A stretch of DNA of 64,000 nt from Candidatus Aceula meridiana (GTDB taxonomy: Bacteria > Omnitrophota > Gorgyraeia > Zapsychrales > Aceulaceae). Made by a program: the position numbers and the translations under genes. Below the pieces are notes generated by a model that did not search any database, was not told the origin of the DNA, and saw nothing but the letters and a program-made list of their open reading frames with translations. How positions within the stretch are numbered: position 1 is the stretch's first letter; each line of letters opens with the position of its first letter. The stretch lies in contig JAVCDE010000024.1 of the NCBI GenBank assembly GCA_030765185.1, forward strand, positions 123,538 through 187,537, given 5' to 3'. Below, piece by piece: positions 1-64,000 of this stretch.

Positions 1-49
1 CAAGTTCTTCGTAGCGCTTCTTGGCGTTTTGAAGCTTTTCGACCTTCAT
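1..49 (-). CDS. prfA: N-terminal fragment of probable peptide chain release factor 1; the gene continues beyond the window start
   Basis: Reverse-complement of 1-49 reads ATG-AAG-GTC... = MKVEKLQNAKKRYEEL, which resembles the RF1 N-terminus (…RYEEL motif). It lies 15 nt downstream of the rpmE stop, and rpmE-prfA adjacency is common. Only 16 codons are visible. Confidence 0.4.
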   Translation of the reverse strand, partial: MKVEKLQNAKKRYEEL

Positions 50-64
50 ATGCACAAATGGCTG

Positions 65-268
65 TTATTTCTTTTTTGAATAACGTTTTTTGAAGCGGTC
101 AATGCGTCCTGCTGCATCCACGAACTTCTTGTCTCCGGTAAAAAATGGATGGCATTTAGAACAAATCTCAACGTGAATGTTCTTCTTCGTTGAGCGTGTG
201 TGGATAACCTCTCCGCAAGCGCATCCGATGACTGTGTCTTCATATTCTGGGTGAGTTTCTTTTTTCAT
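65..268 (-). CDS. rpmE: 50S ribosomal protein L31
   Basis: 67 aa with a C-x-C…C-x-x-H zinc ribbon (CACGEV…[10 protein letters not shown]). Full-length match to L31 pattern. Confidence 0.95.
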
Positions 269-300
269 TGCTTAACCTCCAATAAAATAATTTTTTTGTG

Positions 301-1563
301 TTAGTCCGATTTATTCATATTATCGAGAAATTCTTTATTATCCTTAAATTTCCCGAGCCTGCCGATCAAAAGTTCCATGGCCTCTGCCAAATTGAGATCC
401 GTGAGCGCCTTGCGTAATAGCCAAATACGTTGCAGGTCACCTTCAGGAATAAGCAATTCTTCATGACGAGTATTGGAACGCTTGATATCAATCGCGGGAT
501 AAATTCTACGTTGAAATAGCGATCTGTCAAGCTGCAATTCCATATTGCCGGTTCCTTTAAATTCTTCAAAAATAACTTCGTCCATACGGCTTCCCGTGTC
601 CACTAAGGCTGTCGCGATAATGGTCAAACTTCCTCCTTCTTCGATGTTACGGGCTGCACCAAAGAAACGCTTTGGTTTGTGTAGTGCACTTGAATCAACA
701 CCACCGGAAAGAATCTTTCCGCTATGCGGAACAACAGTGTTGTAAGCACGTGCTAGGCGCGTAATGCTATCAAGTAAAATAATTACATCTCTTTTATGCT
801 CAACAAGGCGTTTGGCCTTTTCTAAAACAATTTCAGCAGCTTGAACATGGCGCTCGGCCGGCTCATCAAAGGTTGAGGCAATAACTTCTCCCTTAACGCT
901 ACGCTGCATATCTGTAACTTCTTCAGGACGCTCGTCGATTAAAAGAACGATCAAAATGGCATCCGGCTGATTGCTTACAATCGCGTTCGCTATCTTCTGC
1001 AGTAAAACAGTTTTACCGCTATAAGGCGGCGCTACGATTAAAGCACGCTGACCCCTTCCTATTGGTGTTAAAAGATCCATAATACGCATCGAAACTTCTT
1101 CCCTACTGCTTTCGAGTACAAACCTCTCTTGCGGATACAAAGGTGTTAAATGTTCAAAAAGAATTTTTTCTTTGCATTTTTCAGGACTCTCAAAATTAAC
1201 AGCTTCAACTTTTAAAAGAGCAAAATACTTTTCGCCCTCTTTCGGTGGACGGATTTGTCCGCTAACATTGTCGCCAGTTTTTAAATTAAACTTACGAATT
1301 TGAGACGGAGAAATATAAATATCATCCGGGCATGGAAGATAATTATAATTGGCGTTTCGTAAAAATCCAAAACCCTCTGAAAGAACTTCGAGAGTTCCAG
1401 CACCAAACATGGCCCCATCTTTTTCGGCCTGACCTTGCAAAATCTTAAGAATTAAGTCCTGTTTCTTAATGCCGCTTAAGCCTTCAATTTTCATATTTTT
1501 GGCCAGCTCTGTTAAGTCAGACATCTTTTTATCCTTAAGCTCATCAATAAAAAGCTTATCCAT
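301..1563 (-). CDS. rho: Transcription termination factor Rho
   Basis: RNA-binding N-domain (FGFLR…[16 protein letters not shown]), Walker A (PPYSGKT), Q/R loops. The ORF is open to 1635, but alignment with the E. coli Rho N-terminus and avoidance of overlap with coaE favour the MDKLF start at 1563. Confidence 0.93.
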
Positions 1564-1604
1564 GTTAGGAGGAGTTGATTTTGTCATCCTCCTGTTTTCT
1601 GTGC

Positions 1605-2207
1605 CTATTTTTTTCTTTTCAGTAATTCGTGCCATATCTCCTCAACTTGTTTTTGGGTTTGAAATAAACTTTTTCTGTTATCAATAACAAAGTCAGCATA
1701 TTTTAATTTCTGATTTATCGGCATTTGAGCCTTTATGCGTCTTGCGACTTCATTTTTTGGAAGGCCGCTACGCTGCTTGAGTCTTTTAATTTGTAGAGGT
1801 TGAGTTGCTTTTACCACAACAATATAATTACAAAGCAAGTGCATCTTGGATTCAATCAAAAGCGGAACATCTAAAATAATCGCTTTTACTTTTTTTGCTC
1901 GCCGGTATTGAGTAATCTTCTTTTTGGTTTGCGCAACAACCAAAGGGTGAACAATTTCATTTAGTTTGCGCAGGGCCTTTGAATCTTTAAAAACAACATC
2001 CGCCAATTTCTTTCGGTCGATGCGTCCACAAACTAAAATATCTTCGCCGAACAATTTCACAATTGACTTAAAACATGACGCATCCGGCTGTATGAGCTTA
2101 TGCGCAAGCTTGTCAGTGTCGACGACAAGCGCTCCTTTGGCTTTAAATAAGCTCGCAACCGATGTTTTTCCAGAACCAAAACTTCCTGTGATTCCTATGA
2201 CAAACAT
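1605..2207 (-). CDS. coaE: Dephospho-CoA kinase
   Basis: [13 protein letters not shown]-loop at the N-terminus and CoaE length/architecture (200 aa). Confidence 0.9.
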
Positions 2208-3601
2208 TTTTTATATAAATTTTTGTATTCCTTGGCAGATGTCACCCAAGAAAAATCATAATGCATTATATGAAAAATAAGCTGCGAGAAAACTTTTGGG
2301 TCTTGATAAGTCTTAATCGCCTTCTTAAAGGCTTTTAAGAATGCTTCTTTTTGATAACTATTAAAAACAAACCCATCGCCTTGGTGTCGTTTTAAGTCAA
2401 AAGGCATCACTGTATCGCAAAGCCCTCCGGTCTTAGATGCCAGCGGAACCGTGCCATAGCGAAAAGCGATCATCTGGCTTAAGCCGCACGGCTCGTATAC
2501 AGATGGAATTAGAAAGAAATCGCTTCCCGCGTAGATCTGATGTGCTAATTTCTCATCAAATTTAATATGAATCGAAATCTTACCAGGATATTTGATTTGC
2601 ATTTCTTTCAAAAGATCTTGGTACTTGGCTTCTCCTGCTCCCTGGAAAATAATCTGTACGTCAAGCTGCGCCATCTCTTCGATAGCCTCCGCAAGAAGGT
2701 CCAACCCTTTTTGATACGATAATCTGCCAACAAAACCAAAAATAGGAATTTTTGGATCCTGGGGTAACCCACTCAGGCATTGAAGCTCCTGCTTGTTGAT
2801 CATTTTTCCGTCCATTTTATCCGGCCAATATTTAGAAACAATCAAATCATCTTCTTTTGGGTTCCACATCTTCACATCAATACCATTTATAATGCCAATA
2901 ACGGAATCGTGTCTGTCCCAAATAACTCCTTCTAAGCCACAGCCTAACTCTTTTGTACAAATTTCCTCAGCATATGTTGGGCTCACGGTTGTAACGGCAT
3001 CGCTAAAAATAATCCCTGCCTTTAGAAAATTAAGCTTATTGTAATACTCTAGCCCCTCCGGACGGTTAAGTTCAGCTGGCAAGCCTAACTGCAAAAACTT
3101 TTCCCTTTCAAACACGCCTTGATAAGCTAAATTGTGTATTGTTAAAATGGTTTTTGTATTTCGATAAAAAGGATCCGTACGATAAATTGATTTTAAATAA
3201 ACAGGGATCAAAGCTGCTTGCCAATCATGACAATGAATAATATCAGGCTGCAGCTGAATCTCCTGCAAAAGTTTTAGAACTCGCCTATTGTAAAATGAAA
3301 AACGCTCTAGGTTATCTAAATAATCGCCTTTTGCATCGCCATAAAGATATTCTCTGTTAAACAACTCATCATTTTTAATAAAATAAAAATCAACACCTTC
3401 AAAATTCGCAAAGAAAATATCTTGCGCTAGCTTTTTGATACCAAACATCTTTGGGTCAATGCATGCGTAAAAAGGCATTACCACAGAAACATCAACGCCC
3501 TCTTGTCTTAGAATAACTGGCAAGGCCCCACAGACATCGGCCAAGCCTCCGGTTTTTGCATAAGGCATAGCTTCTGATGAACAAAAAACAACTTTCATCA
3601 T
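2195..3601 (-). CDS. glgA: Glycogen synthase (ADP-glucose type, GT5)
   Basis: Starts KVVFCSSEAMPYAKTGGLADV (GlgA KTGGL motif). 468 aa with C-terminal GT-B domain motifs. Confidence 0.9.
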   Translation of the reverse strand: MMKVVFCSSEAMPYAKTGGLADVCGALPVILRQEGVDVSVVMPFYACIDPKMFGIKKLAQDIFFANFEGVDFYFIKNDELFNREYLYGDAKGDYLDNLERFSFYNRRVLKLLQEIQLQPDIIHCHDWQAALIPVYLKSIYRTDPFYRNTKTILTIHNLAYQGVFEREKFLQLGLPAELNRPEGLEYYNKLNFLKAGIIFSDAVTTVSPTYAEEICTKELGCGLEGVIWDRHDSVIGIINGIDVKMWNPKEDDLIVSKYWPDKMDGKMINKQELQCLSGLPQDPKIPIFGFVGRLSYQKGLDLLAEAIEEMAQLDVQIIFQGAGEAKYQDLLKEMQIKYPGKISIHIKFDEKLAHQIYAGSDFFLIPSVYEPCGLSQMIAFRYGTVPLASKTGGLCDTVMPFDLKRHQGDGFVFNSYQKEAFLKAFKKAIKTYQDPKVFSQLIFHIMHYDFSWVTSAKEYKNLYKKCLS

Positions 3602-6180
3602 GACACCTCGCTTAAGTCAAGCCAATTTTGTCCAGCTTTAACACTGACTTTAATCGGAACAGAAAGCTTTAATGGCCCTTCCATCTCTTTTTTAATAAGG
3701 ACCATCATGCGTTCCTTTTCACTCTTTAAAACATCAAAAACAAGTTCATCATGAACAGTAATCGTCATGCGGGATTTCAAGTCCTCAATATCAATCTTTT
3801 CTTGAACCTGAATCATCGCTAATTTGATCAAATCAGCGGCCGATCCCTGAACTGGAGTATTAATGGCCTGACGCTGAGCAAATTGGCGAATCGACATGTT
3901 ATCACTATGAATCTCGGGAATATAGCGGCGACGATTTAAAAGAGTTATGACAAATCCGTCTTTTTCCGCTTTTTTAATTTCTTTCTGCATATATTCTGAA
4001 ACTTTAGGGTAGCGTAAGAAATATTTATCAATAAACTCTTGGGCTTCACTCTGAGGCACCCCTAAATCTTTCGCAAGGCCAAATGCACTCATTCCATAGA
4101 CAATACCAAAATTAACCCTTTTAGCCGCAACACGCATTTCGCGCGTGACCTTATCGCTTTTAACATCGAAAATAAGTCCAGCGGTAAATTGATGGATATC
4201 CTCATCGTTTTTGAAAGCCTTAATCAAATTCTTATCTTGCGAAAGATGCGCTAAAATTCGAAGTTCAATTTGCGAATAGTCTGCCGAAACAATGATATGA
4301 TTTTTATCACTCGGAATAAAAGCCTTACGAATCTGACGACCGAGATCTGTACGAATAGGAATATTTTGCAAATTCGGATTCCTTGAGCTCAAGCGCCCTG
4401 TCTCTGTGCCTGCTTGGTCAAAGTTGGCATGAATCCTTTTCGTTTTGGCATCTAAAAGTTTCGGTAACGCGTCAATATAGGTTGTGGTCAATTTTGTTAA
4501 CTGGCGATAATCTAAAAGCAATGCAGGCAACTTATGCTTAGGTGCAAGCTTGTGCAAGACGCTCTCGTTTGTTGAAAAACCTGTTTTTGTTTTTTTGACA
4601 ACCGGTAATTTTAATTTCTCAAAAAGAATATGGCTTAACTGTTTTGGTGAATTTAAATTAAATTCCTCACCAGCCATCTTATAAATCTTCTTAGATAAAA
4701 TTGTGATCTCTTTATTGGCCTCAGTAGATAGCTTCTTTAAAAACTTTATATCAAGACAAACACCTTCTTGCTCCATACGATAAAGAACATATGAGAGTGG
4801 AATCTCAATCTCTTCAAAAAGCTTTAGAAGCGTCTTTTCTTCAAGTTCCTTTTTAAAAATCTTAAAAAGCCCAACCATCGCAGATACCTTTTGGTCAAAC
4901 CCGGCTTCTTTTGAAAACGACCGGTTTAAATATTTAAAACTAAGAATGCCTAAATCTTTAACAGATTGCGAGGCTTCTAATAAATAACCGGCAAGCATGA
5001 CATCGAAAACTTTCCCCGCTACCAGAATATCTCTCTCATTCAAAATTTTAAAAAGGGCTTTGCTGCCGTGACAAATTTTTGTGATTGCAATGCTCTCAAA
5101 AACGCTTTTGATATTTTTAATCCAGCTAGGCGGTACAACAAAGATATGTTTCTCATCTAAGGCAACGACAAGGTCTTGTGAGGCAGCTAAATCATCTTCT
5201 AGCGAACTCTCAAAGGCCAGGGCAAAATATTTCTTCTTCTCAATAGCTGCAACAAGGTCCTCAGCGTCTTTTTTAGTTTCAATAGATGTCTTTTGCAACT
5301 TTAAAGAAACCTCTTGCGCTGCTGTAGGAACGCCCAAGCCTTCAGCAAGGCGACGAAATTCCATCCGCGAAAAAAATTGACGCAACTTTTCGGTATCTGG
5401 CTCTGTGACCTTTAGGTCTTTAAGGCTAAAATCAATAGGAACCTTCATATCAAGCAAAGCTAAATCTTTGCTCATCAGCGCCTGATCTTTTTGATTGCTT
5501 AATTTCTCACTAAGCTTCTGAGATTTTATCTTATCAACATTCTTTAAAATCTGCTCTAGACTACCGTATTCCTGAATCAAATTTGTGGCTGTGACTTTAC
5601 CAACACCATCAACGCCTGGAATATTGTCGGTCTTATCCCCTGCCAAACCGATAAAATCTACAATGTGCTTAGGCTCAAAACCATAGCGGTCCTTGACTCC
5701 TTTGGCATCAACAATTTCTTCTCTTCGATAATCAAACATCTTAATATTTCCCTCAATAAGCTGCAGCATGTCTTTATCACCACTGACAATAATGACCTCA
5801 GCGTCTTTAGGGCTTATCCCTTTAGAGATCGTGGCAATAACATCGTCAGCCTCAAAACCCTCAAGTTCAAAAACAGGAATGTTATAAGCTAAAATAAGTT
5901 CTTTAATCAAAGGAATTTGGCTAATAAGATCATCAGGCATCGACGGCCTATGAACTTTATATTCAGCAAATTTTTCTTGGCGGTGTGTTTTTTTACCGAC
6001 ATCAAAACAGGCAGCCATATAATCGGGCTTAAAATCTTTTAAAATTTTTTTTAATGTATTGATAAACCCAAAAACAGCATTCGTCGGCTGTCCATAGCTT
6101 GTCCGCAAGTTTTGAATAGCAAAAAATGCCCGATAACACAACGCATGCGCATCGATTAAAAATAATTTGGGTTTGGCCAT
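3598..6180 (-). CDS. polA: DNA polymerase I
   Basis: 860 aa. N-terminal 5-prime-3-prime exonuclease (FLIDAHALCYRAFFA), C-terminal family-A polymerase motifs (DYSQIELRILAHLS, RRxAKxxNFGxxYG, VHDELVF). Confidence 0.95.
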   Translation of the reverse strand: MAKPKLFLIDAHALCYRAFFAIQNLRTSYGQPTNAVFGFINTLKKILKDFKPDYMAACFDVGKKTHRQEKFAEYKVHRPSMPDDLISQIPLIKELILAYNIPVFELEGFEADDVIATISKGISPKDAEVIIVSGDKDMLQLIEGNIKMFDYRREEIVDAKGVKDRYGFEPKHIVDFIGLAGDKTDNIPGVDGVGKVTATNLIQEYGSLEQILKNVDKIKSQKLSEKLSNQKDQALMSKDLALLDMKVPIDFSLKDLKVTEPDTEKLRQFFSRMEFRRLAEGLGVPTAAQEVSLKLQKTSIETKKDAEDLVAAIEKKKYFALAFESSLEDDLAASQDLVVALDEKHIFVVPPSWIKNIKSVFESIAITKICHGSKALFKILNERDILVAGKVFDVMLAGYLLEASQSVKDLGILSFKYLNRSFSKEAGFDQKVSAMVGLFKIFKKELEEKTLLKLFEEIEIPLSYVLYRMEQEGVCLDIKFLKKLSTEANKEITILSKKIYKMAGEEFNLNSPKQLSHILFEKLKLPVVKKTKTGFSTNESVLHKLAPKHKLPALLLDYRQLTKLTTTYIDALPKLLDAKTKRIHANFDQAGTETGRLSSRNPNLQNIPIRTDLGRQIRKAFIPSDKNHIIVSADYSQIELRILAHLSQDKNLIKAFKNDEDIHQFTAGLIFDVKSDKVTREMRVAAKRVNFGIVYGMSAFGLAKDLGVPQSEAQEFIDKYFLRYPKVSEYMQKEIKKAEKDGFVITLLNRRRYIPEIHSDNMSIRQFAQRQAINTPVQGSAADLIKLAMIQVQEKIDIEDLKSRMTITVHDELVFDVLKSEKERMMVLIKKEMEGPLKLSVPIKVSVKAGQNWLDLSEVS

Positions 6181-6216
6181 CTTTAAAAACTACCTTACTA
6201 TAATTTAACCTTTGAT

Positions 6217-7104
6217 TTATTCGTCTGGGATAATGGCAAGTATTTTTCGAATTTCTTCCTTTGAGGATTCTGTGTCGCCTGACTCTAACTTTTCAAGGGC
6301 TGAACTTACATGCTCTTGAATTTCTTTCTTTTGCATCTGCAGCAAAACATTATGCCGTAATTCTAAAATGCTAATATCCTGCGGGTCTAAAGACAACGCT
6401 TCATCGTATTCAATGAGGGCTCTTCCGTATTGCTTCATCTCTTTATACCGGCGTGCCCTTTCCATATACCTCTTTTCTTCAGTTAATTTTAAAACAATGG
6501 CCTTTTTTTCTTCAACCAAAAGTTGATCATTGACCTTTGTCATTTCCTGGGCCAATCTTTGAGCTTCAAAGTCTGAAAGCCATTTTTTTACACTCGGAGA
6601 AATTTCACTTAGCTCTTTAAGCTCTACGGCTGCTTCGGCAACCCAAGGATCTCTTGTTTTTCCAAGCTCCATGCGCCTTTTAAAAAACTTAATCGCCTTA
6701 GCAAACTTACCTTGTTTTTTGTAAAAATAGGCAAGATTAGAATATACAGGTAAAAAACTTCCATCAATTCTTAAGGCCATTAAATAATGACGCTCAGCCT
6801 CGTAAACATTGCCCATCTGCTCATAGGCAATACCGATATCGTTATAAATTTCGGGGTCAGCAGGCGAAATGGCTAAGGCTTCACCATAATAATGCAAAGC
6901 CTGCTCGAAAAACCCTTGACGCTGAGCACTGAGGCCTTTCCTGCGGTATTCTCCGGCACCTTCTGCGAATGATAATAATTCAGCAGAAACATTCGTTTGA
7001 GAAGAAAAAAGAAATAAAAACAAGAAAAGGACAATTAAAATGAAGCGCCTTGGAGGTAATATCTTCATAATAGAATAATAGATTCGATACATTTTGACAA
7101 GCAA
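6217..7104 (-). CDS. Exported/membrane-anchored TPR-repeat protein
   Basis: N-terminal hydrophobic signal/anchor, then several TPR units (YNDIGIAYEQMGNVYEAERHYLMALRID…) and a coiled-coil C-terminus. Confidence 0.7.
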   Translation of the reverse strand: MLVKMYRIYYSIMKILPPRRFILIVLFLFLFLFSSQTNVSAELLSFAEGAGEYRRKGLSAQRQGFFEQALHYYGEALAISPADPEIYNDIGIAYEQMGNVYEAERHYLMALRIDGSFLPVYSNLAYFYKKQGKFAKAIKFFKRRMELGKTRDPWVAEAAVELKELSEISPSVKKWLSDFEAQRLAQEMTKVNDQLLVEEKKAIVLKLTEEKRYMERARRYKEMKQYGRALIEYDEALSLDPQDISILELRHNVLLQMQKKEIQEHVSSALEKLESGDTESSKEEIRKILAIIPDE

Positions 7105-7110
7105 ATTTTT

Positions 7111-8454
7111 CTAGGTATTTGCAGCCTCTGGGTTGATGCCTGGATGTGACGGATTACCCTCTTGCGATTGCTTGGAGTCGCCTGTTAAACTCTCAGAAGA
7201 TGGACAAAAAGCTTGGCTCTCGAAAGACTCCCGAGATTGTTCTTGCGAAACATGCTCAACGTTTGAATTTTGCGAACCTTCTAAAATATGATTTGATAAG
7301 CTTCTAATATCAATTCTTTCTTCAATGTATCTCTTGAATTCATCTTGCTGCTGGACACAATTGATAAGTGCCGCGCCGACAACAAGATTGTCTTTGACAA
7401 AAACTTTCTTATAGGTCTTTGTGCTGGCATCGCTCTTTAAATATTCGATGCATCCGCCCTGCTGTTTTGTTTGTCCGGCTAAAAACAATGCCGCATCAAA
7501 AACTTTTAAGGAGACCTCTCGTAATGGCCTCTTAAAATCTCTGACTTGGCCTATAGCTGCAGCGCCAACGACGCGCCCATGCTCATTGCTGTTTAAGAGA
7601 ATATCCTCAAAATCGTCGCCTTTTTCCGCAGAATCACTCTCTTTCAATTCTTCAAAAAGAAACATCTCCCCTATCTTCGTATGCGTTGGAGCAGATTCAA
7701 TAGGCATGTCTTCCTGTTTCTCAAAAAGTGTTAAGTCTCGATAAGCGCCTGCCAAGACAACAATTTGACTCTCCAAAACTTTTCCATTTTTCAAGCGAAT
7801 CGCTTTTACCTCTGCGTCTCCTAAAACTTCAACAATACTGCTATTCATGACAAGACGGATACCTTTTTCTTCAAGAAATTCTGAGAGCGCCTGTGCCGTA
7901 TGTCTGTCTAAACTTTTCGGTAATAAATAATTCGTCGAGCTTACTAGAATAACTTCTTTGTTTGCTGCCTGTAGAGCACACGCGGCTTTAACAAGGCTAA
8001 GGCTGTCGGCCTCAACAGCAATAACATCGACTAAAGAAAAACTTTCAACAAAATCCTTAACATCAGCAAAAGTTTTAAGATGAAAGACACCTTTTTTCTG
8101 TGTCCCTTTTATATCAGCAAAACGAATAGTTCCTTTATCCTCCAGAATAAGCACATCAAAAGGAATCTGTTCTTTTTCTGCCGTAACGACACGCTTACGC
8201 TTTGTATAAACTTTTATAATTTTCTTATCGAGAACAAGATTCACATTTTCTTGCGTATAAAAATCAAATGGCTTGTAAGAAAGTTCATCTTCGCTAATTT
8301 CCTTTTCTAAAAAAGCATTCAGGCGACTCGCATCATAAGGCAGAATACCTTCTGGACAAAAAAGAGTAATTTCGCTTTCTCTATCGTGAAATCGAATTTC
8401 TTCAATAGCTTCAACAACAAGCTGCGTATTTCCTATTAAAACAATTTTTCCCAT
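7111..8454 (-). CDS. Pyridine nucleotide-disulfide oxidoreductase-like protein with degenerate FAD/NAD-binding motifs (probable pseudo-enzyme), acidic/Ser-rich C-terminal tail
   Basis: Overall Pyr_redox_2 topology (KIVLIG…, ITLFCPEGILPYD, DVLIL, VDVIAVEAD…VILVSS), but both GxGxxG dinucleotide-binding motifs are lost. Forms a tight pair with the TPR gene. Confidence 0.5.
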   Translation of the reverse strand: MGKIVLIGNTQLVVEAIEEIRFHDRESEITLFCPEGILPYDASRLNAFLEKEISEDELSYKPFDFYTQENVNLVLDKKIIKVYTKRKRVVTAEKEQIPFDVLILEDKGTIRFADIKGTQKKGVFHLKTFADVKDFVESFSLVDVIAVEADSLSLVKAACALQAANKEVILVSSTNYLLPKSLDRHTAQALSEFLEEKGIRLVMNSSIVEVLGDAEVKAIRLKNGKVLESQIVVLAGAYRDLTLFEKQEDMPIESAPTHTKIGEMFLFEELKESDSAEKGDDFEDILLNSNEHGRVVGAAAIGQVRDFKRPLREVSLKVFDAALFLAGQTKQQGGCIEYLKSDASTKTYKKVFVKDNLVVGAALINCVQQQDEFKRYIEERIDIRSLSNHILEGSQNSNVEHVSQEQSRESFESQAFCPSSESLTGDSKQSQEGNPSHPGINPEAANT

Positions 8455-8459
8455 AGCGA

Positions 8460-9329
8460 TTAACCCTTTTTATTCTGAAGCCGAAAGGCTTCAATTGCAT
8501 TTTTCATCAGCATCACAACCGTAACCGGCCCCACGCCCCCCGGGACAGGTGTAATAAACGATGCCCTTTGTTTTGCGGCTTCGAACTCAACGTCGCCGAC
8601 AATCTTATCTCCGTCTCTGTTGATACCAATATCAATAACAACCGCGCCTTTTTTTATCCATTCTCCTTTGATCAATCCAGCTTTACCAACAGCGACAATA
8701 AGAACATCTGCGCGGCCTACATGCTCTACAAGTTTACCGGCCTCGCTTGTTCCGATATGACAAATCGTCACAGTGGCAAGCTCCGCGAGTAAAAGCAAAC
8801 TTAAAGGCTTTCCAACAATTTCACTGTGACCAACAATAACAACTTCTTTCCCGGGTAAATCTATGCCTGTTGATTTAATGTGTTCGATAGCAGCAGCCGG
8901 TGTGCAAGGGATAATCTTAGTTTGCCCTAAAAGCATTTTCCCGACATTAACGATGTTGACACCTTCTAAATCTTTAGAGACATCAATATGATTTGCAATA
9001 ATAGGATAATCAATATGACCAGGAACAGGCTTGTGAACAAGAATCCCGTTTACATTTTTATCTTCGTTTAAACTCTTGATATGAGCGATAATTTCTTCAG
9101 CAGAAATATCCTTATCCAGAATATCCTGTCGATAATTAATGCCTATTTGCTCTGCAGCCTTTTTTTGCGAATTGGCATAAGCACAAGCTGCATGATTGTT
9201 GCCAATCATAACATTAACTATTAAGGGCAAGCAACCGGTTTCATTATGAATAAAACCAACTTCATCTTGAAGGCGCTTTTTGATTTCTTCAGCAAGTAAT
9301 TTTCCATCTAGGACTTGAACACTCATCAA
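8460..9329 (-). CDS. folD: Bifunctional methylenetetrahydrofolate dehydrogenase / methenyl-THF cyclohydrolase
   Basis: 289 aa. Typical FolD N-terminus (VLDGKLLAEEIKKRL…) and NAD(P)-binding GxSxxxGxP region (VVIVGHSEIVGKPLS). Confidence 0.92.
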   Translation of the reverse strand: MMSVQVLDGKLLAEEIKKRLQDEVGFIHNETGCLPLIVNVMIGNNHAACAYANSQKKAAEQIGINYRQDILDKDISAEEIIAHIKSLNEDKNVNGILVHKPVPGHIDYPIIANHIDVSKDLEGVNIVNVGKMLLGQTKIIPCTPAAAIEHIKSTGIDLPGKEVVIVGHSEIVGKPLSLLLLAELATVTICHIGTSEAGKLVEHVGRADVLIVAVGKAGLIKGEWIKKGAVVIDIGINRDGDKIVGDVEFEAAKQRASFITPVPGGVGPVTVVMLMKNAIEAFRLQNKKG

Positions 9330-9338
9330 TTTTTACCT

Positions 9339-9827
9339 CTATGTTTGGTTGACCTCAACGTTAGCTACGGCCGACTGAAAAGCAGCTAAAAGCATCTCCA
9401 CGGCACACTTGACATCACTTAAAAGATGTAGATTGCCTTCTTTAGCTAAAAACGGTGTTAATCCAATTGCGGCATACGAAAGACGGCAAACCTCCAAGGG
9501 AGCAGCCTGTGCTTTTTTTAAGGCTGCTTTTTTCTTAGCCACTGGGCCTTTGCGTGTTTTAACAACCTCAAGATAAGCCTTGGCATCCAAATCAACAAGG
9601 TCCAGTAAACGCAAACGCATTTTATCACTTTTTTTAATTAACGACTTTAATTTTGCCTGAGCTTTGGAGGATTGATTCTTTTTAAGCGAATAACGCGCTG
9701 CCATCGAAATCAAACTAACACCTGTGGCCGCTACGAGTGCGGCGGCAGAACCACCTCCAGGAGCAGGATTTTTTGAGGCGAGATTCTTTAGATACTGGGC
9801 TAATGATTGATTTTTGAACTTTTTCAT
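9339..9827 (-). CDS. Formiminotransferase-cyclodeaminase C-terminal-domain (cyclodeaminase/cyclohydrolase family, FchA-like) protein
   Basis: NPAPGGGSAAALVAATGVSLISMAA is the hallmark of the FTCD_C family. Sits 9 nt upstream of folD. Confidence 0.75.
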   Translation of the reverse strand: MKKFKNQSLAQYLKNLASKNPAPGGGSAAALVAATGVSLISMAARYSLKKNQSSKAQAKLKSLIKKSDKMRLRLLDLVDLDAKAYLEVVKTRKGPVAKKKAALKKAQAAPLEVCRLSYAAIGLTPFLAKEGNLHLLSDVKCAVEMLLAAFQSAVANVEVNQT

Positions 9828-9988
9828 CCAGTTTTCAAGTTTTTAGTGATTTTTTATTTTTTGTGTAGGATTAGAAGATTAAAGACAGATAATACTATTT
9901 CTTGCTGACGCGAGATTATCTTATCTTAAAAACGCACTTTTGGCAAATATCTTCTTTGTTTTATTATAAGTATTATATTTATTAATAT

Positions 9989-10372
9989 TTAATAAGCGTA
10001 TGGACTAGACAACTCAAATGCATCTTTAAGAATTTCAATTTTTAATTCACTCTGCGGGCGTTTTTCGATAGCAACGACATCAAAACGCGCTAAGCTATCC
10101 AGAAAATGATTGAGCTTTAAATAACTTAAAGCCACCTGCGAAATTTTACGCTGTTTGCGCAAAGAAATGGCCTCAAATCCACTTCCCTGTCTATTTCCAG
10201 AACGCATCTTGACCTCGACAAAACAGATGGTCTTCCCCTCTTTTGCGATAATGTCAATTTCCCCTAAGCGGTTACGGTAATTTCGCTCAAGAATCCGATA
10301 GCCCTGATTGACTAGAAATTCTTCAGCCGCTTTTTCCCCGGCTTTTCCTTTTTGGATTCTTTCTTGGGTCAT
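9989..10372 (-). CDS. yraN: YraN-family (UPF0102) predicted endonuclease
   Basis: 127 aa, GEIDIIA…VEVK core typical of UPF0102. Conserved position next to rnhB. Confidence 0.85.
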   Translation of the reverse strand: MTQERIQKGKAGEKAAEEFLVNQGYRILERNYRNRLGEIDIIAKEGKTICFVEVKMRSGNRQGSGFEAISLRKQRKISQVALSYLKLNHFLDSLARFDVVAIEKRPQSELKIEILKDAFELSSPYAY

Positions 10373-10373
10373 G

Positions 10374-11003
10374 TCAAAATGTAAAACTCTTGCGGTGAAT
10401 AGGTGTCAGTCCGTATTTCTTAATTTGCTGCCTGTGCTTAAGAGTTGCATATCCCTTGTGTTGTCGAAATCCATATTGAGGATATTCTTTATCCATGCGC
10501 TCCATCAGGTGATCGCGGGTTACTTTGGCAATAACAGATGCACAAGAAATCGAAAGACTTTTCGAATCCCCCTTAACAATAGTTTCAAAAGCAAAAGGAA
10601 GGTTTGCTTTAAAAGTGTTGCCATCGATGAGAAGAAAAATCTTATCACCAAAATTCTTATCCTTAGTGATACTCGCGGGCAATTGCTTAATTAGACTTTT
10701 AACGGCCTTTGTCATAGCAGAAAAAGTCGCATTAAGAATATTAATCTTATCTATAATCGATGGCTGGCTCATTCCGACGCCAAAATAGCTTTTTTTACAA
10801 ATTTCTTTGTAGGCTATCTCACGCTGGCGTGACGTCATCTTTTTAGAATCTTTTATAACAGATTGAAATTTTATTGATTTAAGGCAAACGGCCGCAGCCA
10901 TGACAGGCCCTGCTAAAGGACCTCGCCCGGCTTCATCGATGCCGACAATAATCTTAAAACCTTTACGCTTAAACCTGTTTTCGTAGGAAAGCATGGAAGA
11001 CAA
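10374..11003 (-). CDS. rnhB: Ribonuclease HII
   Basis: IVGIDEAGRGPLAGPV catalytic motif, 209 aa. Confidence 0.93.
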   Translation of the reverse strand: MSSMLSYENRFKRKGFKIIVGIDEAGRGPLAGPVMAAAVCLKSIKFQSVIKDSKKMTSRQREIAYKEICKKSYFGVGMSQPSIIDKINILNATFSAMTKAVKSLIKQLPASITKDKNFGDKIFLLIDGNTFKANLPFAFETIVKGDSKSLSISCASVIAKVTRDHLMERMDKEYPQYGFRQHKGYATLKHRQQIKKYGLTPIHRKSFTF

Positions 11004-11036
11004 ACGACCTGGAAACTTATTGTTTTATCCGAAGAG

Positions 11037-11390
11037 TTACAATTCTTTGCGAACACGAGCGGCTTTTCCAACGCGCCCTCGCAAGTAGTATAGTTTTGAA
11101 CGGCTGACAATTCCCTTGCTGATAATTTTTAGGCTCTCGATAACAGGAGAATGCAAAGGAAATGTACGCTCAACTCCTTCACCAAAAGAAATCTTTCTTA
11201 AAGTGAATGTTCCTCGAAGGCCACGGCCGGTCTTGCGAATAACTGCCCCTTCAAAAGGGTGAAGCCTTGCCTTGTCTCCTTCGGTAACCTTTACCATCAT
11301 TTTGACAGTATCCCCAACCTTAAACTCGGGAAGCTCTTTTTTGTGCTTGTTTTCTATATTTTTGAGTGTTTCTCCAATATTTGCAACCAT
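11037..11390 (-). CDS. rplS: 50S ribosomal protein L19
   Basis: 117 aa. Pattern: LPEFKVGDTVKV…R…FEGVVI…G…TFTLRK. Confidence 0.95.
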   Translation of the reverse strand: MVANIGETLKNIENKHKKELPEFKVGDTVKMMVKVTEGDKARLHPFEGAVIRKTGRGLRGTFTLRKISFGEGVERTFPLHSPVIESLKIISKGIVSRSKLYYLRGRVGKAARVRKEL

Positions 11391-11422
11391 TTTTTCAAAC
11401 CCCCTTAAAACTAAATTTTATC

Positions 11423-12097
11423 TTATTTTAATAAATCAGGCCGGATTTTCTTAGTCCGAGCTTGAGACTGACGCTCTCGCCAGTTTTTGATACTCTGATG
11501 ATTTCCAGATAATAGCACATTTGGAACTTTGATGCCATTAAAATTTGCAGGCCGCGTATATTGCGGATATTCAAGTCGTTGGTGCTCGAAAGACTCGTCT
11601 TTGAGAGAAGCATCCTTGCCTAAAACCCCAGGAATCAATCGCGTAACAGAATCCACAATGACCATAGCAGGAACTTCGCCTCCGGTTAAGACATAATCAC
11701 CGATGGAAATACTTTCATCGACGAGATGCTGCCTTACCCTGTCATCAACGCCCTCGTAATGACCGCAAATAATAATTAAATTCTTTTCCTTAGAAAGACG
11801 TTTAGCTATTTTTTGCGTAAATGGCTTACCTGATGGCGTCATTAACAAAACGCTCGCTTTTCGTCTACCCTTCACTTTTTGAATAGTACGAAAAATTGGC
11901 TCAGGGCCCATCACCATTCCCGGTCCACCACCAAAGGGACGATCATCAACCTTTCGGTGTTTATCTTTCGTGTAATCTCTCAAATTGTGAACATTGATGC
12001 GGACCTTCTTTTTTTGCTGTGCCCGCTTTAAAATGGACTCATTCAAGACCGAATTAAAGACATCCGGAAAAATTGTTACAATGTCGAACCGTAACAT
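11423..12097 (-). CDS. trmD: tRNA (guanine37-N1)-methyltransferase
   Basis: MLRFDIVTIFP… start, SPOUT/TrmD fold motifs, conserved trmD-rplS order. Confidence 0.93.
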   Translation of the reverse strand: MLRFDIVTIFPDVFNSVLNESILKRAQQKKKVRINVHNLRDYTKDKHRKVDDRPFGGGPGMVMGPEPIFRTIQKVKGRRKASVLLMTPSGKPFTQKIAKRLSKEKNLIIICGHYEGVDDRVRQHLVDESISIGDYVLTGGEVPAMVIVDSVTRLIPGVLGKDASLKDESFEHQRLEYPQYTRPANFNGIKVPNVLLSGNHQSIKNWRERQSQARTKKIRPDLLK

Positions 12098-13194
12098 GAT
12101 AAAAACTCCTTTTGAAATGCATCAAATTGATTCGCCTCAATCGCAGCACGAATCCGCTCCATCAACTTAACATAAAAATGAACATTATGACATGAGGTTA
12201 AATAAAGTGCGGTAATTTCATTCATATTAAATAGATGACGAATATAGCTGCGTGTGTATTTTTGACAAACAAAACAATCACATGTGTCATCAATCGGACG
12301 AAAATCTTTAGAAAATTCGCCATTACGCACAACGAGTCTTCCCCCGCTAGTAAAAGCAGACCCATTTCGTCCATAGCGTGTCGGGATACAGGTATCAAAC
12401 ATGTCAATTCCGTGAGAAACAGCTTTGACAATTTGATCCGGCGTACCAATTCCCATAACATAACGCGGACGATCTTGAGGCAAAAGAGGCGCGCATGTTT
12501 CAATCGCTTCGAACATCAAATTAACCGGTTCCCCAACGCTGACGCCGCCGATGGCATAGCCATCAAAACCAATATCAACAAGCTCCTTGACAGCTTTCTC
12601 GCGCAGCTTTACATAATTTGAACCTTGGACAATGCCAAATAAGAATTGTTTTTTCTTATACGGACTTTTTAAAAAATGTTCACGCGAGCGCTTGGCCCAT
12701 AAAGTTGTTCGCCTTAAGGCCTCTTCAGCTTGTTTTTCGCCGCAAGGATACGGTGCGCATTCATCTAAAGGCATCATCATGTCAGATCCCAAAACTCCTT
12801 GGGCATCGACGATATCTTCGGGCCGAAAAAAGTGCGAAGATCCATCTAGATGCGATTGAAACTTAACGCCTTCATCAGTTAATTTGCGAAATTGAGCAAG
12901 GCTAAAAACTTGATATCCACCGCTATCGGTTAAGACCGGCTTTTCCCAATTCATAAATTTATGAAGCCCGCCTGCTTCCCGAATGATATCTAGCCCAGGA
13001 CGCAAATAAAGATGATAAGTATTAGAAAGCATAATTTGCGCATTCATGCGCAAAAGGTCTTCATGAGAGAGCGCTTTAACCGTGGCGCATGTCCCTACCG
13101 GCATAAAAAACGGCGTCTGAATTTCTCCATGCGCAGTCTTGAGAACTCCTCGCCGAGCTTTCGTTATGTTATCAATACTTTTAAGTTTAAACAT
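12076..13194 (-). CDS. tgt: Queuine tRNA-ribosyltransferase
   Basis: 372 aa. HGEIQTPFFMPVGT, TIM-barrel Tgt motifs and a C-terminal Zn site (CDCFVCQKYTRSYIRHL). Confidence 0.93.
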   Translation of the reverse strand: MFKLKSIDNITKARRGVLKTAHGEIQTPFFMPVGTCATVKALSHEDLLRMNAQIMLSNTYHLYLRPGLDIIREAGGLHKFMNWEKPVLTDSGGYQVFSLAQFRKLTDEGVKFQSHLDGSSHFFRPEDIVDAQGVLGSDMMMPLDECAPYPCGEKQAEEALRRTTLWAKRSREHFLKSPYKKKQFLFGIVQGSNYVKLREKAVKELVDIGFDGYAIGGVSVGEPVNLMFEAIETCAPLLPQDRPRYVMGIGTPDQIVKAVSHGIDMFDTCIPTRYGRNGSAFTSGGRLVVRNGEFSKDFRPIDDTCDCFVCQKYTRSYIRHLFNMNEITALYLTSCHNVHFYVKLMERIRAAIEANQFDAFQKEFLSCYGSTL

Positions 13195-13195
13195 A

Positions 13196-14206
13196 CTAGA
13201 TAATTATCATACAGTCCCCATAGCTGTAAAATCTATAATTTTTATTAATTGCTTCTTGATAAGCTTTTACAGTTAAATCTTGTCCGGCAAAAGCAGCCAC
13301 TAGCATTAAAAGCGTACTTTTAGGAAGATGAAAGTTTGTCAACAAGACATCCACCATGCGAAAAGAAAAACCCGGATAAATAAAAAGGTTTGAACTCCCC
13401 TCTAGCTCTTTAGTGCGCGAAACAGTTTCTAAAACACGGCAGCTTGTGGTTCCCACGCTAACAATGGGCTTGTTTTCTTTCTTTGCTCTTAAAATTGTCT
13501 GCCAAGTACGCGATAAAAGACAATAATCTTCAGAGTGCATTTGATGCTTTGTAATATCATCGTCTTCGACAGGTTTAAAGGTCCCATAGTTAATGTGCAA
13601 TGTTGTTTTGGCAAATTTATGACCGGCTCTTTTTAATTGCGCAACAAGAGCATTGGTAAAATGCAATCCAGCTGTAGGAGCAGCAACCGACCCTTGATGT
13701 CGCGCATAAACAGTTTGATAATCTTTTCGGTCAGAGGGCGCATCCTCTCTCTTGATATAAGGCGGAAGAGGAATATGTCCGACACTTTTAAGATGCATGA
13801 GTGCATTTTTTTTATTAAAACGCACGATCATTTTTTTTCGATCCTCAAGCCTTGCATAAATGCCGCTTCCGTTAAAAAATATCTTTTCGTCATCTTTAAT
13901 CTTTCGTAAAGGCTTCATTAAAGCCTCATAGCAATATCCATCTGATAATCCTTTAAGAAGAAAAATCTCAACCTCGCGGCCACCAAACTCTTTTTTACCA
14001 AAAAGGCGTGCCGGTACGACTTTACTGTCATTGACGACAAAAAGACTTTTTTTAGGAAGATAGTCTGCAATATTAGAAAACGTATCATGGATGATGGTTT
14101 TTCTTTTGCGGTCAATGACCATCAGCCGTGCAGTATCTCGCTTCTTCAAAGGATGCTGCGCAATCATGCTTTCAGGGAGATGATAATCAAAATCTTTTAA
14201 TTTCAT
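13196..14206 (-). CDS. queA: S-adenosylmethionine:tRNA ribosyltransferase-isomerase
   Basis: MKLKDFDYHLPESMIAQHP… canonical QueA N-terminus, 336 aa, adjacent to tgt. Confidence 0.93.
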   Translation of the reverse strand: MKLKDFDYHLPESMIAQHPLKKRDTARLMVIDRKRKTIIHDTFSNIADYLPKKSLFVVNDSKVVPARLFGKKEFGGREVEIFLLKGLSDGYCYEALMKPLRKIKDDEKIFFNGSGIYARLEDRKKMIVRFNKKNALMHLKSVGHIPLPPYIKREDAPSDRKDYQTVYARHQGSVAAPTAGLHFTNALVAQLKRAGHKFAKTTLHINYGTFKPVEDDDITKHQMHSEDYCLLSRTWQTILRAKKENKPIVSVGTTSCRVLETVSRTKELEGSSNLFIYPGFSFRMVDVLLTNFHLPKSTLLMLVAAFAGQDLTVKAYQEAINKNYRFYSYGDCMIII

Positions 14207-15387
14207 AGATCAAGTCTCTTATGCTTCTCATAACAATCAACTATGCGTGCACCAGGATAATAAAAGCTTAGAATTTCATCATAAGAGTAACCTTCGCGAG
14301 ACATAAAATATGCTCCCCACTGGCAAAGGCCAACACCATGACCCCAGCCCCTCCCTAAGAAGTCGACATAATATCCCTTCATGTCGATAACATAATTATT
14401 GCTTCGAATCACATTCGGCCCGACAATATCACGAAATTCTTTTCCGGAAACAATTGTTTGCTTATCATCATCAGTTGTTATTTTTATTGTTGTAATCCGC
14501 CCACTTGGGTTGCGGTCAAGAACTTGCATATGCGTAATACGCCCAAAAGCGTAGCCTTTTTCATTAAGCTTGTCCTGAATATCCTTCAATCTCATATTCT
14601 TCTTCCAAGAATAGTGCGGCGACTTTTTACAAAAATTGCATACAACTCCTCTAAGGGGAGGAAGATTATTGTCCCAAAGCGCTGCAACATTCTCGGTATG
14701 CCCTGCGCAAGTGGCATGATAAAAAGCTGGTAAAATTTTGTCCCTGTATACAAGAACAAGCCCTGCTGTTCTCTCGACGGCAATGTTCGTTCGATATTTT
14801 TCCGATGTCCGTCCACCATAGACTTGAGAATAGATGTCACTCCTGACATCATAAAAAGGACTTTTGCTGTTTTGCATTGAATAAAGCGCATAAGTTCTTG
14901 CAGCAATCGCCTGGGCCTTGATTGCTTCTAAGGGCCATCGGTCAGATATCTCGTGATATAAAACACCTTTGATATAATTTTCTAAATCAATTACGTTAAC
15001 GACAAGAAGATGATTATTAACATTCTTAATAATGTCGATCTCGCCACGAAAGCGCCGATTGTTAATATAAACGCTCGCTTCTTTTTGAGGTGAAATTTTA
15101 ATCTTATCCTTTAAGTAATGTTTTTCTCCAATTTGAATGCCATCTTTTGTCGGAACAACCTTTTTAGCCTTTAAGAATTTTTCCTGTCCTAGCGTTTCCT
15201 TAGAATCAAAATTCAAAACTTGATATGGCCCTTTAACCTGAAGCGTAAATTCTCCAACTCCCCGCAAAATAGCAATGCGCACAGGTTGAAAATGCTGTGC
15301 TTGTTGCGATCGGAGCTGGTGCGAGACACCACAGCCGCTCAAAAAAACAAAAATGGGAATAAAAAGAATTTTTGTGAATGTTTTCAT
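14203..15387 (-). CDS. SpoIID/LytB-domain lipoprotein (peptidoglycan lytic transglycosylase/amidase enhancer family)
   Basis: Lipoprotein signal (LSGC). Central AIKAQAIAARTYALY SpoIID-domain motif. Confidence 0.7.
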   Translation of the reverse strand: MKTFTKILFIPIFVFLSGCGVSHQLRSQQAQHFQPVRIAILRGVGEFTLQVKGPYQVLNFDSKETLGQEKFLKAKKVVPTKDGIQIGEKHYLKDKIKISPQKEASVYINNRRFRGEIDIIKNVNNHLLVVNVIDLENYIKGVLYHEISDRWPLEAIKAQAIAARTYALYSMQNSKSPFYDVRSDIYSQVYGGRTSEKYRTNIAVERTAGLVLVYRDKILPAFYHATCAGHTENVAALWDNNLPPLRGVVCNFCKKSPHYSWKKNMRLKDIQDKLNEKGYAFGRITHMQVLDRNPSGRITTIKITTDDDKQTIVSGKEFRDIVGPNVIRSNNYVIDMKGYYVDFLGRGWGHGVGLCQWGAYFMSREGYSYDEILSFYYPGARIVDCYEKHKRLDL

Positions 15388-15417
15388 ATTATTTCACGCT
15401 GCAAAAGAATAATAAAA

Positions 15418-16452
15418 TTAAAAAAGTTTTTGTTGGTCGTTTTTTTGTGAGGGAAAAATCTTAAGATGCGCAAGAGCCTTGTTCGTAAGCTCGCGCCCAC
15501 GCTGAGTGCGCTTAACAAAACCTTTTTTGAGCAAGAAAGGTTCAACAACATCGACAATAGTATCTACTTCTTCATTAAGGGTTGCCGCAATCGCATCAAC
15601 ACCGGCAGGGCCGCCTTGATAATGGTCGCTCATAACACGTAAAAATTTTCGATCTGTTTGATCTAAGCCCTCGGAATCAATCCCTAAAGTCAACATTGCT
15701 TTTTCAACGATGTCTGATGTAACAGCACCTGTCTTTGTCTTCACCTGCGCGTAATCCCGAACGCGCCTTAAAAGACGGTTTGCAATGCGAGGCGTACCGC
15801 GCGCGCGCCTGGCAACTTCTTTTGCAGCCTCCGCATCAATAGAGAGTCCTAATTTCTTTGATGAATTTGAAACAATCTGAGCTAAGTCCTCAGTGTTGTA
15901 GAAATCTAAATGATGGAAAATTCCGAATCGATCCCTTAGGGGAGCTGCTAAAAGTCCGCTTCGTGTTGTCGCGCCGATTAACGTAAACGGTTTTAAATTA
16001 AATTTAATTGTCTTAGCATAAGGCCCTTTATCGACGATAAAATCAATCTGGAAGTTTTCCATAGCCGGATACAAGAATTCTTCAACTGCCTTCGAAAGCC
16101 TATGAATTTCATCAATAAAAAGAACGTCACTTTCTTCTAAATTTGTCAAAATGCCGATAAAATCACCCGCACGGTCAATAGCAGGTCCAGACGTTACAGT
16201 GATGCGGGAATCCATTTCATGGGCGATAATGTAGGCGAGAGAAGTTTTTCCTAATCCAGGTGGCCCTGAAAAAAGCATATGCTCGATGGGTTCTTTTCTC
16301 TGTTTAGCCGCATCAAGCGAGACTTTTAAGTTCTCGACTAAGTCCTTTTGTCCCACAAAATCAGCAAGCTTTGTTGGCCTTAGCGACAGACTAACAACAG
16401 CATCTTCCTCTGTTTCCTGGTTAAGGATAAGTCTTTGTCTTTGCTCTTCCAT
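15418..16452 (-). CDS. ruvB: Holliday junction branch migration helicase RuvB
   Basis: LRPTKLADFVGQ…, Walker A GPPGLGKTSLA, 344 aa. Confidence 0.95.
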   Translation of the reverse strand: MEEQRQRLILNQETEEDAVVSLSLRPTKLADFVGQKDLVENLKVSLDAAKQRKEPIEHMLFSGPPGLGKTSLAYIIAHEMDSRITVTSGPAIDRAGDFIGILTNLEESDVLFIDEIHRLSKAVEEFLYPAMENFQIDFIVDKGPYAKTIKFNLKPFTLIGATTRSGLLAAPLRDRFGIFHHLDFYNTEDLAQIVSNSSKKLGLSIDAEAAKEVARRARGTPRIANRLLRRVRDYAQVKTKTGAVTSDIVEKAMLTLGIDSEGLDQTDRKFLRVMSDHYQGGPAGVDAIAATLNEEVDTIVDVVEPFLLKKGFVKRTQRGRELTNKALAHLKIFPSQKNDQQKLF

Positions 16453-17331
16453 TTAAGTTAGCTCGCTATTCTTGCTGCTATCACTTTGTTCAACAGTAGG
16501 ATCTTGCGCTTGAACTGGCTCTTCATTCTTTTGGACAGAAAGCTCTTCAATCTCTTTCTCGGGAAATTCTTCAGCCTCTTGATTGTTCTGCTCGCTACTT
16601 GGCTCCAAGTTTTCCCGATTACGCAAGACTTCGATGCTACCAAAAATACCTTTTTGCATAGCGATAACTTCGCGCAAACGGATAAGCTCTAAAATGGCCA
16701 TGAAAGTTACAATAATTTCGTCTTTACTTCTAGACTTTGCAAAAAGCTCGGTTAAAAAAACTGTGCTGCGGTCTAAAAAGAGATGAAGAATATCATGAAT
16801 TTTTTGCTCAACAGTGAATTCTTCTTTTATAACTTCATAAAAAACATTCTTGGGAATATTTTGTAACGCATTCGAAAATGCCGAAATAAGGTCAAAGAGA
16901 TTCGCCTCAAAATACGTTTCTGTGGCATCCTCTTTAAGCTCTTTGGTTTTTTCTTCATCGATCTCACGCTTAAATAAATCCTGGCGATCCATAGACTTTT
17001 GATGCAAGTTTTCAGCGGCTTCTTTAAACTTTTTATATTCTAAAAGACGCTTTACAAGCTCATCGCGAGGATCCTCTTCTTCCGGGATTTCCTCCGTCGG
17101 ATCCGGAGGCAGTAACATCTTTGATTTAATCTGCATCAAAGTTGCGGCCATAACAAGAAAATCTCCGACGGCTTCTAAATCCAAAAGCTTCAACATGTCA
17201 AGATACTCCATGTACTGATCGGTTATCTTGGCAATAGGAATATCATAGATATTAAGCTCTTCCCTTTTAATGAGATACAGGAGGAGATCAAGAGGGCCTT
17301 CAAAAACTTCAAGTTTAATTTTATAATTCAT
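16453..17331 (-). CDS. scpA: Segregation and condensation protein A
   Basis: FEGPLDLLLYLIKREELNIYDIPIAKITDQY ScpA N-terminal signature, acidic C-terminus. Confidence 0.85.
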   Translation of the reverse strand: MNYKIKLEVFEGPLDLLLYLIKREELNIYDIPIAKITDQYMEYLDMLKLLDLEAVGDFLVMAATLMQIKSKMLLPPDPTEEIPEEEDPRDELVKRLLEYKKFKEAAENLHQKSMDRQDLFKREIDEEKTKELKEDATETYFEANLFDLISAFSNALQNIPKNVFYEVIKEEFTVEQKIHDILHLFLDRSTVFLTELFAKSRSKDEIIVTFMAILELIRLREVIAMQKGIFGSIEVLRNRENLEPSSEQNNQEAEEFPEKEIEELSVQKNEEPVQAQDPTVEQSDSSKNSELT

Positions 17332-17336
17332 TGGAT

Positions 17337-18320
17337 TTATGAAAAAACTTTAGTCCGGACTTCTGTTATAGTCTTCTGGGCAATGACACGTGCCTTAAGA
17401 GCGCCCTGCTTTAAAATATCCTCAACGTAACCTTTGTCTTTTGATAATTTCTCTCGTTTATCGGCAATAGGCCTAATTCTCTCTAAGATATCTTCAGCAA
17501 GAATCTTTTTACACTCTGTGCATCCCTTTTCAGCCTTTGTGCACCAAGCGCAAACCTCAGCTTCTTTTTCAGGAGAAAAAACCTTGTAGTAGCTAAAAAC
17601 ATTACAAATTTTTGGGTGTCCAGGGTCAGAAAGTTTAATACGCTTAGGATCGGTGAACATCGTCTGAACTTTCTTGCGAACTATTTCAGCTGAGTCTGAC
17701 AAATTAATTGCATTGTCATAACTTTTGCTCATCTTGCGCCCGTCGAGACCTAGGAGGCGCGGTGTTTCCGTTAAAATAGCCTTGCAGTCTTCAAAAACTT
17801 TTGTTTTATATAAATGATTAAAACGGCGTGCAATTTCACGAGTTAACTCTAAGTGGGGAAGCTGGTCTTCACCGATAGGAACTGCCTGAGCTTTATAAAG
17901 TAAAATATCCGCAGCCTGCAAAACAGGATATCCTAAAAAACCAAAGGTGTGTAAATCACGCGTTTTAATTTCGCGCAGCTGCTCCTTGTACGTTGGATTT
18001 CTTTCAAGCCATCCTAATGGAGTTATGCAAGAAAAAAACATTTGAAGCTCAAGATGTTCAGGAATATCTGACTGAACAGCAATAATTGATTTTTTAGGAT
18101 CAATGCCACAGGCAAGCCAATCAACAGCCATATCAAGAATATTTTTTTTAATTTGATGACTATTTTCATATTCGCCCATCAAAGCATGCCAATCAACAAT
18201 TCCAAAGATGCACTCATATTCTTCCTGAAGAACAGACCAATTTTCCAAAGCACCAACAAGATGCCCTAAGTGAAGTTTTCCCGTTGGTCGCATTCCGCTA
18301 AAAATTCTTTTTTTCGTCAT
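17337..18320 (-). CDS. trpS: Tryptophanyl-tRNA synthetase
   Basis: Class I HIGH (GKLHLGHL) and KMSKS motifs, 327 aa. Confidence 0.95.
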   Translation of the reverse strand: MTKKRIFSGMRPTGKLHLGHLVGALENWSVLQEEYECIFGIVDWHALMGEYENSHQIKKNILDMAVDWLACGIDPKKSIIAVQSDIPEHLELQMFFSCITPLGWLERNPTYKEQLREIKTRDLHTFGFLGYPVLQAADILLYKAQAVPIGEDQLPHLELTREIARRFNHLYKTKVFEDCKAILTETPRLLGLDGRKMSKSYDNAINLSDSAEIVRKKVQTMFTDPKRIKLSDPGHPKICNVFSYYKVFSPEKEAEVCAWCTKAEKGCTECKKILAEDILERIRPIADKREKLSKDKGYVEDILKQGALKARVIAQKTITEVRTKVFS

Positions 18321-18335
18321 GACTTTTCCTTAAGA

Positions 18336-20699
18336 CTAGAGACTTCTTTCAATTCGCTCTAACTCGTAAGCCTCAACAATATCACCAACTTGAAGTTTAT
18401 CATAATCTTTTATGGTGATACCACATTCAAAACCTTCTCTGACTTCACGAACGTCGTCTTTAAATCTCTTTAACGACTCCATATCCCCTTTAAAAACTTC
18501 TTCGCCGTTTCGCGTTACCGAAACTTTAGCTTTTCGATGAACTTTTCCCTTCTGAACAAAACATCCAGCAACCATTCCCGATTTGGTAAGCTTAAAAACC
18601 TGGCGCACTTCAATGCGTCCCAAGAAAATTTTCTTAAGCCGTGGCTCAAGAAGACCGGAAAGCGCATTTTTAAGGTCATTAACTGCATCATAGATAATAC
18701 GATAAATTCTAACGTCAATATCTTGCTTTTCTAGTTCATCTTTTGCTTTAGTGCTAATATTAACATGGAATCCGACGACAATAGCGTTGGCAACACCAGC
18801 TAAGATAACATCTGCAGCGCTAATGTCACCTATACCAATGTGAATAAACTTAATCTTAACCTCATCAGTTGAAAGTTGCTCCAAAGAATCTTTGAGCGCC
18901 CCTAAAGATCCTTGAACATCTGCCTTCAAAATAATATTTAACTCTTTAATCTTTCCCTCTTGAATCTGAGAGTAAAGATCTTCAAGAGTAATTTTTTGCA
19001 TCGACTGAAGTCTCTTATTTTTAATTTGATTGAGACGTTTGGCAGCAATTTCTTTAGCCTGCTTTTCATCAGAAACAGCATAAAAAATTTCACCTGCCTC
19101 AGGAACACCTGAGAGCCCCAGAATTTCAACAGGGATAGCTGGCGAGGCTACAGACATAGGCTGCTGATGATCATCAAACATAGCCTTGACCTTTCCAAAA
19201 AACGGCCCAGCAACAACAATATCGCCTTCTTTTAGGGTTCCGCTTTGAACAATGATAGAAGATACAGCTCCTTTTCCGGGACTTAAATGTGCTTCCACAA
19301 TAATCCCTGAGGCTCTTTTTTCATAATTTGCTTTAAGTTCCAATAGCTCAGCCTCTAAAAGAATCATTTCAAGTAATTTATCAACGCCATCACCGGTTGT
19401 TGCAGAAACACCGACAGCAACGACTTTTCCTCCCCAGTCTTCTGTCATGAGGTCTTTCTCCGATAACTGTTTCTTAACGCGATCAATATCTGCATTGCGC
19501 TTATCAATTTTATTAATCGCAACTACGATAGGAACGTTAGCGGCACGTGCATGGTCAATAGCCTCTTCAGTCTGCGGCATAATTCCTTCATCCGCCGCAA
19601 CAACGAGGATAATCAAATCAGTAATATGAGCTCCTCTGGCACGCATCGCCGTAAACGCGGCGTGACCAGGTGTATCTAAAAACGTCATGATCCCTTTTGG
19701 TGTCTTAACCGAATACGCTGCCATATGCTGAGTAATTCCGCCATGCTCTTTATCTGTAATGTTACTTCGACGAATTTTATCTAAAAGCGATGTCTTGCCA
19801 TGGTCAACATGCCCCATAAAAGTAATTACAGGAGGACGGTCTTTCATCAGGGCAGGATCTTCCCCATCTCCCCGATGAATCGCGACAAGCTCTTCTTCTT
19901 GTGTTTTAGCTTTTCGAAATGTAAAATTTAAATCCTGAGAAATTTTCTCGACAATATCTTCGCCAAGATTCTGATTAATCGTTGCAAAAATACCTTTCTT
20001 CATAAGAAATTTTAAAACAATGTTCAATTTTTGCTGCAGTTTAACGGATAAATCTTTAACTGAAATCGGAAAATCAATCTCAATGTCTTTTTGCGGTCCT
20101 CTAGCAACAGTCTCCTGTGAACGTGGAGGCTCTTGAACCTTTTGAACTTCTGTCTTTTTAGGATAAACAGATGGTTTAACTTTTTGAAAGACAGGCGGCC
20201 TTGGAGGTGATACTTTTTGTTGTTGAAATTTTGGTGCAGGAGCCTTAGGCCCAGGGGTTTTCTTCCTAAGATCCTCCTTAATCACCTTTGACTTTGGAGT
20301 GGCCTCTTTCTTCTCAGGCTTCTTAACAACGGCCTTCTTAACAGCAGGCTTGTCTTTCTTTGCCGAAGCCTTCTTGGCTGGGGCTTTTTTAGCCGGAGTC
20401 TTCTTAAGAGCTGACTTCTTTATAAGTTTTGTTTTTGCTGGTTTTTTTGCAGCGACTTTTAACGGAGCTTTCTTAACCGTCTTCGCAGCCTCTTCCTTCT
20501 TTGTCGCAGGATTAGCTTCTCCTTTAGCTTTTGGGACAATCTTTTTACCTTTTTTTGCTAAAGCGCTCCTTAAAACCGCCACAGCCGCAGAGCTTAAATC
20601 TTGCTTTGCATCTTTGGACTTAAGCTTCATCGCTTTCAATTCAGCCAGAATTTCTTGGCTGGCCATTCCATATTCTTTTGCGAGTTCTGATACCTTCAT
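18336..20699 (-). CDS. infB: Translation initiation factor IF-2
   Basis: 787 aa. Lys/Ala/Pro-rich N-terminal region, then GTPase G-domain (GHVDHGKTSLLD, DTPGH, NKID) and C-terminal beta-barrels. Confidence 0.96.
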   Translation of the reverse strand: MKVSELAKEYGMASQEILAELKAMKLKSKDAKQDLSSAAVAVLRSALAKKGKKIVPKAKGEANPATKKEEAAKTVKKAPLKVAAKKPAKTKLIKKSALKKTPAKKAPAKKASAKKDKPAVKKAVVKKPEKKEATPKSKVIKEDLRKKTPGPKAPAPKFQQQKVSPPRPPVFQKVKPSVYPKKTEVQKVQEPPRSQETVARGPQKDIEIDFPISVKDLSVKLQQKLNIVLKFLMKKGIFATINQNLGEDIVEKISQDLNFTFRKAKTQEEELVAIHRGDGEDPALMKDRPPVITFMGHVDHGKTSLLDKIRRSNITDKEHGGITQHMAAYSVKTPKGIMTFLDTPGHAAFTAMRARGAHITDLIILVVAADEGIMPQTEEAIDHARAANVPIVVAINKIDKRNADIDRVKKQLSEKDLMTEDWGGKVVAVGVSATTGDGVDKLLEMILLEAELLELKANYEKRASGIIVEAHLSPGKGAVSSIIVQSGTLKEGDIVVAGPFFGKVKAMFDDHQQPMSVASPAIPVEILGLSGVPEAGEIFYAVSDEKQAKEIAAKRLNQIKNKRLQSMQKITLEDLYSQIQEGKIKELNIILKADVQGSLGALKDSLEQLSTDEVKIKFIHIGIGDISAADVILAGVANAIVVGFHVNISTKAKDELEKQDIDVRIYRIIYDAVNDLKNALSGLLEPRLKKIFLGRIEVRQVFKLTKSGMVAGCFVQKGKVHRKAKVSVTRNGEEVFKGDMESLKRFKDDVREVREGFECGITIKDYDKLQVGDIVEAYELERIERSL

Positions 20700-20715
20700 A
20701 GGATAATTAGCTTTC

Positions 20716-21894
20716 TTATTTTTTCTTTTTTAATATTTTTTTTGCTTCCTTAATAATTTTACCGGCCTTAACTTTGCCGAGGCCCTTAATCTGTGAAAGT
20801 TCTTCTGAGCTGCTTTCGGCAATGTTTCCTAAACTTTTAAAACCTTGTTCTGTCAATGCTGCAATAAGTTTATCTCCTACGCCGCTTAAATCTGCTAACG
20901 ATGATCCTTCGACAACAACTGAAGATTTCTGAGGTAAACTTTCCCCGTGTTCTGCCCATTGTGTTAAAGAAAAAACATCTAATTGCCAGCCAACCAGCTG
21001 ACTAGCCAGACGAATATTTTGTCCGTGTTTTCCAATGGCGATAGAAAGTTGGTCGTCGGGAACAACAACATTAGCGCGTTTTTCTTCTACGTTTAAATGC
21101 ATTTGAGCAATTTCAGCGGGTGACAAAGCTGCTTGAATATATGTCCGCCTGTCTTCAGCATAGCGAACGATATCAATTTTCTCTCCATGCAACTCTGTAA
21201 CAATACTTTTAACGCGTGAACCACGCATACCAACGCAAGCTCCGACACAATCAACCTTTTCTTCTTTTGACTGAACAGCAATCTTTGTACGTTCTCCTGC
21301 GTCACGGGCGATTCCTTTAACCTCAACAATTCCATCATAAATTTCTGGAACTTCCAGCTCAAAAAGGCGCTTAACAAGCTGCGCGTTCGAGCGAGACAAC
21401 ACAATCTGAGGACCTTTGCTTTCACGACGTACATCCAAAACATAAGCGCGAATACGGTCCCCTTGTCTAAACTCTTCTTTGCTAGATTGTTCGCTACGCG
21501 GGATAAAAGCCTCTGCCTTAGCTAAATCAACAATGATGTTGCCTTTGTCAATACGATAAACCGTACCATTAACAAGCTGCCCAATGCGCGCATAATATTC
21601 GCCAAAAACAACATCTTTTTCAGCCTCGCGTATCTTCTGAATAACAACCTGTTTCGCAGTCTGAGCTGCGATGCGGCCAAAATCTTTTGATTTGATTTCC
21701 TCACCATCGGCATAAGCGGTAAGCTTTCCACTTTGGCGGTCCAAAACAACTTGAATCTCTTGCTCTTTGTCAACAGTCCATATTTTTCGGGCTGCAGAAG
21801 CTACCGCTGATTCAACAGCCTCAATTAAAATTTCTTTGTTGACCCCCTTGTCCCGCTCAATTTGATCTAAAATAATCAGTAGTTCACTATCCAT
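20716..21894 (-). CDS. nusA: Transcription termination/antitermination factor NusA
   Basis: 392 aa. N-terminal domain, S1, two KH domains, C-terminal HhH. nusA-infB order conserved. Confidence 0.93.
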   Translation of the reverse strand: MDSELLIILDQIERDKGVNKEILIEAVESAVASAARKIWTVDKEQEIQVVLDRQSGKLTAYADGEEIKSKDFGRIAAQTAKQVVIQKIREAEKDVVFGEYYARIGQLVNGTVYRIDKGNIIVDLAKAEAFIPRSEQSSKEEFRQGDRIRAYVLDVRRESKGPQIVLSRSNAQLVKRLFELEVPEIYDGIVEVKGIARDAGERTKIAVQSKEEKVDCVGACVGMRGSRVKSIVTELHGEKIDIVRYAEDRRTYIQAALSPAEIAQMHLNVEEKRANVVVPDDQLSIAIGKHGQNIRLASQLVGWQLDVFSLTQWAEHGESLPQKSSVVVEGSSLADLSGVGDKLIAALTEQGFKSLGNIAESSSEELSQIKGLGKVKAGKIIKEAKKILKKKK

Positions 21895-21914
21895 TAAATT
21901 GTCCTTCCTTTATA

Positions 21915-22367
21915 TTATATAGCTTGCTTTGCATTATTAACAGTATCAAAAGAAATCTGACGTATTTCACCTTCAACATCGATAAAAAGGCAGCCATCCC
22001 TAACGGAATGGATGCTCCCTTCATATTCAAATCTTTCATCAATGGGTATTCGCAAAAAAACTTGCACCTTTTTCCCAATATTACGTAAAAAATCTTTTTC
22101 CGTGCATAACGGCCTATCAATCCCTGGTGAAGAAACCTCTAAGGTATAACTTCCTTCAAAAATGTTCTCTTCCTCTAGCTCTCTTCCGATGTCCTTATTA
22201 AGTCGTGCACATTCCTCAACAGTAATTCCGCCTTCGGGCTTATCCGCTAAAATCTGAATCAAATGATTCTTTCTTTGATGGTCAATAATCAATTCAATCA
22301 ATTCAAGACCCTTGTCTTTAAGGTGCTTTTCGGCAAGCTCAAGAATTCTTTCTTTTACCTGATCCAT
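21915..22367 (-). CDS. rimP: Ribosome maturation factor RimP
   Basis: 150 aa, upstream of nusA in the conserved rimP-nusA-infB operon. Confidence 0.88.
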   Translation of the reverse strand: MDQVKERILELAEKHLKDKGLELIELIIDHQRKNHLIQILADKPEGGITVEECARLNKDIGRELEEENIFEGSYTLEVSSPGIDRPLCTEKDFLRNIGKKVQVFLRIPIDERFEYEGSIHSVRDGCLFIDVEGEIRQISFDTVNNAKQAI

Positions 22368-22368
22368 T

Positions 22369-23622
22369 TTACTTTAGAATCTCTTTCATCTTCTTTACAG
22401 CATCTTCTTTGGCGACAACTATGACCTCGCCAGTGCGTCGGTCTTTAATTTCAACCTTGCCTTCAGCAAACATACGTTTTCCAATCATAATCCGATAAGG
22501 AATGCCGATTAAATCTGCATCATTAAATTTCTTACCCGGACTTTCTTCTCTGTCGTCAGTCAAGACATCGATGCCGCTCTGCGAAAGCTCCTTTTCATAA
22601 TCATAAGCTAATTGCAATATATCTTTATCGCTAACCTGTAAAGGCAAAATCTCTGCGTCAAAAGGCGTTATTTCTTTCGGCCAAATAATTCCACCTTCAT
22701 CATTATTTTTCTCAATGATGGTTGCGAGTAGACGGCTAACCCCGATTCCGTAGCACCCCATAATCACAATTTGTTTTTTTCCTTTTTCATCTAAAAATGA
22801 TACGTCCAAAGCTTTCGAATATTTTGTCCCAAGCTGAAAAATATGGCCAATCTCAATAGCAGGTTTCTTTTTAAGCTTTTCCTTTTTGCATTTTGGGCAA
22901 GCCTGGCCCTCTTTAGCCTCACTTATGCCAAGTGCATGACCGCATGCTGGGCATACTAAAACTTCGTCTTCACCTATTTCAGCTGGAACCATGTACTCAT
23001 GAGAGATATCTCCTCCCATGGCTCCTGAATCTGCCCCAACAATAACGACATCAAGCCCACAACGAGCAAAAATTTTCTGATAAGCACTGTACATAAGCTG
23101 ATAATTCTTTTCAAGGCCTTCCTTGTCGCGGTCAAAGCTATACGCATCCTTCATAATAAATTCACATGCACGAACGATACCAAAACGTGGACGCATTTCA
23201 TCACGAAACTTTGTCTGAATCTGATAAAGAACAAGTGGAAGCTGCTTATATGATTGAATGTGATTTTTAACCAAATCCGTTATAGCCTCTTCATGCGTCG
23301 GGCCTAAGCACATCTGTCGGCCCTTTTTATCTTCAAACCGGATCATGACATCTTTTAAAGTTTCATCCCGGCCTGTTTTTTTCCACAAATCCATCGGCTG
23401 TAAACATGTTAAAAAAAGCTCTCGTGCGCCAATCGCGTTCATTTCTTCATTAATAATTTTTTCTACCTTTCGAAGCGCACGTAAACCTAAAGGTAGATAC
23501 GAATAAACCCCTGAGGTTAACATTTGAACAAGACCGGCGCGCAAAAGAAGCTTATGACTTATCGCCTCAGTGCCTAACGGCGTTTCCTTAATCGTTGGAA
23601 TAAAAAATTGAGTCCATCTCAT
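22369..23622 (-). CDS. proS: Prolyl-tRNA synthetase (bacterial type, lacking the INS editing domain; a C4 zinc-ribbon mini-insert takes its place)
   Basis: Class II motif 2 (FRDEMRPRFGIVRACEFIMKDAYSF) and motif 3 (GCYGIGVSRL). Between SHEY and IEIGHIFQLGTKYS, where E. coli carries a ~180-aa INS, only ~35 aa are present, containing CPACGH…CPKCKK. Confidence 0.9.
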   Translation of the reverse strand: MRWTQFFIPTIKETPLGTEAISHKLLLRAGLVQMLTSGVYSYLPLGLRALRKVEKIINEEMNAIGARELFLTCLQPMDLWKKTGRDETLKDVMIRFEDKKGRQMCLGPTHEEAITDLVKNHIQSYKQLPLVLYQIQTKFRDEMRPRFGIVRACEFIMKDAYSFDRDKEGLEKNYQLMYSAYQKIFARCGLDVVIVGADSGAMGGDISHEYMVPAEIGEDEVLVCPACGHALGISEAKEGQACPKCKKEKLKKKPAIEIGHIFQLGTKYSKALDVSFLDEKGKKQIVIMGCYGIGVSRLLATIIEKNNDEGGIIWPKEITPFDAEILPLQVSDKDILQLAYDYEKELSQSGIDVLTDDREESPGKKFNDADLIGIPYRIMIGKRMFAEGKVEIKDRRTGEVIVVAKEDAVKKMKEILK

Positions 23623-23786
23623 TTTGTGATCCTTTTATTCAAATCAAATTTTCATTTGATATTTCTCTCACCTTAAAACCATATAACAAAATGTTTAAAT
23701 GCAAAACGCCTTTGGCTGGGTTAACCCCACAAGTCGCAATAAATTAAGGCGCTGTGGCCCTGCGTGTGGATTTTGCATTAACAAAA

Positions 23787-25055
23787 TCAAAGTTCAAAAA
23801 GGTTACTTGGCAATTTTATATTACGTTTTTCAAACTTTTTCAAGAAAGACGGTTTGCGCTTTTTCAAAACCCAATTTCCTATGACCTTGCCGTCTTCAGT
23901 AATTTCCTTTTGATCAAAATAAAAAACGTCTTCTAAAATAACGTCTTTATTCTCACCATCATAATAAAGATCTGCAATGTGCGTAACACGCCGTTTTCCA
24001 TCAATAAATAATTCCACATGGACAATGAGATCAATAGCGCAGGCGATTTGGCGTCTAATTTCATCAACGCTAAGCTGTATTCCGCTCATTAAAAGCATAG
24101 TAACTAAACGGTTGTAGCAATCTGTAGGCGATTCCCCATGAACAATAGCCAGAGATCCTGAATGACCGCTGCTTATAGATTGAATCAAATCCAATGCTTC
24201 ACTGCCACGAACCTCGCCGATGATAATACGGTCTGGACGCATACGAAGCGAATTAACAAACAAATCGCGGATACTTACAGTCCCCTTACCTTCTACGTTG
24301 GCAGCTTTCGCCTGCAGTCTTACAACATGCTCTTTTTTAAATCCAAGCTCTGCGGTGTCCTCAATCGTAACAATACGCTCTTCCGAAGGAATATGCTTTC
24401 CTAAAACATTAAGAGCTGTTGTTTTTCCAGTACCAGTCGCTCCAGAAAAAATAATATTTAACTTTGCTTTAATTGCAGCAACCAAGAATTCTGCCATTTC
24501 CTCGTTAAACATTCCTAATTTTATCAAGTCATCGACAGTCTCAATTCTTGATGAAAATTTCCGAATAGTCACAATAGCCCCGCTTAAAGAAACAGGAGGA
24601 ATAACAATATTAACACGAGACCCATCTAGCAGCGAAAAATCAACATAAGGAGAAGACTCATCAACTCGCCGTCCAGACCCAGATGCAGCTAAAATTTTTT
24701 GAATCATATGTGAAAGTTCATTGCTACTCTCAAATTTCACATCGCTTAATTGAATTTTTCCATCTCTTTGAATAAAAATTTGAGTTGGTCCGTTAATCAT
24801 AATTTCACTAACAGATTCATCTTCCATGAGATCACGCACAGGCCCCAAGCTAATGACGGAGCTCACAATTTCACGAACAATAGAGCCTATTTCCTCCTCA
24901 TTTAAAACAATTTCGGCTTTCTGACAAATCACATCAATTGCCTTCAAGGCATAACGACGAAGCTGATCATCATCTATATTGTCTTTGGCCTTAACAAAGT
25001 CTGTTTCCGTGATAAGATACTGACGGACTAATCCTTTGACATTATCTAGAAGCAT
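23787..25055 (-). CDS. cpaF: CpaF/TadA-family secretion ATPase (type II/IV secretion NTPase), orphan
   Basis: Walker A FSGATGTGKTT, Asp box, Walker B, His box (SGHSGSL). 422 aa. No other pilus/secretion genes are adjacent. Confidence 0.85.
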   Translation of the reverse strand: MLLDNVKGLVRQYLITETDFVKAKDNIDDDQLRRYALKAIDVICQKAEIVLNEEEIGSIVREIVSSVISLGPVRDLMEDESVSEIMINGPTQIFIQRDGKIQLSDVKFESSNELSHMIQKILAASGSGRRVDESSPYVDFSLLDGSRVNIVIPPVSLSGAIVTIRKFSSRIETVDDLIKLGMFNEEMAEFLVAAIKAKLNIIFSGATGTGKTTALNVLGKHIPSEERIVTIEDTAELGFKKEHVVRLQAKAANVEGKGTVSIRDLFVNSLRMRPDRIIIGEVRGSEALDLIQSISSGHSGSLAIVHGESPTDCYNRLVTMLLMSGIQLSVDEIRRQIACAIDLIVHVELFIDGKRRVTHIADLYYDGENKDVILEDVFYFDQKEITEDGKVIGNWVLKKRKPSFLKKFEKRNIKLPSNLFEL

Positions 25056-25068
25056 ATCTTTTCTCCTT

Positions 25069-26160
25069 TTAAAAACCTATTTTTCCTGCAAAATAAACAA
25101 TTTTATCGAAAAATCCATAACGAGCAAAATCAGTGTAAAAAACAAAAAGAGCTAAAAGAATTATCATGCTTAAGCCCACACGATGAATTGCCTCATCAAC
25201 CTTTTTCGATAGAGGCTTACCGCGTAGTTTTTCAATTCCAAAAAGAAACAGGTGCCCACCATCTAAAACAGGAAGCGGTAAAAGATTAAAAATCGCTAAA
25301 CTTGCTGAAATAACTGACATCAAATAAACAACATAAGAGAATCCCAATTGTGCTGCTTCCTTTATCATATAAAAAATACCAACAGGACCGGTAACCGCAT
25401 CTTTTGCTGCCATCCCTCCTGTGACCATTAAATAAAGCGCTTTATATGTTGTTGTCGTAATCGCACCTAGTTTTTGCGCAGCCTTAACCACTGCAGACAA
25501 CGGTCCATATCGAAGAAGGATAATTTCTTTTTCAGGCCGCATACCTACAAAACGCGATTGAATTTTTTGCCCAAAAATATTTTCTGCCTCTTCTCCAACC
25601 GGATTAACAATCACATGAAATGGCGTGTTTTCACGAAGAACAAGAAAATCTAAGGACTTCCCCTTTGAGCGCGAAACAGTTTTCTGAAGGTCTTCCCAAT
25701 TCTCAATCTTTTTCTGGCCAATTTGCTTAACTGTATCTCCTACGAGAAGCCCTGCCTCTTGAGCAGGATATCCGTCGATTAGCTCTCCAACTTTTGGAGC
25801 CATAGTAGGATAGCCCACCATAAAAACTACACAAAAACAAATATAAGCAAAAACATAATTAACAATCGGTCCGGCCAAGACAATCAGCGATCTCTGACCA
25901 ATTGGCTTTGAATAAAATTCATTTGCCTTGCCCGTACAGTCATTCCGTTCGTCGCCCGCCATTTTAACATAACCACCCAAAGGAATTAAACAAATTAAAA
26001 ACTCTGTGCCCCCCTTAATGCGCCGACTTAAAAGTTTCGGGCCAAATCCAATAGCAAAACGCTCGACATGGACACCCATCTTCCTTGCCGTAATAAAATG
26101 CCCATACTCATGAACGATAACAAGAATGCTTAAAACAGTAATAAAAACAAGTGTTCCCAT
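25069..26160 (-). CDS. rseP: RIP zinc metalloprotease RseP (site-2 protease)
   Basis: HEYGHF zinc motif near the N-terminus, PDZ domain, multiple TMs, 363 aa. Confidence 0.92.
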   Translation of the reverse strand: MGTLVFITVLSILVIVHEYGHFITARKMGVHVERFAIGFGPKLLSRRIKGGTEFLICLIPLGGYVKMAGDERNDCTGKANEFYSKPIGQRSLIVLAGPIVNYVFAYICFCVVFMVGYPTMAPKVGELIDGYPAQEAGLLVGDTVKQIGQKKIENWEDLQKTVSRSKGKSLDFLVLRENTPFHVIVNPVGEEAENIFGQKIQSRFVGMRPEKEIILLRYGPLSAVVKAAQKLGAITTTTYKALYLMVTGGMAAKDAVTGPVGIFYMIKEAAQLGFSYVVYLMSVISASLAIFNLLPLPVLDGGHLFLFGIEKLRGKPLSKKVDEAIHRVGLSMIILLALFVFYTDFARYGFFDKIVYFAGKIGF

Positions 26161-26164
26161 TTTT

Positions 26165-27328
26165 TTATCCCATCATTTTTTGGGCTTGTTGACGCGCCCA
26201 TTGATCTGCTTTTAAAATTTCTTTAATTCCAAATTTCTTAGCCGTTTGATGCTTCTTAACAACGCTCGAAACTACCTTGTAAATCTTTGAAAACTTTATT
26301 CTTCCCTTTAAAAAGGCTTCCACAGCCTCTTCATTGGCAGCGTTTAAAACGCTACCGAAAGTCTTTCCTTTTCGCGCAACCTCATAGCACAAGCACAAAG
26401 ATGGAAATTTCTTAAAATTCGGCTTTTCAAAAGTCAGCTGCCCCTGCTTAACAAAGTCTATGGCTCCAAGGCCTGTTTTCATCCTTTGGGGATATGTCAA
26501 GGCATACTGAATAGGAATGCACATGTCAGTGACACCTAGTTGGGCAATGACCGCACCGTCATCAAATTCAACCATCGAATGAACAATAGATTGAGGATGA
26601 ATAACGACATCAACCTCGTGAGCTTTTAGCCCAAACAGCCACATCGCTTCAATAATTTCAAGGCCTTTATTCATCAATGTTGCTGAATCGACCGTAATCT
26701 TTTTTCCCATTCTCCAGCGCGGATGCTTTAAAATCTTTTTAACAGGAATTGCGTCGAAACATTTTTGATCAACATCTTTTAAGGGACCACCCGATCCTGT
26801 TAAATAGACCTTCTTAACCTGTTCTCGCGCCTGCCCTTGAAGGCATTGAAAAATTGCACTCTGCTCACTATCAACGGGTACAATCGTTGCTTTGTGCTTC
26901 TTGGCCTCACGCATAATAATCGGACCAGCCATAACCAAAGCTTCCTTGTTCGCTGGAGCCACAATTTTTCCGTGCCGCACAGCAGCAAGAAATGGCTTTA
27001 AAGCAGCGCTTCCTTGGATTCCTAAAATAACGATGTCAACATCGCGCCGCGCAACAATTTTCTCAAGCCCATCGGATGCATTAAGAATTCTGACCTTACG
27101 TGGATGTATCCTTCTTTTTAAAAGAGCAACATTTTTATCATCTAAAGCAACGCATTTTGGATTAAACTGCTTTATTTGTTTTTCTAAAAGGCCGATATTG
27201 CGATAAGCACTTAGTCCGACAACTTTAAACCTTCCTTTAAAACGCTTAATAACTTTCAAGGCGTTAATTCCAATAGAGCCTGTCGACCCTAGTATAACGA
27301 CATTTTTTACGCTCATTTTATGTGGCAT
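26165..27328 (-). CDS. dxr: 1-deoxy-D-xylulose 5-phosphate reductoisomerase
   Basis: VVILGSTGSIG NADPH-binding start, 387 aa, canonical uppS-cdsA-dxr-rseP context. Confidence 0.95.
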   Translation of the reverse strand: MPHKMSVKNVVILGSTGSIGINALKVIKRFKGRFKVVGLSAYRNIGLLEKQIKQFNPKCVALDDKNVALLKRRIHPRKVRILNASDGLEKIVARRDVDIVILGIQGSAALKPFLAAVRHGKIVAPANKEALVMAGPIIMREAKKHKATIVPVDSEQSAIFQCLQGQAREQVKKVYLTGSGGPLKDVDQKCFDAIPVKKILKHPRWRMGKKITVDSATLMNKGLEIIEAMWLFGLKAHEVDVVIHPQSIVHSMVEFDDGAVIAQLGVTDMCIPIQYALTYPQRMKTGLGAIDFVKQGQLTFEKPNFKKFPSLCLCYEVARKGKTFGSVLNAANEEAVEAFLKGRIKFSKIYKVVSSVVKKHQTAKKFGIKEILKADQWARQQAQKMMG

Positions 27329-28142
27329 GCAAGGCTGAACTCATATAAAGGTAAAATGCCGGCGCGGAAAAAAGCAGGCTATCGATAACATCTAATATCC
27401 CACCCATGCCCGGCAATAATTTTCCAGAATCTTTTACGTTGCAGTCCCTTTTAATCATAGACTCAGATAAATCTCCCAATTGCCCAACAGCGCCAAAAAA
27501 AACACCAACAAAAAAGACACTAGCTAGCGTATAAGGAATTTCTGGTGGCAAGAGTGGCCAACACAAAACAGCAGTTATCCCACCGAATAAAAGGCTCGCC
27601 CACCATCCTTCTGCGGATTTCTTTGGGCTTATTTTTGGGATAAGGGCATGTTTTCCAAAACGACTTCCAATGATCAAGGCCCCAATATCTGCAGACTTTG
27701 TCACAAGTAAAATGAAAGCTAAAAGCCTCGCCCCATCAATGCCTGGAATCAAAAGGCGGATTTTAACTAAAAAACTAAAAAACCACGAAACATATAAAAT
27801 ACCAAAAAGCGTTGTAGAAATCCCAATGATTGCATTACGATTGTCTTTGCGTGAAAACTGTAGAAGCAAAAGTAACAAAAACCCCAAAACAATAAATAAA
27901 AGCTCCCAATTCTTCGTGAGCTCAAATTTTGTAAAAATCGACAATGGAATTAAAATACCAATAAAAATACCAACATAGCTATAAATTGGAATATCTTTTT
28001 TCTTAACTAAATAAAAGAATTCATATAAAGCTCCAGCTGTTAACGCAATGACAAAAGCAATAAAAAACCACTCATTGATGATGGCAAATGCCGTAAGCGC
28101 AACCATAATCGTAGAACTTGTAATTCTTTGTCTCGACATCAT
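27318..28142 (-). CDS. cdsA: Phosphatidate cytidylyltransferase
   Basis: Polytopic membrane protein with the CdsA C-terminal signature (GDLSESMIKRDCNVKDSG…PGMGGILD). Confidence 0.92.
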   Translation of the reverse strand: MMSRQRITSSTIMVALTAFAIINEWFFIAFVIALTAGALYEFFYLVKKKDIPIYSYVGIFIGILIPLSIFTKFELTKNWELLFIVLGFLLLLLLQFSRKDNRNAIIGISTTLFGILYVSWFFSFLVKIRLLIPGIDGARLLAFILLVTKSADIGALIIGSRFGKHALIPKISPKKSAEGWWASLLFGGITAVLCWPLLPPEIPYTLASVFFVGVFFGAVGQLGDLSESMIKRDCNVKDSGKLLPGMGGILDVIDSLLFSAPAFYLYMSSALHAT

Positions 28143-28888
28143 TATCCTTCCGATTTATTAACTTTACCGTAACGCCGTTCTCGCTTTTCAAATTCTTTTA
28201 GAGCCTTGAAAAATTCTTTCTTGTCAAACTCAGGCCAATGTTTTGAAGTAAAATACAACTCGCTGTAAGACAATTGCCAAAGTAAAAAATTACTAATGCG
28301 CTGTTCTCCGGAAGTCCGAATAAGAAGGTCAGGATCCGGAAAATCTTTTGTATAAAGCGCTAGGCTGATGGTTTCTTCGTCAATAGCTTCGCTATCAATC
28401 TGCCCTTTTTTTACATCTGATGAAATCTTTTTAACAGCGTCAACAATCTCTTGCCTTGACCCATAATTAAACGCAAGATTAAGCGTCATATTGGTATTAT
28501 CTTTTGTCTTTTCTTGCGCTTTATCAAGCTCTGAAAGAACTTCCTCAGGAACTCCTTGTCGCCTGCCAATGATATAAAAACGAATACCATTGCGGTTAAG
28601 TTTGTTAATCTTTTTCCTCAGATTGATGACAAGAGCACGCAATAACATCTTAACTTCTTTTTCAGGCCTTTTCCAATTCTCCGATGAAAAAGCGAACAGC
28701 GTTAATACTTTGACTCCAGCCTTATCAGCCGCTTCAACAATCTCATCGACACGACTAACGCCCTTTAAATGTCCGTAAGAACGAGGCTTTCTGTATTTCT
28801 TTGCCCACCGCCCATTACCATCCATGATGATGGCCACATGTTCTGGGATTTTCGTTGACCTCATCTTCTCTCCTGCTATCTTTATCAT
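28142..28888 (-). CDS. uppS: Undecaprenyl diphosphate synthase
   Basis: HVAIIMDGNGRWAKK motif, 248 aa. Confidence 0.95.
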   Translation of the reverse strand: MIKIAGEKMRSTKIPEHVAIIMDGNGRWAKKYRKPRSYGHLKGVSRVDEIVEAADKAGVKVLTLFAFSSENWKRPEKEVKMLLRALVINLRKKINKLNRNGIRFYIIGRRQGVPEEVLSELDKAQEKTKDNTNMTLNLAFNYGSRQEIVDAVKKISSDVKKGQIDSEAIDEETISLALYTKDFPDPDLLIRTSGEQRISNFLLWQLSYSELYFTSKHWPEFDKKEFFKALKEFEKRERRYGKVNKSEG

Positions 28889-28904
28889 CTAGCAAAAATT
28901 TATG

Positions 28905-28951
28905 TTAAAAAAATCAAAACTCAAATAAAATGGGGGATAGTTATCCCCCAT
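28905..28951 (-). terminator. Rho-independent terminator downstream of the 29012-29380 gene
   Basis: Minus-strand RNA reads AUGGGGGAUAACUAUCCCCCAU (8-bp G/C-rich stem, 6-nt loop) immediately followed by UUUUAUUUGAGUUUUGAUUUUUUU. Confidence 0.75.
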
Positions 28952-29011
28952 CGTAAAAAAGCCTTAAACGATAACAAATCAAAAAATCCTATCGCATCAA
29001 ATCCCCAATTT

Positions 29012-29380
29012 TCATTTCTTTTTACCTGGGTCTGGTTGAGTCACCAAAACATTTTGTAATTCTCTTTGCAAAATGTCGTTAAGACGGTGCGCCTTTTCTA
29101 AATTAATTTTAAGGTCGGCGATAGCGCCTTTATCTTCTCTTAAAAGAGCCTCAAGGCCTTCAGCTTCTTTTTGCACCTTCTGAACCTGACCCTCTAAAAG
29201 ATGAATTTTGCTTTTAGATTTCTCGAGCTTCTCTTCTGCAACCATGCGTAGATAACGTTCTTCGTTTAAATCATTCTTTGCGAAGGACATCTTTTGGCTA
29301 GCCAAAATTGCAATTGCTAAACAAGCTACCGTTAGCAATACACATACGATTAATATATTCTTTCGTGATGCTTTATTCAT
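29012..29380 (-). CDS. Small membrane-anchored coiled-coil protein
   Basis: Single N-terminal TM helix (ILIVCVLLTVACLAIAILA) followed by a heptad-repeat coiled coil, 122 aa. Co-transcribed with the OmpA-like gene. Confidence 0.55.
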   Translation of the reverse strand: MNKASRKNILIVCVLLTVACLAIAILASQKMSFAKNDLNEERYLRMVAEEKLEKSKSKIHLLEGQVQKVQKEAEGLEALLREDKGAIADLKINLEKAHRLNDILQRELQNVLVTQPDPGKKK

Positions 29381-29389
29381 TGCGCAAAA

Positions 29390-30025
29390 TTATTTTAAAT
29401 TTTCCCCTTGAACCGAAGTTTTTTTCTTAATAGTATTTGGCAAAATCACAATTTCAACACGTCGATTCTTTTGACGCCCCTCTTTAACATCGTTTGATGC
29501 CACAGGCTGATATTCACCGTAACCAGTTGCGGATAAACGATCTGGGCGAAGACTTTGCTCATCAACCAAATAATGCAAAACACTCATAGCTCTTGCAGAT
29601 GATAACTCCCAATTTGATTTCCATCCAGATTTGGCAATCGGAACATTGTCTGTATGGCCTTCAACACCAACGTTTAGGTCGCTAACCGTTGTCTTTAAAA
29701 CACCCGCAATCTTATCTAATTTCTCAAAAGAATCATTTCGAAGCTTTGCTTTGCCTGAATTAAACAAAACCTCGGAAACAAAAGTAATAACAAGTCCTTT
29801 TTCGAGCATTTCGATAGAGACTTCCTTGTCATTAATTTCACCGCGAAGCCTGTCTTCAAGCTCAAGTTTAGCTCTTTCTAAATCACTTATTTCCCGCTTT
29901 AAGTGAGAAATTTTCTGGATATCTGAAGTTCTTCCCTTTTGGAAGACAACGGTACAACCGGTAAGACTGACAGTTAGGATAACTGCAAAACAAATAAAAG
30001 CAAAAATTGAAGTAATTCTACGCAT
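29390..30025 (-). CDS. OmpA/MotB-domain peptidoglycan-binding lipoprotein
   Basis: Lipobox LTGC. C-terminal OmpA_C motifs (GHTDNVP…N…LS..RA…V, RRVEI). Confidence 0.8.
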   Translation of the reverse strand: MRRITSIFAFICFAVILTVSLTGCTVVFQKGRTSDIQKISHLKREISDLERAKLELEDRLRGEINDKEVSIEMLEKGLVITFVSEVLFNSGKAKLRNDSFEKLDKIAGVLKTTVSDLNVGVEGHTDNVPIAKSGWKSNWELSSARAMSVLHYLVDEQSLRPDRLSATGYGEYQPVASNDVKEGRQKNRRVEIVILPNTIKKKTSVQGENLK

Positions 30026-30116
30026 TTTCTCCTCCTTTTTAATAATTCACATTAGCATATGGTTATTTTAAAGTCAAGCGAATACTAACTACACTATTTA
30101 CCAATAAGATACGTCT

Positions 30117-32443
<2,327 letters not shown>

Positions 32444-32465
32444 TAAAATTTAAAAATTGCAATTC

Positions 32466-34049
32466 TTAAACTTTAATCAATTTTACAAAAAGAATGTTTT
32501 TTATTTTTTGAAGCTCTTCAATAACTCTTTGGGGGGCTTCGCTATCGATGTTCACAACACTGATTGCCAATCCTCCCTTAGACTCACGTCCAAAGGTAAT
32601 GCTGGCGATGTTAATATCTTCTCTTGCTAAAACTGTCCCGACGGCACCAACAATTCCTGGCTGATCATTATTGTTAATAACGATAATATGTCCTAACGGT
32701 GAGGCTTCAACATAAACATTATCAATCTTAACAATGCGGGGCTTATTGTTGCTTGAAAGCGTCCCCCAAAGTGAAAAAGGCTCTTTATCTGTTGTAATTT
32801 CAAGGCGGATGAGATTAACAAATTCTTGTTCATCGTTAGAACTAATTTCCTCAATCTTGACCGCGCGATCTTTAGCAACATCAAAGGCGTTAACGACATT
32901 AATATTTTCACCTAAAGCCGGAAGCAAAACACCATAAACCAAGCTCATCGAGACAGGAGCAACTTTCTGCTCGCAAAAAACACCATTATAAATAATCTTA
33001 ATTTTCTCAACTCTTCCATTAATCAGCTGACCAGCAAACTTTCCCATCTGGTCGGCTAATTCTATGTATGGCTCAAGAATTTTATAAACTTGGGCATCTA
33101 CCGAAGGAAAGTTCGTCGCATTTGAAATACCTTGGCCAAGAAGGGCATTTTTAATAACATTAGCAATCTCAACAGCAACATTCACCTGCGCCTCGGATGT
33201 TGATGCTCCTAGGTGAGGCGTGGCAACGCAATTATCAAATTTGAATAGTGGAGAATTAAAATCCGGCGGTTCTTTCTCATAAACATCAACAGCGCATCCT
33301 TTGATGCGATCAGTTTCTAGAGCACGAACCAAGGCTTGTTCATCAACAATGCCGCCACGGGCACAATTGATAATGCGCACATCATTTTTCATAATTTCAA
33401 ATTCTTTATCAGAAATAAGGCTCTTAGTTTCTATGCTTTTAGGGACATGGATTGTAATGTAATCTGCCTGCTTCATCAGATCTTCAAACTCAACTAATTC
33501 AACTCCGATTTGCGCTGCTAGTTCTTGGGCTAAAAACGGATCATATCCAATAAGTTCCATGCCAAAAGATTTAGCCATGCGCGCAACTGTAGCTCCGATA
33601 CGTCCTAAGCCAATGATTCCTAATTTCTTTCCATAAAGCTCAACACCGGTAAACTTTGAACGTTCCCACTTTCCGCTTTTTAAAGAAGCACATGCTTGAG
33701 GAATGTTGCGTGATAGCGCTAGAATAAGGCTCATGGTCTGCTCGGCGGTTGAGGTGGTGTTCCCGCCAGGGGTGTTCATAACAACAATTCCCTTCTTGGT
33801 CGCAGCTTTTAAATCCACATTGTCAATGCCCACGCCGGCACGACCAATAAATTTTAATTTATCTGCCGCTTCGATAATCTCCGCAGTAACTTTTGTTGTA
33901 CTTCGAATAATTAAAGCGTCGTAGCCTTTGACAATGGACTTGAGTTGTTCGGGAGATAAACCGAATTTACAATCGACTTTAAATTCCCTAACAGCTTTCA
34001 GGATTTGAATGCCTTCGAGAGCTATTTTATCACTAATAAGAATTTTCAT
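32466..34049 (-). CDS. serA: D-3-phosphoglycerate dehydrogenase (with ASB and ACT domains)
   Basis: 527 aa. 2-hydroxyacid dehydrogenase NAD-binding GxGxIG (GIIGLGRIG), catalytic R/E/H, C-terminal ACT domain. Confidence 0.93.
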   Translation of the reverse strand: MKILISDKIALEGIQILKAVREFKVDCKFGLSPEQLKSIVKGYDALIIRSTTKVTAEIIEAADKLKFIGRAGVGIDNVDLKAATKKGIVVMNTPGGNTTSTAEQTMSLILALSRNIPQACASLKSGKWERSKFTGVELYGKKLGIIGLGRIGATVARMAKSFGMELIGYDPFLAQELAAQIGVELVEFEDLMKQADYITIHVPKSIETKSLISDKEFEIMKNDVRIINCARGGIVDEQALVRALETDRIKGCAVDVYEKEPPDFNSPLFKFDNCVATPHLGASTSEAQVNVAVEIANVIKNALLGQGISNATNFPSVDAQVYKILEPYIELADQMGKFAGQLINGRVEKIKIIYNGVFCEQKVAPVSMSLVYGVLLPALGENINVVNAFDVAKDRAVKIEEISSNDEQEFVNLIRLEITTDKEPFSLWGTLSSNNKPRIVKIDNVYVEASPLGHIIVINNNDQPGIVGAVGTVLAREDINIASITFGRESKGGLAISVVNIDSEAPQRVIEELQKIKNILFVKLIKV

Positions 34050-34075
34050 TTAAAATAAAACACTTCTTTAGAATA

Positions 34076-34684
34076 TTACTTTTGTTTATCCGTATTAACA
34101 ATAACTTCATCAATCAAACCATATTCCTTGGCTTCCTCAGCGCTCATGAAAAAATCTCTATCGGAATCTGATTCAACCTTTTCAATGGCTTGACCTGTAT
34201 GATTTGCTAAAATTTTAATAAGATCTGATTTTAATCTCTGGATTTCAAGAGCCTGAATGGTAATATCACTCGCTGTTCCCTGAACACCACCCCAAGGCTG
34301 ATGAATCATAATCCTCGAATAAGGAAGAGAATATCTCTTGCCCTTGGTACCAGCTGTTAACAAAACTGAACCCATGCTGGCAGCCTGACCCATGCAATAA
34401 GTTCGGATGTCCGGTTTTAAAAATTGCATTGTATCGTAAATTGCCAATCCAGCCGTCACTGATCCGCCCGGCGAGTTAACATAGATACTAATATCCTTCG
34501 TCGCATCTTCTGACTGCAAGAAAAGAAGCTGCGCAATAATAACATTCGCGACATTATCATCAATGGCAGTTCCGATGAAAACAATTCGCTCTTTCAAAAG
34601 ACGCGAATAAATATCATAAGCACGTTCGGCTTGTCCATTTTTTTCAACAACCATCGGGACTAAAAGTTGACCTTTATAATCCAT
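34076..34684 (-). CDS. clpP: ATP-dependent Clp protease proteolytic subunit
   Basis: Catalytic triad context ([13 protein letters not shown]). The ORF is open to 34702, but MDYK at 34684 matches ClpP N-termini and abuts the tig stop. Confidence 0.93.
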
Positions 34685-35580
34685 TATTTTGCCTCCTCCC
34701 ATTGGGCTTCTTTCAATAAAAAGCCAATCACTTTTTGAAGTAAATTTTCACCTTGTTCAAGCTTAATGTTTTCTTGCTGTGCAATCTTTTCCAGAATGAA
34801 ATACGCCTTTACATCCCGTTCGGCGTTTGGTTTCATTTTCTTAATGAATTCCTCAACCTTTTTATCTAAGTCTTCTTTTTTAACACCCTGTTTCTCCATG
34901 CGCTGACGAGTATCTGCGGCAAGCCGATTAAGATGTCTTTCCACTGTTGTCTTCGGCACATCAAACTTTGTATTCTTAACAAGAAATTCAACAACTTGAT
35001 TTTCAATATCAAAACGATTCTGCCGCTCTTTTTCAAGCTCCATTTGTCGACGGAATGAAGCTTTAAGTTCTTCAAGGTTTGGATAGCCAAGGCCCTTTGC
35101 AAACTCATCATCAATCTTAACCTCGCCCTTGTCCTTACCTTGCGCTTGTTTAAAGAAATCAAGAGTTTTGGTAAGCTCTTCATCTCTAACTTCCATCTTT
35201 TTCTTTTTGACTTTAATTCCCTTATAATCTTTAACCGTAAATTCGGGACGAATATCCAACGTTGCGGTAAAAGAAATAATTCCATCTTGAAACTTCACAT
35301 CAAATATATCCGGCAAATCAATAGGATTAAGCTTCTCAGTAACAATGCCTTCTTGATATACTTCAGGGATGACGCGCTCCATCATTTTTTCGTTAGCAAT
35401 CTTGCCATGCTCAGATTCTAAAAGATGACGCGGAGCTTTGCCAGGACGAAAACCCTTAATTTTGGCAGTCTTCCCAATCTCCTGATAAACTTCTTCTAAT
35501 TTTTGCTTAATGCGGTCTTTTGAAATTTCAAACTTCATTTCTCTTTTTGTTGCATCAACTTTTTTTACTTCAACTTTCAT
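34684..35580 (-). CDS. tig: Trigger factor, short form lacking the central FKBP-type PPIase domain
   Basis: Ribosome-binding signature GFRPGKAP in the N-domain is followed directly by the C-terminal chaperone domain (…[27 protein letters not shown]…). 298 aa versus ~430 aa for canonical TF. Conserved tig-clpP order. Confidence 0.85.
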
Positions 35581-35621
35581 AATTTAAATTGTCCACCTTC
35601 CTTAAAACGTGTTTTACTTTT

Positions 35622-35677
35622 ATTAACTACATCCTAAACTATTAACTACATCCTGAACCTACATCCTAAACTTATCA
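35622..35677. repeat. Three tandem ~19-bp direct repeats (ATTAACTACATCCTAAACT-like)
   Basis: Copies at 35622-35640, 35641-35660 and 35661-35677. The third copy is the last five codons plus stop of lptB. The other two fill the lptB-tig intergenic spacer. Confidence 0.7.
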
Positions 35678-36381
35678 CCTAAATAAATCTGTCGCGCTTT
35701 CGAATCATTGACCAACTGGTCTGCTGTTCCTGAAATAAGAATTTCCCCATCAGCGACTAAATAAGCCCTATCAGTAATCGATAACGTCTCACGGACATTG
35801 TGATCTGTTACGAGAATTCCTAACCCTCTATTTTTTAAATCCTTAATAATTTCCTGAGCTTCAGCGACAACAATCGGATCAATTCCAGAAAAAGGTTCAT
35901 CCAGCAACAAAAATGAAGGATTGGTTACAAGAGCCCTTGTAATTTCTAATCGCCGTCTCTCTCCGCCTGATAATGTAAAAGCCTTACTTTTAGCCAAATG
36001 ACCAATATTAAGCTCTTCAAGAAGGTTGTTCAAACGTCGCTTTCTTTCACGAGGAGAAATTTTCAATGTCTCTAGAATAACCATGATATTTTCTTCAACC
36101 GTTAACTTACGAAAAACCGAAGGTTCCTGCGCCAAATAGCCAATTCCTAAATGACATCTTTCATGAATCGCCTTGCGTGTAATATTCTGATGATCAAAAA
36201 GAACCTCTCCCTCATCAGGACGAATAATGCCAACTGCCATATAAAATGTCGTCGTTTTGCCGGCTCCATTGGGCCCGAGAAGTCCAACGATTTCTGAGCG
36301 GCCCACAGAAATGCTTAAATTGTTAACAACGCGGCGTCCACCGTAAATCTTGACTAAATTTTTAGTTTCCAAAAGATACAT
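35659..36381 (-). CDS. lptB: LPS export ABC transporter ATP-binding protein LptB
   Basis: Walker A GPNGAGKTT, signature LSGGERRR, Walker B LLLDEP. C-terminus …YLGDKFRM matches the LptB …YLGEDFRL ending. Canonical kdsD-kdsC-lptC-lptA-lptB locus. Confidence 0.93.
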   Translation of the reverse strand: MYLLETKNLVKIYGGRRVVNNLSISVGRSEIVGLLGPNGAGKTTTFYMAVGIIRPDEGEVLFDHQNITRKAIHERCHLGIGYLAQEPSVFRKLTVEENIMVILETLKISPRERKRRLNNLLEELNIGHLAKSKAFTLSGGERRRLEITRALVTNPSFLLLDEPFSGIDPIVVAEAQEIIKDLKNRGLGILVTDHNVRETLSITDRAYLVADGEILISGTADQLVNDSKARQIYLGDKFRM

Positions 36382-37249
36382 TATTGTCCTTATTTTGGTC
36401 CATATACATTAAAAGTTTAGGTCGCCCTGATAAAATAATTTTCTTCTCCTGCGCCTTATAAACAGCCTTGTCAGAATAGGAAGCGTTTTCTCCTTGAACA
36501 ATCAAAACATTACCGATACAAACAACCTGATCAATCTTGCTTGTCTTTTGATCAAAGAACAACAACATTTTATCTGCCATAAGCTTACGGTCTTCATCAA
36601 CAGCAATAACATTTTCATTAAAAACAGCGGTCTGTTTCTCGTAGTCGATTTCCATAGGGCCATCACACGTGACGGTCAGAACACCTGCCAAAGGGTCCTT
36701 ATCACTGCTGCGATCATACTCAACGGTAACATCTTTGTTAAGCTGAGCAGTTTTTAAACCAGGCTGCGCAAAAGCACCTTGGCCCACAGCTTTCATATTT
36801 TCTCTTAAAATTGTAACTTCTTCTTCCGTGCTTACAACATCTTTTTCTTTGTCCCAGTCTATCGCATCGGTCAACATCTGTGCTCCGGTCTCGGTTGTCA
36901 TTACAACATCACCCTCAAGACGCATCTGACCGCTATCTTTGTTGACCTTGCCTGTCTTGGCTGTTACGTTCATGTCTTCTTGGCCATAGGAATTCGCATC
37001 AACGTTAGTAATATTGATTTGGCTGCCTTCGACTTTAGCTGTTTCCCCTTTTAAATCCCAAGTCTTATCACCATCTTCCCCATAGCCGACCAAGTCAAAA
37101 CCTTCAAAGGACTGCCCAGATAGGTCCTCTTCCTCGTTCTGAGCAAACGAAGAAAAAGAAAATGCCAAACCAATAACAACAATACAAGCTAAAGAAATAA
37201 TTTTTTTTCTCATAAAAATCAAATGTCCTGAGAAATCGCCTGCTGCCAT
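36362..37249 (-). CDS. LptC/LptA-family (OstA-like beta-jellyroll) periplasmic LPS transport protein, possibly a fused LptC-LptA
   Basis: Single N-terminal anchor/signal. First half is LptC-like, second half carries an LptA/OstA_N-like …IGNVLIVQGENASYSDKAVY… motif. One ORF occupies the slot where lptC and lptA are usually separate. Likely start MRKKIIS at 37212. Confidence 0.7.
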   Translation of the reverse strand: MAAGDFSGHLIFMRKKIISLACIVVIGLAFSFSSFAQNEEEDLSGQSFEGFDLVGYGEDGDKTWDLKGETAKVEGSQINITNVDANSYGQEDMNVTAKTGKVNKDSGQMRLEGDVVMTTETGAQMLTDAIDWDKEKDVVSTEEEVTILRENMKAVGQGAFAQPGLKTAQLNKDVTVEYDRSSDKDPLAGVLTVTCDGPMEIDYEKQTAVFNENVIAVDEDRKLMADKMLLFFDQKTSKIDQVVCIGNVLIVQGENASYSDKAVYKAQEKKIILSGRPKLLMYMDQNKDNNVSFGN

Positions 37250-37758
37250 TTCCCTTGAGTTTTTAAAATAAGTTCAATCACCTCACGCACAGCACCATCG
37301 CCGCCTTCTTTTTTTGTGACAAAGGAGGCGATCTTCTTGACCTCTGAAACAGCATTGCGCACGGTGACTGGAAATCCAACACGCTTTAAAATTTGATAAT
37401 CAGTAATATCGTCTCCGACAAAACAAACATTTTCATCTTTAACGCGAAAATTCTTAAGCATTTTTTCATAAGAAAGAACCTTTGGATAAGCCCCTAAATA
37501 CAGCTTGTCAATGTTCAAATAATCCGCCCGCACTTTAACAACGTTAGAATTCCCTGCGGTGATAATAGCAGTCTTGATACCAGAACGTTTCAAAATGATA
37601 ATTCCAAAGCCGTCTTGCACATTAAAACTTTTCAGTTCCCGGCTTTGCCCATCAAAAATTAATTTCCCATCGGTCATAACGCCATCAACATCCAAAGCAA
37701 GAACTTTGATTTTTTGAATTTTATTTTTAAGCGCTTTCGATACTGCCATTTTAAACAA
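37219..37758 (-). CDS. kdsC: 3-deoxy-D-manno-octulosonate 8-phosphate phosphatase
   Basis: HAD motif I LDVDGVMTDG, 179 aa, conserved locus. Confidence 0.92.
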   Translation of the reverse strand: MFKMAVSKALKNKIQKIKVLALDVDGVMTDGKLIFDGQSRELKSFNVQDGFGIIILKRSGIKTAIITAGNSNVVKVRADYLNIDKLYLGAYPKVLSYEKMLKNFRVKDENVCFVGDDITDYQILKRVGFPVTVRNAVSEVKKIASFVTKKEGGDGAVREVIELILKTQGKWQQAISQDI

Positions 37759-38710
37759 TCCCTGCTTTTAATAAATCTTGAACATCAAGAAGCCCGACAG
37801 ATTTTCCTTTTTTGTCAACAACCGGAATTTCATCAATACGCTTTTCTTGCATAACACGAAAAGCTTCCGCCGCTAGGTCGTCCTCAAAGATAACAGTCGG
37901 TTTTTTCGTCATAACATTCTTAACCTGCAAATTTAAGAGTGCAGATCCCGATTTTAAATGCCTACGCAAATCCCCATCTGTAAAAATTCCTAAAAGTTTT
38001 CCATTTTCATTAATAATACAAGCCGATCCACAGCGTGTGCGAGTAATAGCCAAAAGTACATCTTTAATTCCTGAGGCTGGCTTCATCCTCGGATAGTTCT
38101 TTCCTGTGCGCATAATATCTTTGACTCTCAAAAGAAGATTGCGCCCTAAAGACCCTCCAGGATGATAAAAAGCAAACTTTTCCCTCTTAAAGCCTTTTTT
38201 GTCAATTAAACACGCAGCCAACGCATCCCCCATTACAAGCGTCGCTGTCGTCGATGCCATAGGAGCCAGCCCTAAAGGACAACCTTCTTTTTTGACTCCG
38301 ACATCCAAAGCCACATCACAATATTTTCCAAGTGTTGATTTTAAATTACCTGTTATCGCGATAGACTTAACACCGATCTTTTTAAGAAGCGGGACCAAAC
38401 GCCTTGTCTCCTCTGTCTCTCCGCTATGTGAAATGAGAATAATAACATCTAATTTCTTTACCTGGCCTAAATCTCCATGAACAGCTTCAGCGCTGTGAAG
38501 CCAGATTGCCGGTGTTCCGGTCGATGACAAAGTCGCTGCGATTTTGCGACCAATTAAACCCGTCTTTCCCATTCCGGAGACAACAACCCGTCCTTTGCAT
38601 TGAGCCAAAAGACTAACGGCCTTCACAAATTGCGGACCAATGTATTTTTTTAAATTCAAAATCGCTTTTGCTTCGATATCAATAACAGATTTTGCTCTTT
38701 TTAAAACCAT
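37751..38710 (-). CDS. kdsD: Arabinose-5-phosphate isomerase (SIS + tandem CBS)
   Basis: SIS domain (VVVSGMGKTGLIGRKIAATL…), C-terminal CBS pair, 319 aa. Confidence 0.92.
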   Translation of the reverse strand: MVLKRAKSVIDIEAKAILNLKKYIGPQFVKAVSLLAQCKGRVVVSGMGKTGLIGRKIAATLSSTGTPAIWLHSAEAVHGDLGQVKKLDVIILISHSGETEETRRLVPLLKKIGVKSIAITGNLKSTLGKYCDVALDVGVKKEGCPLGLAPMASTTATLVMGDALAACLIDKKGFKREKFAFYHPGGSLGRNLLLRVKDIMRTGKNYPRMKPASGIKDVLLAITRTRCGSACIINENGKLLGIFTDGDLRRHLKSGSALLNLQVKNVMTKKPTVIFEDDLAAEAFRVMQEKRIDEIPVVDKKGKSVGLLDVQDLLKAGIV

Positions 38711-38719
38711 GATAACCTC

Positions 38720-39544
38720 TTATTTTGCTTTGACGATATGATCAATCGCTTTAAGCTCTTTTAATAACTTCTTAAGTTTTAGCAACGGAAACGAATTAGG
38801 CCCGTCAGATAATGCCTGCTTAGGATGCGGATGCACTTCTAAGAATAAAGCATTAACTCCCGCAGCAACAGAGCAACGTGCCAAAAGCGGTATAAACTCG
38901 CTGTTTCCTCCGGACGACTCTCCTAATCCCCCAGGCTGCTGAACGCTATGGGTCGCATCATACACAACCGGATAACCAGTCTTGGCCATAATTTCTAACG
39001 AACGAAAATCACTTACAAGATTATTGTAGCCAAAGCTAGCGCCTCTTTCGGTTAAGAGAACCTTTTTGTTACCTGTGCTTTCAATCTTTTTAATAACTGG
39101 CCCCATATCCCAAGGCGCCAAAAATTGACCTTTTTTGATATTAATAATTTTCTTAGTTTTCGCAGCCGCGACAACTAAGTCCGTCTGGCGGCACAAAAAT
39201 GCCGGAACCTGTAAAATATCAAGAACCTTGGAGGCCTCAGCAATCTCTTCAATTCTATGAACATCACTTAAAACAGGAACACCGACATGCTCTTTAATAT
39301 CTTTTAAAATTGCTAACCCTTTTCTAAGGCCAGGCCCACGAAAAGAACTAATCGACGTCCGGTTTGCCTTGTCGTAACTTGCTTTAAAAATAAACGGGAT
39401 CCCAACCTCGTCAGAAATTTGTTTTAATGTTTTAGCGAGCCGTAGAGCAAACGTTCTTCCTTCGATGACACATGGCCCGGCGATAAGAACAAAAGGATTT
39501 TTCCCGCCTATGGAAATTTTTCCGATCTTAATGATCTTGCTCAC
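38720..39544 (-). CDS. kdsA: 2-dehydro-3-deoxyphosphooctonate aldolase (KDO-8-phosphate synthase)
   Basis: 274 aa DAHP-synthase-I-family TIM barrel, FVLIAGPCVIE start motif. Confidence 0.93.
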   Translation of the reverse strand: MSKIIKIGKISIGGKNPFVLIAGPCVIEGRTFALRLAKTLKQISDEVGIPFIFKASYDKANRTSISSFRGPGLRKGLAILKDIKEHVGVPVLSDVHRIEEIAEASKVLDILQVPAFLCRQTDLVVAAAKTKKIINIKKGQFLAPWDMGPVIKKIESTGNKKVLLTERGASFGYNNLVSDFRSLEIMAKTGYPVVYDATHSVQQPGGLGESSGGNSEFIPLLARCSVAAGVNALFLEVHPHPKQALSDGPNSFPLLKLKKLLKELKAIDHIVKAK

Positions 39545-39547
39545 GCT

Positions 39548-40285
39548 TTATACTCCTTTTTTTAAAATCGCTTTAACTCTCTTTAAATCTTCCGCCGTAT
39601 CAACGCCAATCGAATCTTTATCGGTGATGACAGTTTTAATTGCATATCCAGATTCCAAGATACGAAGTTGTTCCAGCTTCTCAATACCTTCTAGCCTTGA
39701 GGCTGGCAGCTTATTAAATCCAATTAAAAAACTTTTTCGGTAAGCATAAATTCCAAGATGCTTATAATATAAAAGTTTCGTAAATTTTTCTCCATCCCGA
39801 TTAAAAGGAATCCGTGAACGCGAAAAATAAAGCGCATAATGATCTTTACAAATAACAACCTTAACAACATTAGGATTATCAACTTCTCGTCTATTTTCTA
39901 ATCTTTTGATAACCGTTGCCACAGATGCGCGGCTTTCCTTGATAAGGCATTTTACCAAATCATCCATTGCTCCAGGATCCATCAAGGGCTCATCCCCTTG
40001 AATATTGACAATAATGGCAGCCTGAATGTCTTTAACAGCTTCGGCGATCCTGTCTGACCCAGATTGGCAATCTTTTGAAGTTAAAACAACTCGCGCACCA
40101 AAACCTTGACAAACACCTTTAACTTTTTCGCTGTCCGTAGCAATAATAACCTCATCAATCATTTTGGCTTGTTTTGCCTTTTCCCAAACATGCTGAATCA
40201 AAGGTTTGCCAAAAATATTAATAAGAACTTTGCCTTTTAGGCGGGTTGACCCGTATCTTGCAGGAATGACACCAATAACTTTCAT
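39548..40285 (-). CDS. kdsB: 3-deoxy-manno-octulosonate cytidylyltransferase (CMP-KDO synthetase)
   Basis: VIPARYGSTRLKGK N-terminal nucleotide-binding motif, 245 aa. Confidence 0.93.
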   Translation of the reverse strand: MKVIGVIPARYGSTRLKGKVLINIFGKPLIQHVWEKAKQAKMIDEVIIATDSEKVKGVCQGFGARVVLTSKDCQSGSDRIAEAVKDIQAAIIVNIQGDEPLMDPGAMDDLVKCLIKESRASVATVIKRLENRREVDNPNVVKVVICKDHYALYFSRSRIPFNRDGEKFTKLLYYKHLGIYAYRKSFLIGFNKLPASRLEGIEKLEQLRILESGYAIKTVITDKDSIGVDTAEDLKRVKAILKKGV

Positions 40286-40297
40286 AAATTTAAGTCT

Positions 40298-41335
40298 TTA
40301 TAGTTGGTTAAGAATCTCTTGTGGGCTTACGGCAACGGCCCCTGTTTTGGCAACAACCACGCCAGCAGCGCAATTAGCTAAAAAAGCAGCCTCTCGCTTA
40401 GTCGCACCACTTGCCAAACTTAATGTAAAAACAGAAATAACTGTATCCCCGGCACCGCTGACATCAAAAACTTCTTTAGCTTTTGTTTCAATATGAAAAG
40501 GCTCGTTGCCTTTTTCAAATAAATACATGCCTTCATCCCCTAAGGTCACGAGCAATGATTCAAGCTTCAGATGACTTAAAATAGCCTTTCCGGCTTTCTG
40601 TACGTCTTTTAACGTTTGTAGTTTATCTTTCTTAATATTTAGGCTGCGGCCTTTTGTCTGCGTAATTATAATATCGCGGATAGCATTTTGAGCTTCATTC
40701 TTGTTAGGAGTAATTGCGGTAACTTTTGAATAATAATGAAAATGTTCGACCTTAGGATCGACGGTAATAATTTTTTTATTTTGAATCGCTAGCTTACAGA
40801 CGCGAGTAACAAGATCTTTGGTAACAACGCCTTTTCCATAATCAGAAATAATAATCGCATCAAAGCTATCAATCTTTTTCTCAATAAAATTAAAAATCTT
40901 TCGATTAACTCCATCAGGCCCTAAATCGCGGGTGTCTTCCCGGTCTACACGAACAAGCTGCTGATGCTGGGCAATGATGCGGGTTTTAAGGGCGGTGGGA
41001 ATACGTTTGTCGATAAAAAGACCACGAACATCAATTTTACGCCTTCTAAGCTCTTTTTTGAGAATTTTCTCTTCGCGGTCTTGGCCAACCCGTCCCACTA
41101 AAACAACCTTCGCGCCTAAACGGCTTAAGTTATTGGCAACATTGGCTGATCCGCCAGGCGTGTAATGTGGATGCCCATCTTGAAGAACAACGGGAACAGG
41201 AGCTTCTGGGGAAATCCTTGAAACAGAGCCTTGAATATACTGATCAAGAATTACATCTCCGACAACAAGGATCTTCTTATTCTTAAAGGAGGCAATAATC
41301 TTGTTGAAATGACTCATGTTACGAAATTTTACCAT
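40298..41335 (-). CDS. D-glycero-beta-D-manno-heptose 7-phosphate kinase (HldE domain I / RfaE1, pfkB family); no adenylyltransferase domain attached
   Basis: pfkB N-terminal GG motif and C-terminal DVSGAGDTV signature, 345 aa. Adjacent to kdsB and the heptosyltransferases. Confidence 0.85.
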   Translation of the reverse strand: MVKFRNMSHFNKIIASFKNKKILVVGDVILDQYIQGSVSRISPEAPVPVVLQDGHPHYTPGGSANVANNLSRLGAKVVLVGRVGQDREEKILKKELRRRKIDVRGLFIDKRIPTALKTRIIAQHQQLVRVDREDTRDLGPDGVNRKIFNFIEKKIDSFDAIIISDYGKGVVTKDLVTRVCKLAIQNKKIITVDPKVEHFHYYSKVTAITPNKNEAQNAIRDIIITQTKGRSLNIKKDKLQTLKDVQKAGKAILSHLKLESLLVTLGDEGMYLFEKGNEPFHIETKAKEVFDVSGAGDTVISVFTLSLASGATKREAAFLANCAAGVVVAKTGAVAVSPQEILNQL

Positions 41336-41344
41336 TTTCTTTAT

Positions 41345-41385
41345 TTATAAATATAAATATACAAAAGCTTAACCGAAGAAGCGAT
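41345..41385 (-). terminator. Weak candidate intrinsic terminator downstream of the cupin pseudogene
   Basis: Minus RNA GCUUCUUCGGUUAAGC (4-bp stem / UUCG-containing loop) followed by UUUUGUAUAUUUAUAUUU. The stem is short. Confidence 0.25.
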
Positions 41386-41494
41386 TTTAGCATAGTTTGC
41401 AGAAAGCGTCAAACATTTATGGTGTTTGCAATTGGATGAAAAATCTCTCAATAATAATGGAAAAAATAGCTATTTTTTAGGTAGGATTTTAAAG

Positions 41495-41766
41495 CTATTC
41501 AAAGACGTAATGTTTTTTAACAGCCTTTTTAATACGCCAGGTGCAGCTCAATCCCTTTGGAAAAGTCACCAAATCGCCTCCACCAAAGCTAACTGCACTG
41601 CCATCGAAAAGACTAACTTCAGCCTCTCCTCCCCCAGCAGATAACAGATTTCTTTATCCTCATAATGCCAATCAAAGGCGCTTTCTTGTTTCTGCCAAAT
41701 AGGCCATTGGTTAACACCAAGGCTATTAAGCTCTTGCGGGGTTGGTTTCTCTACAACAATATGCAT
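41495..41766 (-). pseudogene. Cupin_3 (DUF861)-family small cupin gene interrupted by a -1 frameshift in a G5 run
   Basis: ORF 41566-41766 gives MHIVV…DWHYEDKEICYLLG. The shifted frame continues …GGEAEVSLFDGSAVSFGGGDLVTFPKGLSCTWRIKKAVKKHYVFE* to a TAG at 41495-41497. Inserting one G in the run (C5 on the plus strand, 41631-41635) restores a ~90-aa cupin. Confidence 0.7.
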
Positions 41767-41775
41767 TTTTATCTG

Positions 41776-42264
41776 CTAACCCTCGTTTTTGAGTAATTCT
41801 TTAAAATCATTGCGGGTGAGATTGCCTTTGTACCCGATTTCAACAACTTCTAAAATCGTGACTTTAAAAATAACAAATTTATTAGACATTCCAATCTCAA
41901 AATCTTCATGCCTTTTCTTATCACGAATCCCAGAAATAAGACGTGTGACTGTCAAAGCCATTTCCTTTTCCTGCAAATCATCCACAAGCTGCTGGCAAAT
42001 TCCATCGCCTTCAATAATTTTTGCAACTCCCTTGACTTGATATCCTTTAAGGGATTCTTGATCTACAAAAGACAAAGAAACGCGTGAATCGCGCTTCAAA
42101 TTTTCCCAAGTTTTCCCAATCGTGCAATCAACTAAATAAATAAACTCATCGGGAATTTTTAAAATAAGTTTAGGGGCAGAGTTGGGATACCCGTCTGAAT
42201 TAGCCGTCGCAACATCAATAAATTGAATCTTGTTCAAAAGTTTTTTAAAATTGTTGGTATTCAC
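41776..42264 (-). CDS. Pyridoxamine 5-phosphate oxidase-like FMN-binding split-barrel protein
   Basis: 162 aa. PNPOx-like pattern (…DGYPNSAPKLILK…SRVSL…GYQVKGVAKII). Confidence 0.6.
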   Translation of the reverse strand: MNTNNFKKLLNKIQFIDVATANSDGYPNSAPKLILKIPDEFIYLVDCTIGKTWENLKRDSRVSLSFVDQESLKGYQVKGVAKIIEGDGICQQLVDDLQEKEMALTVTRLISGIRDKKRHEDFEIGMSNKFVIFKVTILEVVEIGYKGNLTRNDFKELLKNEG

Positions 42265-42275
42265 AGATAAAATCT

Positions 42276-42641
42276 TTAGGCGTAGCTATCCAAACGCTTA
42301 ACGGCCTGGATATAACTGATAAGTTTTTTTGTTGTTACCTCAGGAAGGCCTTCAAATTTAACGCCAACTTCATAACGTCTATTTTTGACAATTTCTTTAG
42401 TCCATCGAACCGTAGCATGGGCTGTAAAGGAAAATTCTAGCTGCTCAAGCGTCAAAGAAACATCAATAACTGTTCCGATAGGGAGCTTTTCCTCAGAAAT
42501 AAAACGAATTCCAGACTGGCTGATTTCCTTTGCCTGAGACTTTGATGTTTTTCCCGTAAAAGCCACCTCGTAAGAGATACCCGAGGAGTCCGGGACGCGG
42601 ATAAAATTACGTTGTTCGTGATTTTCTGATTTTTCAGTCAT
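42276..42641 (-). CDS. Stand-alone PilZ-domain protein (predicted c-di-GMP receptor)
   Basis: 121 aa. RxxxR motif (QRNFIRV) and D/NxSxxG motif (EISQSGIRF) at PilZ-appropriate spacing. Confidence 0.65.
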   Translation of the reverse strand: MTEKSENHEQRNFIRVPDSSGISYEVAFTGKTSKSQAKEISQSGIRFISEEKLPIGTVIDVSLTLEQLEFSFTAHATVRWTKEIVKNRRYEVGVKFEGLPEVTTKKLISYIQAVKRLDSYA

Positions 42642-42700
42642 AATTAATCTCTCCGTTTAAAGTGTAGCATGTTTTTATCGTTTAGCAAAATAAATTCCTC

Positions 42701-43477
42701 CTAAAGTCCTACGCCGTCTGCCACAATTTCAACTTTTGGAGACGTAAGGCTCTCTTCGATTCCTCGATACTTAAGCCACCGATAATCCGGCTCGGCAAGA
42801 TGCCAAATATAAACCTTTGGGAAAACTATCTTTAGAAAACTAAAAATCCCAATGTGAGGATCAAGCAAGATTTTATAGGCCCTACGCGTTTTCCCTTCGA
42901 TTAGAACATCTTCCTCTTGAACAAGACGTGCGGTAAATTTATAAAGATGCGGTTCACCAGTTAAAAGAAAAAAGGTCTTTTTCCTTTTACCCTCTTGCAA
43001 AAATCTGCGCACATATAGCCCTAAAAGCAATCGGCTAACAATATCCCCTTTAAATTTAAAATTATAGATGTTCTCTTCTTTTGTCCCTTTTTGAAAATCC
43101 TGTCGGCGAAAGATGGTTTTATGTTTTTCAAAATCAAACGTCTGAAAAATTTCAACGATAAGGTTCCCATCCTTATCAAAAATTCTTTTTTCTCCTCTAA
43201 TGGGGCGCATCGACTTCACGCCATTTTCTACGGTCAGCCTCTCCTCCCAAGAAATTTCACCGAAAAAACCAGAATTTTTACCGCTACCTTTTTCGGTTAG
43301 AACATAGACATCTTTCCTATCTTCAGGGTTAGCCTCAATAGCAAAAGAAGCCTGCCAGCGCTTATTTCCCTTAAGGTCATAACCAGAATAACTAGAATGA
43401 AAAACCTCCTCTGAAAAAAGACTACTTTGCAACATCAGAAAAAAAACAAGAAATAAAAAATACGTTCTTATTTTCAT
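42701..43477 (-). CDS. Secreted hypothetical protein (possibly DUF3108-like)
   Basis: Cleavable signal peptide. No motif recognised with confidence. Sits between PilZ and the first heptosyltransferase. Confidence 0.5.
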   Translation of the reverse strand: MKIRTYFLFLVFFLMLQSSLFSEEVFHSSYSGYDLKGNKRWQASFAIEANPEDRKDVYVLTEKGSGKNSGFFGEISWEERLTVENGVKSMRPIRGEKRIFDKDGNLIVEIFQTFDFEKHKTIFRRQDFQKGTKEENIYNFKFKGDIVSRLLLGLYVRRFLQEGKRKKTFFLLTGEPHLYKFTARLVQEEDVLIEGKTRRAYKILLDPHIGIFSFLKIVFPKVYIWHLAEPDYRWLKYRGIEESLTSPKVEIVADGVGL

Positions 43478-44517
43478 GATTTAAGAATTTCGTCAGTAGC
43501 CGCTAGTACATTTGAAACACTGATAGACCGGAGACACTTAAAATTAATTTTGCACTCATGGGCCAAGCAAACCTTACAGCCAATATTGTTATGAAGAACG
43601 ATATCTTTTTTTCCTAACGGACGCCACCGCGTTTGCGACAGTCCTGGCTGATTGCGACCAAGAATGGAAACAACCGAGGTATGAACGCCGACAGCCAAAT
43701 GCACCGGCCCGGAATCATTGGAGATTAGTAAAGAGCTTCGCTTTAAAATGCTTACCGATTGGCTGATGCTTGTCTGGCCGGTTAAATCAATGACAGAAAC
43801 ATTTGTCGACGCCAAAACCTCTCGGGCAATGAGCTGATTGTCCCCCGCTCCAATTAAAATGATTTTAGCAGGATATTTTTTATCAAGCTCCTCGATAACC
43901 TCTGCAAACCTCTCTGGAGGCCAACGCTTTGAAATACAACTTGCCCCCGGATGAATGGCGAAAACCTTATCATTAGGCCCAATCTTTTTTTGCAAAAATA
44001 ATTTATCAGCCCACTCCTCAGACTCAGGATCAATGCCGACACAAAGATTAAGATCGTGAAACTCAACTCCAATATATTTTAAAAGCTCCAAACAATACTG
44101 CGCTTCATGTTTTGTCCCATCGGTGCGTGGATCCGGATATTGTGTTAGAAAAAAATTAAGTTTTTTATTCTTAAAGCCAATCCGAGGCTTAATGCCAGCA
44201 TGGAACAACATCGCATTCGTTCGATTTTTTAAATGATAGTTGATTGCCAAATCAAATTTATGTCGTCTTAAAACAAAAACAAAATGCCAAAATCCAAAAA
44301 AACCTTTATCTTTTCCATGCTGATCATACACAAGAACTTCATCTAAAAAAGGATTACCGACAACTATATCCTTGGTCTCTGGGTTTACCAATATCGTAAT
44401 CCGCGCTTTTGGATAAGCCTTGCGCAAAGCCTCAATGGCTGGAGTGGTCAAAACCACATCTCCAATGCGATCAGTCCTAACAACAAGAATATTTTTAAAC
44501 TCTCTTTTTTTAATCAT
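43474..44517 (-). CDS. Glycosyltransferase family 9 (LPS heptosyltransferase, RfaF/WaaF-like)
   Basis: N-terminal ILVVRTDRIGDVVLTTPAIEAL and C-terminal SNDSGPVHLAVGVHTSVVSILG GT9 signatures. Confidence 0.85.
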   Translation of the reverse strand: MIKKREFKNILVVRTDRIGDVVLTTPAIEALRKAYPKARITILVNPETKDIVVGNPFLDEVLVYDQHGKDKGFFGFWHFVFVLRRHKFDLAINYHLKNRTNAMLFHAGIKPRIGFKNKKLNFFLTQYPDPRTDGTKHEAQYCLELLKYIGVEFHDLNLCVGIDPESEEWADKLFLQKKIGPNDKVFAIHPGASCISKRWPPERFAEVIEELDKKYPAKIILIGAGDNQLIAREVLASTNVSVIDLTGQTSISQSVSILKRSSLLISNDSGPVHLAVGVHTSVVSILGRNQPGLSQTRWRPLGKKDIVLHNNIGCKVCLAHECKINFKCLRSISVSNVLAATDEILKS

Positions 44518-45485
44518 AAAATATTATCCACAATCATGTCAAAAACGTCCTTAGGGTCAATTTCATCGATTAAAGAGCATCCCTTTTCATCAACATTACT
44601 GCTTTTTAAAAAATACCCCTTTTTGCCCCAAGGTCCATATTCTTGAGGACTACTCGGTCCAAACAAAACAAGAGCTGGAATATTAAAATAACTTGCTAAA
44701 TGCGCTACGGCGCTATCATTGGCAAGCACAAATTCACTTTCTTGAAGAACATAGGACAATGTTAAAAGATCAATTTTTCCGCACAAATTTATGCAAGACT
44801 CTTTTGCCTCTCGAATAATATCAACAGTCGCATCATTGTCATTTTCATCACCAACAAAAACAGCCGTAAGATGCTTTTCATTCTTAAGCATGTGACAGAT
44901 GCTGGCAAACCCTTTCTTGTTCCAACGTTTCGCAGGATTAGCCGATCCTGTAGAAACGACATAATACTTCTGATTTTTCCCAAGATAATGGCCGATGCGG
45001 CCCTCAATGTTCTTTTCCTGACGATCATTTAAAAAAATCGCATAACGATTATTCGACATCATCGAATCCGGTACAACCTCTTGAAGACGTTTGAAATGCT
45101 TATCTTTCATATGCATTTTAAAATCGGCACGTGGCTTACTTAAAGAAGTCCTCCTTTTTGGATTAATAATCAAGGGGATAGCCGTATGGCGCAAATCGAC
45201 AACCATATCAAAACGATATTGTCGCAAAGCCCATGCCCATTTTAGCATTGAAAATTTTGGCTGCTGCTTATCAAAGACTAAAACATCTTGCAAGTAAGGG
45301 TTGTTATCAAAAAGGCCTTTTGCCTTTTGGCCAACCACTAAAAAAATTTCTGAAGTCGGAAAACGGTCAATAAGACTATCAATGACAGGGCATGTCAAAA
45401 CCACATCACCGATATTGCTTAAGGAGATAACAAGAATTTTTTCAACATCCATTCTCTTTAATCCTTTCAATGACATCATCCACAC
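44514..45485 (-). CDS. Glycosyltransferase family 9 (LPS heptosyltransferase)
   Basis: ILVISLSNIGDVVLTCPVIDSL and ANDSAVAHLASYFNIPALVLFGPSSP motifs. Confidence 0.85.
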   Translation of the reverse strand: MWMMSLKGLKRMDVEKILVISLSNIGDVVLTCPVIDSLIDRFPTSEIFLVVGQKAKGLFDNNPYLQDVLVFDKQQPKFSMLKWAWALRQYRFDMVVDLRHTAIPLIINPKRRTSLSKPRADFKMHMKDKHFKRLQEVVPDSMMSNNRYAIFLNDRQEKNIEGRIGHYLGKNQKYYVVSTGSANPAKRWNKKGFASICHMLKNEKHLTAVFVGDENDNDATVDIIREAKESCINLCGKIDLLTLSYVLQESEFVLANDSAVAHLASYFNIPALVLFGPSSPQEYGPWGKKGYFLKSSNVDEKGCSLIDEIDPKDVFDMIVDNIL

Positions 45486-46455
45486 TTATCGCTTTCATGC
45501 AAATATTATCTTTGCAATCAAGGTGATAGCAAGGCTTGTCATTACATCCTACCTCTTGCCGTATAATAATTCCCTCTTTGATTCCTCGCGGGCCTGTTAC
45601 CTTCGGATGCGTTGGACCAAAAAGCGCAATCGTTTCAGTCCCGACGCTGCTAGCAGCGTGAAGCGGCCCAGAGTCAGCAGAAATAACAATCGATGCTCTT
45701 TTTAAAACTGCAAAAAGCTGAGAAAGAGTTGTTTTTCCCGCGAAAACAATTGGTGTGGCTTGCGTAAGGGCAACAATCTGATTTGCGCTATCAACATCTT
45801 TAGGCGCTCCTGAGATAGCAACCTTAGCCTTCAACTCTTTCTGAAGTCGGTCTGCCAGGTGAGCGAAGTTTTCTTCTGGCCAACGCTTTAAATCCCAATT
45901 ACCGCCAATATTTAAAATTGCCAAGAAATCATTTTCTTTAATTCCATTTTCTGCAATAAATTTTTCCGCAAAAACTTCTGACTCCTTATCGCAAGAAAGC
46001 TCATATTTTCTCTGTTTGACTTCAACGCCGAAAGACTCAATGACCTGAAGATAGTGGTCGCTACGATGGACTGCGCTACTCACACGTTTCACGATATGAG
46101 TTAGAAGGCTTCCTCTTTTTTTCGTTGCATATCCTACGCGGACAGGAATGCCCGCTAAAAAAATTAAAAGCGCCCTTGTCATCGAACCATGCAATAAAAA
46201 GGCAACATCAAACTTTTCACGCCTAAGCGCTCCGATAATTTTCAGTTTTCCTAAAGTCGACTGATGACATCCTTTTTCTTCATAGATAATAACGTTGTCG
46301 ATAAATGGAATCTGCTTTAAGACCTCCGCAACGCGTGGAACCGCCATGCAAGAAATCTGACTTTGAGGATATTTCACATGTAGTGCGCGGAAAATAGGCG
46401 CTGAAAAAATAACATCCCCGAGCCAATTAACATTAACAACAAGAATTTTTTTCAT
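45442..46455 (-). CDS. Glycosyltransferase family 9 (LPS heptosyltransferase)
   Basis: ILVVNVNWLGDVIFSAPIFRAL and SADSGPLHAASSVGTETIALFGPTHP motifs. Confidence 0.85.
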   Translation of the reverse strand: MKKILVVNVNWLGDVIFSAPIFRALHVKYPQSQISCMAVPRVAEVLKQIPFIDNVIIYEEKGCHQSTLGKLKIIGALRREKFDVAFLLHGSMTRALLIFLAGIPVRVGYATKKRGSLLTHIVKRVSSAVHRSDHYLQVIESFGVEVKQRKYELSCDKESEVFAEKFIAENGIKENDFLAILNIGGNWDLKRWPEENFAHLADRLQKELKAKVAISGAPKDVDSANQIVALTQATPIVFAGKTTLSQLFAVLKRASIVISADSGPLHAASSVGTETIALFGPTHPKVTGPRGIKEGIIIRQEVGCNDKPCYHLDCKDNICMKAISVDDVIERIKENGC

Positions 46456-47543
46456 TTCAAAACACCTTGATAAATTTCAAGCGTTTTATCAATCATTTTC
46501 TCCGGCGAAAAATTCTTTTTAATAAATGCCTTCCCGGCAGCTCCAAGCTCTTTAGCTTTTTCCATATTGTTAATAAGCATAACAAGCGCTGCGGCAAGAG
46601 CATCAGGGTTTTCCGTAGGCACAAGAAGCCCTGTCTCTCCATCTTGAATAAGGCTCATAAGCCCACCGATTTTTGAAGCGACAACCGGCAATCCCACCGC
46701 CTGCGCCTCCATAACCGATAAGCCTAACCCCTCTTGGCGCGAGGGCATAACAAAAATATCTAAAAATGGTAAAATATTGTCAAGGTCATTGATAATTGGC
46801 AGAAAAGAAACATTTTTTTCAAGTCCAAGTTCATCAACAAGTTTCAAAAGAGCATCGCCCTCTTTTCCTTCGCCGACAATTAACAAATTTGCTTCTGGAT
46901 TTGATTCGATAACTTTTTTCATTGCCTTAATCGCAACATCTATTCCTTTCACATCAGAAAGCCGTGCAACAATACCAAGAATCACCCCTTTTTTCAAATT
47001 AAGCTCTTTTCGCTTTTCCTCTTTTTGCTGAATGCCAACAGCGCATTCCTTTATTTCAACGCCATGTGGAATTAAAAAGATCTTCTCTTTTGAAACGCAA
47101 AGGTCATTTTTTAAATGCTCAACAACCTGAGGACTAATGGCAATCGTCGCGTCTCCCCAGCATGGAAAAATTTTTCGTGAAATACGTGCCTTAAAAAACC
47201 CATGACAAGTTGCCACATGAGGAATTTTTATAAAATGCTTAAGCATTGTCCCGACAACCTGCGTAACACGTGTCTGCGAATGAACAACATCGATAGCGTT
47301 CTCTCGAATAAAACTCTGAAGTTTATTAACTGCGCGATAAACCTTTGGGCTAAGTTCAGATTTTGTATTGATATCCAAATCAACATGTCTGCCGCCTGAA
47401 CTTTTAAGCTCTTCTATCATATTGCCACCACTTGAGGCAACATAAATACAATGACCTTTTTTCACAAAACCACGCGTTAAGCTTAAGATATAGCTTGTAA
47501 TCCCACCGGCATTAAAATGTGTTGTAAAAATAAGGATGTTCAT
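46452..47543 (-). CDS. Glycosyltransferase family 4 (GT-B, group 1)
   Basis: 363 aa. C-terminal E-x7-E region (PSRQEGLGLSVMEAQAVGLPVVASKIGG). Confidence 0.85.
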   Translation of the reverse strand: MNILIFTTHFNAGGITSYILSLTRGFVKKGHCIYVASSGGNMIEELKSSGGRHVDLDINTKSELSPKVYRAVNKLQSFIRENAIDVVHSQTRVTQVVGTMLKHFIKIPHVATCHGFFKARISRKIFPCWGDATIAISPQVVEHLKNDLCVSKEKIFLIPHGVEIKECAVGIQQKEEKRKELNLKKGVILGIVARLSDVKGIDVAIKAMKKVIESNPEANLLIVGEGKEGDALLKLVDELGLEKNVSFLPIINDLDNILPFLDIFVMPSRQEGLGLSVMEAQAVGLPVVASKIGGLMSLIQDGETGLLVPTENPDALAAALVMLINNMEKAKELGAAGKAFIKKNFSPEKMIDKTLEIYQGVLK

Positions 47544-49643
47544 TTAGCTATTATCCATCAGCTGCCTCACTGCTTGGGCAACCTCTTGAGGGGTTATCTG
47601 TGTCATGCAGTCATGCGTATGCAAGGGGCATCGTGATTGATAACAATGCATGCAATCTAATTTGCGATAAAGAATTCTTGATTTCTTTGATGGTGGCAAA
47701 TGGCGCAAAGGATCTGTCGGCCCAAAGAAGGCAACAAAAGGCGTTTCCATAGCTGCCGCGATATGCATCGATGCCGAATCCGGTGTTACATATACATGAC
47801 ATTTTCTAATAAGAGCTGCCAGTTGCAAAACATTTGTTTTTCCGATAAGGTCTGCCGGCTTGGCTTTTGTTTTCTTTAAAAGCTCGCGAGCGAGAATTTT
47901 ATCTTTTTCAACACCTGTTAAGACGACACGAATGTTTTGTGCAGCCAAAATATCACAGAGCTCAGCCACATAATCTAGCGGCCACCTTTTGCTTTCCCAT
48001 CGTGATGAGGCGGCTAAATTGATACCCACCAGTTGCGTATTTTTAGCGATCCACTGACTTTCAAAAAGTTGCTGAATATATTTTTCGTCTTCTTTGGATG
48101 GCCAAAGCTCAAGATGTTCTTGCCCATTTGTTGTAATACCTAAAAGATTTAAAACTCGAAATTGGTGCGCAACCGCAGGTATTGGCGCGTGGTCATCAGA
48201 AACACTGTTAGACAGTAAGGCCCCCCATTTTGTATTTTTATATCCATAGCGTTCATGGCACAGACTTAAAAAAGCCAGAAGATGACTTTTCCTATTGTTC
48301 TGGAAATCAATAACTTTATCAAACCGATAGCGCCGCAACTTCTTAATGATCTTTCCAAACCCCCAAAAGCCTTTGTGTTTATGTACTGGATCATAGACAA
48401 TAACTTCATCTAAATAAGGGCACCTCTGCAAAATTTCACGAAAATCCTTTTTAACCAAACAAGAAATCTTGGCCAACGGAAAACGCTCGCGTAACGCCTT
48501 TAAAGACGGCATAATAAGAATAACATCACCTAAGGCACTTAATTTTATAACTAAAATTTTTATATGCTTTAAGACCTCTCCATAAACTTCCAGCGTCTGG
48601 CTCGCCATATGGTCCAAGGTATAATGGGATAAAATCTTTTCTTTGGCATTTTCAACCAAGCGGCGTGCTAGCACCTTGTCTTCTAAAACACGTACAACCG
48701 CCTCGGCCATCTTTTCGGGATGTTTAGGCTCAACTAAAATCCCAGTTTGCTCATCTTCAATAATTTCAACGACGCCACCTACTCTTGCCGCAACAACCGG
48801 CACTCCGGCTGCCTGGGCTTCAACGATAACTCTACCAAAAGACTCAGGGACAACAGATGAGAAAACTAAAACATCCGTCTCAGCTAAGAGTTCAGGAATA
48901 TCTTTGCGGCTTCCTAAGAATTCAACTTTATCGGCTAGCCCTAAACGACGAACAAGAACTTTAAGGCCTTCACGATACGATATTTTTTCTTCCGGCGCAT
49001 CGCCTATAATCCAAATCTTAACATATGGTAAAGTACGCACGACACGTGCCATTGCCCTTAAAAAATACTCATGCCCTTTCAAAGGAGTAATGCGTCCAAT
49101 AATCGAGATGGTATATTCAGACTTTGAAAAACTTTCAGAACGTGGGATATTAAATTTACGCAAGTCCACGCTACGCGGAATGCAGCGAATGTTTTCTGCG
49201 GCGACATGAAAATCTTCTATCATGTGTCTGCCAATAACTTTGCTCGGAACAATAATAAGTTTGCCCCAAGCCATAACACGTGAAAAAAAATGTTTCGAAT
49301 AATACCCGTGACACGTTGTGACAAAAGGTGTCTTGATTTTTTGGCAAGCGAAAAATGCAATCCACCCCGGAACACGAGACCGAGCGTGGACAATATCAAC
49401 TTTCTCTTGTTGTAGGATTTTGATAAGACGGTGTGTGCACCAAATAGCCGTCAAAATATTCTTGCGGTGAGCAGGAAGCTCAATATGCCTCGCCCCGGCC
49501 TCCTCCAAATCAACAACAAGTTCCCCTCCATTTGAGATAACAAGCGCCTGATGGCCATGCTCAACTAAGTAACGGGCTAAATCAACCGTTCCGGTCTCTA
49601 CTCCACCTACGCGTAACTCCGGAAGAATTTGCAGTACTCTCAT
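47544..49643 (-). CDS. Fused GT4 glycosyltransferase (N-terminal ~360 aa) + GT9 heptosyltransferase (C-terminal ~340 aa)
   Basis: N-terminal half carries GT4 motifs (PESFGRVIVEAQAAGVPVVAARVGG). From about nt 48566 downward a GT9 domain follows (KILVIKLSALGDVILIMPSLKAL … TPDSASMHIAAAMETPFVAFFGPTDP). Confidence 0.8.
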   Translation of the reverse strand: MRVLQILPELRVGGVETGTVDLARYLVEHGHQALVISNGGELVVDLEEAGARHIELPAHRKNILTAIWCTHRLIKILQQEKVDIVHARSRVPGWIAFFACQKIKTPFVTTCHGYYSKHFFSRVMAWGKLIIVPSKVIGRHMIEDFHVAAENIRCIPRSVDLRKFNIPRSESFSKSEYTISIIGRITPLKGHEYFLRAMARVVRTLPYVKIWIIGDAPEEKISYREGLKVLVRRLGLADKVEFLGSRKDIPELLAETDVLVFSSVVPESFGRVIVEAQAAGVPVVAARVGGVVEIIEDEQTGILVEPKHPEKMAEAVVRVLEDKVLARRLVENAKEKILSHYTLDHMASQTLEVYGEVLKHIKILVIKLSALGDVILIMPSLKALRERFPLAKISCLVKKDFREILQRCPYLDEVIVYDPVHKHKGFWGFGKIIKKLRRYRFDKVIDFQNNRKSHLLAFLSLCHERYGYKNTKWGALLSNSVSDDHAPIPAVAHQFRVLNLLGITTNGQEHLELWPSKEDEKYIQQLFESQWIAKNTQLVGINLAASSRWESKRWPLDYVAELCDILAAQNIRVVLTGVEKDKILARELLKKTKAKPADLIGKTNVLQLAALIRKCHVYVTPDSASMHIAAAMETPFVAFFGPTDPLRHLPPSKKSRILYRKLDCMHCYQSRCPLHTHDCMTQITPQEVAQAVRQLMDNS

Positions 49644-51622
49644 ATAATGCCTTGAGTTGCCTTCAAAAGAATTTCTTGATCTTCAATAGGTTTTAAAACG
49701 ACATTGTCTTTTGCTAATTGATTAATAGCAGTGCCGATATCTGTTTCCGTGCTTACAAAAACATGCTCTTGGAATTTAAGATTTTCGACAAAAATCTCAT
49801 GTTTGGTTTTTATTTTTTTATTTTTTTGTTGCGCTAAAAAGACAATAACCTTTTTTCCAGAGCTTACAGCCTCAGAGACCATCGAGATGCTGTCTGATGA
49901 AGCAATAATGATGTCACAAAGACCTAAGATGCCCCCTACGGCTTCAGGAACATTATTATGTTTAGCGTTAATAAAAAGCTCGCATGGCGGATAACTTTTA
50001 AGTTCTCTTTCTAGAATCTCGTCAACATCCTTCGGCGTCCGGCGCGATGTGGTTAAAAGAATTCTCATGTCTAAAGCTTGTGCAGTATTTTTAAGCTGAC
50101 GCACCAACTCCACAGCCTGAGAGTAGGTAATGGTATGATTTTTTGACTCCCCGCCCAGTAAAATGCCAATCGACAATTTCTTTTTTGCTTTAAGATTCGT
50201 AAATTTTGCTAAAAGCGTCTGCGTTTGATTTTTTAAATATTGCGGATTAATTAAATTTGGCGCAAGTTTAGTAAAAACAACATTCTTTCGCTTGCCTGAA
50301 GAATAGCCCCTATCATGTTCCGGCAAAATAGCCAGATCAAAACGATTCATCCCCAAAGCACCTGGCCGCTGAATAACAATACTCTTTGCTCGGTAATCCT
50401 GCGACAAGAAATAATTCACTCCAGAGGTCGAAGATCCGCAGGAGATAACAAAATCACCTTTGACACTCATAACCTCTAAGAAAGATTTACGCTTTAAAAA
50501 CCATTTTAAGTAACGCAGTCTTCCTTGAGAAACTTTTTCATGTGTTAAAAAACTTAATGTCGAAAAAATACGCCGACGTTTTTCATCCTTAAATTCAACG
50601 TCAATAACCTGTAGTTCAGACTGAATACCTCGCTCCGTCAATGCCTCGGCAATTCCCTGAGCAACTGCCTGCGACTGGCGCAGATGTCCGGTGCGCTTAT
50701 CATTTAGGATAACAACGGTTGATTCCTTAGAATATTTCCAAATTTTATAAAGCCACATATATTGCGAAGGATATCGCGTGATACACTCCTCCATTGTTTT
50801 CGTAATATTCTCAAGATTTGTCCGGACGTCTTGATTGATGTCCTGTGTCTTAACAAGATCTAATGCCGGCTGAATAATAAGCCGGTGATAAGGCCCTTTC
50901 TCGTTAACAATGGTGCAAAAATAAATAGGGACATCAAATTTTAATCCAATTTTAATCGCGCCTACAGACATCGAGGAAAGGCGTCCAAAAAATTTGACCA
51001 ACTCTCCTGTCTTGCCCCCTTGGTCAACGACAATACCAACGATCTCATTTTTTTTCAGTGTCTTCAAAAAATCCCTAGCGCCCGAACCCGATGTAGAAAT
51101 CAAGCCCGCTCCCGCACTTTGCCGATAAGAATTTAAAAGGTCGTTAAGCCGCGAATGCCTTGCCTGTGGATTCACCATAACCCGATAGGGATGGCCTAGC
51201 AAAGACTCCATAAAATTACAAAGCTCCCAGCTACCAAAATGCATAGCAAGCAATATAACACCCTTGCCTTTTTTGATGGCTTCGTCAACATATTCTTTCC
51301 CTTCAACTTTGATATATTTATGTGGGTCTGTTATCGGCAGGCGTAAAAGTTCAATAAAATGCTGTCCAAAGTTTCGGTACAGTTCACGTAGAATACGTTT
51401 GATCTCGCTCGTCTTCTTTGTTTTTGCAAAAGCAATCTTAAGGTTTGAATACGCAATCTTCTTATGCTTAGCGTCAAGATAATACCCTAAAAGTCCGACG
51501 AAGCGTCCGAAGCCAATTGCCGTGGAAAGCGGTAACGCGCGGACAATTGTTGCAAAAAACTTAACAGCCCAATAAGCAGAAAATTCGTTTTTCAATCTCT
51601 TCCTTTCCTTTAGTAATATCAA
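49640..51622 (-). CDS. Fusion of lipid A late acyltransferase (LpxL/HtrB family) with an ELM1/DUF1022 (COG3660)-like GT-B domain
   Basis: N-terminal ~300 aa: FSAYWAVKFF…, HFGSWE (H-x4-E acyltransferase motif). C-terminal ~360 aa begins VVILNDKRTGHLRQSQAVAQGIAEAL, reminiscent of the ELM1-family N-terminus. The start may be an internal Met, since it overlaps the lpxK 3-prime end by 62 nt. Confidence 0.7.
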   Translation of the reverse strand: MILLKERKRLKNEFSAYWAVKFFATIVRALPLSTAIGFGRFVGLLGYYLDAKHKKIAYSNLKIAFAKTKKTSEIKRILRELYRNFGQHFIELLRLPITDPHKYIKVEGKEYVDEAIKKGKGVILLAMHFGSWELCNFMESLLGHPYRVMVNPQARHSRLNDLLNSYRQSAGAGLISTSGSGARDFLKTLKKNEIVGIVVDQGGKTGELVKFFGRLSSMSVGAIKIGLKFDVPIYFCTIVNEKGPYHRLIIQPALDLVKTQDINQDVRTNLENITKTMEECITRYPSQYMWLYKIWKYSKESTVVILNDKRTGHLRQSQAVAQGIAEALTERGIQSELQVIDVEFKDEKRRRIFSTLSFLTHEKVSQGRLRYLKWFLKRKSFLEVMSVKGDFVISCGSSTSGVNYFLSQDYRAKSIVIQRPGALGMNRFDLAILPEHDRGYSSGKRKNVVFTKLAPNLINPQYLKNQTQTLLAKFTNLKAKKKLSIGILLGGESKNHTITYSQAVELVRQLKNTAQALDMRILLTTSRRTPKDVDEILERELKSYPPCELFINAKHNNVPEAVGGILGLCDIIIASSDSISMVSEAVSSGKKVIVFLAQQKNKKIKTKHEIFVENLKFQEHVFVSTETDIGTAINQLAKDNVVLKPIEDQEILLKATQGII

Positions 51623-52625
51623 TCTTAATTTTCAACATAAGAACCATCAAATCCCTATCAAAACCATGAAAATATTGATTAAGCTTTACGGCATCCTTTT
51701 GAGTCGTCACAATCGTTGTGATATGCCTTTCCTGACAATAGCGGTTAATCTTTTGAACATCTCCACTGTCATAGACATGATGATCCCTAAAAATAAAATT
51801 CTTAACTACCTGCGCGCCAAGCCCGGTCAAAGTCTTCTCAAAAGATTCCGGAGACGCAATCGCTGAAAAACAGCAGACATTTCTTTTTTCTAAAAAAGAT
51901 AAAGGCTTGCTCTCTTGAGAATTCCTAGCATCTAAAAGTGCAACTGGCTGATGAACTGCTTCAGCAATGGAAATCGTCGGGCAGAGACTCAATACTTTTT
52001 CACGAATTTCTTCAATATTTACCTTTCCTAAATCTGATTTTGTCAACATAACAAAATCAGCTCGCTTCAGAGCGCTTAACGGTTCCCTTAAAAATCCCCG
52101 AGGAATTAACTGCCCATTTAAATGAGAAGCCGTGCTATCTATGGTAATAATGTCTAAATCCCGTTTTAATTTAAAATGTTGAAATCCGTCATCTAAAATA
52201 AAAACATCGATCTTCTCTTCTTGAAAAGCCTTAGATGCTTGAGCGAACCGATCTTTGCCGATAAGGACCAAAACATCTTCAAGGTTTGCCTCTAAAAGAC
52301 GTGCCTCATCATAAACACCTTCTTCAAGGCTATATCCTCGCGTTAAAATTGCAGGCCTTAGTCCCTCTTGCCGGCAAAGTTCAGCCAAATATTGGACTAA
52401 AGGTGTTTTTCCGCTACCGCCTAAAGTAATGTTGCCTACGCTGATGACTTTGCAAGGCAATGTCTTTTGCGGTAAAACCCCCGCCTGATAAGCCCACACC
52501 AGCAACCTTATACCTAGCCCGTAGATAAAAGAAAATAGCCATAAAATAACTTTTACCACTTTAGCTGCAATGCTATTATTTTTATCTTTCGCTAATGACA
52601 ACCAATAGGAATCTATATTTCTCAT
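51561..52625 (-). CDS. lpxK: Tetraacyldisaccharide 4-prime-kinase
   Basis: ISVGNITLGGSGKTP P-loop, 354 aa, between waaA and lpxL. Confidence 0.92.
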   Translation of the reverse strand: MRNIDSYWLSLAKDKNNSIAAKVVKVILWLFSFIYGLGIRLLVWAYQAGVLPQKTLPCKVISVGNITLGGSGKTPLVQYLAELCRQEGLRPAILTRGYSLEEGVYDEARLLEANLEDVLVLIGKDRFAQASKAFQEEKIDVFILDDGFQHFKLKRDLDIITIDSTASHLNGQLIPRGFLREPLSALKRADFVMLTKSDLGKVNIEEIREKVLSLCPTISIAEAVHQPVALLDARNSQESKPLSFLEKRNVCCFSAIASPESFEKTLTGLGAQVVKNFIFRDHHVYDSGDVQKINRYCQERHITTIVTTQKDAVKLNQYFHGFDRDLMVLMLKIKIDITKGKEEIEKRIFCLLGC

Positions 52626-53878
52626 ACTAAGATATTGGAAATAATGTTAATGGTTTTATCTACTGCACCTTGCTGGTTTTCAATAACTTCACGGGCTTTT
52701 AATCCTAGTTCCTCGCATCGGGCTTCGTCCTTTAAAAGCTCCTGAACAACCTTTACAAATTCTTTTTCATCTTTAACCTGAATGATAGCATTGTTGTCTA
52801 AAAAGAGTTGCGTTACATCAAGAAAATTATCCATATACGGGCCAACAATGATGGGTTTTTCAAAATACGCCGGCTCAATAATATTATGCCCACCTCTTCT
52901 TGTTAAACTCTTTCCAACAAAAACAATTTTTGCCAAACTGTATAATGCCCTCAAGTGTCCTATCGTATCAACGACGACAACCGTATCTTGATTAAAGACT
53001 AAATCATGGGTCTGCGAAAACTTAACAGCTTCAAGTTTTTTAGCCTCAACTAAAGCGCAAACCTCATCAGTTCTCTCAGGATGGCGTGGGGCAATGATGA
53101 GCCTAAGTGACGGAAACTTTTTTTTAATTTTTTTAAAAAGATTTAAAACAATTTCTTCCTCACCTGAATGCGTGCTTCCGGCCACTAAGATTTCTTCATT
53201 GTCATCAACGCGTAGACCTTTAAGCTGTGAATCGTTAATCTCAGGAATATCATCAAATTTAATATTGCCAACAACGTGTACTTTATTGCTCGATGCTCCT
53301 AGCGTCCTAATCCGATTTGCATCGCGATCGGTCTGCATGCAAAATTGCCATACATATCCCAAAACTGGCTTGATAAAAACTTTCAAACGTTGATATCCCT
53401 CAAATGCTTTATCAGAAATACGTCCGTTAACCTGAACGATCGGAATACCCCTCTTGTGAAGCGCAGTTAAAAGATTCGGCCAAATCTCAGTTTCTGTATT
53501 AATAAAAATTTGTGGTTGTAAAATGCGGATATACTTTCTAACAACAAAGCTGAAATCTAAAGGTGCGAAAATAACAACATCTTCATCTTTGGCAATCGAC
53601 TTCGCTAGATTGTATCCTGTCTTTGTAACCGTGGAGATAATAATTTGGTAGCCCAAAAAACATTGATGTATCTTTTTAATAAGGTTCTTCACAACTAAGA
53701 CCTCACCGACACTAACCGCATGAATCCAAATCTTTTTCTTATTGTTAAGCCCCAATGCCTTTGCATCTAGAGCCCCGAAACGCATCAAAAAACCTTTGTG
53801 GAGCTTGCCTTTCACAACAAGTATCAGAAAATAAAAAATAGAAAATAAAAGAAATACTAAATCGTAAAGAATAAACAT
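52622..53878 (-). CDS. waaA: 3-deoxy-D-manno-octulosonic acid (Kdo) transferase
   Basis: GT30. N-terminal membrane anchor + KdtA N-domain (…RFG…IWIHAVSVGE…), 418 aa. Confidence 0.92.
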   Translation of the reverse strand: MFILYDLVFLLFSIFYFLILVVKGKLHKGFLMRFGALDAKALGLNNKKKIWIHAVSVGEVLVVKNLIKKIHQCFLGYQIIISTVTKTGYNLAKSIAKDEDVVIFAPLDFSFVVRKYIRILQPQIFINTETEIWPNLLTALHKRGIPIVQVNGRISDKAFEGYQRLKVFIKPVLGYVWQFCMQTDRDANRIRTLGASSNKVHVVGNIKFDDIPEINDSQLKGLRVDDNEEILVAGSTHSGEEEIVLNLFKKIKKKFPSLRLIIAPRHPERTDEVCALVEAKKLEAVKFSQTHDLVFNQDTVVVVDTIGHLRALYSLAKIVFVGKSLTRRGGHNIIEPAYFEKPIIVGPYMDNFLDVTQLFLDNNAIIQVKDEKEFVKVVQELLKDEARCEELGLKAREVIENQQGAVDKTINIISNILV

Positions 53879-54738
53879 TATGCCCTCGGGTGTGCCTTAT
53901 TGTAGATGTTTTTTAATTTTTCCGTTGTCATGTGCGTATAAATCTGGGTCGTTGATAAATTCACGTGGCCTAAAAGTTCCTGAACGCTGCGCAAATCTGC
54001 CCCAGCATTTAAAAGATGTGTCGCAAACGAATGGCGCATCGCATGGGGTGAAATCTTACTCTGAATACTTGTATTTAAAATGTGCTTGTTTACGATATTG
54101 CGGATGCTTCTATCGGTTAAGCGACCGCCACGCTGATTTAAAAAAACCGCCTCGCTTTTATGCTTTCTTGTATTTAAATAGTCTCGGATAACATTAAGGG
54201 CTGTGTCTCCGATAGGAATAAGTCTTTCTTTCCTTCCCTTTCCCATAACCTTCACAATATTGCCAATAAAATCAATACGGTCGGTATTCAGGCTTACAAG
54301 TTCGCTTACGCGCATCCCCGTCGAATAAAGAGCTTCCAAAATCGCACGGTCCCGTTTAGATGCTTCATCTTTCCCTTTAGGGCTATCCATCAGCCTGCCT
54401 GCATCTGACTCGGATAAAAACTGCGGAAGCTTTTTATCAAGCTTTGGCGTCATTAAAAGAATCGCTGGGTTTTTTTTAATCAACCCTTCACGAAACAAAA
54501 ATTTAAAAAAACTACGAAGCGCAGAAAGCTTACGCGCGATGGTTCTTGGCCTTAAATCTTTTCCGCGCAAATTTCCTAAAAACCGGCGTAAATGAAAATA
54601 ATCTACACGCTCAAGAGGTCTTTCTTTTAAATACGCAAGAAACTCTATTAGATCAATCTTATAATTCAAGATCGTATGCGGCGAATAATTCTTTTCGACC
54701 TCAAGATAAGTTAAAAACTTTTCGAGATAACGATTCAT
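53878..54738 (-). CDS. Tyrosine site-specific recombinase, XerC/XerD family
   Basis: C-terminal catalytic R…HxxR…Y region (HAMRHSFATHLL…LLGHVNLSTTQIYTH), 286 aa. Confidence 0.88.
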   Translation of the reverse strand: MNRYLEKFLTYLEVEKNYSPHTILNYKIDLIEFLAYLKERPLERVDYFHLRRFLGNLRGKDLRPRTIARKLSALRSFFKFLFREGLIKKNPAILLMTPKLDKKLPQFLSESDAGRLMDSPKGKDEASKRDRAILEALYSTGMRVSELVSLNTDRIDFIGNIVKVMGKGRKERLIPIGDTALNVIRDYLNTRKHKSEAVFLNQRGGRLTDRSIRNIVNKHILNTSIQSKISPHAMRHSFATHLLNAGADLRSVQELLGHVNLSTTQIYTHMTTEKLKNIYNKAHPRA

Positions 54739-54744
54739 AAAATT

Positions 54745-56697
54745 TTATTTTGGCAAACGTCTTGAAGTAAATGTACACTTCGGATAACAGCTACATCCAT
54801 AAAATGTTGCCCCGCGCCTTGACCGACGCTCAACCAGCTCTCCGGTGCATCCATCCTCTGGGCAATCAATACCTGTTGGAAACGCCTCAGAATGTTTACA
54901 CTCAGGAAATTGCGAACAGCTTAAGAATTTTCCATTGCGTCCCCACTTAACAGCCAGGGGCTTTCCGCATAAAGGACAATTTTTATCAAAAAGCGTTATG
55001 ACCTTTTCAATTTTCTCAGTTGCATAATCAAGCTCTTCTTTAAACGGTTCATAAAATTCGTTTAAAAGCTTTGAATAATCCAACTCTCCCTCTTCAATCA
55101 AATCGAGATGCTCTTCCATCATCGCTGTAAAACCAAAATCCATAATCCTTGGAAAATACTCGACAAGCAAATCACAAATCGTTGTCCCGAGCTCTGTGGA
55201 GCTAAAATATCCTTTTTCCCGATACACATAATTACGCATGGCAAGCGTATTGATAATCGGCGCATAAGTACTCGGGCGGCCAATACCATTTTCTTCTAAA
55301 CCACGCACAAGCGTTGCTTCTGAAAAATGTGGTGGCGGCTTAGTAAAGTGTTGAGTAGGTTTGACTTCGATGAGATTCAAAGGATCATCTTTTACAAACT
55401 GAGATAAATCCATTTCAGAATCTTTACCCCTCTCATCTTGGTTTAAAGTTAAGTGACCGTCAAATTTTATACTCGAGGCTGACGCACTAAATTCAAAACG
55501 GCCGGCAGCAACAGAAATCCTCTTCTGCTTAAAAACAGCCGGGGTCATCTGACAACTTACAAACTTTCGCCAGATAAGCTCATAAATTTTATACTGCTCA
55601 TCCGTTAAAAAAGATTTAATGTCTTCTGGCCTTCGAAAAACATCACTGGGGCGAATAGCTTCGTGAGCTTCTTGTGCGCTCTTCTTGGATTTATAAACGT
55701 TTGGTGTCTCTGGCAAATATTCCTTACCATAACCTTCTTCAATAAATTTTCTTACACGGTTTTTAGCTTCGTTGGCGATGTTAACAGAATCTGTACGCAT
55801 ATATGTAATCAAACCAATGGTTTCGCCATCGCCCAAATCAATCCCTTCATAAAGTTGCTGAGCCATCATCATTGTACGCCCAGTGTTAAACCCAAGCTTG
55901 TTAAATGCAGCTTGCTGCAGCGTACTCGTGATTAAAGGCGGCGAAGGATTACGGCGGATTTCTTTTTCGGAAACATCAGAAATCACAAATTGCTCACCCT
56001 TAATTTCTTCAACAATACCATCAGTTTGCGATTGACTTTTAAGGTCTGGCTTGTCTTCTGCGATTTTATCTAAAGAAGCATTTAAAATATCTTCGCTATT
56101 TTCTTTTTTAAGATCAACTGAAACTTGCCAATATTCTTGAGGAATAAAAGCTGCAATGGCTTTATCCCTCTCAACAATCAATCGGAGGGCTACAGATTGT
56201 ACCCGGCCGGCGCTAAGGCCTGCCCCAACTTTTTTCCACAAAAGCGGGCTTAGCTGGTAACCCACTAAGCGGTCTAAAACACGACGGGCAATCTGGGCAT
56301 CAATCTTCTTAGAATCAAACTCGCGAAGATTCTCAAAGGCCTTTAAAACAGCTTCTTTGGTAATTTCATGGAAGCTAACGCGATAAACATTCTTGTCTTT
56401 GCCAATTTCGTTCGCCAGGTTCCACCCGATAGCCTCTCCCTCGCGGTCAGGGTCAGTGGCGATATAAATGTTCGTTTTTGTCTTAGCCTCCTTTTTAAGC
56501 TTAGTGAGAAGCTTTTGCTTGCTGCGGATGACAATAAGCTTCGGCTTAAAATTATTTTCTAAGTCGATACCCAAAGTTGATTTAGGAAGGTCTATCAAAT
56601 GCCCCATAGAAGAGACAACCTTATACGCCTTGCCTAAAATTTTGTTAATCGTTTTCACCTTTGCCGGTGACTCTACAATAACAAGAGATTTTGCCAT
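54745..56697 (-). CDS. topA: DNA topoisomerase I
   Basis: TOPRIM start (SLVIVESPAKVKTI), catalytic Tyr region, C-terminal C4 zinc ribbons, 650 aa. Confidence 0.95.
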   Translation of the reverse strand: MAKSLVIVESPAKVKTINKILGKAYKVVSSMGHLIDLPKSTLGIDLENNFKPKLIVIRSKQKLLTKLKKEAKTKTNIYIATDPDREGEAIGWNLANEIGKDKNVYRVSFHEITKEAVLKAFENLREFDSKKIDAQIARRVLDRLVGYQLSPLLWKKVGAGLSAGRVQSVALRLIVERDKAIAAFIPQEYWQVSVDLKKENSEDILNASLDKIAEDKPDLKSQSQTDGIVEEIKGEQFVISDVSEKEIRRNPSPPLITSTLQQAAFNKLGFNTGRTMMMAQQLYEGIDLGDGETIGLITYMRTDSVNIANEAKNRVRKFIEEGYGKEYLPETPNVYKSKKSAQEAHEAIRPSDVFRRPEDIKSFLTDEQYKIYELIWRKFVSCQMTPAVFKQKRISVAAGRFEFSASASSIKFDGHLTLNQDERGKDSEMDLSQFVKDDPLNLIEVKPTQHFTKPPPHFSEATLVRGLEENGIGRPSTYAPIINTLAMRNYVYREKGYFSSTELGTTICDLLVEYFPRIMDFGFTAMMEEHLDLIEEGELDYSKLLNEFYEPFKEELDYATEKIEKVITLFDKNCPLCGKPLAVKWGRNGKFLSCSQFPECKHSEAFPTGIDCPEDGCTGELVERRSRRGATFYGCSCYPKCTFTSRRLPK

Positions 56698-56805
56698 AAA
56701 GCCCTCATTTCGGTAATAGATAATATATAGACATTATTATAAATATTTATATAAATTAATAGTATTGGTTAAAGAGATCCTTCGTCACTTTCGTTCCTCA
56801 GGATA

Positions 56806-56837
56806 ATATCAGAGACCTTAAGCCTAGTCTCTGATAT
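56806..56837 (-). promoter_or_regulatory. Perfect 11-bp-stem hairpin (ATATCAGAGAC / GTCTCTGATAT, 10-nt loop) 13 nt downstream of dprA, upstream of the topA promoter region
   Basis: Seen directly in the sequence. No U-tract follows on the minus strand, so it is not a classical intrinsic terminator. Confidence 0.35.
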
Positions 56838-56849
56838 CATAAACGATTT

Positions 56850-57998
56850 TTAAGTTTGTGCAAATAGTTTTCCTGGGAGTTGTTTAATACGCTTTTTAAG
56901 GCTTAGGGAAAGCAGTGCAGCAGAAAGCTTTGCGGTAGTTATTTGGCATTCCAGTGCCAGTTGATCAATGTGAATCCCTTTGCTAGAAATTCTCTTGAGA
57001 ACTTCCCTCTCCTGATCGCTTAGGCCAGAGAAATCCTTTAGGTTTTCCTCATCTTGGCTTGATACAGAACGTTTAAGCTCAAGCCCTAACTCCTCGATTA
57101 CATCATAAACATTGCTAATAAGCTTCGCACCCTGCTTGATAAGATCATTCACCCCTAAAGATGACGGGCTATCGACTTGGCCTGGCACGGCAAAGACATC
57201 TTTTCCCTGTTCAAGAGCAAAATCTGCGGTGATGAGGGCTCCGCTTCTTTTAGCAGCTTCGACAACGATTACTCCTAGAGATAGGCCGCTAACGATACGG
57301 TTGCGACGCGGAAAGTTGCACGCCAAAGGTGCAGTTTGCATAGGAAATTCTGATATCACAGCTCCAGCATCAGCGATCGCATCAAATATTTTTTTATTTT
57401 CGGCAGGATAAATGCGTGCCAGGCCACTTCCTAAAACTGCAATCGTGCGCCCCCTTGCCCTCAACGCTCCTCGGTGGGCTGCGGTATCAATTCCACGCGC
57501 CATACCGGAAACCACTGTAATTCCATAATCACAAAATCCAGCGCTAAACTTTTCAGCGACAGAAACTCCGTAAATAGACGCCCGCCGTGAACCAACAATT
57601 GCAATAGCCATATCATCTTGTTTTTTAATTTTTCCCTTAACGTATAAAACAGGTGGCGGATCAGCAATCTCTTTAAGGAGTTCAGAATAACTTTTGTCGT
57701 TAAGACAGATAACCTCGACGTTGTGACGCTTGATAAGCTCATATTCTTTTTCTAAGAAAGCATCTGCCTCAAACTCTTCTATATTACCTGCAATTTTTGG
57801 CGGCACAATACCACTTGCCACGAGGTCTTTAGCAGAAACAGACAAAACTTTTTGAGGTGTTTTGAAATAAGAAATAAGCTTTGCAATGCGGACTGGCCCT
57901 AAGCCTGAAATTGCATTTAGAACAAGAAAGGCATCAAGATTTGTTATTGGGCACAGCTTTGAGGGCTTCATCAACAACCTGCGCAATCGTTTTTTCAC
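56850..57998 (-). CDS. dprA: DNA processing protein DprA (Smf)
   Basis: Rossmann-like DprA core (AIVGSRRAS…VVSGMARGIDTAAH…) and C-terminal winged-helix domain, 382 aa. Confidence 0.92.
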   Translation of the reverse strand: MKKRLRRLLMKPSKLCPITNLDAFLVLNAISGLGPVRIAKLISYFKTPQKVLSVSAKDLVASGIVPPKIAGNIEEFEADAFLEKEYELIKRHNVEVICLNDKSYSELLKEIADPPPVLYVKGKIKKQDDMAIAIVGSRRASIYGVSVAEKFSAGFCDYGITVVSGMARGIDTAAHRGALRARGRTIAVLGSGLARIYPAENKKIFDAIADAGAVISEFPMQTAPLACNFPRRNRIVSGLSLGVIVVEAAKRSGALITADFALEQGKDVFAVPGQVDSPSSLGVNDLIKQGAKLISNVYDVIEELGLELKRSVSSQDEENLKDFSGLSDQEREVLKRISSKGIHIDQLALECQITTAKLSAALLSLSLKKRIKQLPGKLFAQT

Positions 57999-58446
57999 TC
58001 GTGTCTATAGTAATGTCGGCTTTCGCGTAAAACGGCTCACGGAAGCTCAAAAGTTCATTAATTTTTCCCTTAGGGTCTTCGACATTTAAAAGCGGACGGT
58101 GCTTATGATTCTTTGTGCGGTCATGAATTTTATCGGTCGAGGTTTTAAGATAGATAATAACGCCGCTTTTCTTTAAATTTGCAACGTTTTCATCCTGTAA
58201 AACAATACCACCGCCGCAATCAATCACTAGGTTTTCTTTTTCGCTTATTTCACCAACAATCTGTTTTTCAAGATCACGAAAGTATTTCTCTCCCTCTTTT
58301 TCAAAAATATCTGTAATCGGCTTTCCCTCTTTCGCTACAATCAAAGCGTCTGTAGACACAAGCTTGTGTCCTAAACGGCCAGCCACTTCTTTGGCTACAA
58401 CAGTTTTTCCGGCACCCATAAATCCAACTAAAGCAATATTTGTTTT
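57934..58446 (-). CDS. aroK: Shikimate kinase
   Basis: NIALVGFMGAGKT P-loop. ~170 aa from the internal MKTNIAL start (the ORF is open to 58485). Confidence 0.88.
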   Translation of the reverse strand, partial: KTNIALVGFMGAGKTVVAKEVAGRLGHKLVSTDALIVAKEGKPITDIFEKEGEKYFRDLEKQIVGEISEKENLVIDCGGGIVLQDENVANLKKSGVIIYLKTSTDKIHDRTKNHKHRPLLNVEDPKGKINELLSFREPFYAKADITIDTSEKTIAQVVDEALKAVPNNKS

Positions 58447-58477
58447 CATAGCAAGAATTGTAACATATGCCCTGATT

Positions 58478-58527
58478 GGCGTCAATCAAAGCAAAACCCC
58501 TCTGTCAGGACGAACTTGACAAAGGGG
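58478..58527 (-). terminator. Rho-independent terminator downstream of the giant PEP-utilising-enzyme gene
   Basis: Minus RNA CCCCUUUGUCA-AGUUCGUCC-UGACAGAGGGG (11-bp stem, one G·U/mismatch) followed by UUUUGCUUUGAUU. Confidence 0.7.
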
Positions 58528-58553
58528 TCTGAGAGACTATTAAATACCTATCT

Positions 58554-61500
58554 TTAATTTAAATAGCTTATTTGCCTTGGCTCATCCGCTAAAAGCTCTA
58601 CAGTTTCACTTTCGATATTCTCATCTTTCACGCTATATCCTAAAAGCATCGGAAGGTTAGTAACGATTGTATAATTAAGAATCACCGGCACCAACCCGTT
58701 GATATTAATATTCTCAAGATCCTGTAACTTCATTGGAAGCGACACACCGTTTTCATCGCGCTTAATCTGTAAGTCAAACTTATCCTTGTTAAAGTCAATA
58801 CCACCAGGAGATGAAACTGCTATTTTTCCAGCTGTAGGGGGGGGAATAGTGCTATCCGAAGCAGGGACATGATGGGTTTTTAAGGAGATTCCAGCGTTCG
58901 CAACCGAATTTTTAATCATCTGAACAGGTCTTTTTAAATTTTCTTGCATCTCGCTGCTCTTATAAAAATCAATAACATGCTGATTCTTTCCACTAGCAAT
59001 ATCTGCTGCCCAATATCCCTGAGCCAAACGTGTTTTATCTAAATCAATAAAGGAAAGCTTCCCAGCATCGATAAATTCATTTAAAAAAAGATAGTTGCCC
59101 GGCCAAGCTGTATTAATTCCTAAAGGAAGAGGCGTTTTCTCAATATCAATGCCTACTTCCTTTATAACTTTGAGGGCCTCTTTTAAATGTTCAGGAATTT
59201 TCACGCTGTTAAACTGGATCGCAGGCTGATACCCTTCTTCAATAAGATTCTTAATGACTTCTAGTTCAATCTTAAAAAGTTGCCTAGTGTCGCCTTCGCG
59301 GATAAGTGCATCTAGCCCGGCTACGCCTAAAGGAGGATTCACTTCTTCCGGTGAAAAAACACGCCCACCTCTTAATCCTGAAAAATCATCACTTTCCATA
59401 TCAGAAGTTTCAAAAACAAAAGGCTCGCCCGCCTTAACATAATGCTTAATATAATTCGTAAGCATAATCTGATAGGCCTCTGTGGCATCATTGGCCTGCA
59501 GCTTCTTAATGATTGATTCAATCTCGTCGATAACAAAGTCCCCGAGCTTTTCCTTCCTTGCATCGGAAGAAAGCTCATCGTAGGCGTAAAAAGCTAAAGG
59601 ATGAACTTTTATAAACTTATAAAAATCACTGACTTTAATTGAGTTTCCTAAATCTTCAACTTTAGGCTCTCTGGCCTCCTGCGCAATAACGCCAGTAATT
59701 TTACTTTCTTTAGCCGGAACTTGAATCTCAACTTTAACTTCTTGCTTGTAAATTCTTTGATTTAGAAAATCAACGGTAATCATTTGCTTATCAGGCAAAC
59801 GATTAAAATAATCAAGTTGACCTTGATTAGAAAAAATAACCGGAACTCCTAATTCTTTAATTTTCTCAACAATTTCTTGAGAGATATCTTTCGTTGTTAC
59901 AACAGCTCCTAAACGGCTAATCTGGTCTTTTATCTTGTCATCTGAAAAATCAATGAGAATTTCAGGATCTAAAGAAACAAAATCTCCGATATAGGTCTCT
60001 TCAAAATCCCCTTGTTTCTTGACATGAAAAAATAACCGGGTTGCCGCACCACGCTTTAAATCACTTTCAAAATCTGATATTACAACAGAATTAACAACAG
60101 GGTCTTTGACAACACCATGCTTAAGAGTTGCGGCTGCTGAGCGGATAATAGTTTTTTCGGTCCCTAAATAATCGGTGCCGGCATAACCGCCGGTTGATCC
60201 TAACATCATCAAAATTTCTTCGGCAGTCTCGGGATCTTTTTCGACAAGATTAACAATGGCCTGGCCGCAGAGCCCGCACTTTATATTATATTTTTTTGCA
60301 ATGTTAACTACATGGCGAATCGATTCAATAACAAAAGGATGGGCCTCGTTCATCAGGTGTTTCATGTCGTGATTATCACGGTCAGCGCCCATGGTCGTCT
60401 GAGTTAAATCATTGGTTCCAAATGAGAAAAAGCTAGCGCGCTTGAAACTCTTTACGTCAAAATTTTCTTTGAACCATTTTGTAATTTCTTTTTGATGTCG
60501 GTTTAAAATTTTTGCAAATTCATCCGCCTGGATAACATTGCTGGGAAGCTCGATCATCTGCCCGACCTCGCGGATATAAACCACTTCTCCGGCCTCTTTG
60601 CTGAAAGTTTTTTCTTCTTCTTCTAAAATTGTCAAAAGCTCATCTAGCTCCTGCGGTGTCGCGACAAATGGAAACATAAAGCCAAGATTCTTATATCCTT
60701 GTGCAATCTGGCGCAACAGCATACGGATTTCTTCCCTTAAAATAATTTGATTTTCTTTTCGCAAAAGCCATCGTGCTCCACGCTCACCGATCATGGTGGC
60801 TGGTTCAGGATTTGGGTCAAACATTTTTGAGCCAATAAGACTTCTAGCTTCATTTTTCTTAAAATCAATGCTGCGATAAACAACCGTGTTATCTTGCTGA
60901 CTGTTCGCGGCTGCCATTAAGCTAACAGCCCCACCATGAACAGCTGCAAAAAACTCATCATAAGTTAGATATCCTTTAAGACGCTCAGAAAGCTCCTTAA
61001 TAACTTTTATTTCTCCGTCTGTGCGAAGAGAGTCATGCTGAATTGTCCAGAGGTCTTTCTTGCCTGTCTCCGATAAGCTATTAACAAATCCCTCAGGGTT
61101 CCCCTTGTCAAAACTGTCCATAAAACTCTGGATAACCTTTTCAGCGCGAGACATTGGAACAGGCACTTCCTCTCTTCTTGATTTTTCTCTTCTGGCAAGT
61201 TCATCTTCAAACCGGTGAACAGCATCTTTTTCATCTTTATTGAGACCTTCATAATATTTTGTTGCCTGACGATAATCCGTATTCATCATCAAATAGGTGT
61301 AAATAAGAAAATTATCGTAGGCCACACCTGCGCGGGGATTAATATTTTCTTCTCCATAAACAAACTCGGCCCGCATCAAAGCAACACCTGAAAATCCTGG
61401 ATATTGCGCCATCTTTGACATGGTGAGCATAGGGTGAGGCATGCCCATGATATATCCTACTTTGGTATAAACTTTAGGCAAGCGGCTAATATCAATTTTA

Positions 61501-63917
61501 ATTTCCCGCCTGCTAATTGGCAAACTTCCCGCATAAATGGTTCCATTCCCACTGTTTTCATTAACATTTGCATCAACGGTTACAATATTTCCGCTTTTGT
61601 TAAGATAACTTTTAATTTGGGAGGCCTTGCGTTCACCAACTGTCTGAGAAAGCTTATCAAGCCAGGATATAACCCCTACAACCGTGGCAATGCCAAGCTC
61701 TCGAGAAACAACAGCCGCATGAGACGTCGCGCCGCCAACGTCGGCTATGATGCCCACAACATTCTCATGTTTCATAACCGGAAGATAATCCGGCGTGGTT
61801 TCGCGCGTACGGATAATAATTTTTGTTTTGGCAGCTTTTTTCTTAATATCTTCAAACTGTCCAACTAAACCTTTGGCAGGGTCGATAACATAAATCTCTC
61901 CCGTGAATGCATTGCGAGTGGGAATTCCGCTAACCAAAAGTTCACCATTCTCTAAATCTGTTAACTGCCCACGACTATTCTTTGCTTTATTGTGTTTTTC
62001 CTGAGAAGATTCTACATCCTTGGTTTTAATATAAGTATAATCAATAGCAATTTTTTGAGGGTCCGAGACATCCACTTCAGCATTAGAAGGTCGCCTTTGA
62101 ACTGTAATAACTGTATTGGGTTTCTGAAGATTACGACCAACAACCCCTTCCATATCAAGAATATTTTCATATCCTTCTGCTTTACGATAAGCTTCTTTGG
62201 CAATAGCAACAATCTGAGAATCTGTTGCCGCAAAAATATCTCTCCGACTTGGCTCAACATCCGTAAAAACAGTCTTTGTCTTTGCATCTTTAAGACTTTC
62301 TTTAATAACATGCGCTAACTTGTTAAGCTGATGGCGATTAAATCCAAAAACTCTTTGAATCAAACTAGATTGATCTTCATGAATTCGTACCGCGTCTGTT
62401 CTATCGACATCCTCCTTAACAAGGCTATTTAAAACATTATAAAAAATGGATATATCAGACTCTGAAATTTCAAATTTCTCAGCTAACACTCGGGAATTCT
62501 GGCCTTGGGGTTTAACAAGCTCTATATAATCATTCAAGGCTTCCTCAGAAATCTCTAAAAGCCTCATCAAAGGCTCTTTGTAAACAGCCTGAATCATTTT
62601 TGTACCTAGCTGACGGGAAAGAATATTAACTCTAAGCTCTCCACCTTCTTCAAACATGTGGACCAAATAGCTATCAGGCGTAACAACCCCTTGAACAATA
62701 GATTCGCCAAGGTTGTAATTGGTTGTAATAGTACAGGTGCGGCCTTTATTGAAATATTCTTTCCGAGGAATTTTCTGAAAATCCTTTCCTGTCCACCCGG
62801 TGTTCAAATCAGCCCCAAAAAGAACGAATGACACTTGTGCGTCTGCCATCGGCATAATCGTAACGCCCATAGAAATATTCTTAACATTAATAAAATCTTC
62901 TCTTGCCTGCTCAACAATTTTAACTTCTTCTTTAAAATTATTTCTCTGAAAAACTTCAGAAAGCCTTAAAGAAGAAATAATTTTAATATCCCTTGTCTCC
63001 AAAGCCTTAGCCGCAAGCTTATCATCATCATTCTTACTTTGGCCTAAAGTTTTAATTACCTTCTGAACATTATTTCTTGAAAGAAGTTTTCCGAAAGCGA
63101 TATAGACCATCATGCCGTCACGATAGTCAATAGCCCGATCCGTATATAGAGAAGCAACATCATCTCGCCAACGGTTAACAGCAGTCTCTGCGTCTGGCAC
63201 GCCAAGATATGTGTCATGCTGACCGGCGCTTGCGCCTAAATTAATTCCGGCCATCTCAGGAATCTCTTCTAGCTTAATATCTTCTGCACGCCCGGAACTG
63301 CGAACAGCCATTTCTTTAATTTTTGCTTCATAAGCCAAAGACTCATAAGAAAACTTTATCATTTCTTGAATGTGATCCGGGATAGGCGTATTTTTAATCC
63401 TCGCTCTAATTTCTGCACCAATCTTTTCTCTTTGTTTTTCGTCTGAAGAATCTAAATTTCTTATACGCTCATAGACAAAGTTCAAAAGCTCAGGGTCAGA
63501 CTCAAGAAATTGATCAGCAGCTGTTGTTGTTCCAGAAAAACTACGAAAATTGTTTTCCGGGTCTTTCCCCCACATAATTGCCAACTGATAAGATTTACCG
63601 CCAACGAGTCTTTTGCCTAAATCTTCCGGAAGCTGAGCGATTTCAAAATCTCGCGCAATCGGCTTTTTGACAAGTTTTTCAAAAAGCTTTTCAGCCTCTT
63701 CCCTTGACAAAATCTTAATAGGAAACTGAAGGTCATCAGGAACTTTAAGGCTACTGCTGATCTTATCTGTCATGGTGGCCTTGCCGCTTCTTTCGGCACC
63801 CTCCCCGTGTTCCGTAAAAAGTGTCTTAACTTTTACAGTTGATGATCCTTTTTCGCCATCGATAGCAGTATAGCCTTCTTGGCTGAGGACGTGTTGTTTC
63901 TTGATATCTGTCTTCAT
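58554..63917 (-). CDS. Giant (at least 1787 aa) PEP synthase / pyruvate-phosphate dikinase-superfamily protein with an intact PPDK_N–His-swivel–TIM-barrel core, followed by a second, catalytically degenerate swivel + TIM-barrel module and a novel C-terminal tail
   Basis: PPDK_N ATP-grasp (VGGKSYQLA; VRSSGRAEDI…; GESIVQGVVTPDSY). Swivel domain with catalytic His (GGATSHAAVVSRELGIATVVG, His codon 61719-61721). PEP-utilizers_C TIM barrel (FFSFGTNDLTQ, NIKCGLCGQA with the Cys codon at 60276-60278). Then a His-less swivel-like segment (GAVVTTKDISQEIVEKIKELGVPVIFS) and a second TIM-like segment lacking the NDL/Cys motifs. The reading frame has no stop between 63918 and 64000, so the true start may lie outside the window. 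Confidence 0.8.
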   Translation of the reverse strand: MKTDIKKQHVLSQEGYTAIDGEKGSSTVKVKTLFTEHGEGAERSGKATMTDKISSSLKVPDDLQFPIKILSREEAEKLFEKLVKKPIARDFEIAQLPEDLGKRLVGGKSYQLAIMWGKDPENNFRSFSGTTTAADQFLESDPELLNFVYERIRNLDSSDEKQREKIGAEIRARIKNTPIPDHIQEMIKFSYESLAYEAKIKEMAVRSSGRAEDIKLEEIPEMAGINLGASAGQHDTYLGVPDAETAVNRWRDDVASLYTDRAIDYRDGMMVYIAFGKLLSRNNVQKVIKTLGQSKNDDDKLAAKALETRDIKIISSLRLSEVFQRNNFKEEVKIVEQAREDFINVKNISMGVTIMPMADAQVSFVLFGADLNTGWTGKDFQKIPRKEYFNKGRTCTITTNYNLGESIVQGVVTPDSYLVHMFEEGGELRVNILSRQLGTKMIQAVYKEPLMRLLEISEEALNDYIELVKPQGQNSRVLAEKFEISESDISIFYNVLNSLVKEDVDRTDAVRIHEDQSSLIQRVFGFNRHQLNKLAHVIKESLKDAKTKTVFTDVEPSRRDIFAATDSQIVAIAKEAYRKAEGYENILDMEGVVGRNLQKPNTVITVQRRPSNAEVDVSDPQKIAIDYTYIKTKDVESSQEKHNKAKNSRGQLTDLENGELLVSGIPTRNAFTGEIYVIDPAKGLVGQFEDIKKKAAKTKIIIRTRETTPDYLPVMKHENVVGIIADVGGATSHAAVVSRELGIATVVGVISWLDKLSQTVGERKASQIKSYLNKSGNIVTVDANVNENSGNGTIYAGSLPISRREIKIDISRLPKVYTKVGYIMGMPHPMLTMSKMAQYPGFSGVALMRAEFVYGEENINPRAGVAYDNFLIYTYLMMNTDYRQATKYYEGLNKDEKDAVHRFEDELARREKSRREEVPVPMSRAEKVIQSFMDSFDKGNPEGFVNSLSETGKKDLWTIQHDSLRTDGEIKVIKELSERLKGYLTYDEFFAAVHGGAVSLMAAANSQQDNTVVYRSIDFKKNEARSLIGSKMFDPNPEPATMIGERGARWLLRKENQIILREEIRMLLRQIAQGYKNLGFMFPFVATPQELDELLTILEEEEKTFSKEAGEVVYIREVGQMIELPSNVIQADEFAKILNRHQKEITKWFKENFDVKSFKRASFFSFGTNDLTQTTMGADRDNHDMKHLMNEAHPFVIESIRHVVNIAKKYNIKCGLCGQAIVNLVEKDPETAEEILMMLGSTGGYAGTDYLGTEKTIIRSAAATLKHGVVKDPVVNSVVISDFESDLKRGAATRLFFHVKKQGDFEETYIGDFVSLDPEILIDFSDDKIKDQISRLGAVVTTKDISQEIVEKIKELGVPVIFSNQGQLDYFNRLPDKQMITVDFLNQRIYKQEVKVEIQVPAKESKITGVIAQEAREPKVEDLGNSIKVSDFYKFIKVHPLAFYAYDELSSDARKEKLGDFVIDEIESIIKKLQANDATEAYQIMLTNYIKHYVKAGEPFVFETSDMESDDFSGLRGGRVFSPEEVNPPLGVAGLDALIREGDTRQLFKIELEVIKNLIEEGYQPAIQFNSVKIPEHLKEALKVIKEVGIDIEKTPLPLGINTAWPGNYLFLNEFIDAGKLSFIDLDKTRLAQGYWAADIASGKNQHVIDFYKSSEMQENLKRPVQMIKNSVANAGISLKTHHVPASDSTIPPPTAGKIAVSSPGGIDFNKDKFDLQIKRDENGVSLPMKLQDLENININGLVPVILNYTIVTNLPMLLGYSVKDENIESETVELLADEPRQISYLN

Positions 63918-64000
63918 GGCAAGGTTAGCACCACCAGAGAAGTACTTTCTAGGGATGTTGCGTTTGACGTTGGTATCGTATTCAACCTTTATATAGCTGT

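Follow-up and report, generated by a model that had tools for sequence, protein, structure and literature searches.

A gene fusing an LpxL-type acyltransferase to an ELM1/KdoT-family GT-B domain in the lipid A–Kdo gene cluster of Omnitrophota

Introduction

What does a glycosyltransferase-like domain of the ELM1 family do when it is carried on one polypeptide with a late lipid A acyltransferase? The question is raised by a gene of Candidatus Aceula meridiana (Omnitrophota), encoded on the reverse strand of the 64-kb stretch of DNA that we analysed (64,000 nucleotides; the window). The initial annotation described ELM1 as a family of unknown function in bacteria, which is now out of date: the ELM1-like protein KdoT of A. 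baumannii (A1S_2903, GtrOC1) has been characterized as a CMP-Kdo:Kdo2-lipid IVA transferase whose activity requires its SRRT motif (JBC, December 2025; PMC12856342). Mutagenesis of R179 and R180 in this motif revealed that R180 is required, and an A. baumannii delta-kdoT mutant is complemented by an ELM1-family member of R. rickettsii (PMC12856342). The KdoT authors place the family so far outside any characterized glycosyltransferase family. With KdoT characterized, the fusion is no longer a fresh functional hint for a DUF; the earlier suggestion that the domain probably acts on lipid A or Kdo, on the other hand, agrees with the biochemistry published since.

Results

The ORF listing of the window gives a 660-aa frame at 49640..51622 on the reverse strand. 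The first possible start of this longest frame is TTG 51622, but the true start is probably TTG 51595, which lies directly 3' of AAGGAAAGGAAG, a Shine-Dalgarno-like stretch; the 651-aa protein that begins there is the NCBI call (P0001, 100% identity). We refer to the gene at 49640..51595 (651 aa plus stop) as lpxL::ELM1 (kdoT-like); NCBI names its product 'ELM1/GtrOC1 family putative glycosyltransferase'. Pfam assigns residues 15-296 of the 660-aa frame to PF03279 (Lip_A_acyltrans; E 1.3e-45, 156.3 bits against a cut-off of 22.3) and residues 321-613 to PF06258 (Mito_fiss_Elm1; E 4e-48, 164.5 bits against a cut-off of 27), as had been predicted. These are the only Pfam matches at E <= 0.01, and neither LpxB/GT19 (PF02684) nor WaaA/GT30 (PF04413) is among them, so that the second half does not belong to another family such as GT19.

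Are the two halves truly parts of one protein? The domain junction YKIWKYSKES (50720..50749, reverse strand) leaves about seven residues between the last LpxL helix and the first ELM1 strand (AF2 elements H280-283 and E291-298). In 71 homologues W286, K287 and Y288 never vary and S289 and E291 hardly do, and the full-length AF2 model is confident across the junction (pLDDT 93, pTM 0.86). We found at least 120 full-length homologues, and both Pfam domains are present in all 120 of those listed. Among the best loci of 80 species, 65 carry both domains in one ORF and four more are truncated at a contig end with the LpxL C-terminus still visible; every named fused form belongs to the Omnitrophota. 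A frameshift or assembly error joining two genes could be suspected from two of the 80 loci, in which the parts are separate ORFs (a stop lies between them in L035, a frameshift in L040). However, more than 120 homologues preserve the reading frame through the junction, and the same in-frame sequence (consensus YKIWKYSKE) recurs in independent NCBI, JGI, ENA and Logan assemblies and is crossed by a single confident AF2 model, which refutes such an artefact and leaves its probability close to nil. Chance is excluded by the Pfam E-values and by the many species that keep the fused ORF. One gene joins an LpxL-type acyltransferase to an ELM1-family GT-B domain, and the fusion is real and old.

The acyltransferase domain (residues 1-290; 50726..51595, reverse strand) resembles LpxM of A. 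baumannii (PDB 5KN7) in sequence (5.7e-15) and in fold (Foldseek E 3.2e-14, 24% identity, TM(target) 0.69), and PatA in fold (Foldseek TM(target) ~0.8). The HFGSWE signature that was recognized from the start is located at 51224..51241 on the reverse strand and contains the catalytic H-x4-E dyad (H119, E124); it aligns with HFGTWE of LpxM, the motif altered in the E127A variant (PDB 5KNK). All of the 71 homologues and 66 species compared retain its H, G, W and E. As all 17 NCBIfam equivalog matches fall below their cut-offs (the best, NF006270, reaches 135.9 of 248 bits), we class this half only as LpxL/LpxM type. Of the proposed membrane-anchor N-terminus, a pair of moderately hydrophobic helices is indeed predicted by AF2 at residues 2-40 (51476..51592, reverse strand), but the Kyte-Doolittle 19-residue mean peaks at only 1.38, below the usual transmembrane threshold; these helices are the presumed anchor of the LpxL module, with only moderate support. 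Similar to LpxL, LpxM and LpxP (for instance E. coli LpxL), the domain combines PF03279, the H-x4-E dyad and the fold with a presumed N-terminal helical anchor region and a gene position downstream of waaA and lpxK, whereas the 360-residue glycosyltransferase at the C-terminus and the scores below every NCBIfam equivalog cut-off set it apart.

The second half (residues 291-651; 49643..50725, reverse strand) contains the string DKRTGHLRQSQAVAQGIAEAL noted in the initial annotation. AF2 predicts two Rossmann-like lobes (pLDDT 93.9), and the top 50 PDB matches listed for this model are GT-B-fold enzymes, both glycosyltransferases and UDP-GlcNAc 2-epimerases, at TM 0.34-0.58; as modelled, the domain is a GT-B fold without a close solved relative. 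BLASTP aligns it to ELM1 of Rickettsiales Ac37b (30% identity over 238 aa, E 2e-28), and hhalign to the alphaproteobacterial ELM1 profile with 100% probability (E 5e-55, columns 4-358 against 2-322). By these alignments the domain is homologous end to end with Rickettsiales and alphaproteobacterial ELM1 proteins, at an identity to the alphaproteobacterial clade of only ~26-30%.

The family motifs are retained along the reverse strand. DKRTGH (50684..50701) follows strand 1 of the N-lobe, and its D and G are invariant across clades; by spacing it appears to match D8 and H13 of KdoT (numbering from PMC12856342). The P-x-H-D motif, here PEHD (50312..50323), aligns with PEHD of Rickettsiales ELM1 and reads HD in 76 of 80 species, HE in three and an unlisted variant in one. 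The donor-side motif SRRT, on which KdoT activity depends (S517-R518-R519-T520; 50036..50047), is invariant in 71 homologues, with S-R-R in 80/80 species. In the C-lobe, S, M and E of DSISMVSEA (49868..49894) are invariant. Between these motifs the acceptor-side lobe carries a basic and hydrophobic helical insertion (residues 338-377; 50465..50584, net charge +6) with a conserved QGRLxxLKWFL; it is Omnitrophota-specific, corresponds to a gap in the alphaproteobacterial profile and adds ~25 residues. Speculatively, it could be a novel element for binding the acceptor or the membrane.

The gene sits, as first described, between lpxK and a GT4::GT9 fusion. On the reverse strand, waaA (Kdo transferase, GT30; 52622..53878; PF04413 1.5e-58, NF004388 1.5e-106) lies two genes upstream, followed by lpxK (51561..52625; PF02606 5.5e-79, TIGR00682 173 bits against a cut-off of 92), the 3' end of which shares 35 nt with the start of the fused gene. 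The WaaF-like GT4::GT9 fusion downstream (47544..49643) has an ATG that overlaps the stop of the fused gene (ATGA). One GT4 and three GT9 core glycosyltransferase genes follow (43474..47543), and then the genes for an rfaE-domain-I heptose-7-P kinase, kdsB, kdsA, kdsD and kdsC (37219..41335), identified by Pfam and by scores above all NCBIfam cut-offs, for CMP-Kdo supply. With the four kds genes in the same cluster, operon order parallels pathway order. The order waaA-lpxK-lpxL::ELM1-GT4::GT9-GT4-GT9x3 is conserved: among the 80 loci, waaA-lpxK-X-GT4::GT9 is kept wherever the contig extends far enough, and GT4::GT9 comes after the ELM1 domain in all loci that reach that far downstream, also after a stand-alone ELM1 protein (P0215). 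In the two alphaproteobacterial genomes examined, stand-alone ELM1 genes are not beside LPS genes.

In six loci of a sister Omnitrophota clade (L033, L050, L058, L059, L061 and L067) a second, independent fusion joins the ELM1 domain to LpxK instead, and these six contain no lpxL. The domain there is orthologous, has SRRT, and occupies the same locus position with the same downstream GT4::GT9, while its N-terminal partner is the lipid A 4'-kinase rather than LpxL. These ELM1 domains group as a single clade within the LpxL-fused domains, so the LpxK::ELM1 form is probably the result of losing the LpxL module. Both this fusion and the GT4::GT9 gene directly after every architecture are new observations.

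Discussion

Which reaction would the ELM1 domain perform? The LpxK and LpxL steps come immediately before and after that of WaaA, and in the Omnitrophota loci with fusions the ELM1 partner is one of these two enzymes adjoining WaaA in the pathway. By analogy with KdoT, we think it reasonably likely that the fused protein is a bifunctional, membrane-tethered enzyme of late lipid A and inner-core synthesis that combines an LpxL/LpxM-type acyltransferase with a KdoT-like Kdo transferase. The LpxL module, with its H-x4-E dyad intact, would be anchored on the cytoplasmic side of the inner membrane and act there as a secondary acyltransferase. The ELM1 module would transfer a further Kdo from CMP-Kdo, held by the SRRT arginines, onto the Kdo-lipid IVA made by WaaA. 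Both modules would then share this one membrane-bound substrate, and the fusion may serve to keep an otherwise peripheral transferase beside the WaaA product before it is passed on to the translationally coupled GT4::GT9 enzyme.

The likeness to KdoT, drawn here from its published description, comprises PF06258, the GT-B fold and SRRT (PMC10936431, PMC12856342), the D...GH and PxHD motifs in the same order, and a gene among LPS core genes with a GT4 enzyme acting or encoded next. KdoT, in contrast, is a stand-alone protein of ~35 kDa without a transmembrane segment, and the Omnitrophota domain, known from sequence, is fused to LpxL (or LpxK) and differs by its ~25-residue helical insertion, a heptose-containing core cluster and its PVC-group phylum. 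WaaA (KdtA, GT30) is likewise GT-B, and the two would have the CMP-Kdo donor and a lipid A-linked acceptor in common, but the ELM1 domain lacks PF04413 and a separate waaA is present.

These differences leave room for another product. The domain may add a non-Kdo sugar to the Kdo/lipid A region, or Kdo at a different position, having in common with KdoT only a general inner-core GT-B role on a lipid A-linked acceptor; we regard this as rather unlikely, yet a serious possibility. PF06258 also covers GtrOC14, GtrOC19 and GtrOC22, uncharacterized A. baumannii paralogues from variable outer-core loci, and both the low identity to proteobacterial members and the lineage-specific insertion in the acceptor-side lobe are in keeping with a changed specificity. 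The heptose pathway and four GT9 domains of this cluster, unlike in Acinetobacter, mean that the inner core must differ, and SRRT does not discriminate the donor sugar because it is conserved family-wide. Against this, KdoIII addition is supported in both distant clades tested, Acinetobacter and Rickettsia (PMC12856342), SRRT and the other donor-side motifs do not vary, and fusion to LpxK or LpxL puts the domain at the Kdo-lipid IVA stage and not in the outer core.

Very improbably, the domain stands in for one of the canonical lipid A enzymes, such as LpxB, whose place it would take as a non-GT19 disaccharide synthase. LpxK acts directly on the LpxB product, which would explain the LpxK fusion in some lineages, and there is no lpxB within the window. 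The window is a fragment of a 538-kb contig, and this absence therefore says nothing; lpxA, lpxC and lpxD are likewise absent from it. Moreover, KdoT is inactive on lipid IVA that lacks Kdo, and the commonest partner, LpxL, acts after WaaA.

It also seems improbable, if slightly less so, that the domain is a non-catalytic scaffold or regulator that recruits other LPS enzymes at the membrane, GT4::GT9 for instance, or paces them. Plant ELM1, the source of the PF06258 name, is eukaryotic and without LPS context, and is reported as a mitochondrial fission adaptor for dynamin-related proteins and not as an enzyme (PMC10936431). In A. baumannii, four candidate base residues of KdoT could each be substituted singly without abolishing function, and in vivo KdoT and GnaT depend on each other. 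Purified KdoT, however, is catalytically active alone, and the substrate-site-like motifs SRR, GG, PxHD and SxSMxSE stay invariant in 80 species, with overall identity at 34-51%, a pattern more in line with an active site than with a docking surface.

What do the fusions mean for the family? The first characterization of KdoT-type enzymes dates from December 2025 and is limited to Acinetobacter and Rickettsia. To this the Omnitrophota fusions add independent comparative-genomic evidence, in the manner of a natural 'Rosetta stone', that the family works on the lipid IVA / Kdo2-lipid IVA intermediate, and with them the split Kdo pathway would reach into a PVC-group phylum. By the KdoT analogy, the protein would be a naturally occurring two-in-one outer-membrane enzyme and not a pointer to an uncharacterized family. 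In current annotation, the acyltransferase half is missing from the NCBI name and the transferase half from the JGI name. For structural work, it offers a compact, confidently modelled two-domain protein from a family without a solved structure.

Finally, that LpxK can take the place of LpxL as partner, and that GT4::GT9 is the constant neighbour, hints at which enzymes act side by side at the membrane. More tentatively, and with considerable doubt, the lipid A-Kdo stage in Omnitrophota could be a covalently wired assembly line in which ELM1, adding Kdo or another acidic sugar, gates core extension as well as secondary acylation. If true, this would show that Kdo addition and acylation follow an obligatory order, and might point to a new specificity in the ELM1/KdoT glycosyltransferase family.

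Results

The lpxL::ELM1 gene is a 660-aa ORF at 49640..51622 on the minus strand in the ORF listing of the window. Pfam places Lip_A_acyltrans (PF03279) on its residues 15–296 (E 1.3e-45) and Mito_fiss_Elm1 (PF06258) on residues 321–613 (E 4e-48), with no further Pfam family at E <= 0.01. Correcting the start to a TTG at 51595, preceded by AAGGAAAGGAAG, yields a 651-aa protein, which is the one called by NCBI for Candidatus Aceula meridiana (P0001, 100% identity), a member of the Omnitrophota within the PVC group; residue numbering of the fused protein follows this 651-aa form. Upstream on the same strand lie lpxK (51561–52625), whose end shares 35 nt with the fused gene when the TTG start is used, and waaA (52622–53878). 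Downstream lies a GT4::GT9 fusion (47544–49643, minus strand) that is WaaF-like (TIGR02195, above cut-off); its ATG overlaps the stop of the fused gene in an ATGA, which suggests translational coupling of the two. The initial annotation had described the fusion, both domain assignments and the lpxK and GT4::GT9 context, and ORF listing and Pfam agree with it on all of these factual elements.

The fusion is real. Both Pfam domains are present in 120 of 120 homologues among the matches listed (46–100% identity, 628–670 aa), which were drawn from NCBI, JGI, ENA and Logan assemblies. The junction, with the consensus YKIWKYSKE, belongs to the most strongly conserved parts of the homologue alignment, and the full-length AlphaFold2 model is single and confident (pLDDT 93, pTM 0.86), with only ~7 residues between the last LpxL helix and the first ELM1 strand. 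An assembly or other artefact is refuted by the recurrence of the fused ORF across assemblies, the conserved junction and this single confident model.

With each GTDB species represented by one genome, a scan detected a relative in at least 561 genomes. The best 80 of these are Omnitrophota MAGs, some labelled Planctomycetales by an ENA pipeline, and 65 of the 80 best loci carry the ELM1 match and the LpxL domain in a single ORF; at four others a contig end cuts the gene, with the LpxL C-terminus still visible. Of the 150 cluster representatives closest to the ELM1 domain, 106 are fused to LpxL, three to LpxK and 41 are ELM1-only, many of these 41 being fragments. A second fused class of ~600–620 aa is also present. 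At two of the 80 loci lpxL and ELM1 appear as separate adjacent ORFs, which may be genuine splits or assembly errors: in L040 (5148–7038) a frameshift leaves two overlapping ORFs, and in L035 (1–1380) a stop codon interrupts the junction. Several ENA TPA MAGs (loci L007, L009, L012, L021, L025, L030 and other CAY*/CAZ* records) show a typical Omnitrophota locus with the fused gene and are titled “uncultured Planctomycetales/Planctomycetia”; these labels are probably coarse or wrong.

In six of the 80 loci the fusion partner of the ELM1 domain is LpxK instead of LpxL. These loci belong to a sister Omnitrophota clade and encode, at the same locus position, proteins of ~710–740 aa with PF02606 and PF06258 (L033, 4931–7150; L050, 4936–7086; L058, 1840–3984; L059, 2156–4309; L061, 2849–4975; and L067, 4939–7074, which sits on a complete 1.55-Mb chromosome). 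No lpxL is present within the six loci. In a neighbour-joining tree the LpxK-fused ELM1 domains group together as a single clade within the LpxL-fused set, and LpxK::ELM1 was probably derived from the lpxK-lpxL::ELM1 order through loss of the LpxL module. Lipid IVA is the product of LpxK and the substrate of WaaA, whose own product is the substrate of LpxL; ELM1 is thus fused, in different lineages, to both of the enzymes that flank WaaA. The waaA-lpxK junction is itself a variable insertion point (L022, 2812–4090; L067, 3295–4937), holding PilZ-STAS and UPF0047 genes in some lineages and CBS-domain and Na+/H+ exchanger genes in the LpxK::ELM1 lineage. A divergent lpxL hidden in the 1.3–1.6 kb gap that some loci have here was ruled out by gene content, the gap genes being CBS, Na+/H+ exchanger, PilZ-STAS and UPF0047.

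The N-terminal domain is an LpxL/LpxM-type enzyme, an assignment to class only, as it falls under all NCBIfam equivalog cut-offs. It matches Acinetobacter baumannii LpxM (5KN7) both in sequence (5.7e-15), where HFGSWE aligns with HFGTWE, and in fold (24% identity, Foldseek 3.2e-14), with PatA next. The H, G, W and E of the H-x-G-x-W-E motif are invariant in 71 homologues and 66 species by a column-based count. The presumed N-terminal anchor region is only moderately hydrophobic; the hydrophobic moment of its helices and of the Omnitrophota-specific insertion in the ELM1 domain is 0.18–0.40 (muH).

Modelled alone, the C-terminal domain forms two Rossmann-like lobes (pLDDT 93.9, pTM 0.91). In the comparison with the PDB the 50 best matches listed are generic GT-B enzymes (MGD1, TreT, UDP-GlcNAc 2-epimerases, WaaF; TM 0.34–0.58, mostly ~0.5, identity 9–14%), and no close relative has a solved structure. 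Little or no variation occurs in its motifs D-x3-G-H, P-x-H-D, G-G, S-R-R-T and S-x-S-M-x-S-E. A scaffold role for the ELM1 domain is an unlikely alternative reading; from motif conservation and the sequence and fold matches, both domains look catalytically competent.

The GT4::GT9 gene directly follows ELM1 in every architecture wherever the locus extends far enough, and likewise follows the stand-alone ELM1 protein P0215 (locus L083). Further cluster genes in the window are one GT4, three GT9, a heptose-7-P kinase, kdsB, kdsA, kdsD, kdsC, lptC/A and lptB, so that CMP-Kdo supply is co-located. Within the 64-kb window, which is a part of the genome, there is no lpxA, lpxB, lpxC, lpxD or second lpxL; a further, unlikely reading takes the ELM1 domain as a substitute for LpxB. 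ELM1-LPS linkage is not universal: the stand-alone alphaproteobacterial ELM1 genes of Terasakiella and Rickettsiales Ac37b have no LPS neighbours.

The second and third GT9 genes of this cluster are merged in one ORF in several Omnitrophota (L028, 11388–13058; L040, 11580–13004; L043, 11322–13031; L056, 11429–13063; L064, 11259–13031; L070, 11322–13028). Another apparent LPS-pathway fusion lies directly upstream of lptB, where a single 295-aa ORF (36362–37249, minus strand) has both an LptC domain (TIGR04409, above cut-off) and an LptA/LptD_N-like part (TIGR03002, below cut-off). The LPS genes of Omnitrophota seem unusually fusion-prone. Between the last GT9 and a PNPOx-like gene of the core cluster, a 258-aa ORF (42701–43477, minus strand) has no Pfam or NCBIfam match. 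Outside the cluster, a 1787-aa ORF (58554–63917, minus strand) carries pyruvate-phosphate-dikinase/PEP-utilising domains (PPDK_N, mobile domain, PEP-binding), the PPDK_N match being stretched across ~500 residues; a typical PPDK is about half as long. The window (1–64000) is an unusually long co-directional stretch: of its 54 ORFs that reach 150 aa or more, 53 run along the minus strand, the only plus-strand one lies within the GT4::GT9 gene, and GC skew is negative in nearly all 500-nt windows of the profiled stretch 44000–58000.

Discussion

What does the ELM1 domain do? NCBI names the fused protein “ELM1/GtrOC1 family putative glycosyltransferase”; GtrOC1 is the PF06258 protein of A. baumannii outer-core loci (PMC4172580). 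Deletion of the GtrOC1 gene, A1S_2903, gives a Kdo2 chemotype (mBio 2024, PMC10936431), and the protein has since been named KdoT and its activity reconstituted as that of a CMP-Kdo:Kdo2-lipid IVA transferase (JBC December 2025, PMC12856342). KdoT prefers tetra-acylated over hexa-acylated acceptors, does not accept lipid IVA, requires R180 of the invariant SRRT motif, and is complemented in part by the Rickettsia rickettsii homologue (PMC12856342). The deletion phenotype and the reconstituted activity make the earlier description of the family, as of unknown function in bacteria, out of date (PMC10936431, PMC12856342), and the KdoT biochemistry bears out the proposal that lipid A or Kdo is what the domain acts on (PMC12856342). 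Kdo is the likely donor rather than an established one, because PF06258 also holds the uncharacterised paralogues GtrOC14, GtrOC19 and GtrOC22 in variable outer-core loci (PMC4172580) and the SRRT motif is family-wide; transfer of a sugar other than Kdo is the less probable reading here.

The architecture, conservation, homology and context of the fused gene are direct observations, and beside them we infer which donor is used, at which position of the acceptor, in what order the reactions run and why the enzyme would be tethered. The fused enzyme would be bifunctional and membrane-tethered. WaaA would form Kdo-lipid IVA, the ELM1 domain would add one more Kdo from CMP-Kdo gripped by the SRRT arginines, the LpxL domain would attach a secondary acyl chain, and GT4::GT9 would receive the product. 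The order of ELM1 and GT4::GT9 recalls KdoT followed by GnaT (GT4) in Acinetobacter, and GT4::GT9 may be a GnaT-like next step. As KdoT has no transmembrane segment and associates only peripherally with the membrane (PMC12856342), fusion to a partner with a presumed N-terminal anchor is a plausible selective reason for this architecture.

In conclusion, the initial observation is confirmed, and its interpretation is supported yet overtaken by recent biochemistry. We found no description of the LpxL::ELM1 fusion in the searchable literature, where its LpxK counterpart in the sister clade and the GT4::GT9 partner common to both likewise appear undescribed.

Follow-up and report, generated by a model that had tools for sequence, protein, structure and literature searches.

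What kind of enzyme is encoded at the 3′ end of the window (the whole 64,000-nt stretch of Candidatus Aceula meridiana DNA that was analysed), where a gene for a PEP synthase (PpsA)-type protein is much longer than its family requires? A sequence-only reading had described a 1787-aa open reading frame (ORF) in which a complete enzyme with PpsA domain order is followed by a second, catalytically dead swivel and barrel. We asked what the additional sequence is and what it might do.

The gene and the full-length protein

The 1787-aa ORF is real (58554..63917, minus strand, as are all features below), with no stop codon or change of frame within the window. Its frame is open up to the window edge (stop-to-stop 58557-63998, 1814 codons), and the suspicion that the protein extends further proved right: database protein P0001 (Ca. 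Aceula meridiana, Omnitrophota), 100% identical to the window protein, has 2132 aa. The window holds the C-terminal 85% of this protein. The missing 318 aa, encoded by ~954 nt of gene past the edge, comprise a Sec-type signal peptide and the rest of a ~310-aa module, here called the N-cap. The last 27 codons of the N-cap (…SYIKVEYDTNVKRNIPRKYFSGGANLA; 63918..64000) are in the frame that stays open to the edge and match the N-cap consensus …YNYIKEDYD…IPRKYFSGG. Translation does not start at the ATG at 63917, which encodes the Met of GGANLAMKTD, residue 346 in P0001. This Met begins a linker (ORF aa 1-95; 63633..63917) with 29% mean pairwise identity among orthologs. What had been described as a ~90-aa N-terminal extension is actually ~440 aa long, 318 of these beyond the window.

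A complete PEP synthase-type core

By its domains and motifs, the core of the 2132-aa protein is a complete pyruvate,water-dikinase-type enzyme, with an ATP-grasp domain, a phospho-His swivel and a PEP/pyruvate TIM barrel. Pfam searches of the ORF matched PPDK_N once at aa 103-614 (130 bits), the PEP-utilizers swivel once at aa 700-783 (58 bits) and PEP-utilizers_C with 161 bits split over three stretches, in agreement with the three modules in PpsA order and the intact GGATSHAAV (aa 728-736) and KCGLCGQ (aa 1213-1219) motifs that had been read from the sequence. Both motifs, together with VVYRSID, IGERGAR, IELPSN and GTNDLTQ, align with catalytic positions of solved PEP synthases.

The ATP-grasp nucleotide-binding domain (PPDK_N, PF01326; aa 96-685, 61863..63632) was placed by its Pfam match and by alignment to 9dae, and is longer than that of solved PpsA by two insertions, of ~85 and ~100 aa. 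Its ATP-site motifs are LVGGKSYQL, VRSSGRAED, NLGESIVQG and VQRRP, of which GGK, VRSS..AED, GES..G and QRRP align to 9dae. Mean identity in this domain was 52% among 12 orthologs, with 109 invariant residues. The catalytic swivel, or mobile, domain (PF00391; aa 690-795, 61533..61850) had 69% mean identity among orthologs; its phospho-His733 lies within GGATSHAAV (61710-61736), which aligns to GGMTSHAAIVSRELGI of 9dae (GGMTSHAAI).

The catalytic PEP/pyruvate TIM barrel (PF02896; aa 805-1260, 60138..61505) was delimited by its three Pfam stretches and by alignment to PpsA and Enzyme I structures. It contains VVYRSID (60864-60884), IGERGAR (60771-60791), IELPSN (60537-60554), GTNDLTQ (60399-60419) and KCGLCGQ (60261-60281), and so keeps two Arg, the Glu, the Asn-Asp pair and the Cys proton donor. 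Its key-residue signature is R-D-R, and 173 residues were invariant among orthologs (65% mean identity). The insertion previously noted in this barrel is present and helical, and measures ~130 rather than ~120 aa. The usual NPxLG loop is replaced by ATMIG.

The best NCBIfam matches of the protein are PEP synthase models. The whole protein scored below both equivalog cutoffs (TIGR01418, 341.4 v 739.75; NF005057, 374.2 v 598), which we attribute to insertions and extra modules that split the match into six stretches. With the full catalytic residue set conserved, the live module very likely interconverts pyruvate plus ATP and PEP plus AMP plus Pi through a phospho-His intermediate. Because of the ATMIG loop and the 130-aa insertion, pyruvate and PEP are assumed rather than demonstrated substrates.

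The sequence-only reading had suggested a new type of phosphotransfer enzyme, for example a dikinase for a non-pyruvate substrate with the dead module as regulator or scaffold. In a stronger form of this proposal, the extra module would offer such a substrate a second catalytic or binding site. The ATMIG loop and the insertion make the live barrel divergent, whole-protein scores fall under all NCBIfam equivalog cutoffs, and two of the weaker NCBIfam matches, rifampicin phosphotransferase and PigC, use other acceptors, all of which would suit such an enzyme. However, we saw no sign of a non-pyruvate substrate. The live module has lost none of the PpsA catalytic residues, the proton-donating Cys among those kept; its best matches are to PEP synthase models and structures; and the second module lacks the His and all barrel catalytic residues in all orthologs. 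We consider the stronger form highly improbable.

A degenerate second swivel and barrel

The dead second swivel and barrel proposed to lie behind the complete enzyme was borne out by profile and structure comparisons. Built from 14 homologs, a profile covering aa 1261-1681 matched the PEP synthases 8a8e (E = 3.8e-21), 2ols (2.3e-13) and 9dae (6.8e-11), and the alignments to 2ols and 9dae were contiguous across swivel and barrel. Searched against 1.84 billion proteins, the same profile found 455, including ordinary ~750-aa PpsA at ~1e-18. Local hhalign of aa ~1500-1671 to the protein's own first barrel gave a probability of 91-93% (E~1e-6). PpsA was the best family and structure match for the live and the dead module alike. 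The expectation of second Pfam hits in the C-terminal segment alone held for PF02896 (24.5 bits v a cutoff of 22.8) and failed for PF00391, which had no match at E ≤ 1 in any of 14 homologs.

The pseudo-swivel (aa 1280-1400, 59718..60080; 39% mean identity) was recognised by hhalign, by the 2ols and 9dae alignments and by Foldseek, where alignments to PPDK spanned ~490 columns. Profile-profile alignment by hhalign to 21 canonical swivels had a probability of 97.2% (E = 3e-11); with the family's own 12 live swivels there was no match (probability 1.4%). Within TTKDISQEIVEKIKELGVPVI (59835-59897), an Ile stands in the phospho-His column. The domain keeps the ELG-V-P-V-I helix-strand and the strand ITVDF..…IY.

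The pseudo-barrel (aa 1425-1681, 58875..59645) is homologous to the PEP-binding barrel, with YR changed to FE (FVFETSDMESDD), LGxRG to LGVAG (EEVNPPLGVAGLD), IEvP to TAWP (GINTAWPGNYLF) and GTNDL to DKTRL (SFIDLDKTRLAQ). It is shorter than a full PEP-binding domain, ~220 of ~320 residues superposing, and nothing in it aligns to the Cys-bearing end strand. Across the module, His has become Ile, and R, R, E, N and D have become E, A, A, T and R; all 12 of the 12 orthologs are similarly degenerate. In a wider set, nearly all second barrels have their catalytic positions replaced, while first barrels keep R-D-R-E-[ST]-N.

Conservation and distribution of the second module

By its homology, fold and loss of catalytic residues, the second swivel and barrel is a pseudoenzyme module, an old duplicate maintained by purifying selection. 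It was present in 12 of 12 orthologs at 39-45% identity, v 29% in the linker, with 29 invariant residues that cluster at the motifs of the former active site; it is on this presence, this better conservation and these invariant residues that we base the case for selection. In a rough neighbour-joining tree, all second barrels formed one clade apart from first and canonical barrels. A recent internal duplication was rejected, since the second module scored 7.6 bits to its own first TIM barrel v E = 1e-16 to 8a8e, and second barrels cluster together.

These data also bear on two other explanations: that misassembly or a frameshift joined ppsA to a downstream gene and so produced an artefactual long ORF, or that the second module is a functionless decaying relic. 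The second module is conserved less than the first (39-45% v 65-69%), and one database entry (P0014, 438 aa) begins inside the pseudo-swivel, as a split gene call might. However, an identical continuous architecture recurs in 12 orthologs (45-79% identity, four independent sources) and in many more distant proteins, the frame in the window is unbroken, and the module is conserved above the linkers. The frameshift artefact that had been kept as an alternative is excluded by this recurrence in at least 12 orthologs, which come from NCBI, JGI, ENA and Logan assemblies, one being present on 30 contigs. Together, the artefact and relic explanations retain only the slightest probability.

The tandem is not unique to the Ca. 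Aceula meridiana protein. A metagenome profile search found the tandem dead barrel in dozens of clusters at 50% identity, most of them from Omnitrophota, some having the large end modules and others lacking them, annotated just as PEP synthase. Tandem barrels also occurred in shorter proteins without caps, some of them without a signal peptide. In the orthologs, a boundary motif, D[SAT]AM, flanks the entire block from ATP-grasp to pseudo-barrel and never falls between the live barrel and the dead module; from this placement we take the block to be one unit. Database labels such as 'PEP synthase' and 'putative PEP-binding protein' thus conceal a tandem dead module, one that adds a pseudoenzyme class to a well-studied superfamily.

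Comparison with known families

The protein has the domain order and all the catalytic motifs of PpsA (EC 2.7.9.2; TIGR01418, NF005057; 2OLS, 8A8E, 9DAE). Unlike PpsA, it is 2.7 times longer at full length, has ~315 aa of insertions in its live domains and a second, dead swivel and barrel, adds a predicted signal peptide, N-cap and C-cap, and scores under the equivalog cutoffs. It is not a member of PPDK (TIGR01828, 81.6 v a cutoff of 843.45). Its match to PTS Enzyme I (TIGR01417, 120.9 v 341.7) is confined to the barrel, and an ATP-grasp domain takes the place of the HPr-binding domain of Enzyme I. Neither PPDK nor Enzyme I is known to have a tandem dead module. The earlier remark that a duplicated barrel is absent from characterised families agrees with our family models and literature search: the tandem live and dead arrangement was found in none of PpsA, PPDK, Enzyme I and rifampicin phosphotransferase, nor in the literature searched, which yielded nothing relevant on tandem or pseudo PEP-synthase barrels.

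Receptor protein tyrosine phosphatases, which belong to the pseudoenzyme literature (PMC10211241; PTPRU preprint 10.1101/805119), offer a parallel. In these proteins, an active D1 domain is followed in one chain by an inactive homologous D2, which has lost catalytic residues, is nevertheless conserved and is thought to be a regulator or scaffold. Fold and chemistry are unrelated, so the analogy is one of working and not of homology.

PPDK-type domains within large Omnitrophota proteins have already been reported (bioRxiv 10.1101/2023.11.21.568195). The 'archaeovorin' giants and multi-enzyme long proteins (bioRxiv 10.1101/2023.11.21.568195; 10.64898/2026.06.07.730766) belong to the same phylum, have signal peptides and embed normally cytoplasmic sugar-metabolism enzymes and PPDK-type domains; their authors note the same localisation puzzle that arises below. 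In contrast to the present protein of 2132 aa with no TM helix past the signal peptide, those proteins have 10,000 to 147,000 aa and many TM helices. The archaeovorin type (West-Roberts et al. [quoted passage not shown] In neither of the two preprints did we find mention of the N-cap, the C-cap, D[SAT]AM or the tandem dead barrel.

Role of the second module

Our preferred reading of the whole protein, which we hold somewhat more probable than its negation, combines a working PpsA-type core, a dead partner module in cis and a predicted export frame. The dead module would catalyse nothing and would instead be built in as a partner for the live enzyme, most likely replacing, within one chain, the barrel-barrel dimer. 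It is established that PpsA, PPDK and Enzyme I are dimers joined via their barrels. Of the structures matched here, 5jvj, a PPDK dimer, and 8a8e and 9dae, 24-mer barrel cores, are examples. Because these enzymes dimerise by their barrels, a contact in cis is the most economical role for a second, dead barrel. The dead barrel would supply the barrel-barrel contact, and the dead swivel would be parked on the former active-site face.

Several observations weigh on this role. Structure predictions covered single modules, so the pseudo-dimer is pure inference, and the dead barrel appears incomplete. Its most conserved residues lie on the former active-site face, a position no less suited to the docking of a ligand or swivel than to a dimer interface.

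The dead swivel and barrel might instead be a sensor, its remodelled active site binding a small ligand, whether a metabolite resembling PEP or pyruvate or one of a new kind, or capturing the live phospho-His domain, with allosteric regulation as the outcome. The positions invariant in the dead module coincide exactly with the old active-site motifs, although the residues conserved there are new ones (T244/D246, E265-N267-P268-L270-G271-G274, N342-T343-A344-W345-P346-G347-N348-Y349), and the NPPLG phosphate-binding loop is better kept in the dead than in the live barrel. However, the dead barrel has lost the two Arg that bind phosphate, the Glu that binds metal and the Asn-Asp pair. Opposite charges have partly been substituted (Glu for Arg; Arg or Lys for Asn-Asp), and a salt bridge between them could simply occupy the pocket. 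We have no ligand to propose, and second-barrel residues vary widely across the broader family, which argues against a single conserved ligand. We regard a sensor as possible, though on the unlikely side. The conserved tandem is a natural experiment on the need for barrel dimers in PEP-utilising enzymes and is relevant, too, to the steering of the swivelling His domain.

Signal peptide and terminal modules

The signal peptide and most of the N-cap lie outside the window, and the frame that they form with the C-cap, invisible to the sequence-only reading, alters the biological picture. The signal peptide has n, h and c regions and a conserved A|Q site in all full-length orthologs, by inspection and hydropathy only; hydropathy showed no other strong hydrophobic segment or TM helix beyond it. 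The N-cap follows, P0001 aa 1-345 comprising signal peptide and N-cap (HMM, 490 bits). It is a module without known relatives, with the consensus LPxPGxM…NP[FL]xF…WVNLSPYE…IPRKYFSGG, and a literature search for a conserved Omnitrophota N-terminal module returned nothing relevant. The C-cap, ~70 aa at the end of the protein (aa 1701-1770, GGIDFNKDKFDLQIKRDENGVSLPMKLQDLENININGLVPVILNYTIV…, 58608..58817; HMM, 79 bits), has the consensus GGIDxN…LQIKRDGxGxPLP…GLxPVI and is shared by unrelated Omnitrophota proteins (P0013, which has a UDPGP cargo, P0016, P0017 and P0054). Neither Pfam nor NCBIfam has a family that matches it. We considered whether the C-cap is a known sorting signal (T9SS CTD, PEP-CTERM-type or RTX) and rejected this, as there was no family match and no terminal TM helix.

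The frame of signal peptide, N-cap and C-cap would be expected to send the protein out of the cytoplasm. Neither the periplasm nor the cell exterior is known to contain ATP, so predicted Sec export is hard to reconcile with an ATP-dependent enzyme. If the prediction is right, this is the real puzzle of the protein.

Caps occurred in at least 1150 Omnitrophota protein clusters, and the sampled cargo of capped proteins included PGK, GAPDH, enolase and transketolase. One speculative reading is that signal peptide, N-cap, C-cap and D[SAT]AM form an undescribed, phylum-wide Omnitrophota delivery or assembly system that places ATP-dependent central-carbon enzymes outside the producer's cytoplasm, the dead swivel and barrel enabling a dikinase that is normally a dimer to be exported and to function as one chain. 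Its cargo would be PpsA, PGK, GAPDH, enolase, transketolase and UDP-sugar enzymes, and its destination might be a metabolic layer at the surface or in the periplasm, or else the cells of prey or host. We think this distinctly doubtful. With one recognisable enzyme and a clear signal peptide, the 2132-aa protein is a small, tractable member of the Omnitrophota long-protein world. As a single expressible protein, it makes testable both whether 'cytoplasmic' enzymes are exported by predatory or parasitic nanobacteria and what the shared modules do.

Gene neighbourhood and downstream signals

The neighbours had been said to give no pathway hint, and the same was true of orthologs: the surroundings of P0012 and P0006 consist of unrelated housekeeping genes, without an operon clue. 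The terminator ascribed to the gene was upheld by RNA folding. A terminator-like, G+C-rich hairpin followed by UUUUGCUUUG (58494..58530) lies 24 nt past the stop codon (58554-58556), with a dG of -30.8 kcal/mol (z -3.94; 0/200 shuffles as stable); a simple terminator scan missed it. Downstream of the hairpin, a motif match gave a promoter-like site for aroK, TTGACG-17-TACAAT (58485-58457, minus strand).

Gene extent and full-length protein

The large gene at one end of the window encodes a PpsA subfamily member with a tandem pseudo-swivel and pseudo-barrel, embedded here in an undescribed Omnitrophota frame of signal peptide, N-cap and C-cap (our names for its N- and C-terminal modules). It is a genuine minus-strand ORF, 58554..63917, with 1787 aa counted from its first ATG, and its reading frame stays open up to the window edge (58557-63998 from stop to stop, 1814 codons). 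Protein search returned P0001 (2132 aa, annotated 'putative PEP-binding protein'), which is 100% identical to the ORF product and comes from an Omnitrophota MAG, Candidatus Aceula meridiana. Thus, the first 318 residues lie outside the window, and 63917 marks an internal ATG; the sequence-only reading had supposed that the protein might be longer. The search also gave 11 orthologs (45-79% identity, 2068-3029 aa, covering 89-95% of the query) from NCBI, JGI, ENA and Logan assemblies, all Omnitrophota/Omnitrophica wherever the source gives a name.

A probably live dikinase followed by a dead swivel and barrel

Pfam placed PPDK_N at ORF aa 103-614, the PEP-utilizers swivel at aa 700-783 and PEP-utilizers_C in three stretches reaching ~aa 1260. 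When aligned with PEP synthases of known structure, the protein showed a complete catalytic set, comprising GGATSHAAV (His733), VVYRSID, IGERGAR, IELPSN, GTNDLTQ and CGLCGQ, with the ATP-grasp motifs likewise intact; the three PEP-utilising modules in PpsA order, with intact GGATSHAAV and KCGLCGQ, had been recognised correctly at first reading. The top NCBIfam matches were two PEP synthase models, both under their equivalog cutoffs (374 v 598 and 341 v 739.75). Compared with PEP synthase 9dae, the ATP-grasp is longer by ~85 and ~100 residues and the live barrel by ~130, close to the ~120-aa insertion proposed earlier. Conservation among 12 orthologs was highest in the swivel (69% mean identity) and barrel (65%). 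ORF residues 1 to ~1260 are thus probably an active PpsA-type dikinase.

The ~420 residues after this barrel (ORF aa 1261-1681), which had no Pfam match when the whole protein was scanned, recur in conserved form in every ortholog and are a second, catalytically dead swivel and barrel. The degenerate second copy suspected from sequence was borne out by profile-profile, structure, library, isolated-Pfam and swivel comparisons. The dead barrel matched the protein's own live barrel with 91-93% probability in profile-profile comparison, pairing FVFETSDMESDD…EEVNPPLGVAGLD…GINTAWPGN…SFIDLDKTRLAQ on the dead side with VVYRSIDFKKNE…PEPATMIGERGAR…GQMIELPSN…SFFSFGTNDLTQ, in the same order, on the live side. 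The second-module profile (alignment A1, built from 14 homologs) matched the PEP synthase chains 8a8e (E=3.8e-21), 2ols (2.3e-13) and 9dae (6.8e-11), the latter two continuously from swivel through barrel, and found 455 of 1.84 billion representative proteins, among them PpsA of the ordinary size (~750 aa) with E-values near 1e-18. The pseudo-swivel matched 21 canonical swivels with 97.2% probability (E=3e-11, 102 columns). Of the two Pfam families looked for in the C-terminal segment, PF02896 passed when the segment was scanned alone (24.5 bits v a gathering score of 22.8) and was matched in 8 of the 14 homologs, but PF00391 was matched in none of the 14.

The phospho-His position is Ile in the pseudo-swivel, within TTKDISQEIVEKIKELGVPVI, the very string singled out at first reading, and the barrel catalytic positions are E, A, A, T and R in place of R, R, E, N and D. 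The Cys-bearing end of the barrel has no aligned counterpart in the dead module. The second module is therefore a dead and somewhat shortened copy.

The live barrel is without the usual E-E-N-P-x-L-G-x-R-G loop sequence, reading PEPATMIGERGAR (60771-60791), and the dead barrel retains EEVNPPLGVAG (59310-59348). Canonical PpsA barrels are closer in sequence to the dead copy than to the live barrel.

Spread and possible working of the tandem architecture

The order ATP-grasp, swivel, barrel, pseudo-swivel, pseudo-barrel runs unbroken through all 12 orthologs and many more distant proteins, which rules out a frameshift artefact joining two genes. Proteins of 1100-1500 aa in the representative search consist of PpsA plus the second barrel only, without caps; some of these short forms have a signal peptide (P0049, P0029, P0038, P0048, P0037 and P0027) and others lack one (P0032 and P0034, the latter labelled Ca. 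Desulforudis). The forms with a signal peptide have in common 'DNLRP' after the cleavage region and a ~250-aa C-terminal extension. By a table of key residues, first barrels retain R-D-R-E-[ST]-N, and second barrels are degenerate almost everywhere. All second barrels form a single clade in a rough neighbour-joining tree (no support values, alignment fitted to the second-barrel profile), which suggests that they derive from one old duplication. The architecture is not known from characterised families and was at first thought a possible new type of phosphotransfer enzyme; many proteins share it, and their source labels read 'phosphoenolpyruvate synthase' or 'pyruvate, water dikinase'. No description of the tandem dead barrel turned up in a literature search.

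The live part would cycle its phospho-His by swivelling between ATP and pyruvate/PEP, with the dead part as a non-catalytic partner. EI, PPDK and PpsA all rely on barrel-barrel association, and by this analogy we favour the dead module as an in-cis stand-in for the dimer contact, which would make the single chain self-sufficient. The main rival suggested is a regulatory or ligand-binding role, in line with the location of the dead module's invariant residues at the old active-site motifs. There was no evidence for the new phosphotransfer chemistry first envisaged.

Signal peptide, caps and boundary motif

At its N-terminus P0001 carries a typical Sec signal peptide, in which a basic n-region and a hydrophobic core precede GFAQA|L. 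Such a peptide is common to all full-length orthologs, the 'A|Q' site recurs, and no further strong hydrophobic segments were found in these proteins. The signal peptide predicts export, which would be senseless for an ATP-dependent enzyme unless the destination has ATP or the N-terminus is an anchor.

The N-cap follows (~310 aa; with the signal peptide, P0001 aa 1-345), reading LPAPGTM…NPFQFNFF…WVNLSPYE…IPRKYFSGG; its last 27 residues are those encoded inside the window ahead of the ATG (63918-64000, minus strand). It has no relative in Pfam, in PDB or by fold. It occurs, almost always in Omnitrophota, in at least 1150 protein clusters, a few of them labelled otherwise. In GTDB species genomes it was located at a minimum of 598 places, and a genome has several copies; loci kept had record titles naming Omnitrophota/Omnitrophica MAGs, or MAGs labelled 'Planctomycetales' or 'bacterium'. 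The majority of N-cap genes exceed 1300 codons. Their cargo by Pfam, in 51 sampled regions, included PGK (4), enolase, GAPDH, transketolase, malate synthase, acyl-CoA dehydrogenase, PPDK_N, methyltransferases, response regulators, and ankyrin and HEAT repeats; P0013 carries a UDP-sugar pyrophosphorylase.

The C-cap (~70 aa; 58608-58817, minus strand) reads GGIDFN…LQIKRDENGVSLP…GLVPVI, within the general pattern GGID[FLM]N…LQIKRDGxGxPLP…GLxPVI. It also ends P0013, P0016, P0017 and P0054, accompanies the N-cap in proteins that are not otherwise related, and matched no known sorting-signal family. No other ORF in the 64-kb window has either cap.

At module boundaries of N-cap proteins, D[SAT]AM[LIV] was observed 54 times in 103,624 residues, where composition predicts 2.3 occurrences, without flanking conservation, in orthologs P0003-P0010, in P0013 and P0054, and in N-cap loci L010-L082. 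In the PpsA orthologs it brackets the entire block of enzyme plus dead module and never falls inside it; in the window protein a degenerate 'NLAM' after the N-cap (63917-63928) is its sole trace. The motif may serve in processing or be typical of linkers. The tandem pseudoenzyme is well founded and moderately surprising; the cap system with glycolytic enzymes among its cargo, outlined here, is the more unexpected lead. Two preprints describe Omnitrophota giant proteins with signal peptides and embedded sugar-metabolism/PPDK-type domains, and the localisation puzzle that these pose (bioRxiv 10.1101/2023.11.21.568195; 10.64898/2026.06.07.730766); we found no mention of the N-cap, C-cap, boundary motif or tandem dead barrel in either preprint.

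Genomic context

The dikinase gene stands alone. After its stop lies a strong terminator-like hairpin (58494-58530, minus strand; dG -30.8 kcal/mol, z -3.9), which a consensus terminator scan did not report. Beyond it come a promoter-like site and then further minus-strand genes, namely aroK, dprA, topA, one for a xerC/D-type recombinase and those for lipid A/LPS, in agreement with the terminator and aroK/dprA position read from the sequence. Ortholog neighbourhoods were entirely different.

The minus strand carries 53 of the 54 window ORFs that reach 150 aa; the remaining one, on the plus strand, overlaps a longer minus-strand ORF. GC skew is negative across the whole window (-0.08 to -0.24), and no tRNA genes were found in the 64 kb. 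Two fused envelope-biosynthesis genes (47544-51622) adjoin lpxK and kdtA: a 660-aa ORF joining a lipid A acyltransferase domain to an ELM1-like domain, and a 699-aa ORF joining a GT4-type glycosyltransferase to a GT9 heptosyltransferase. Given these fused genes beside lpxK and kdtA, the host organism appears to make LPS and to be diderm.
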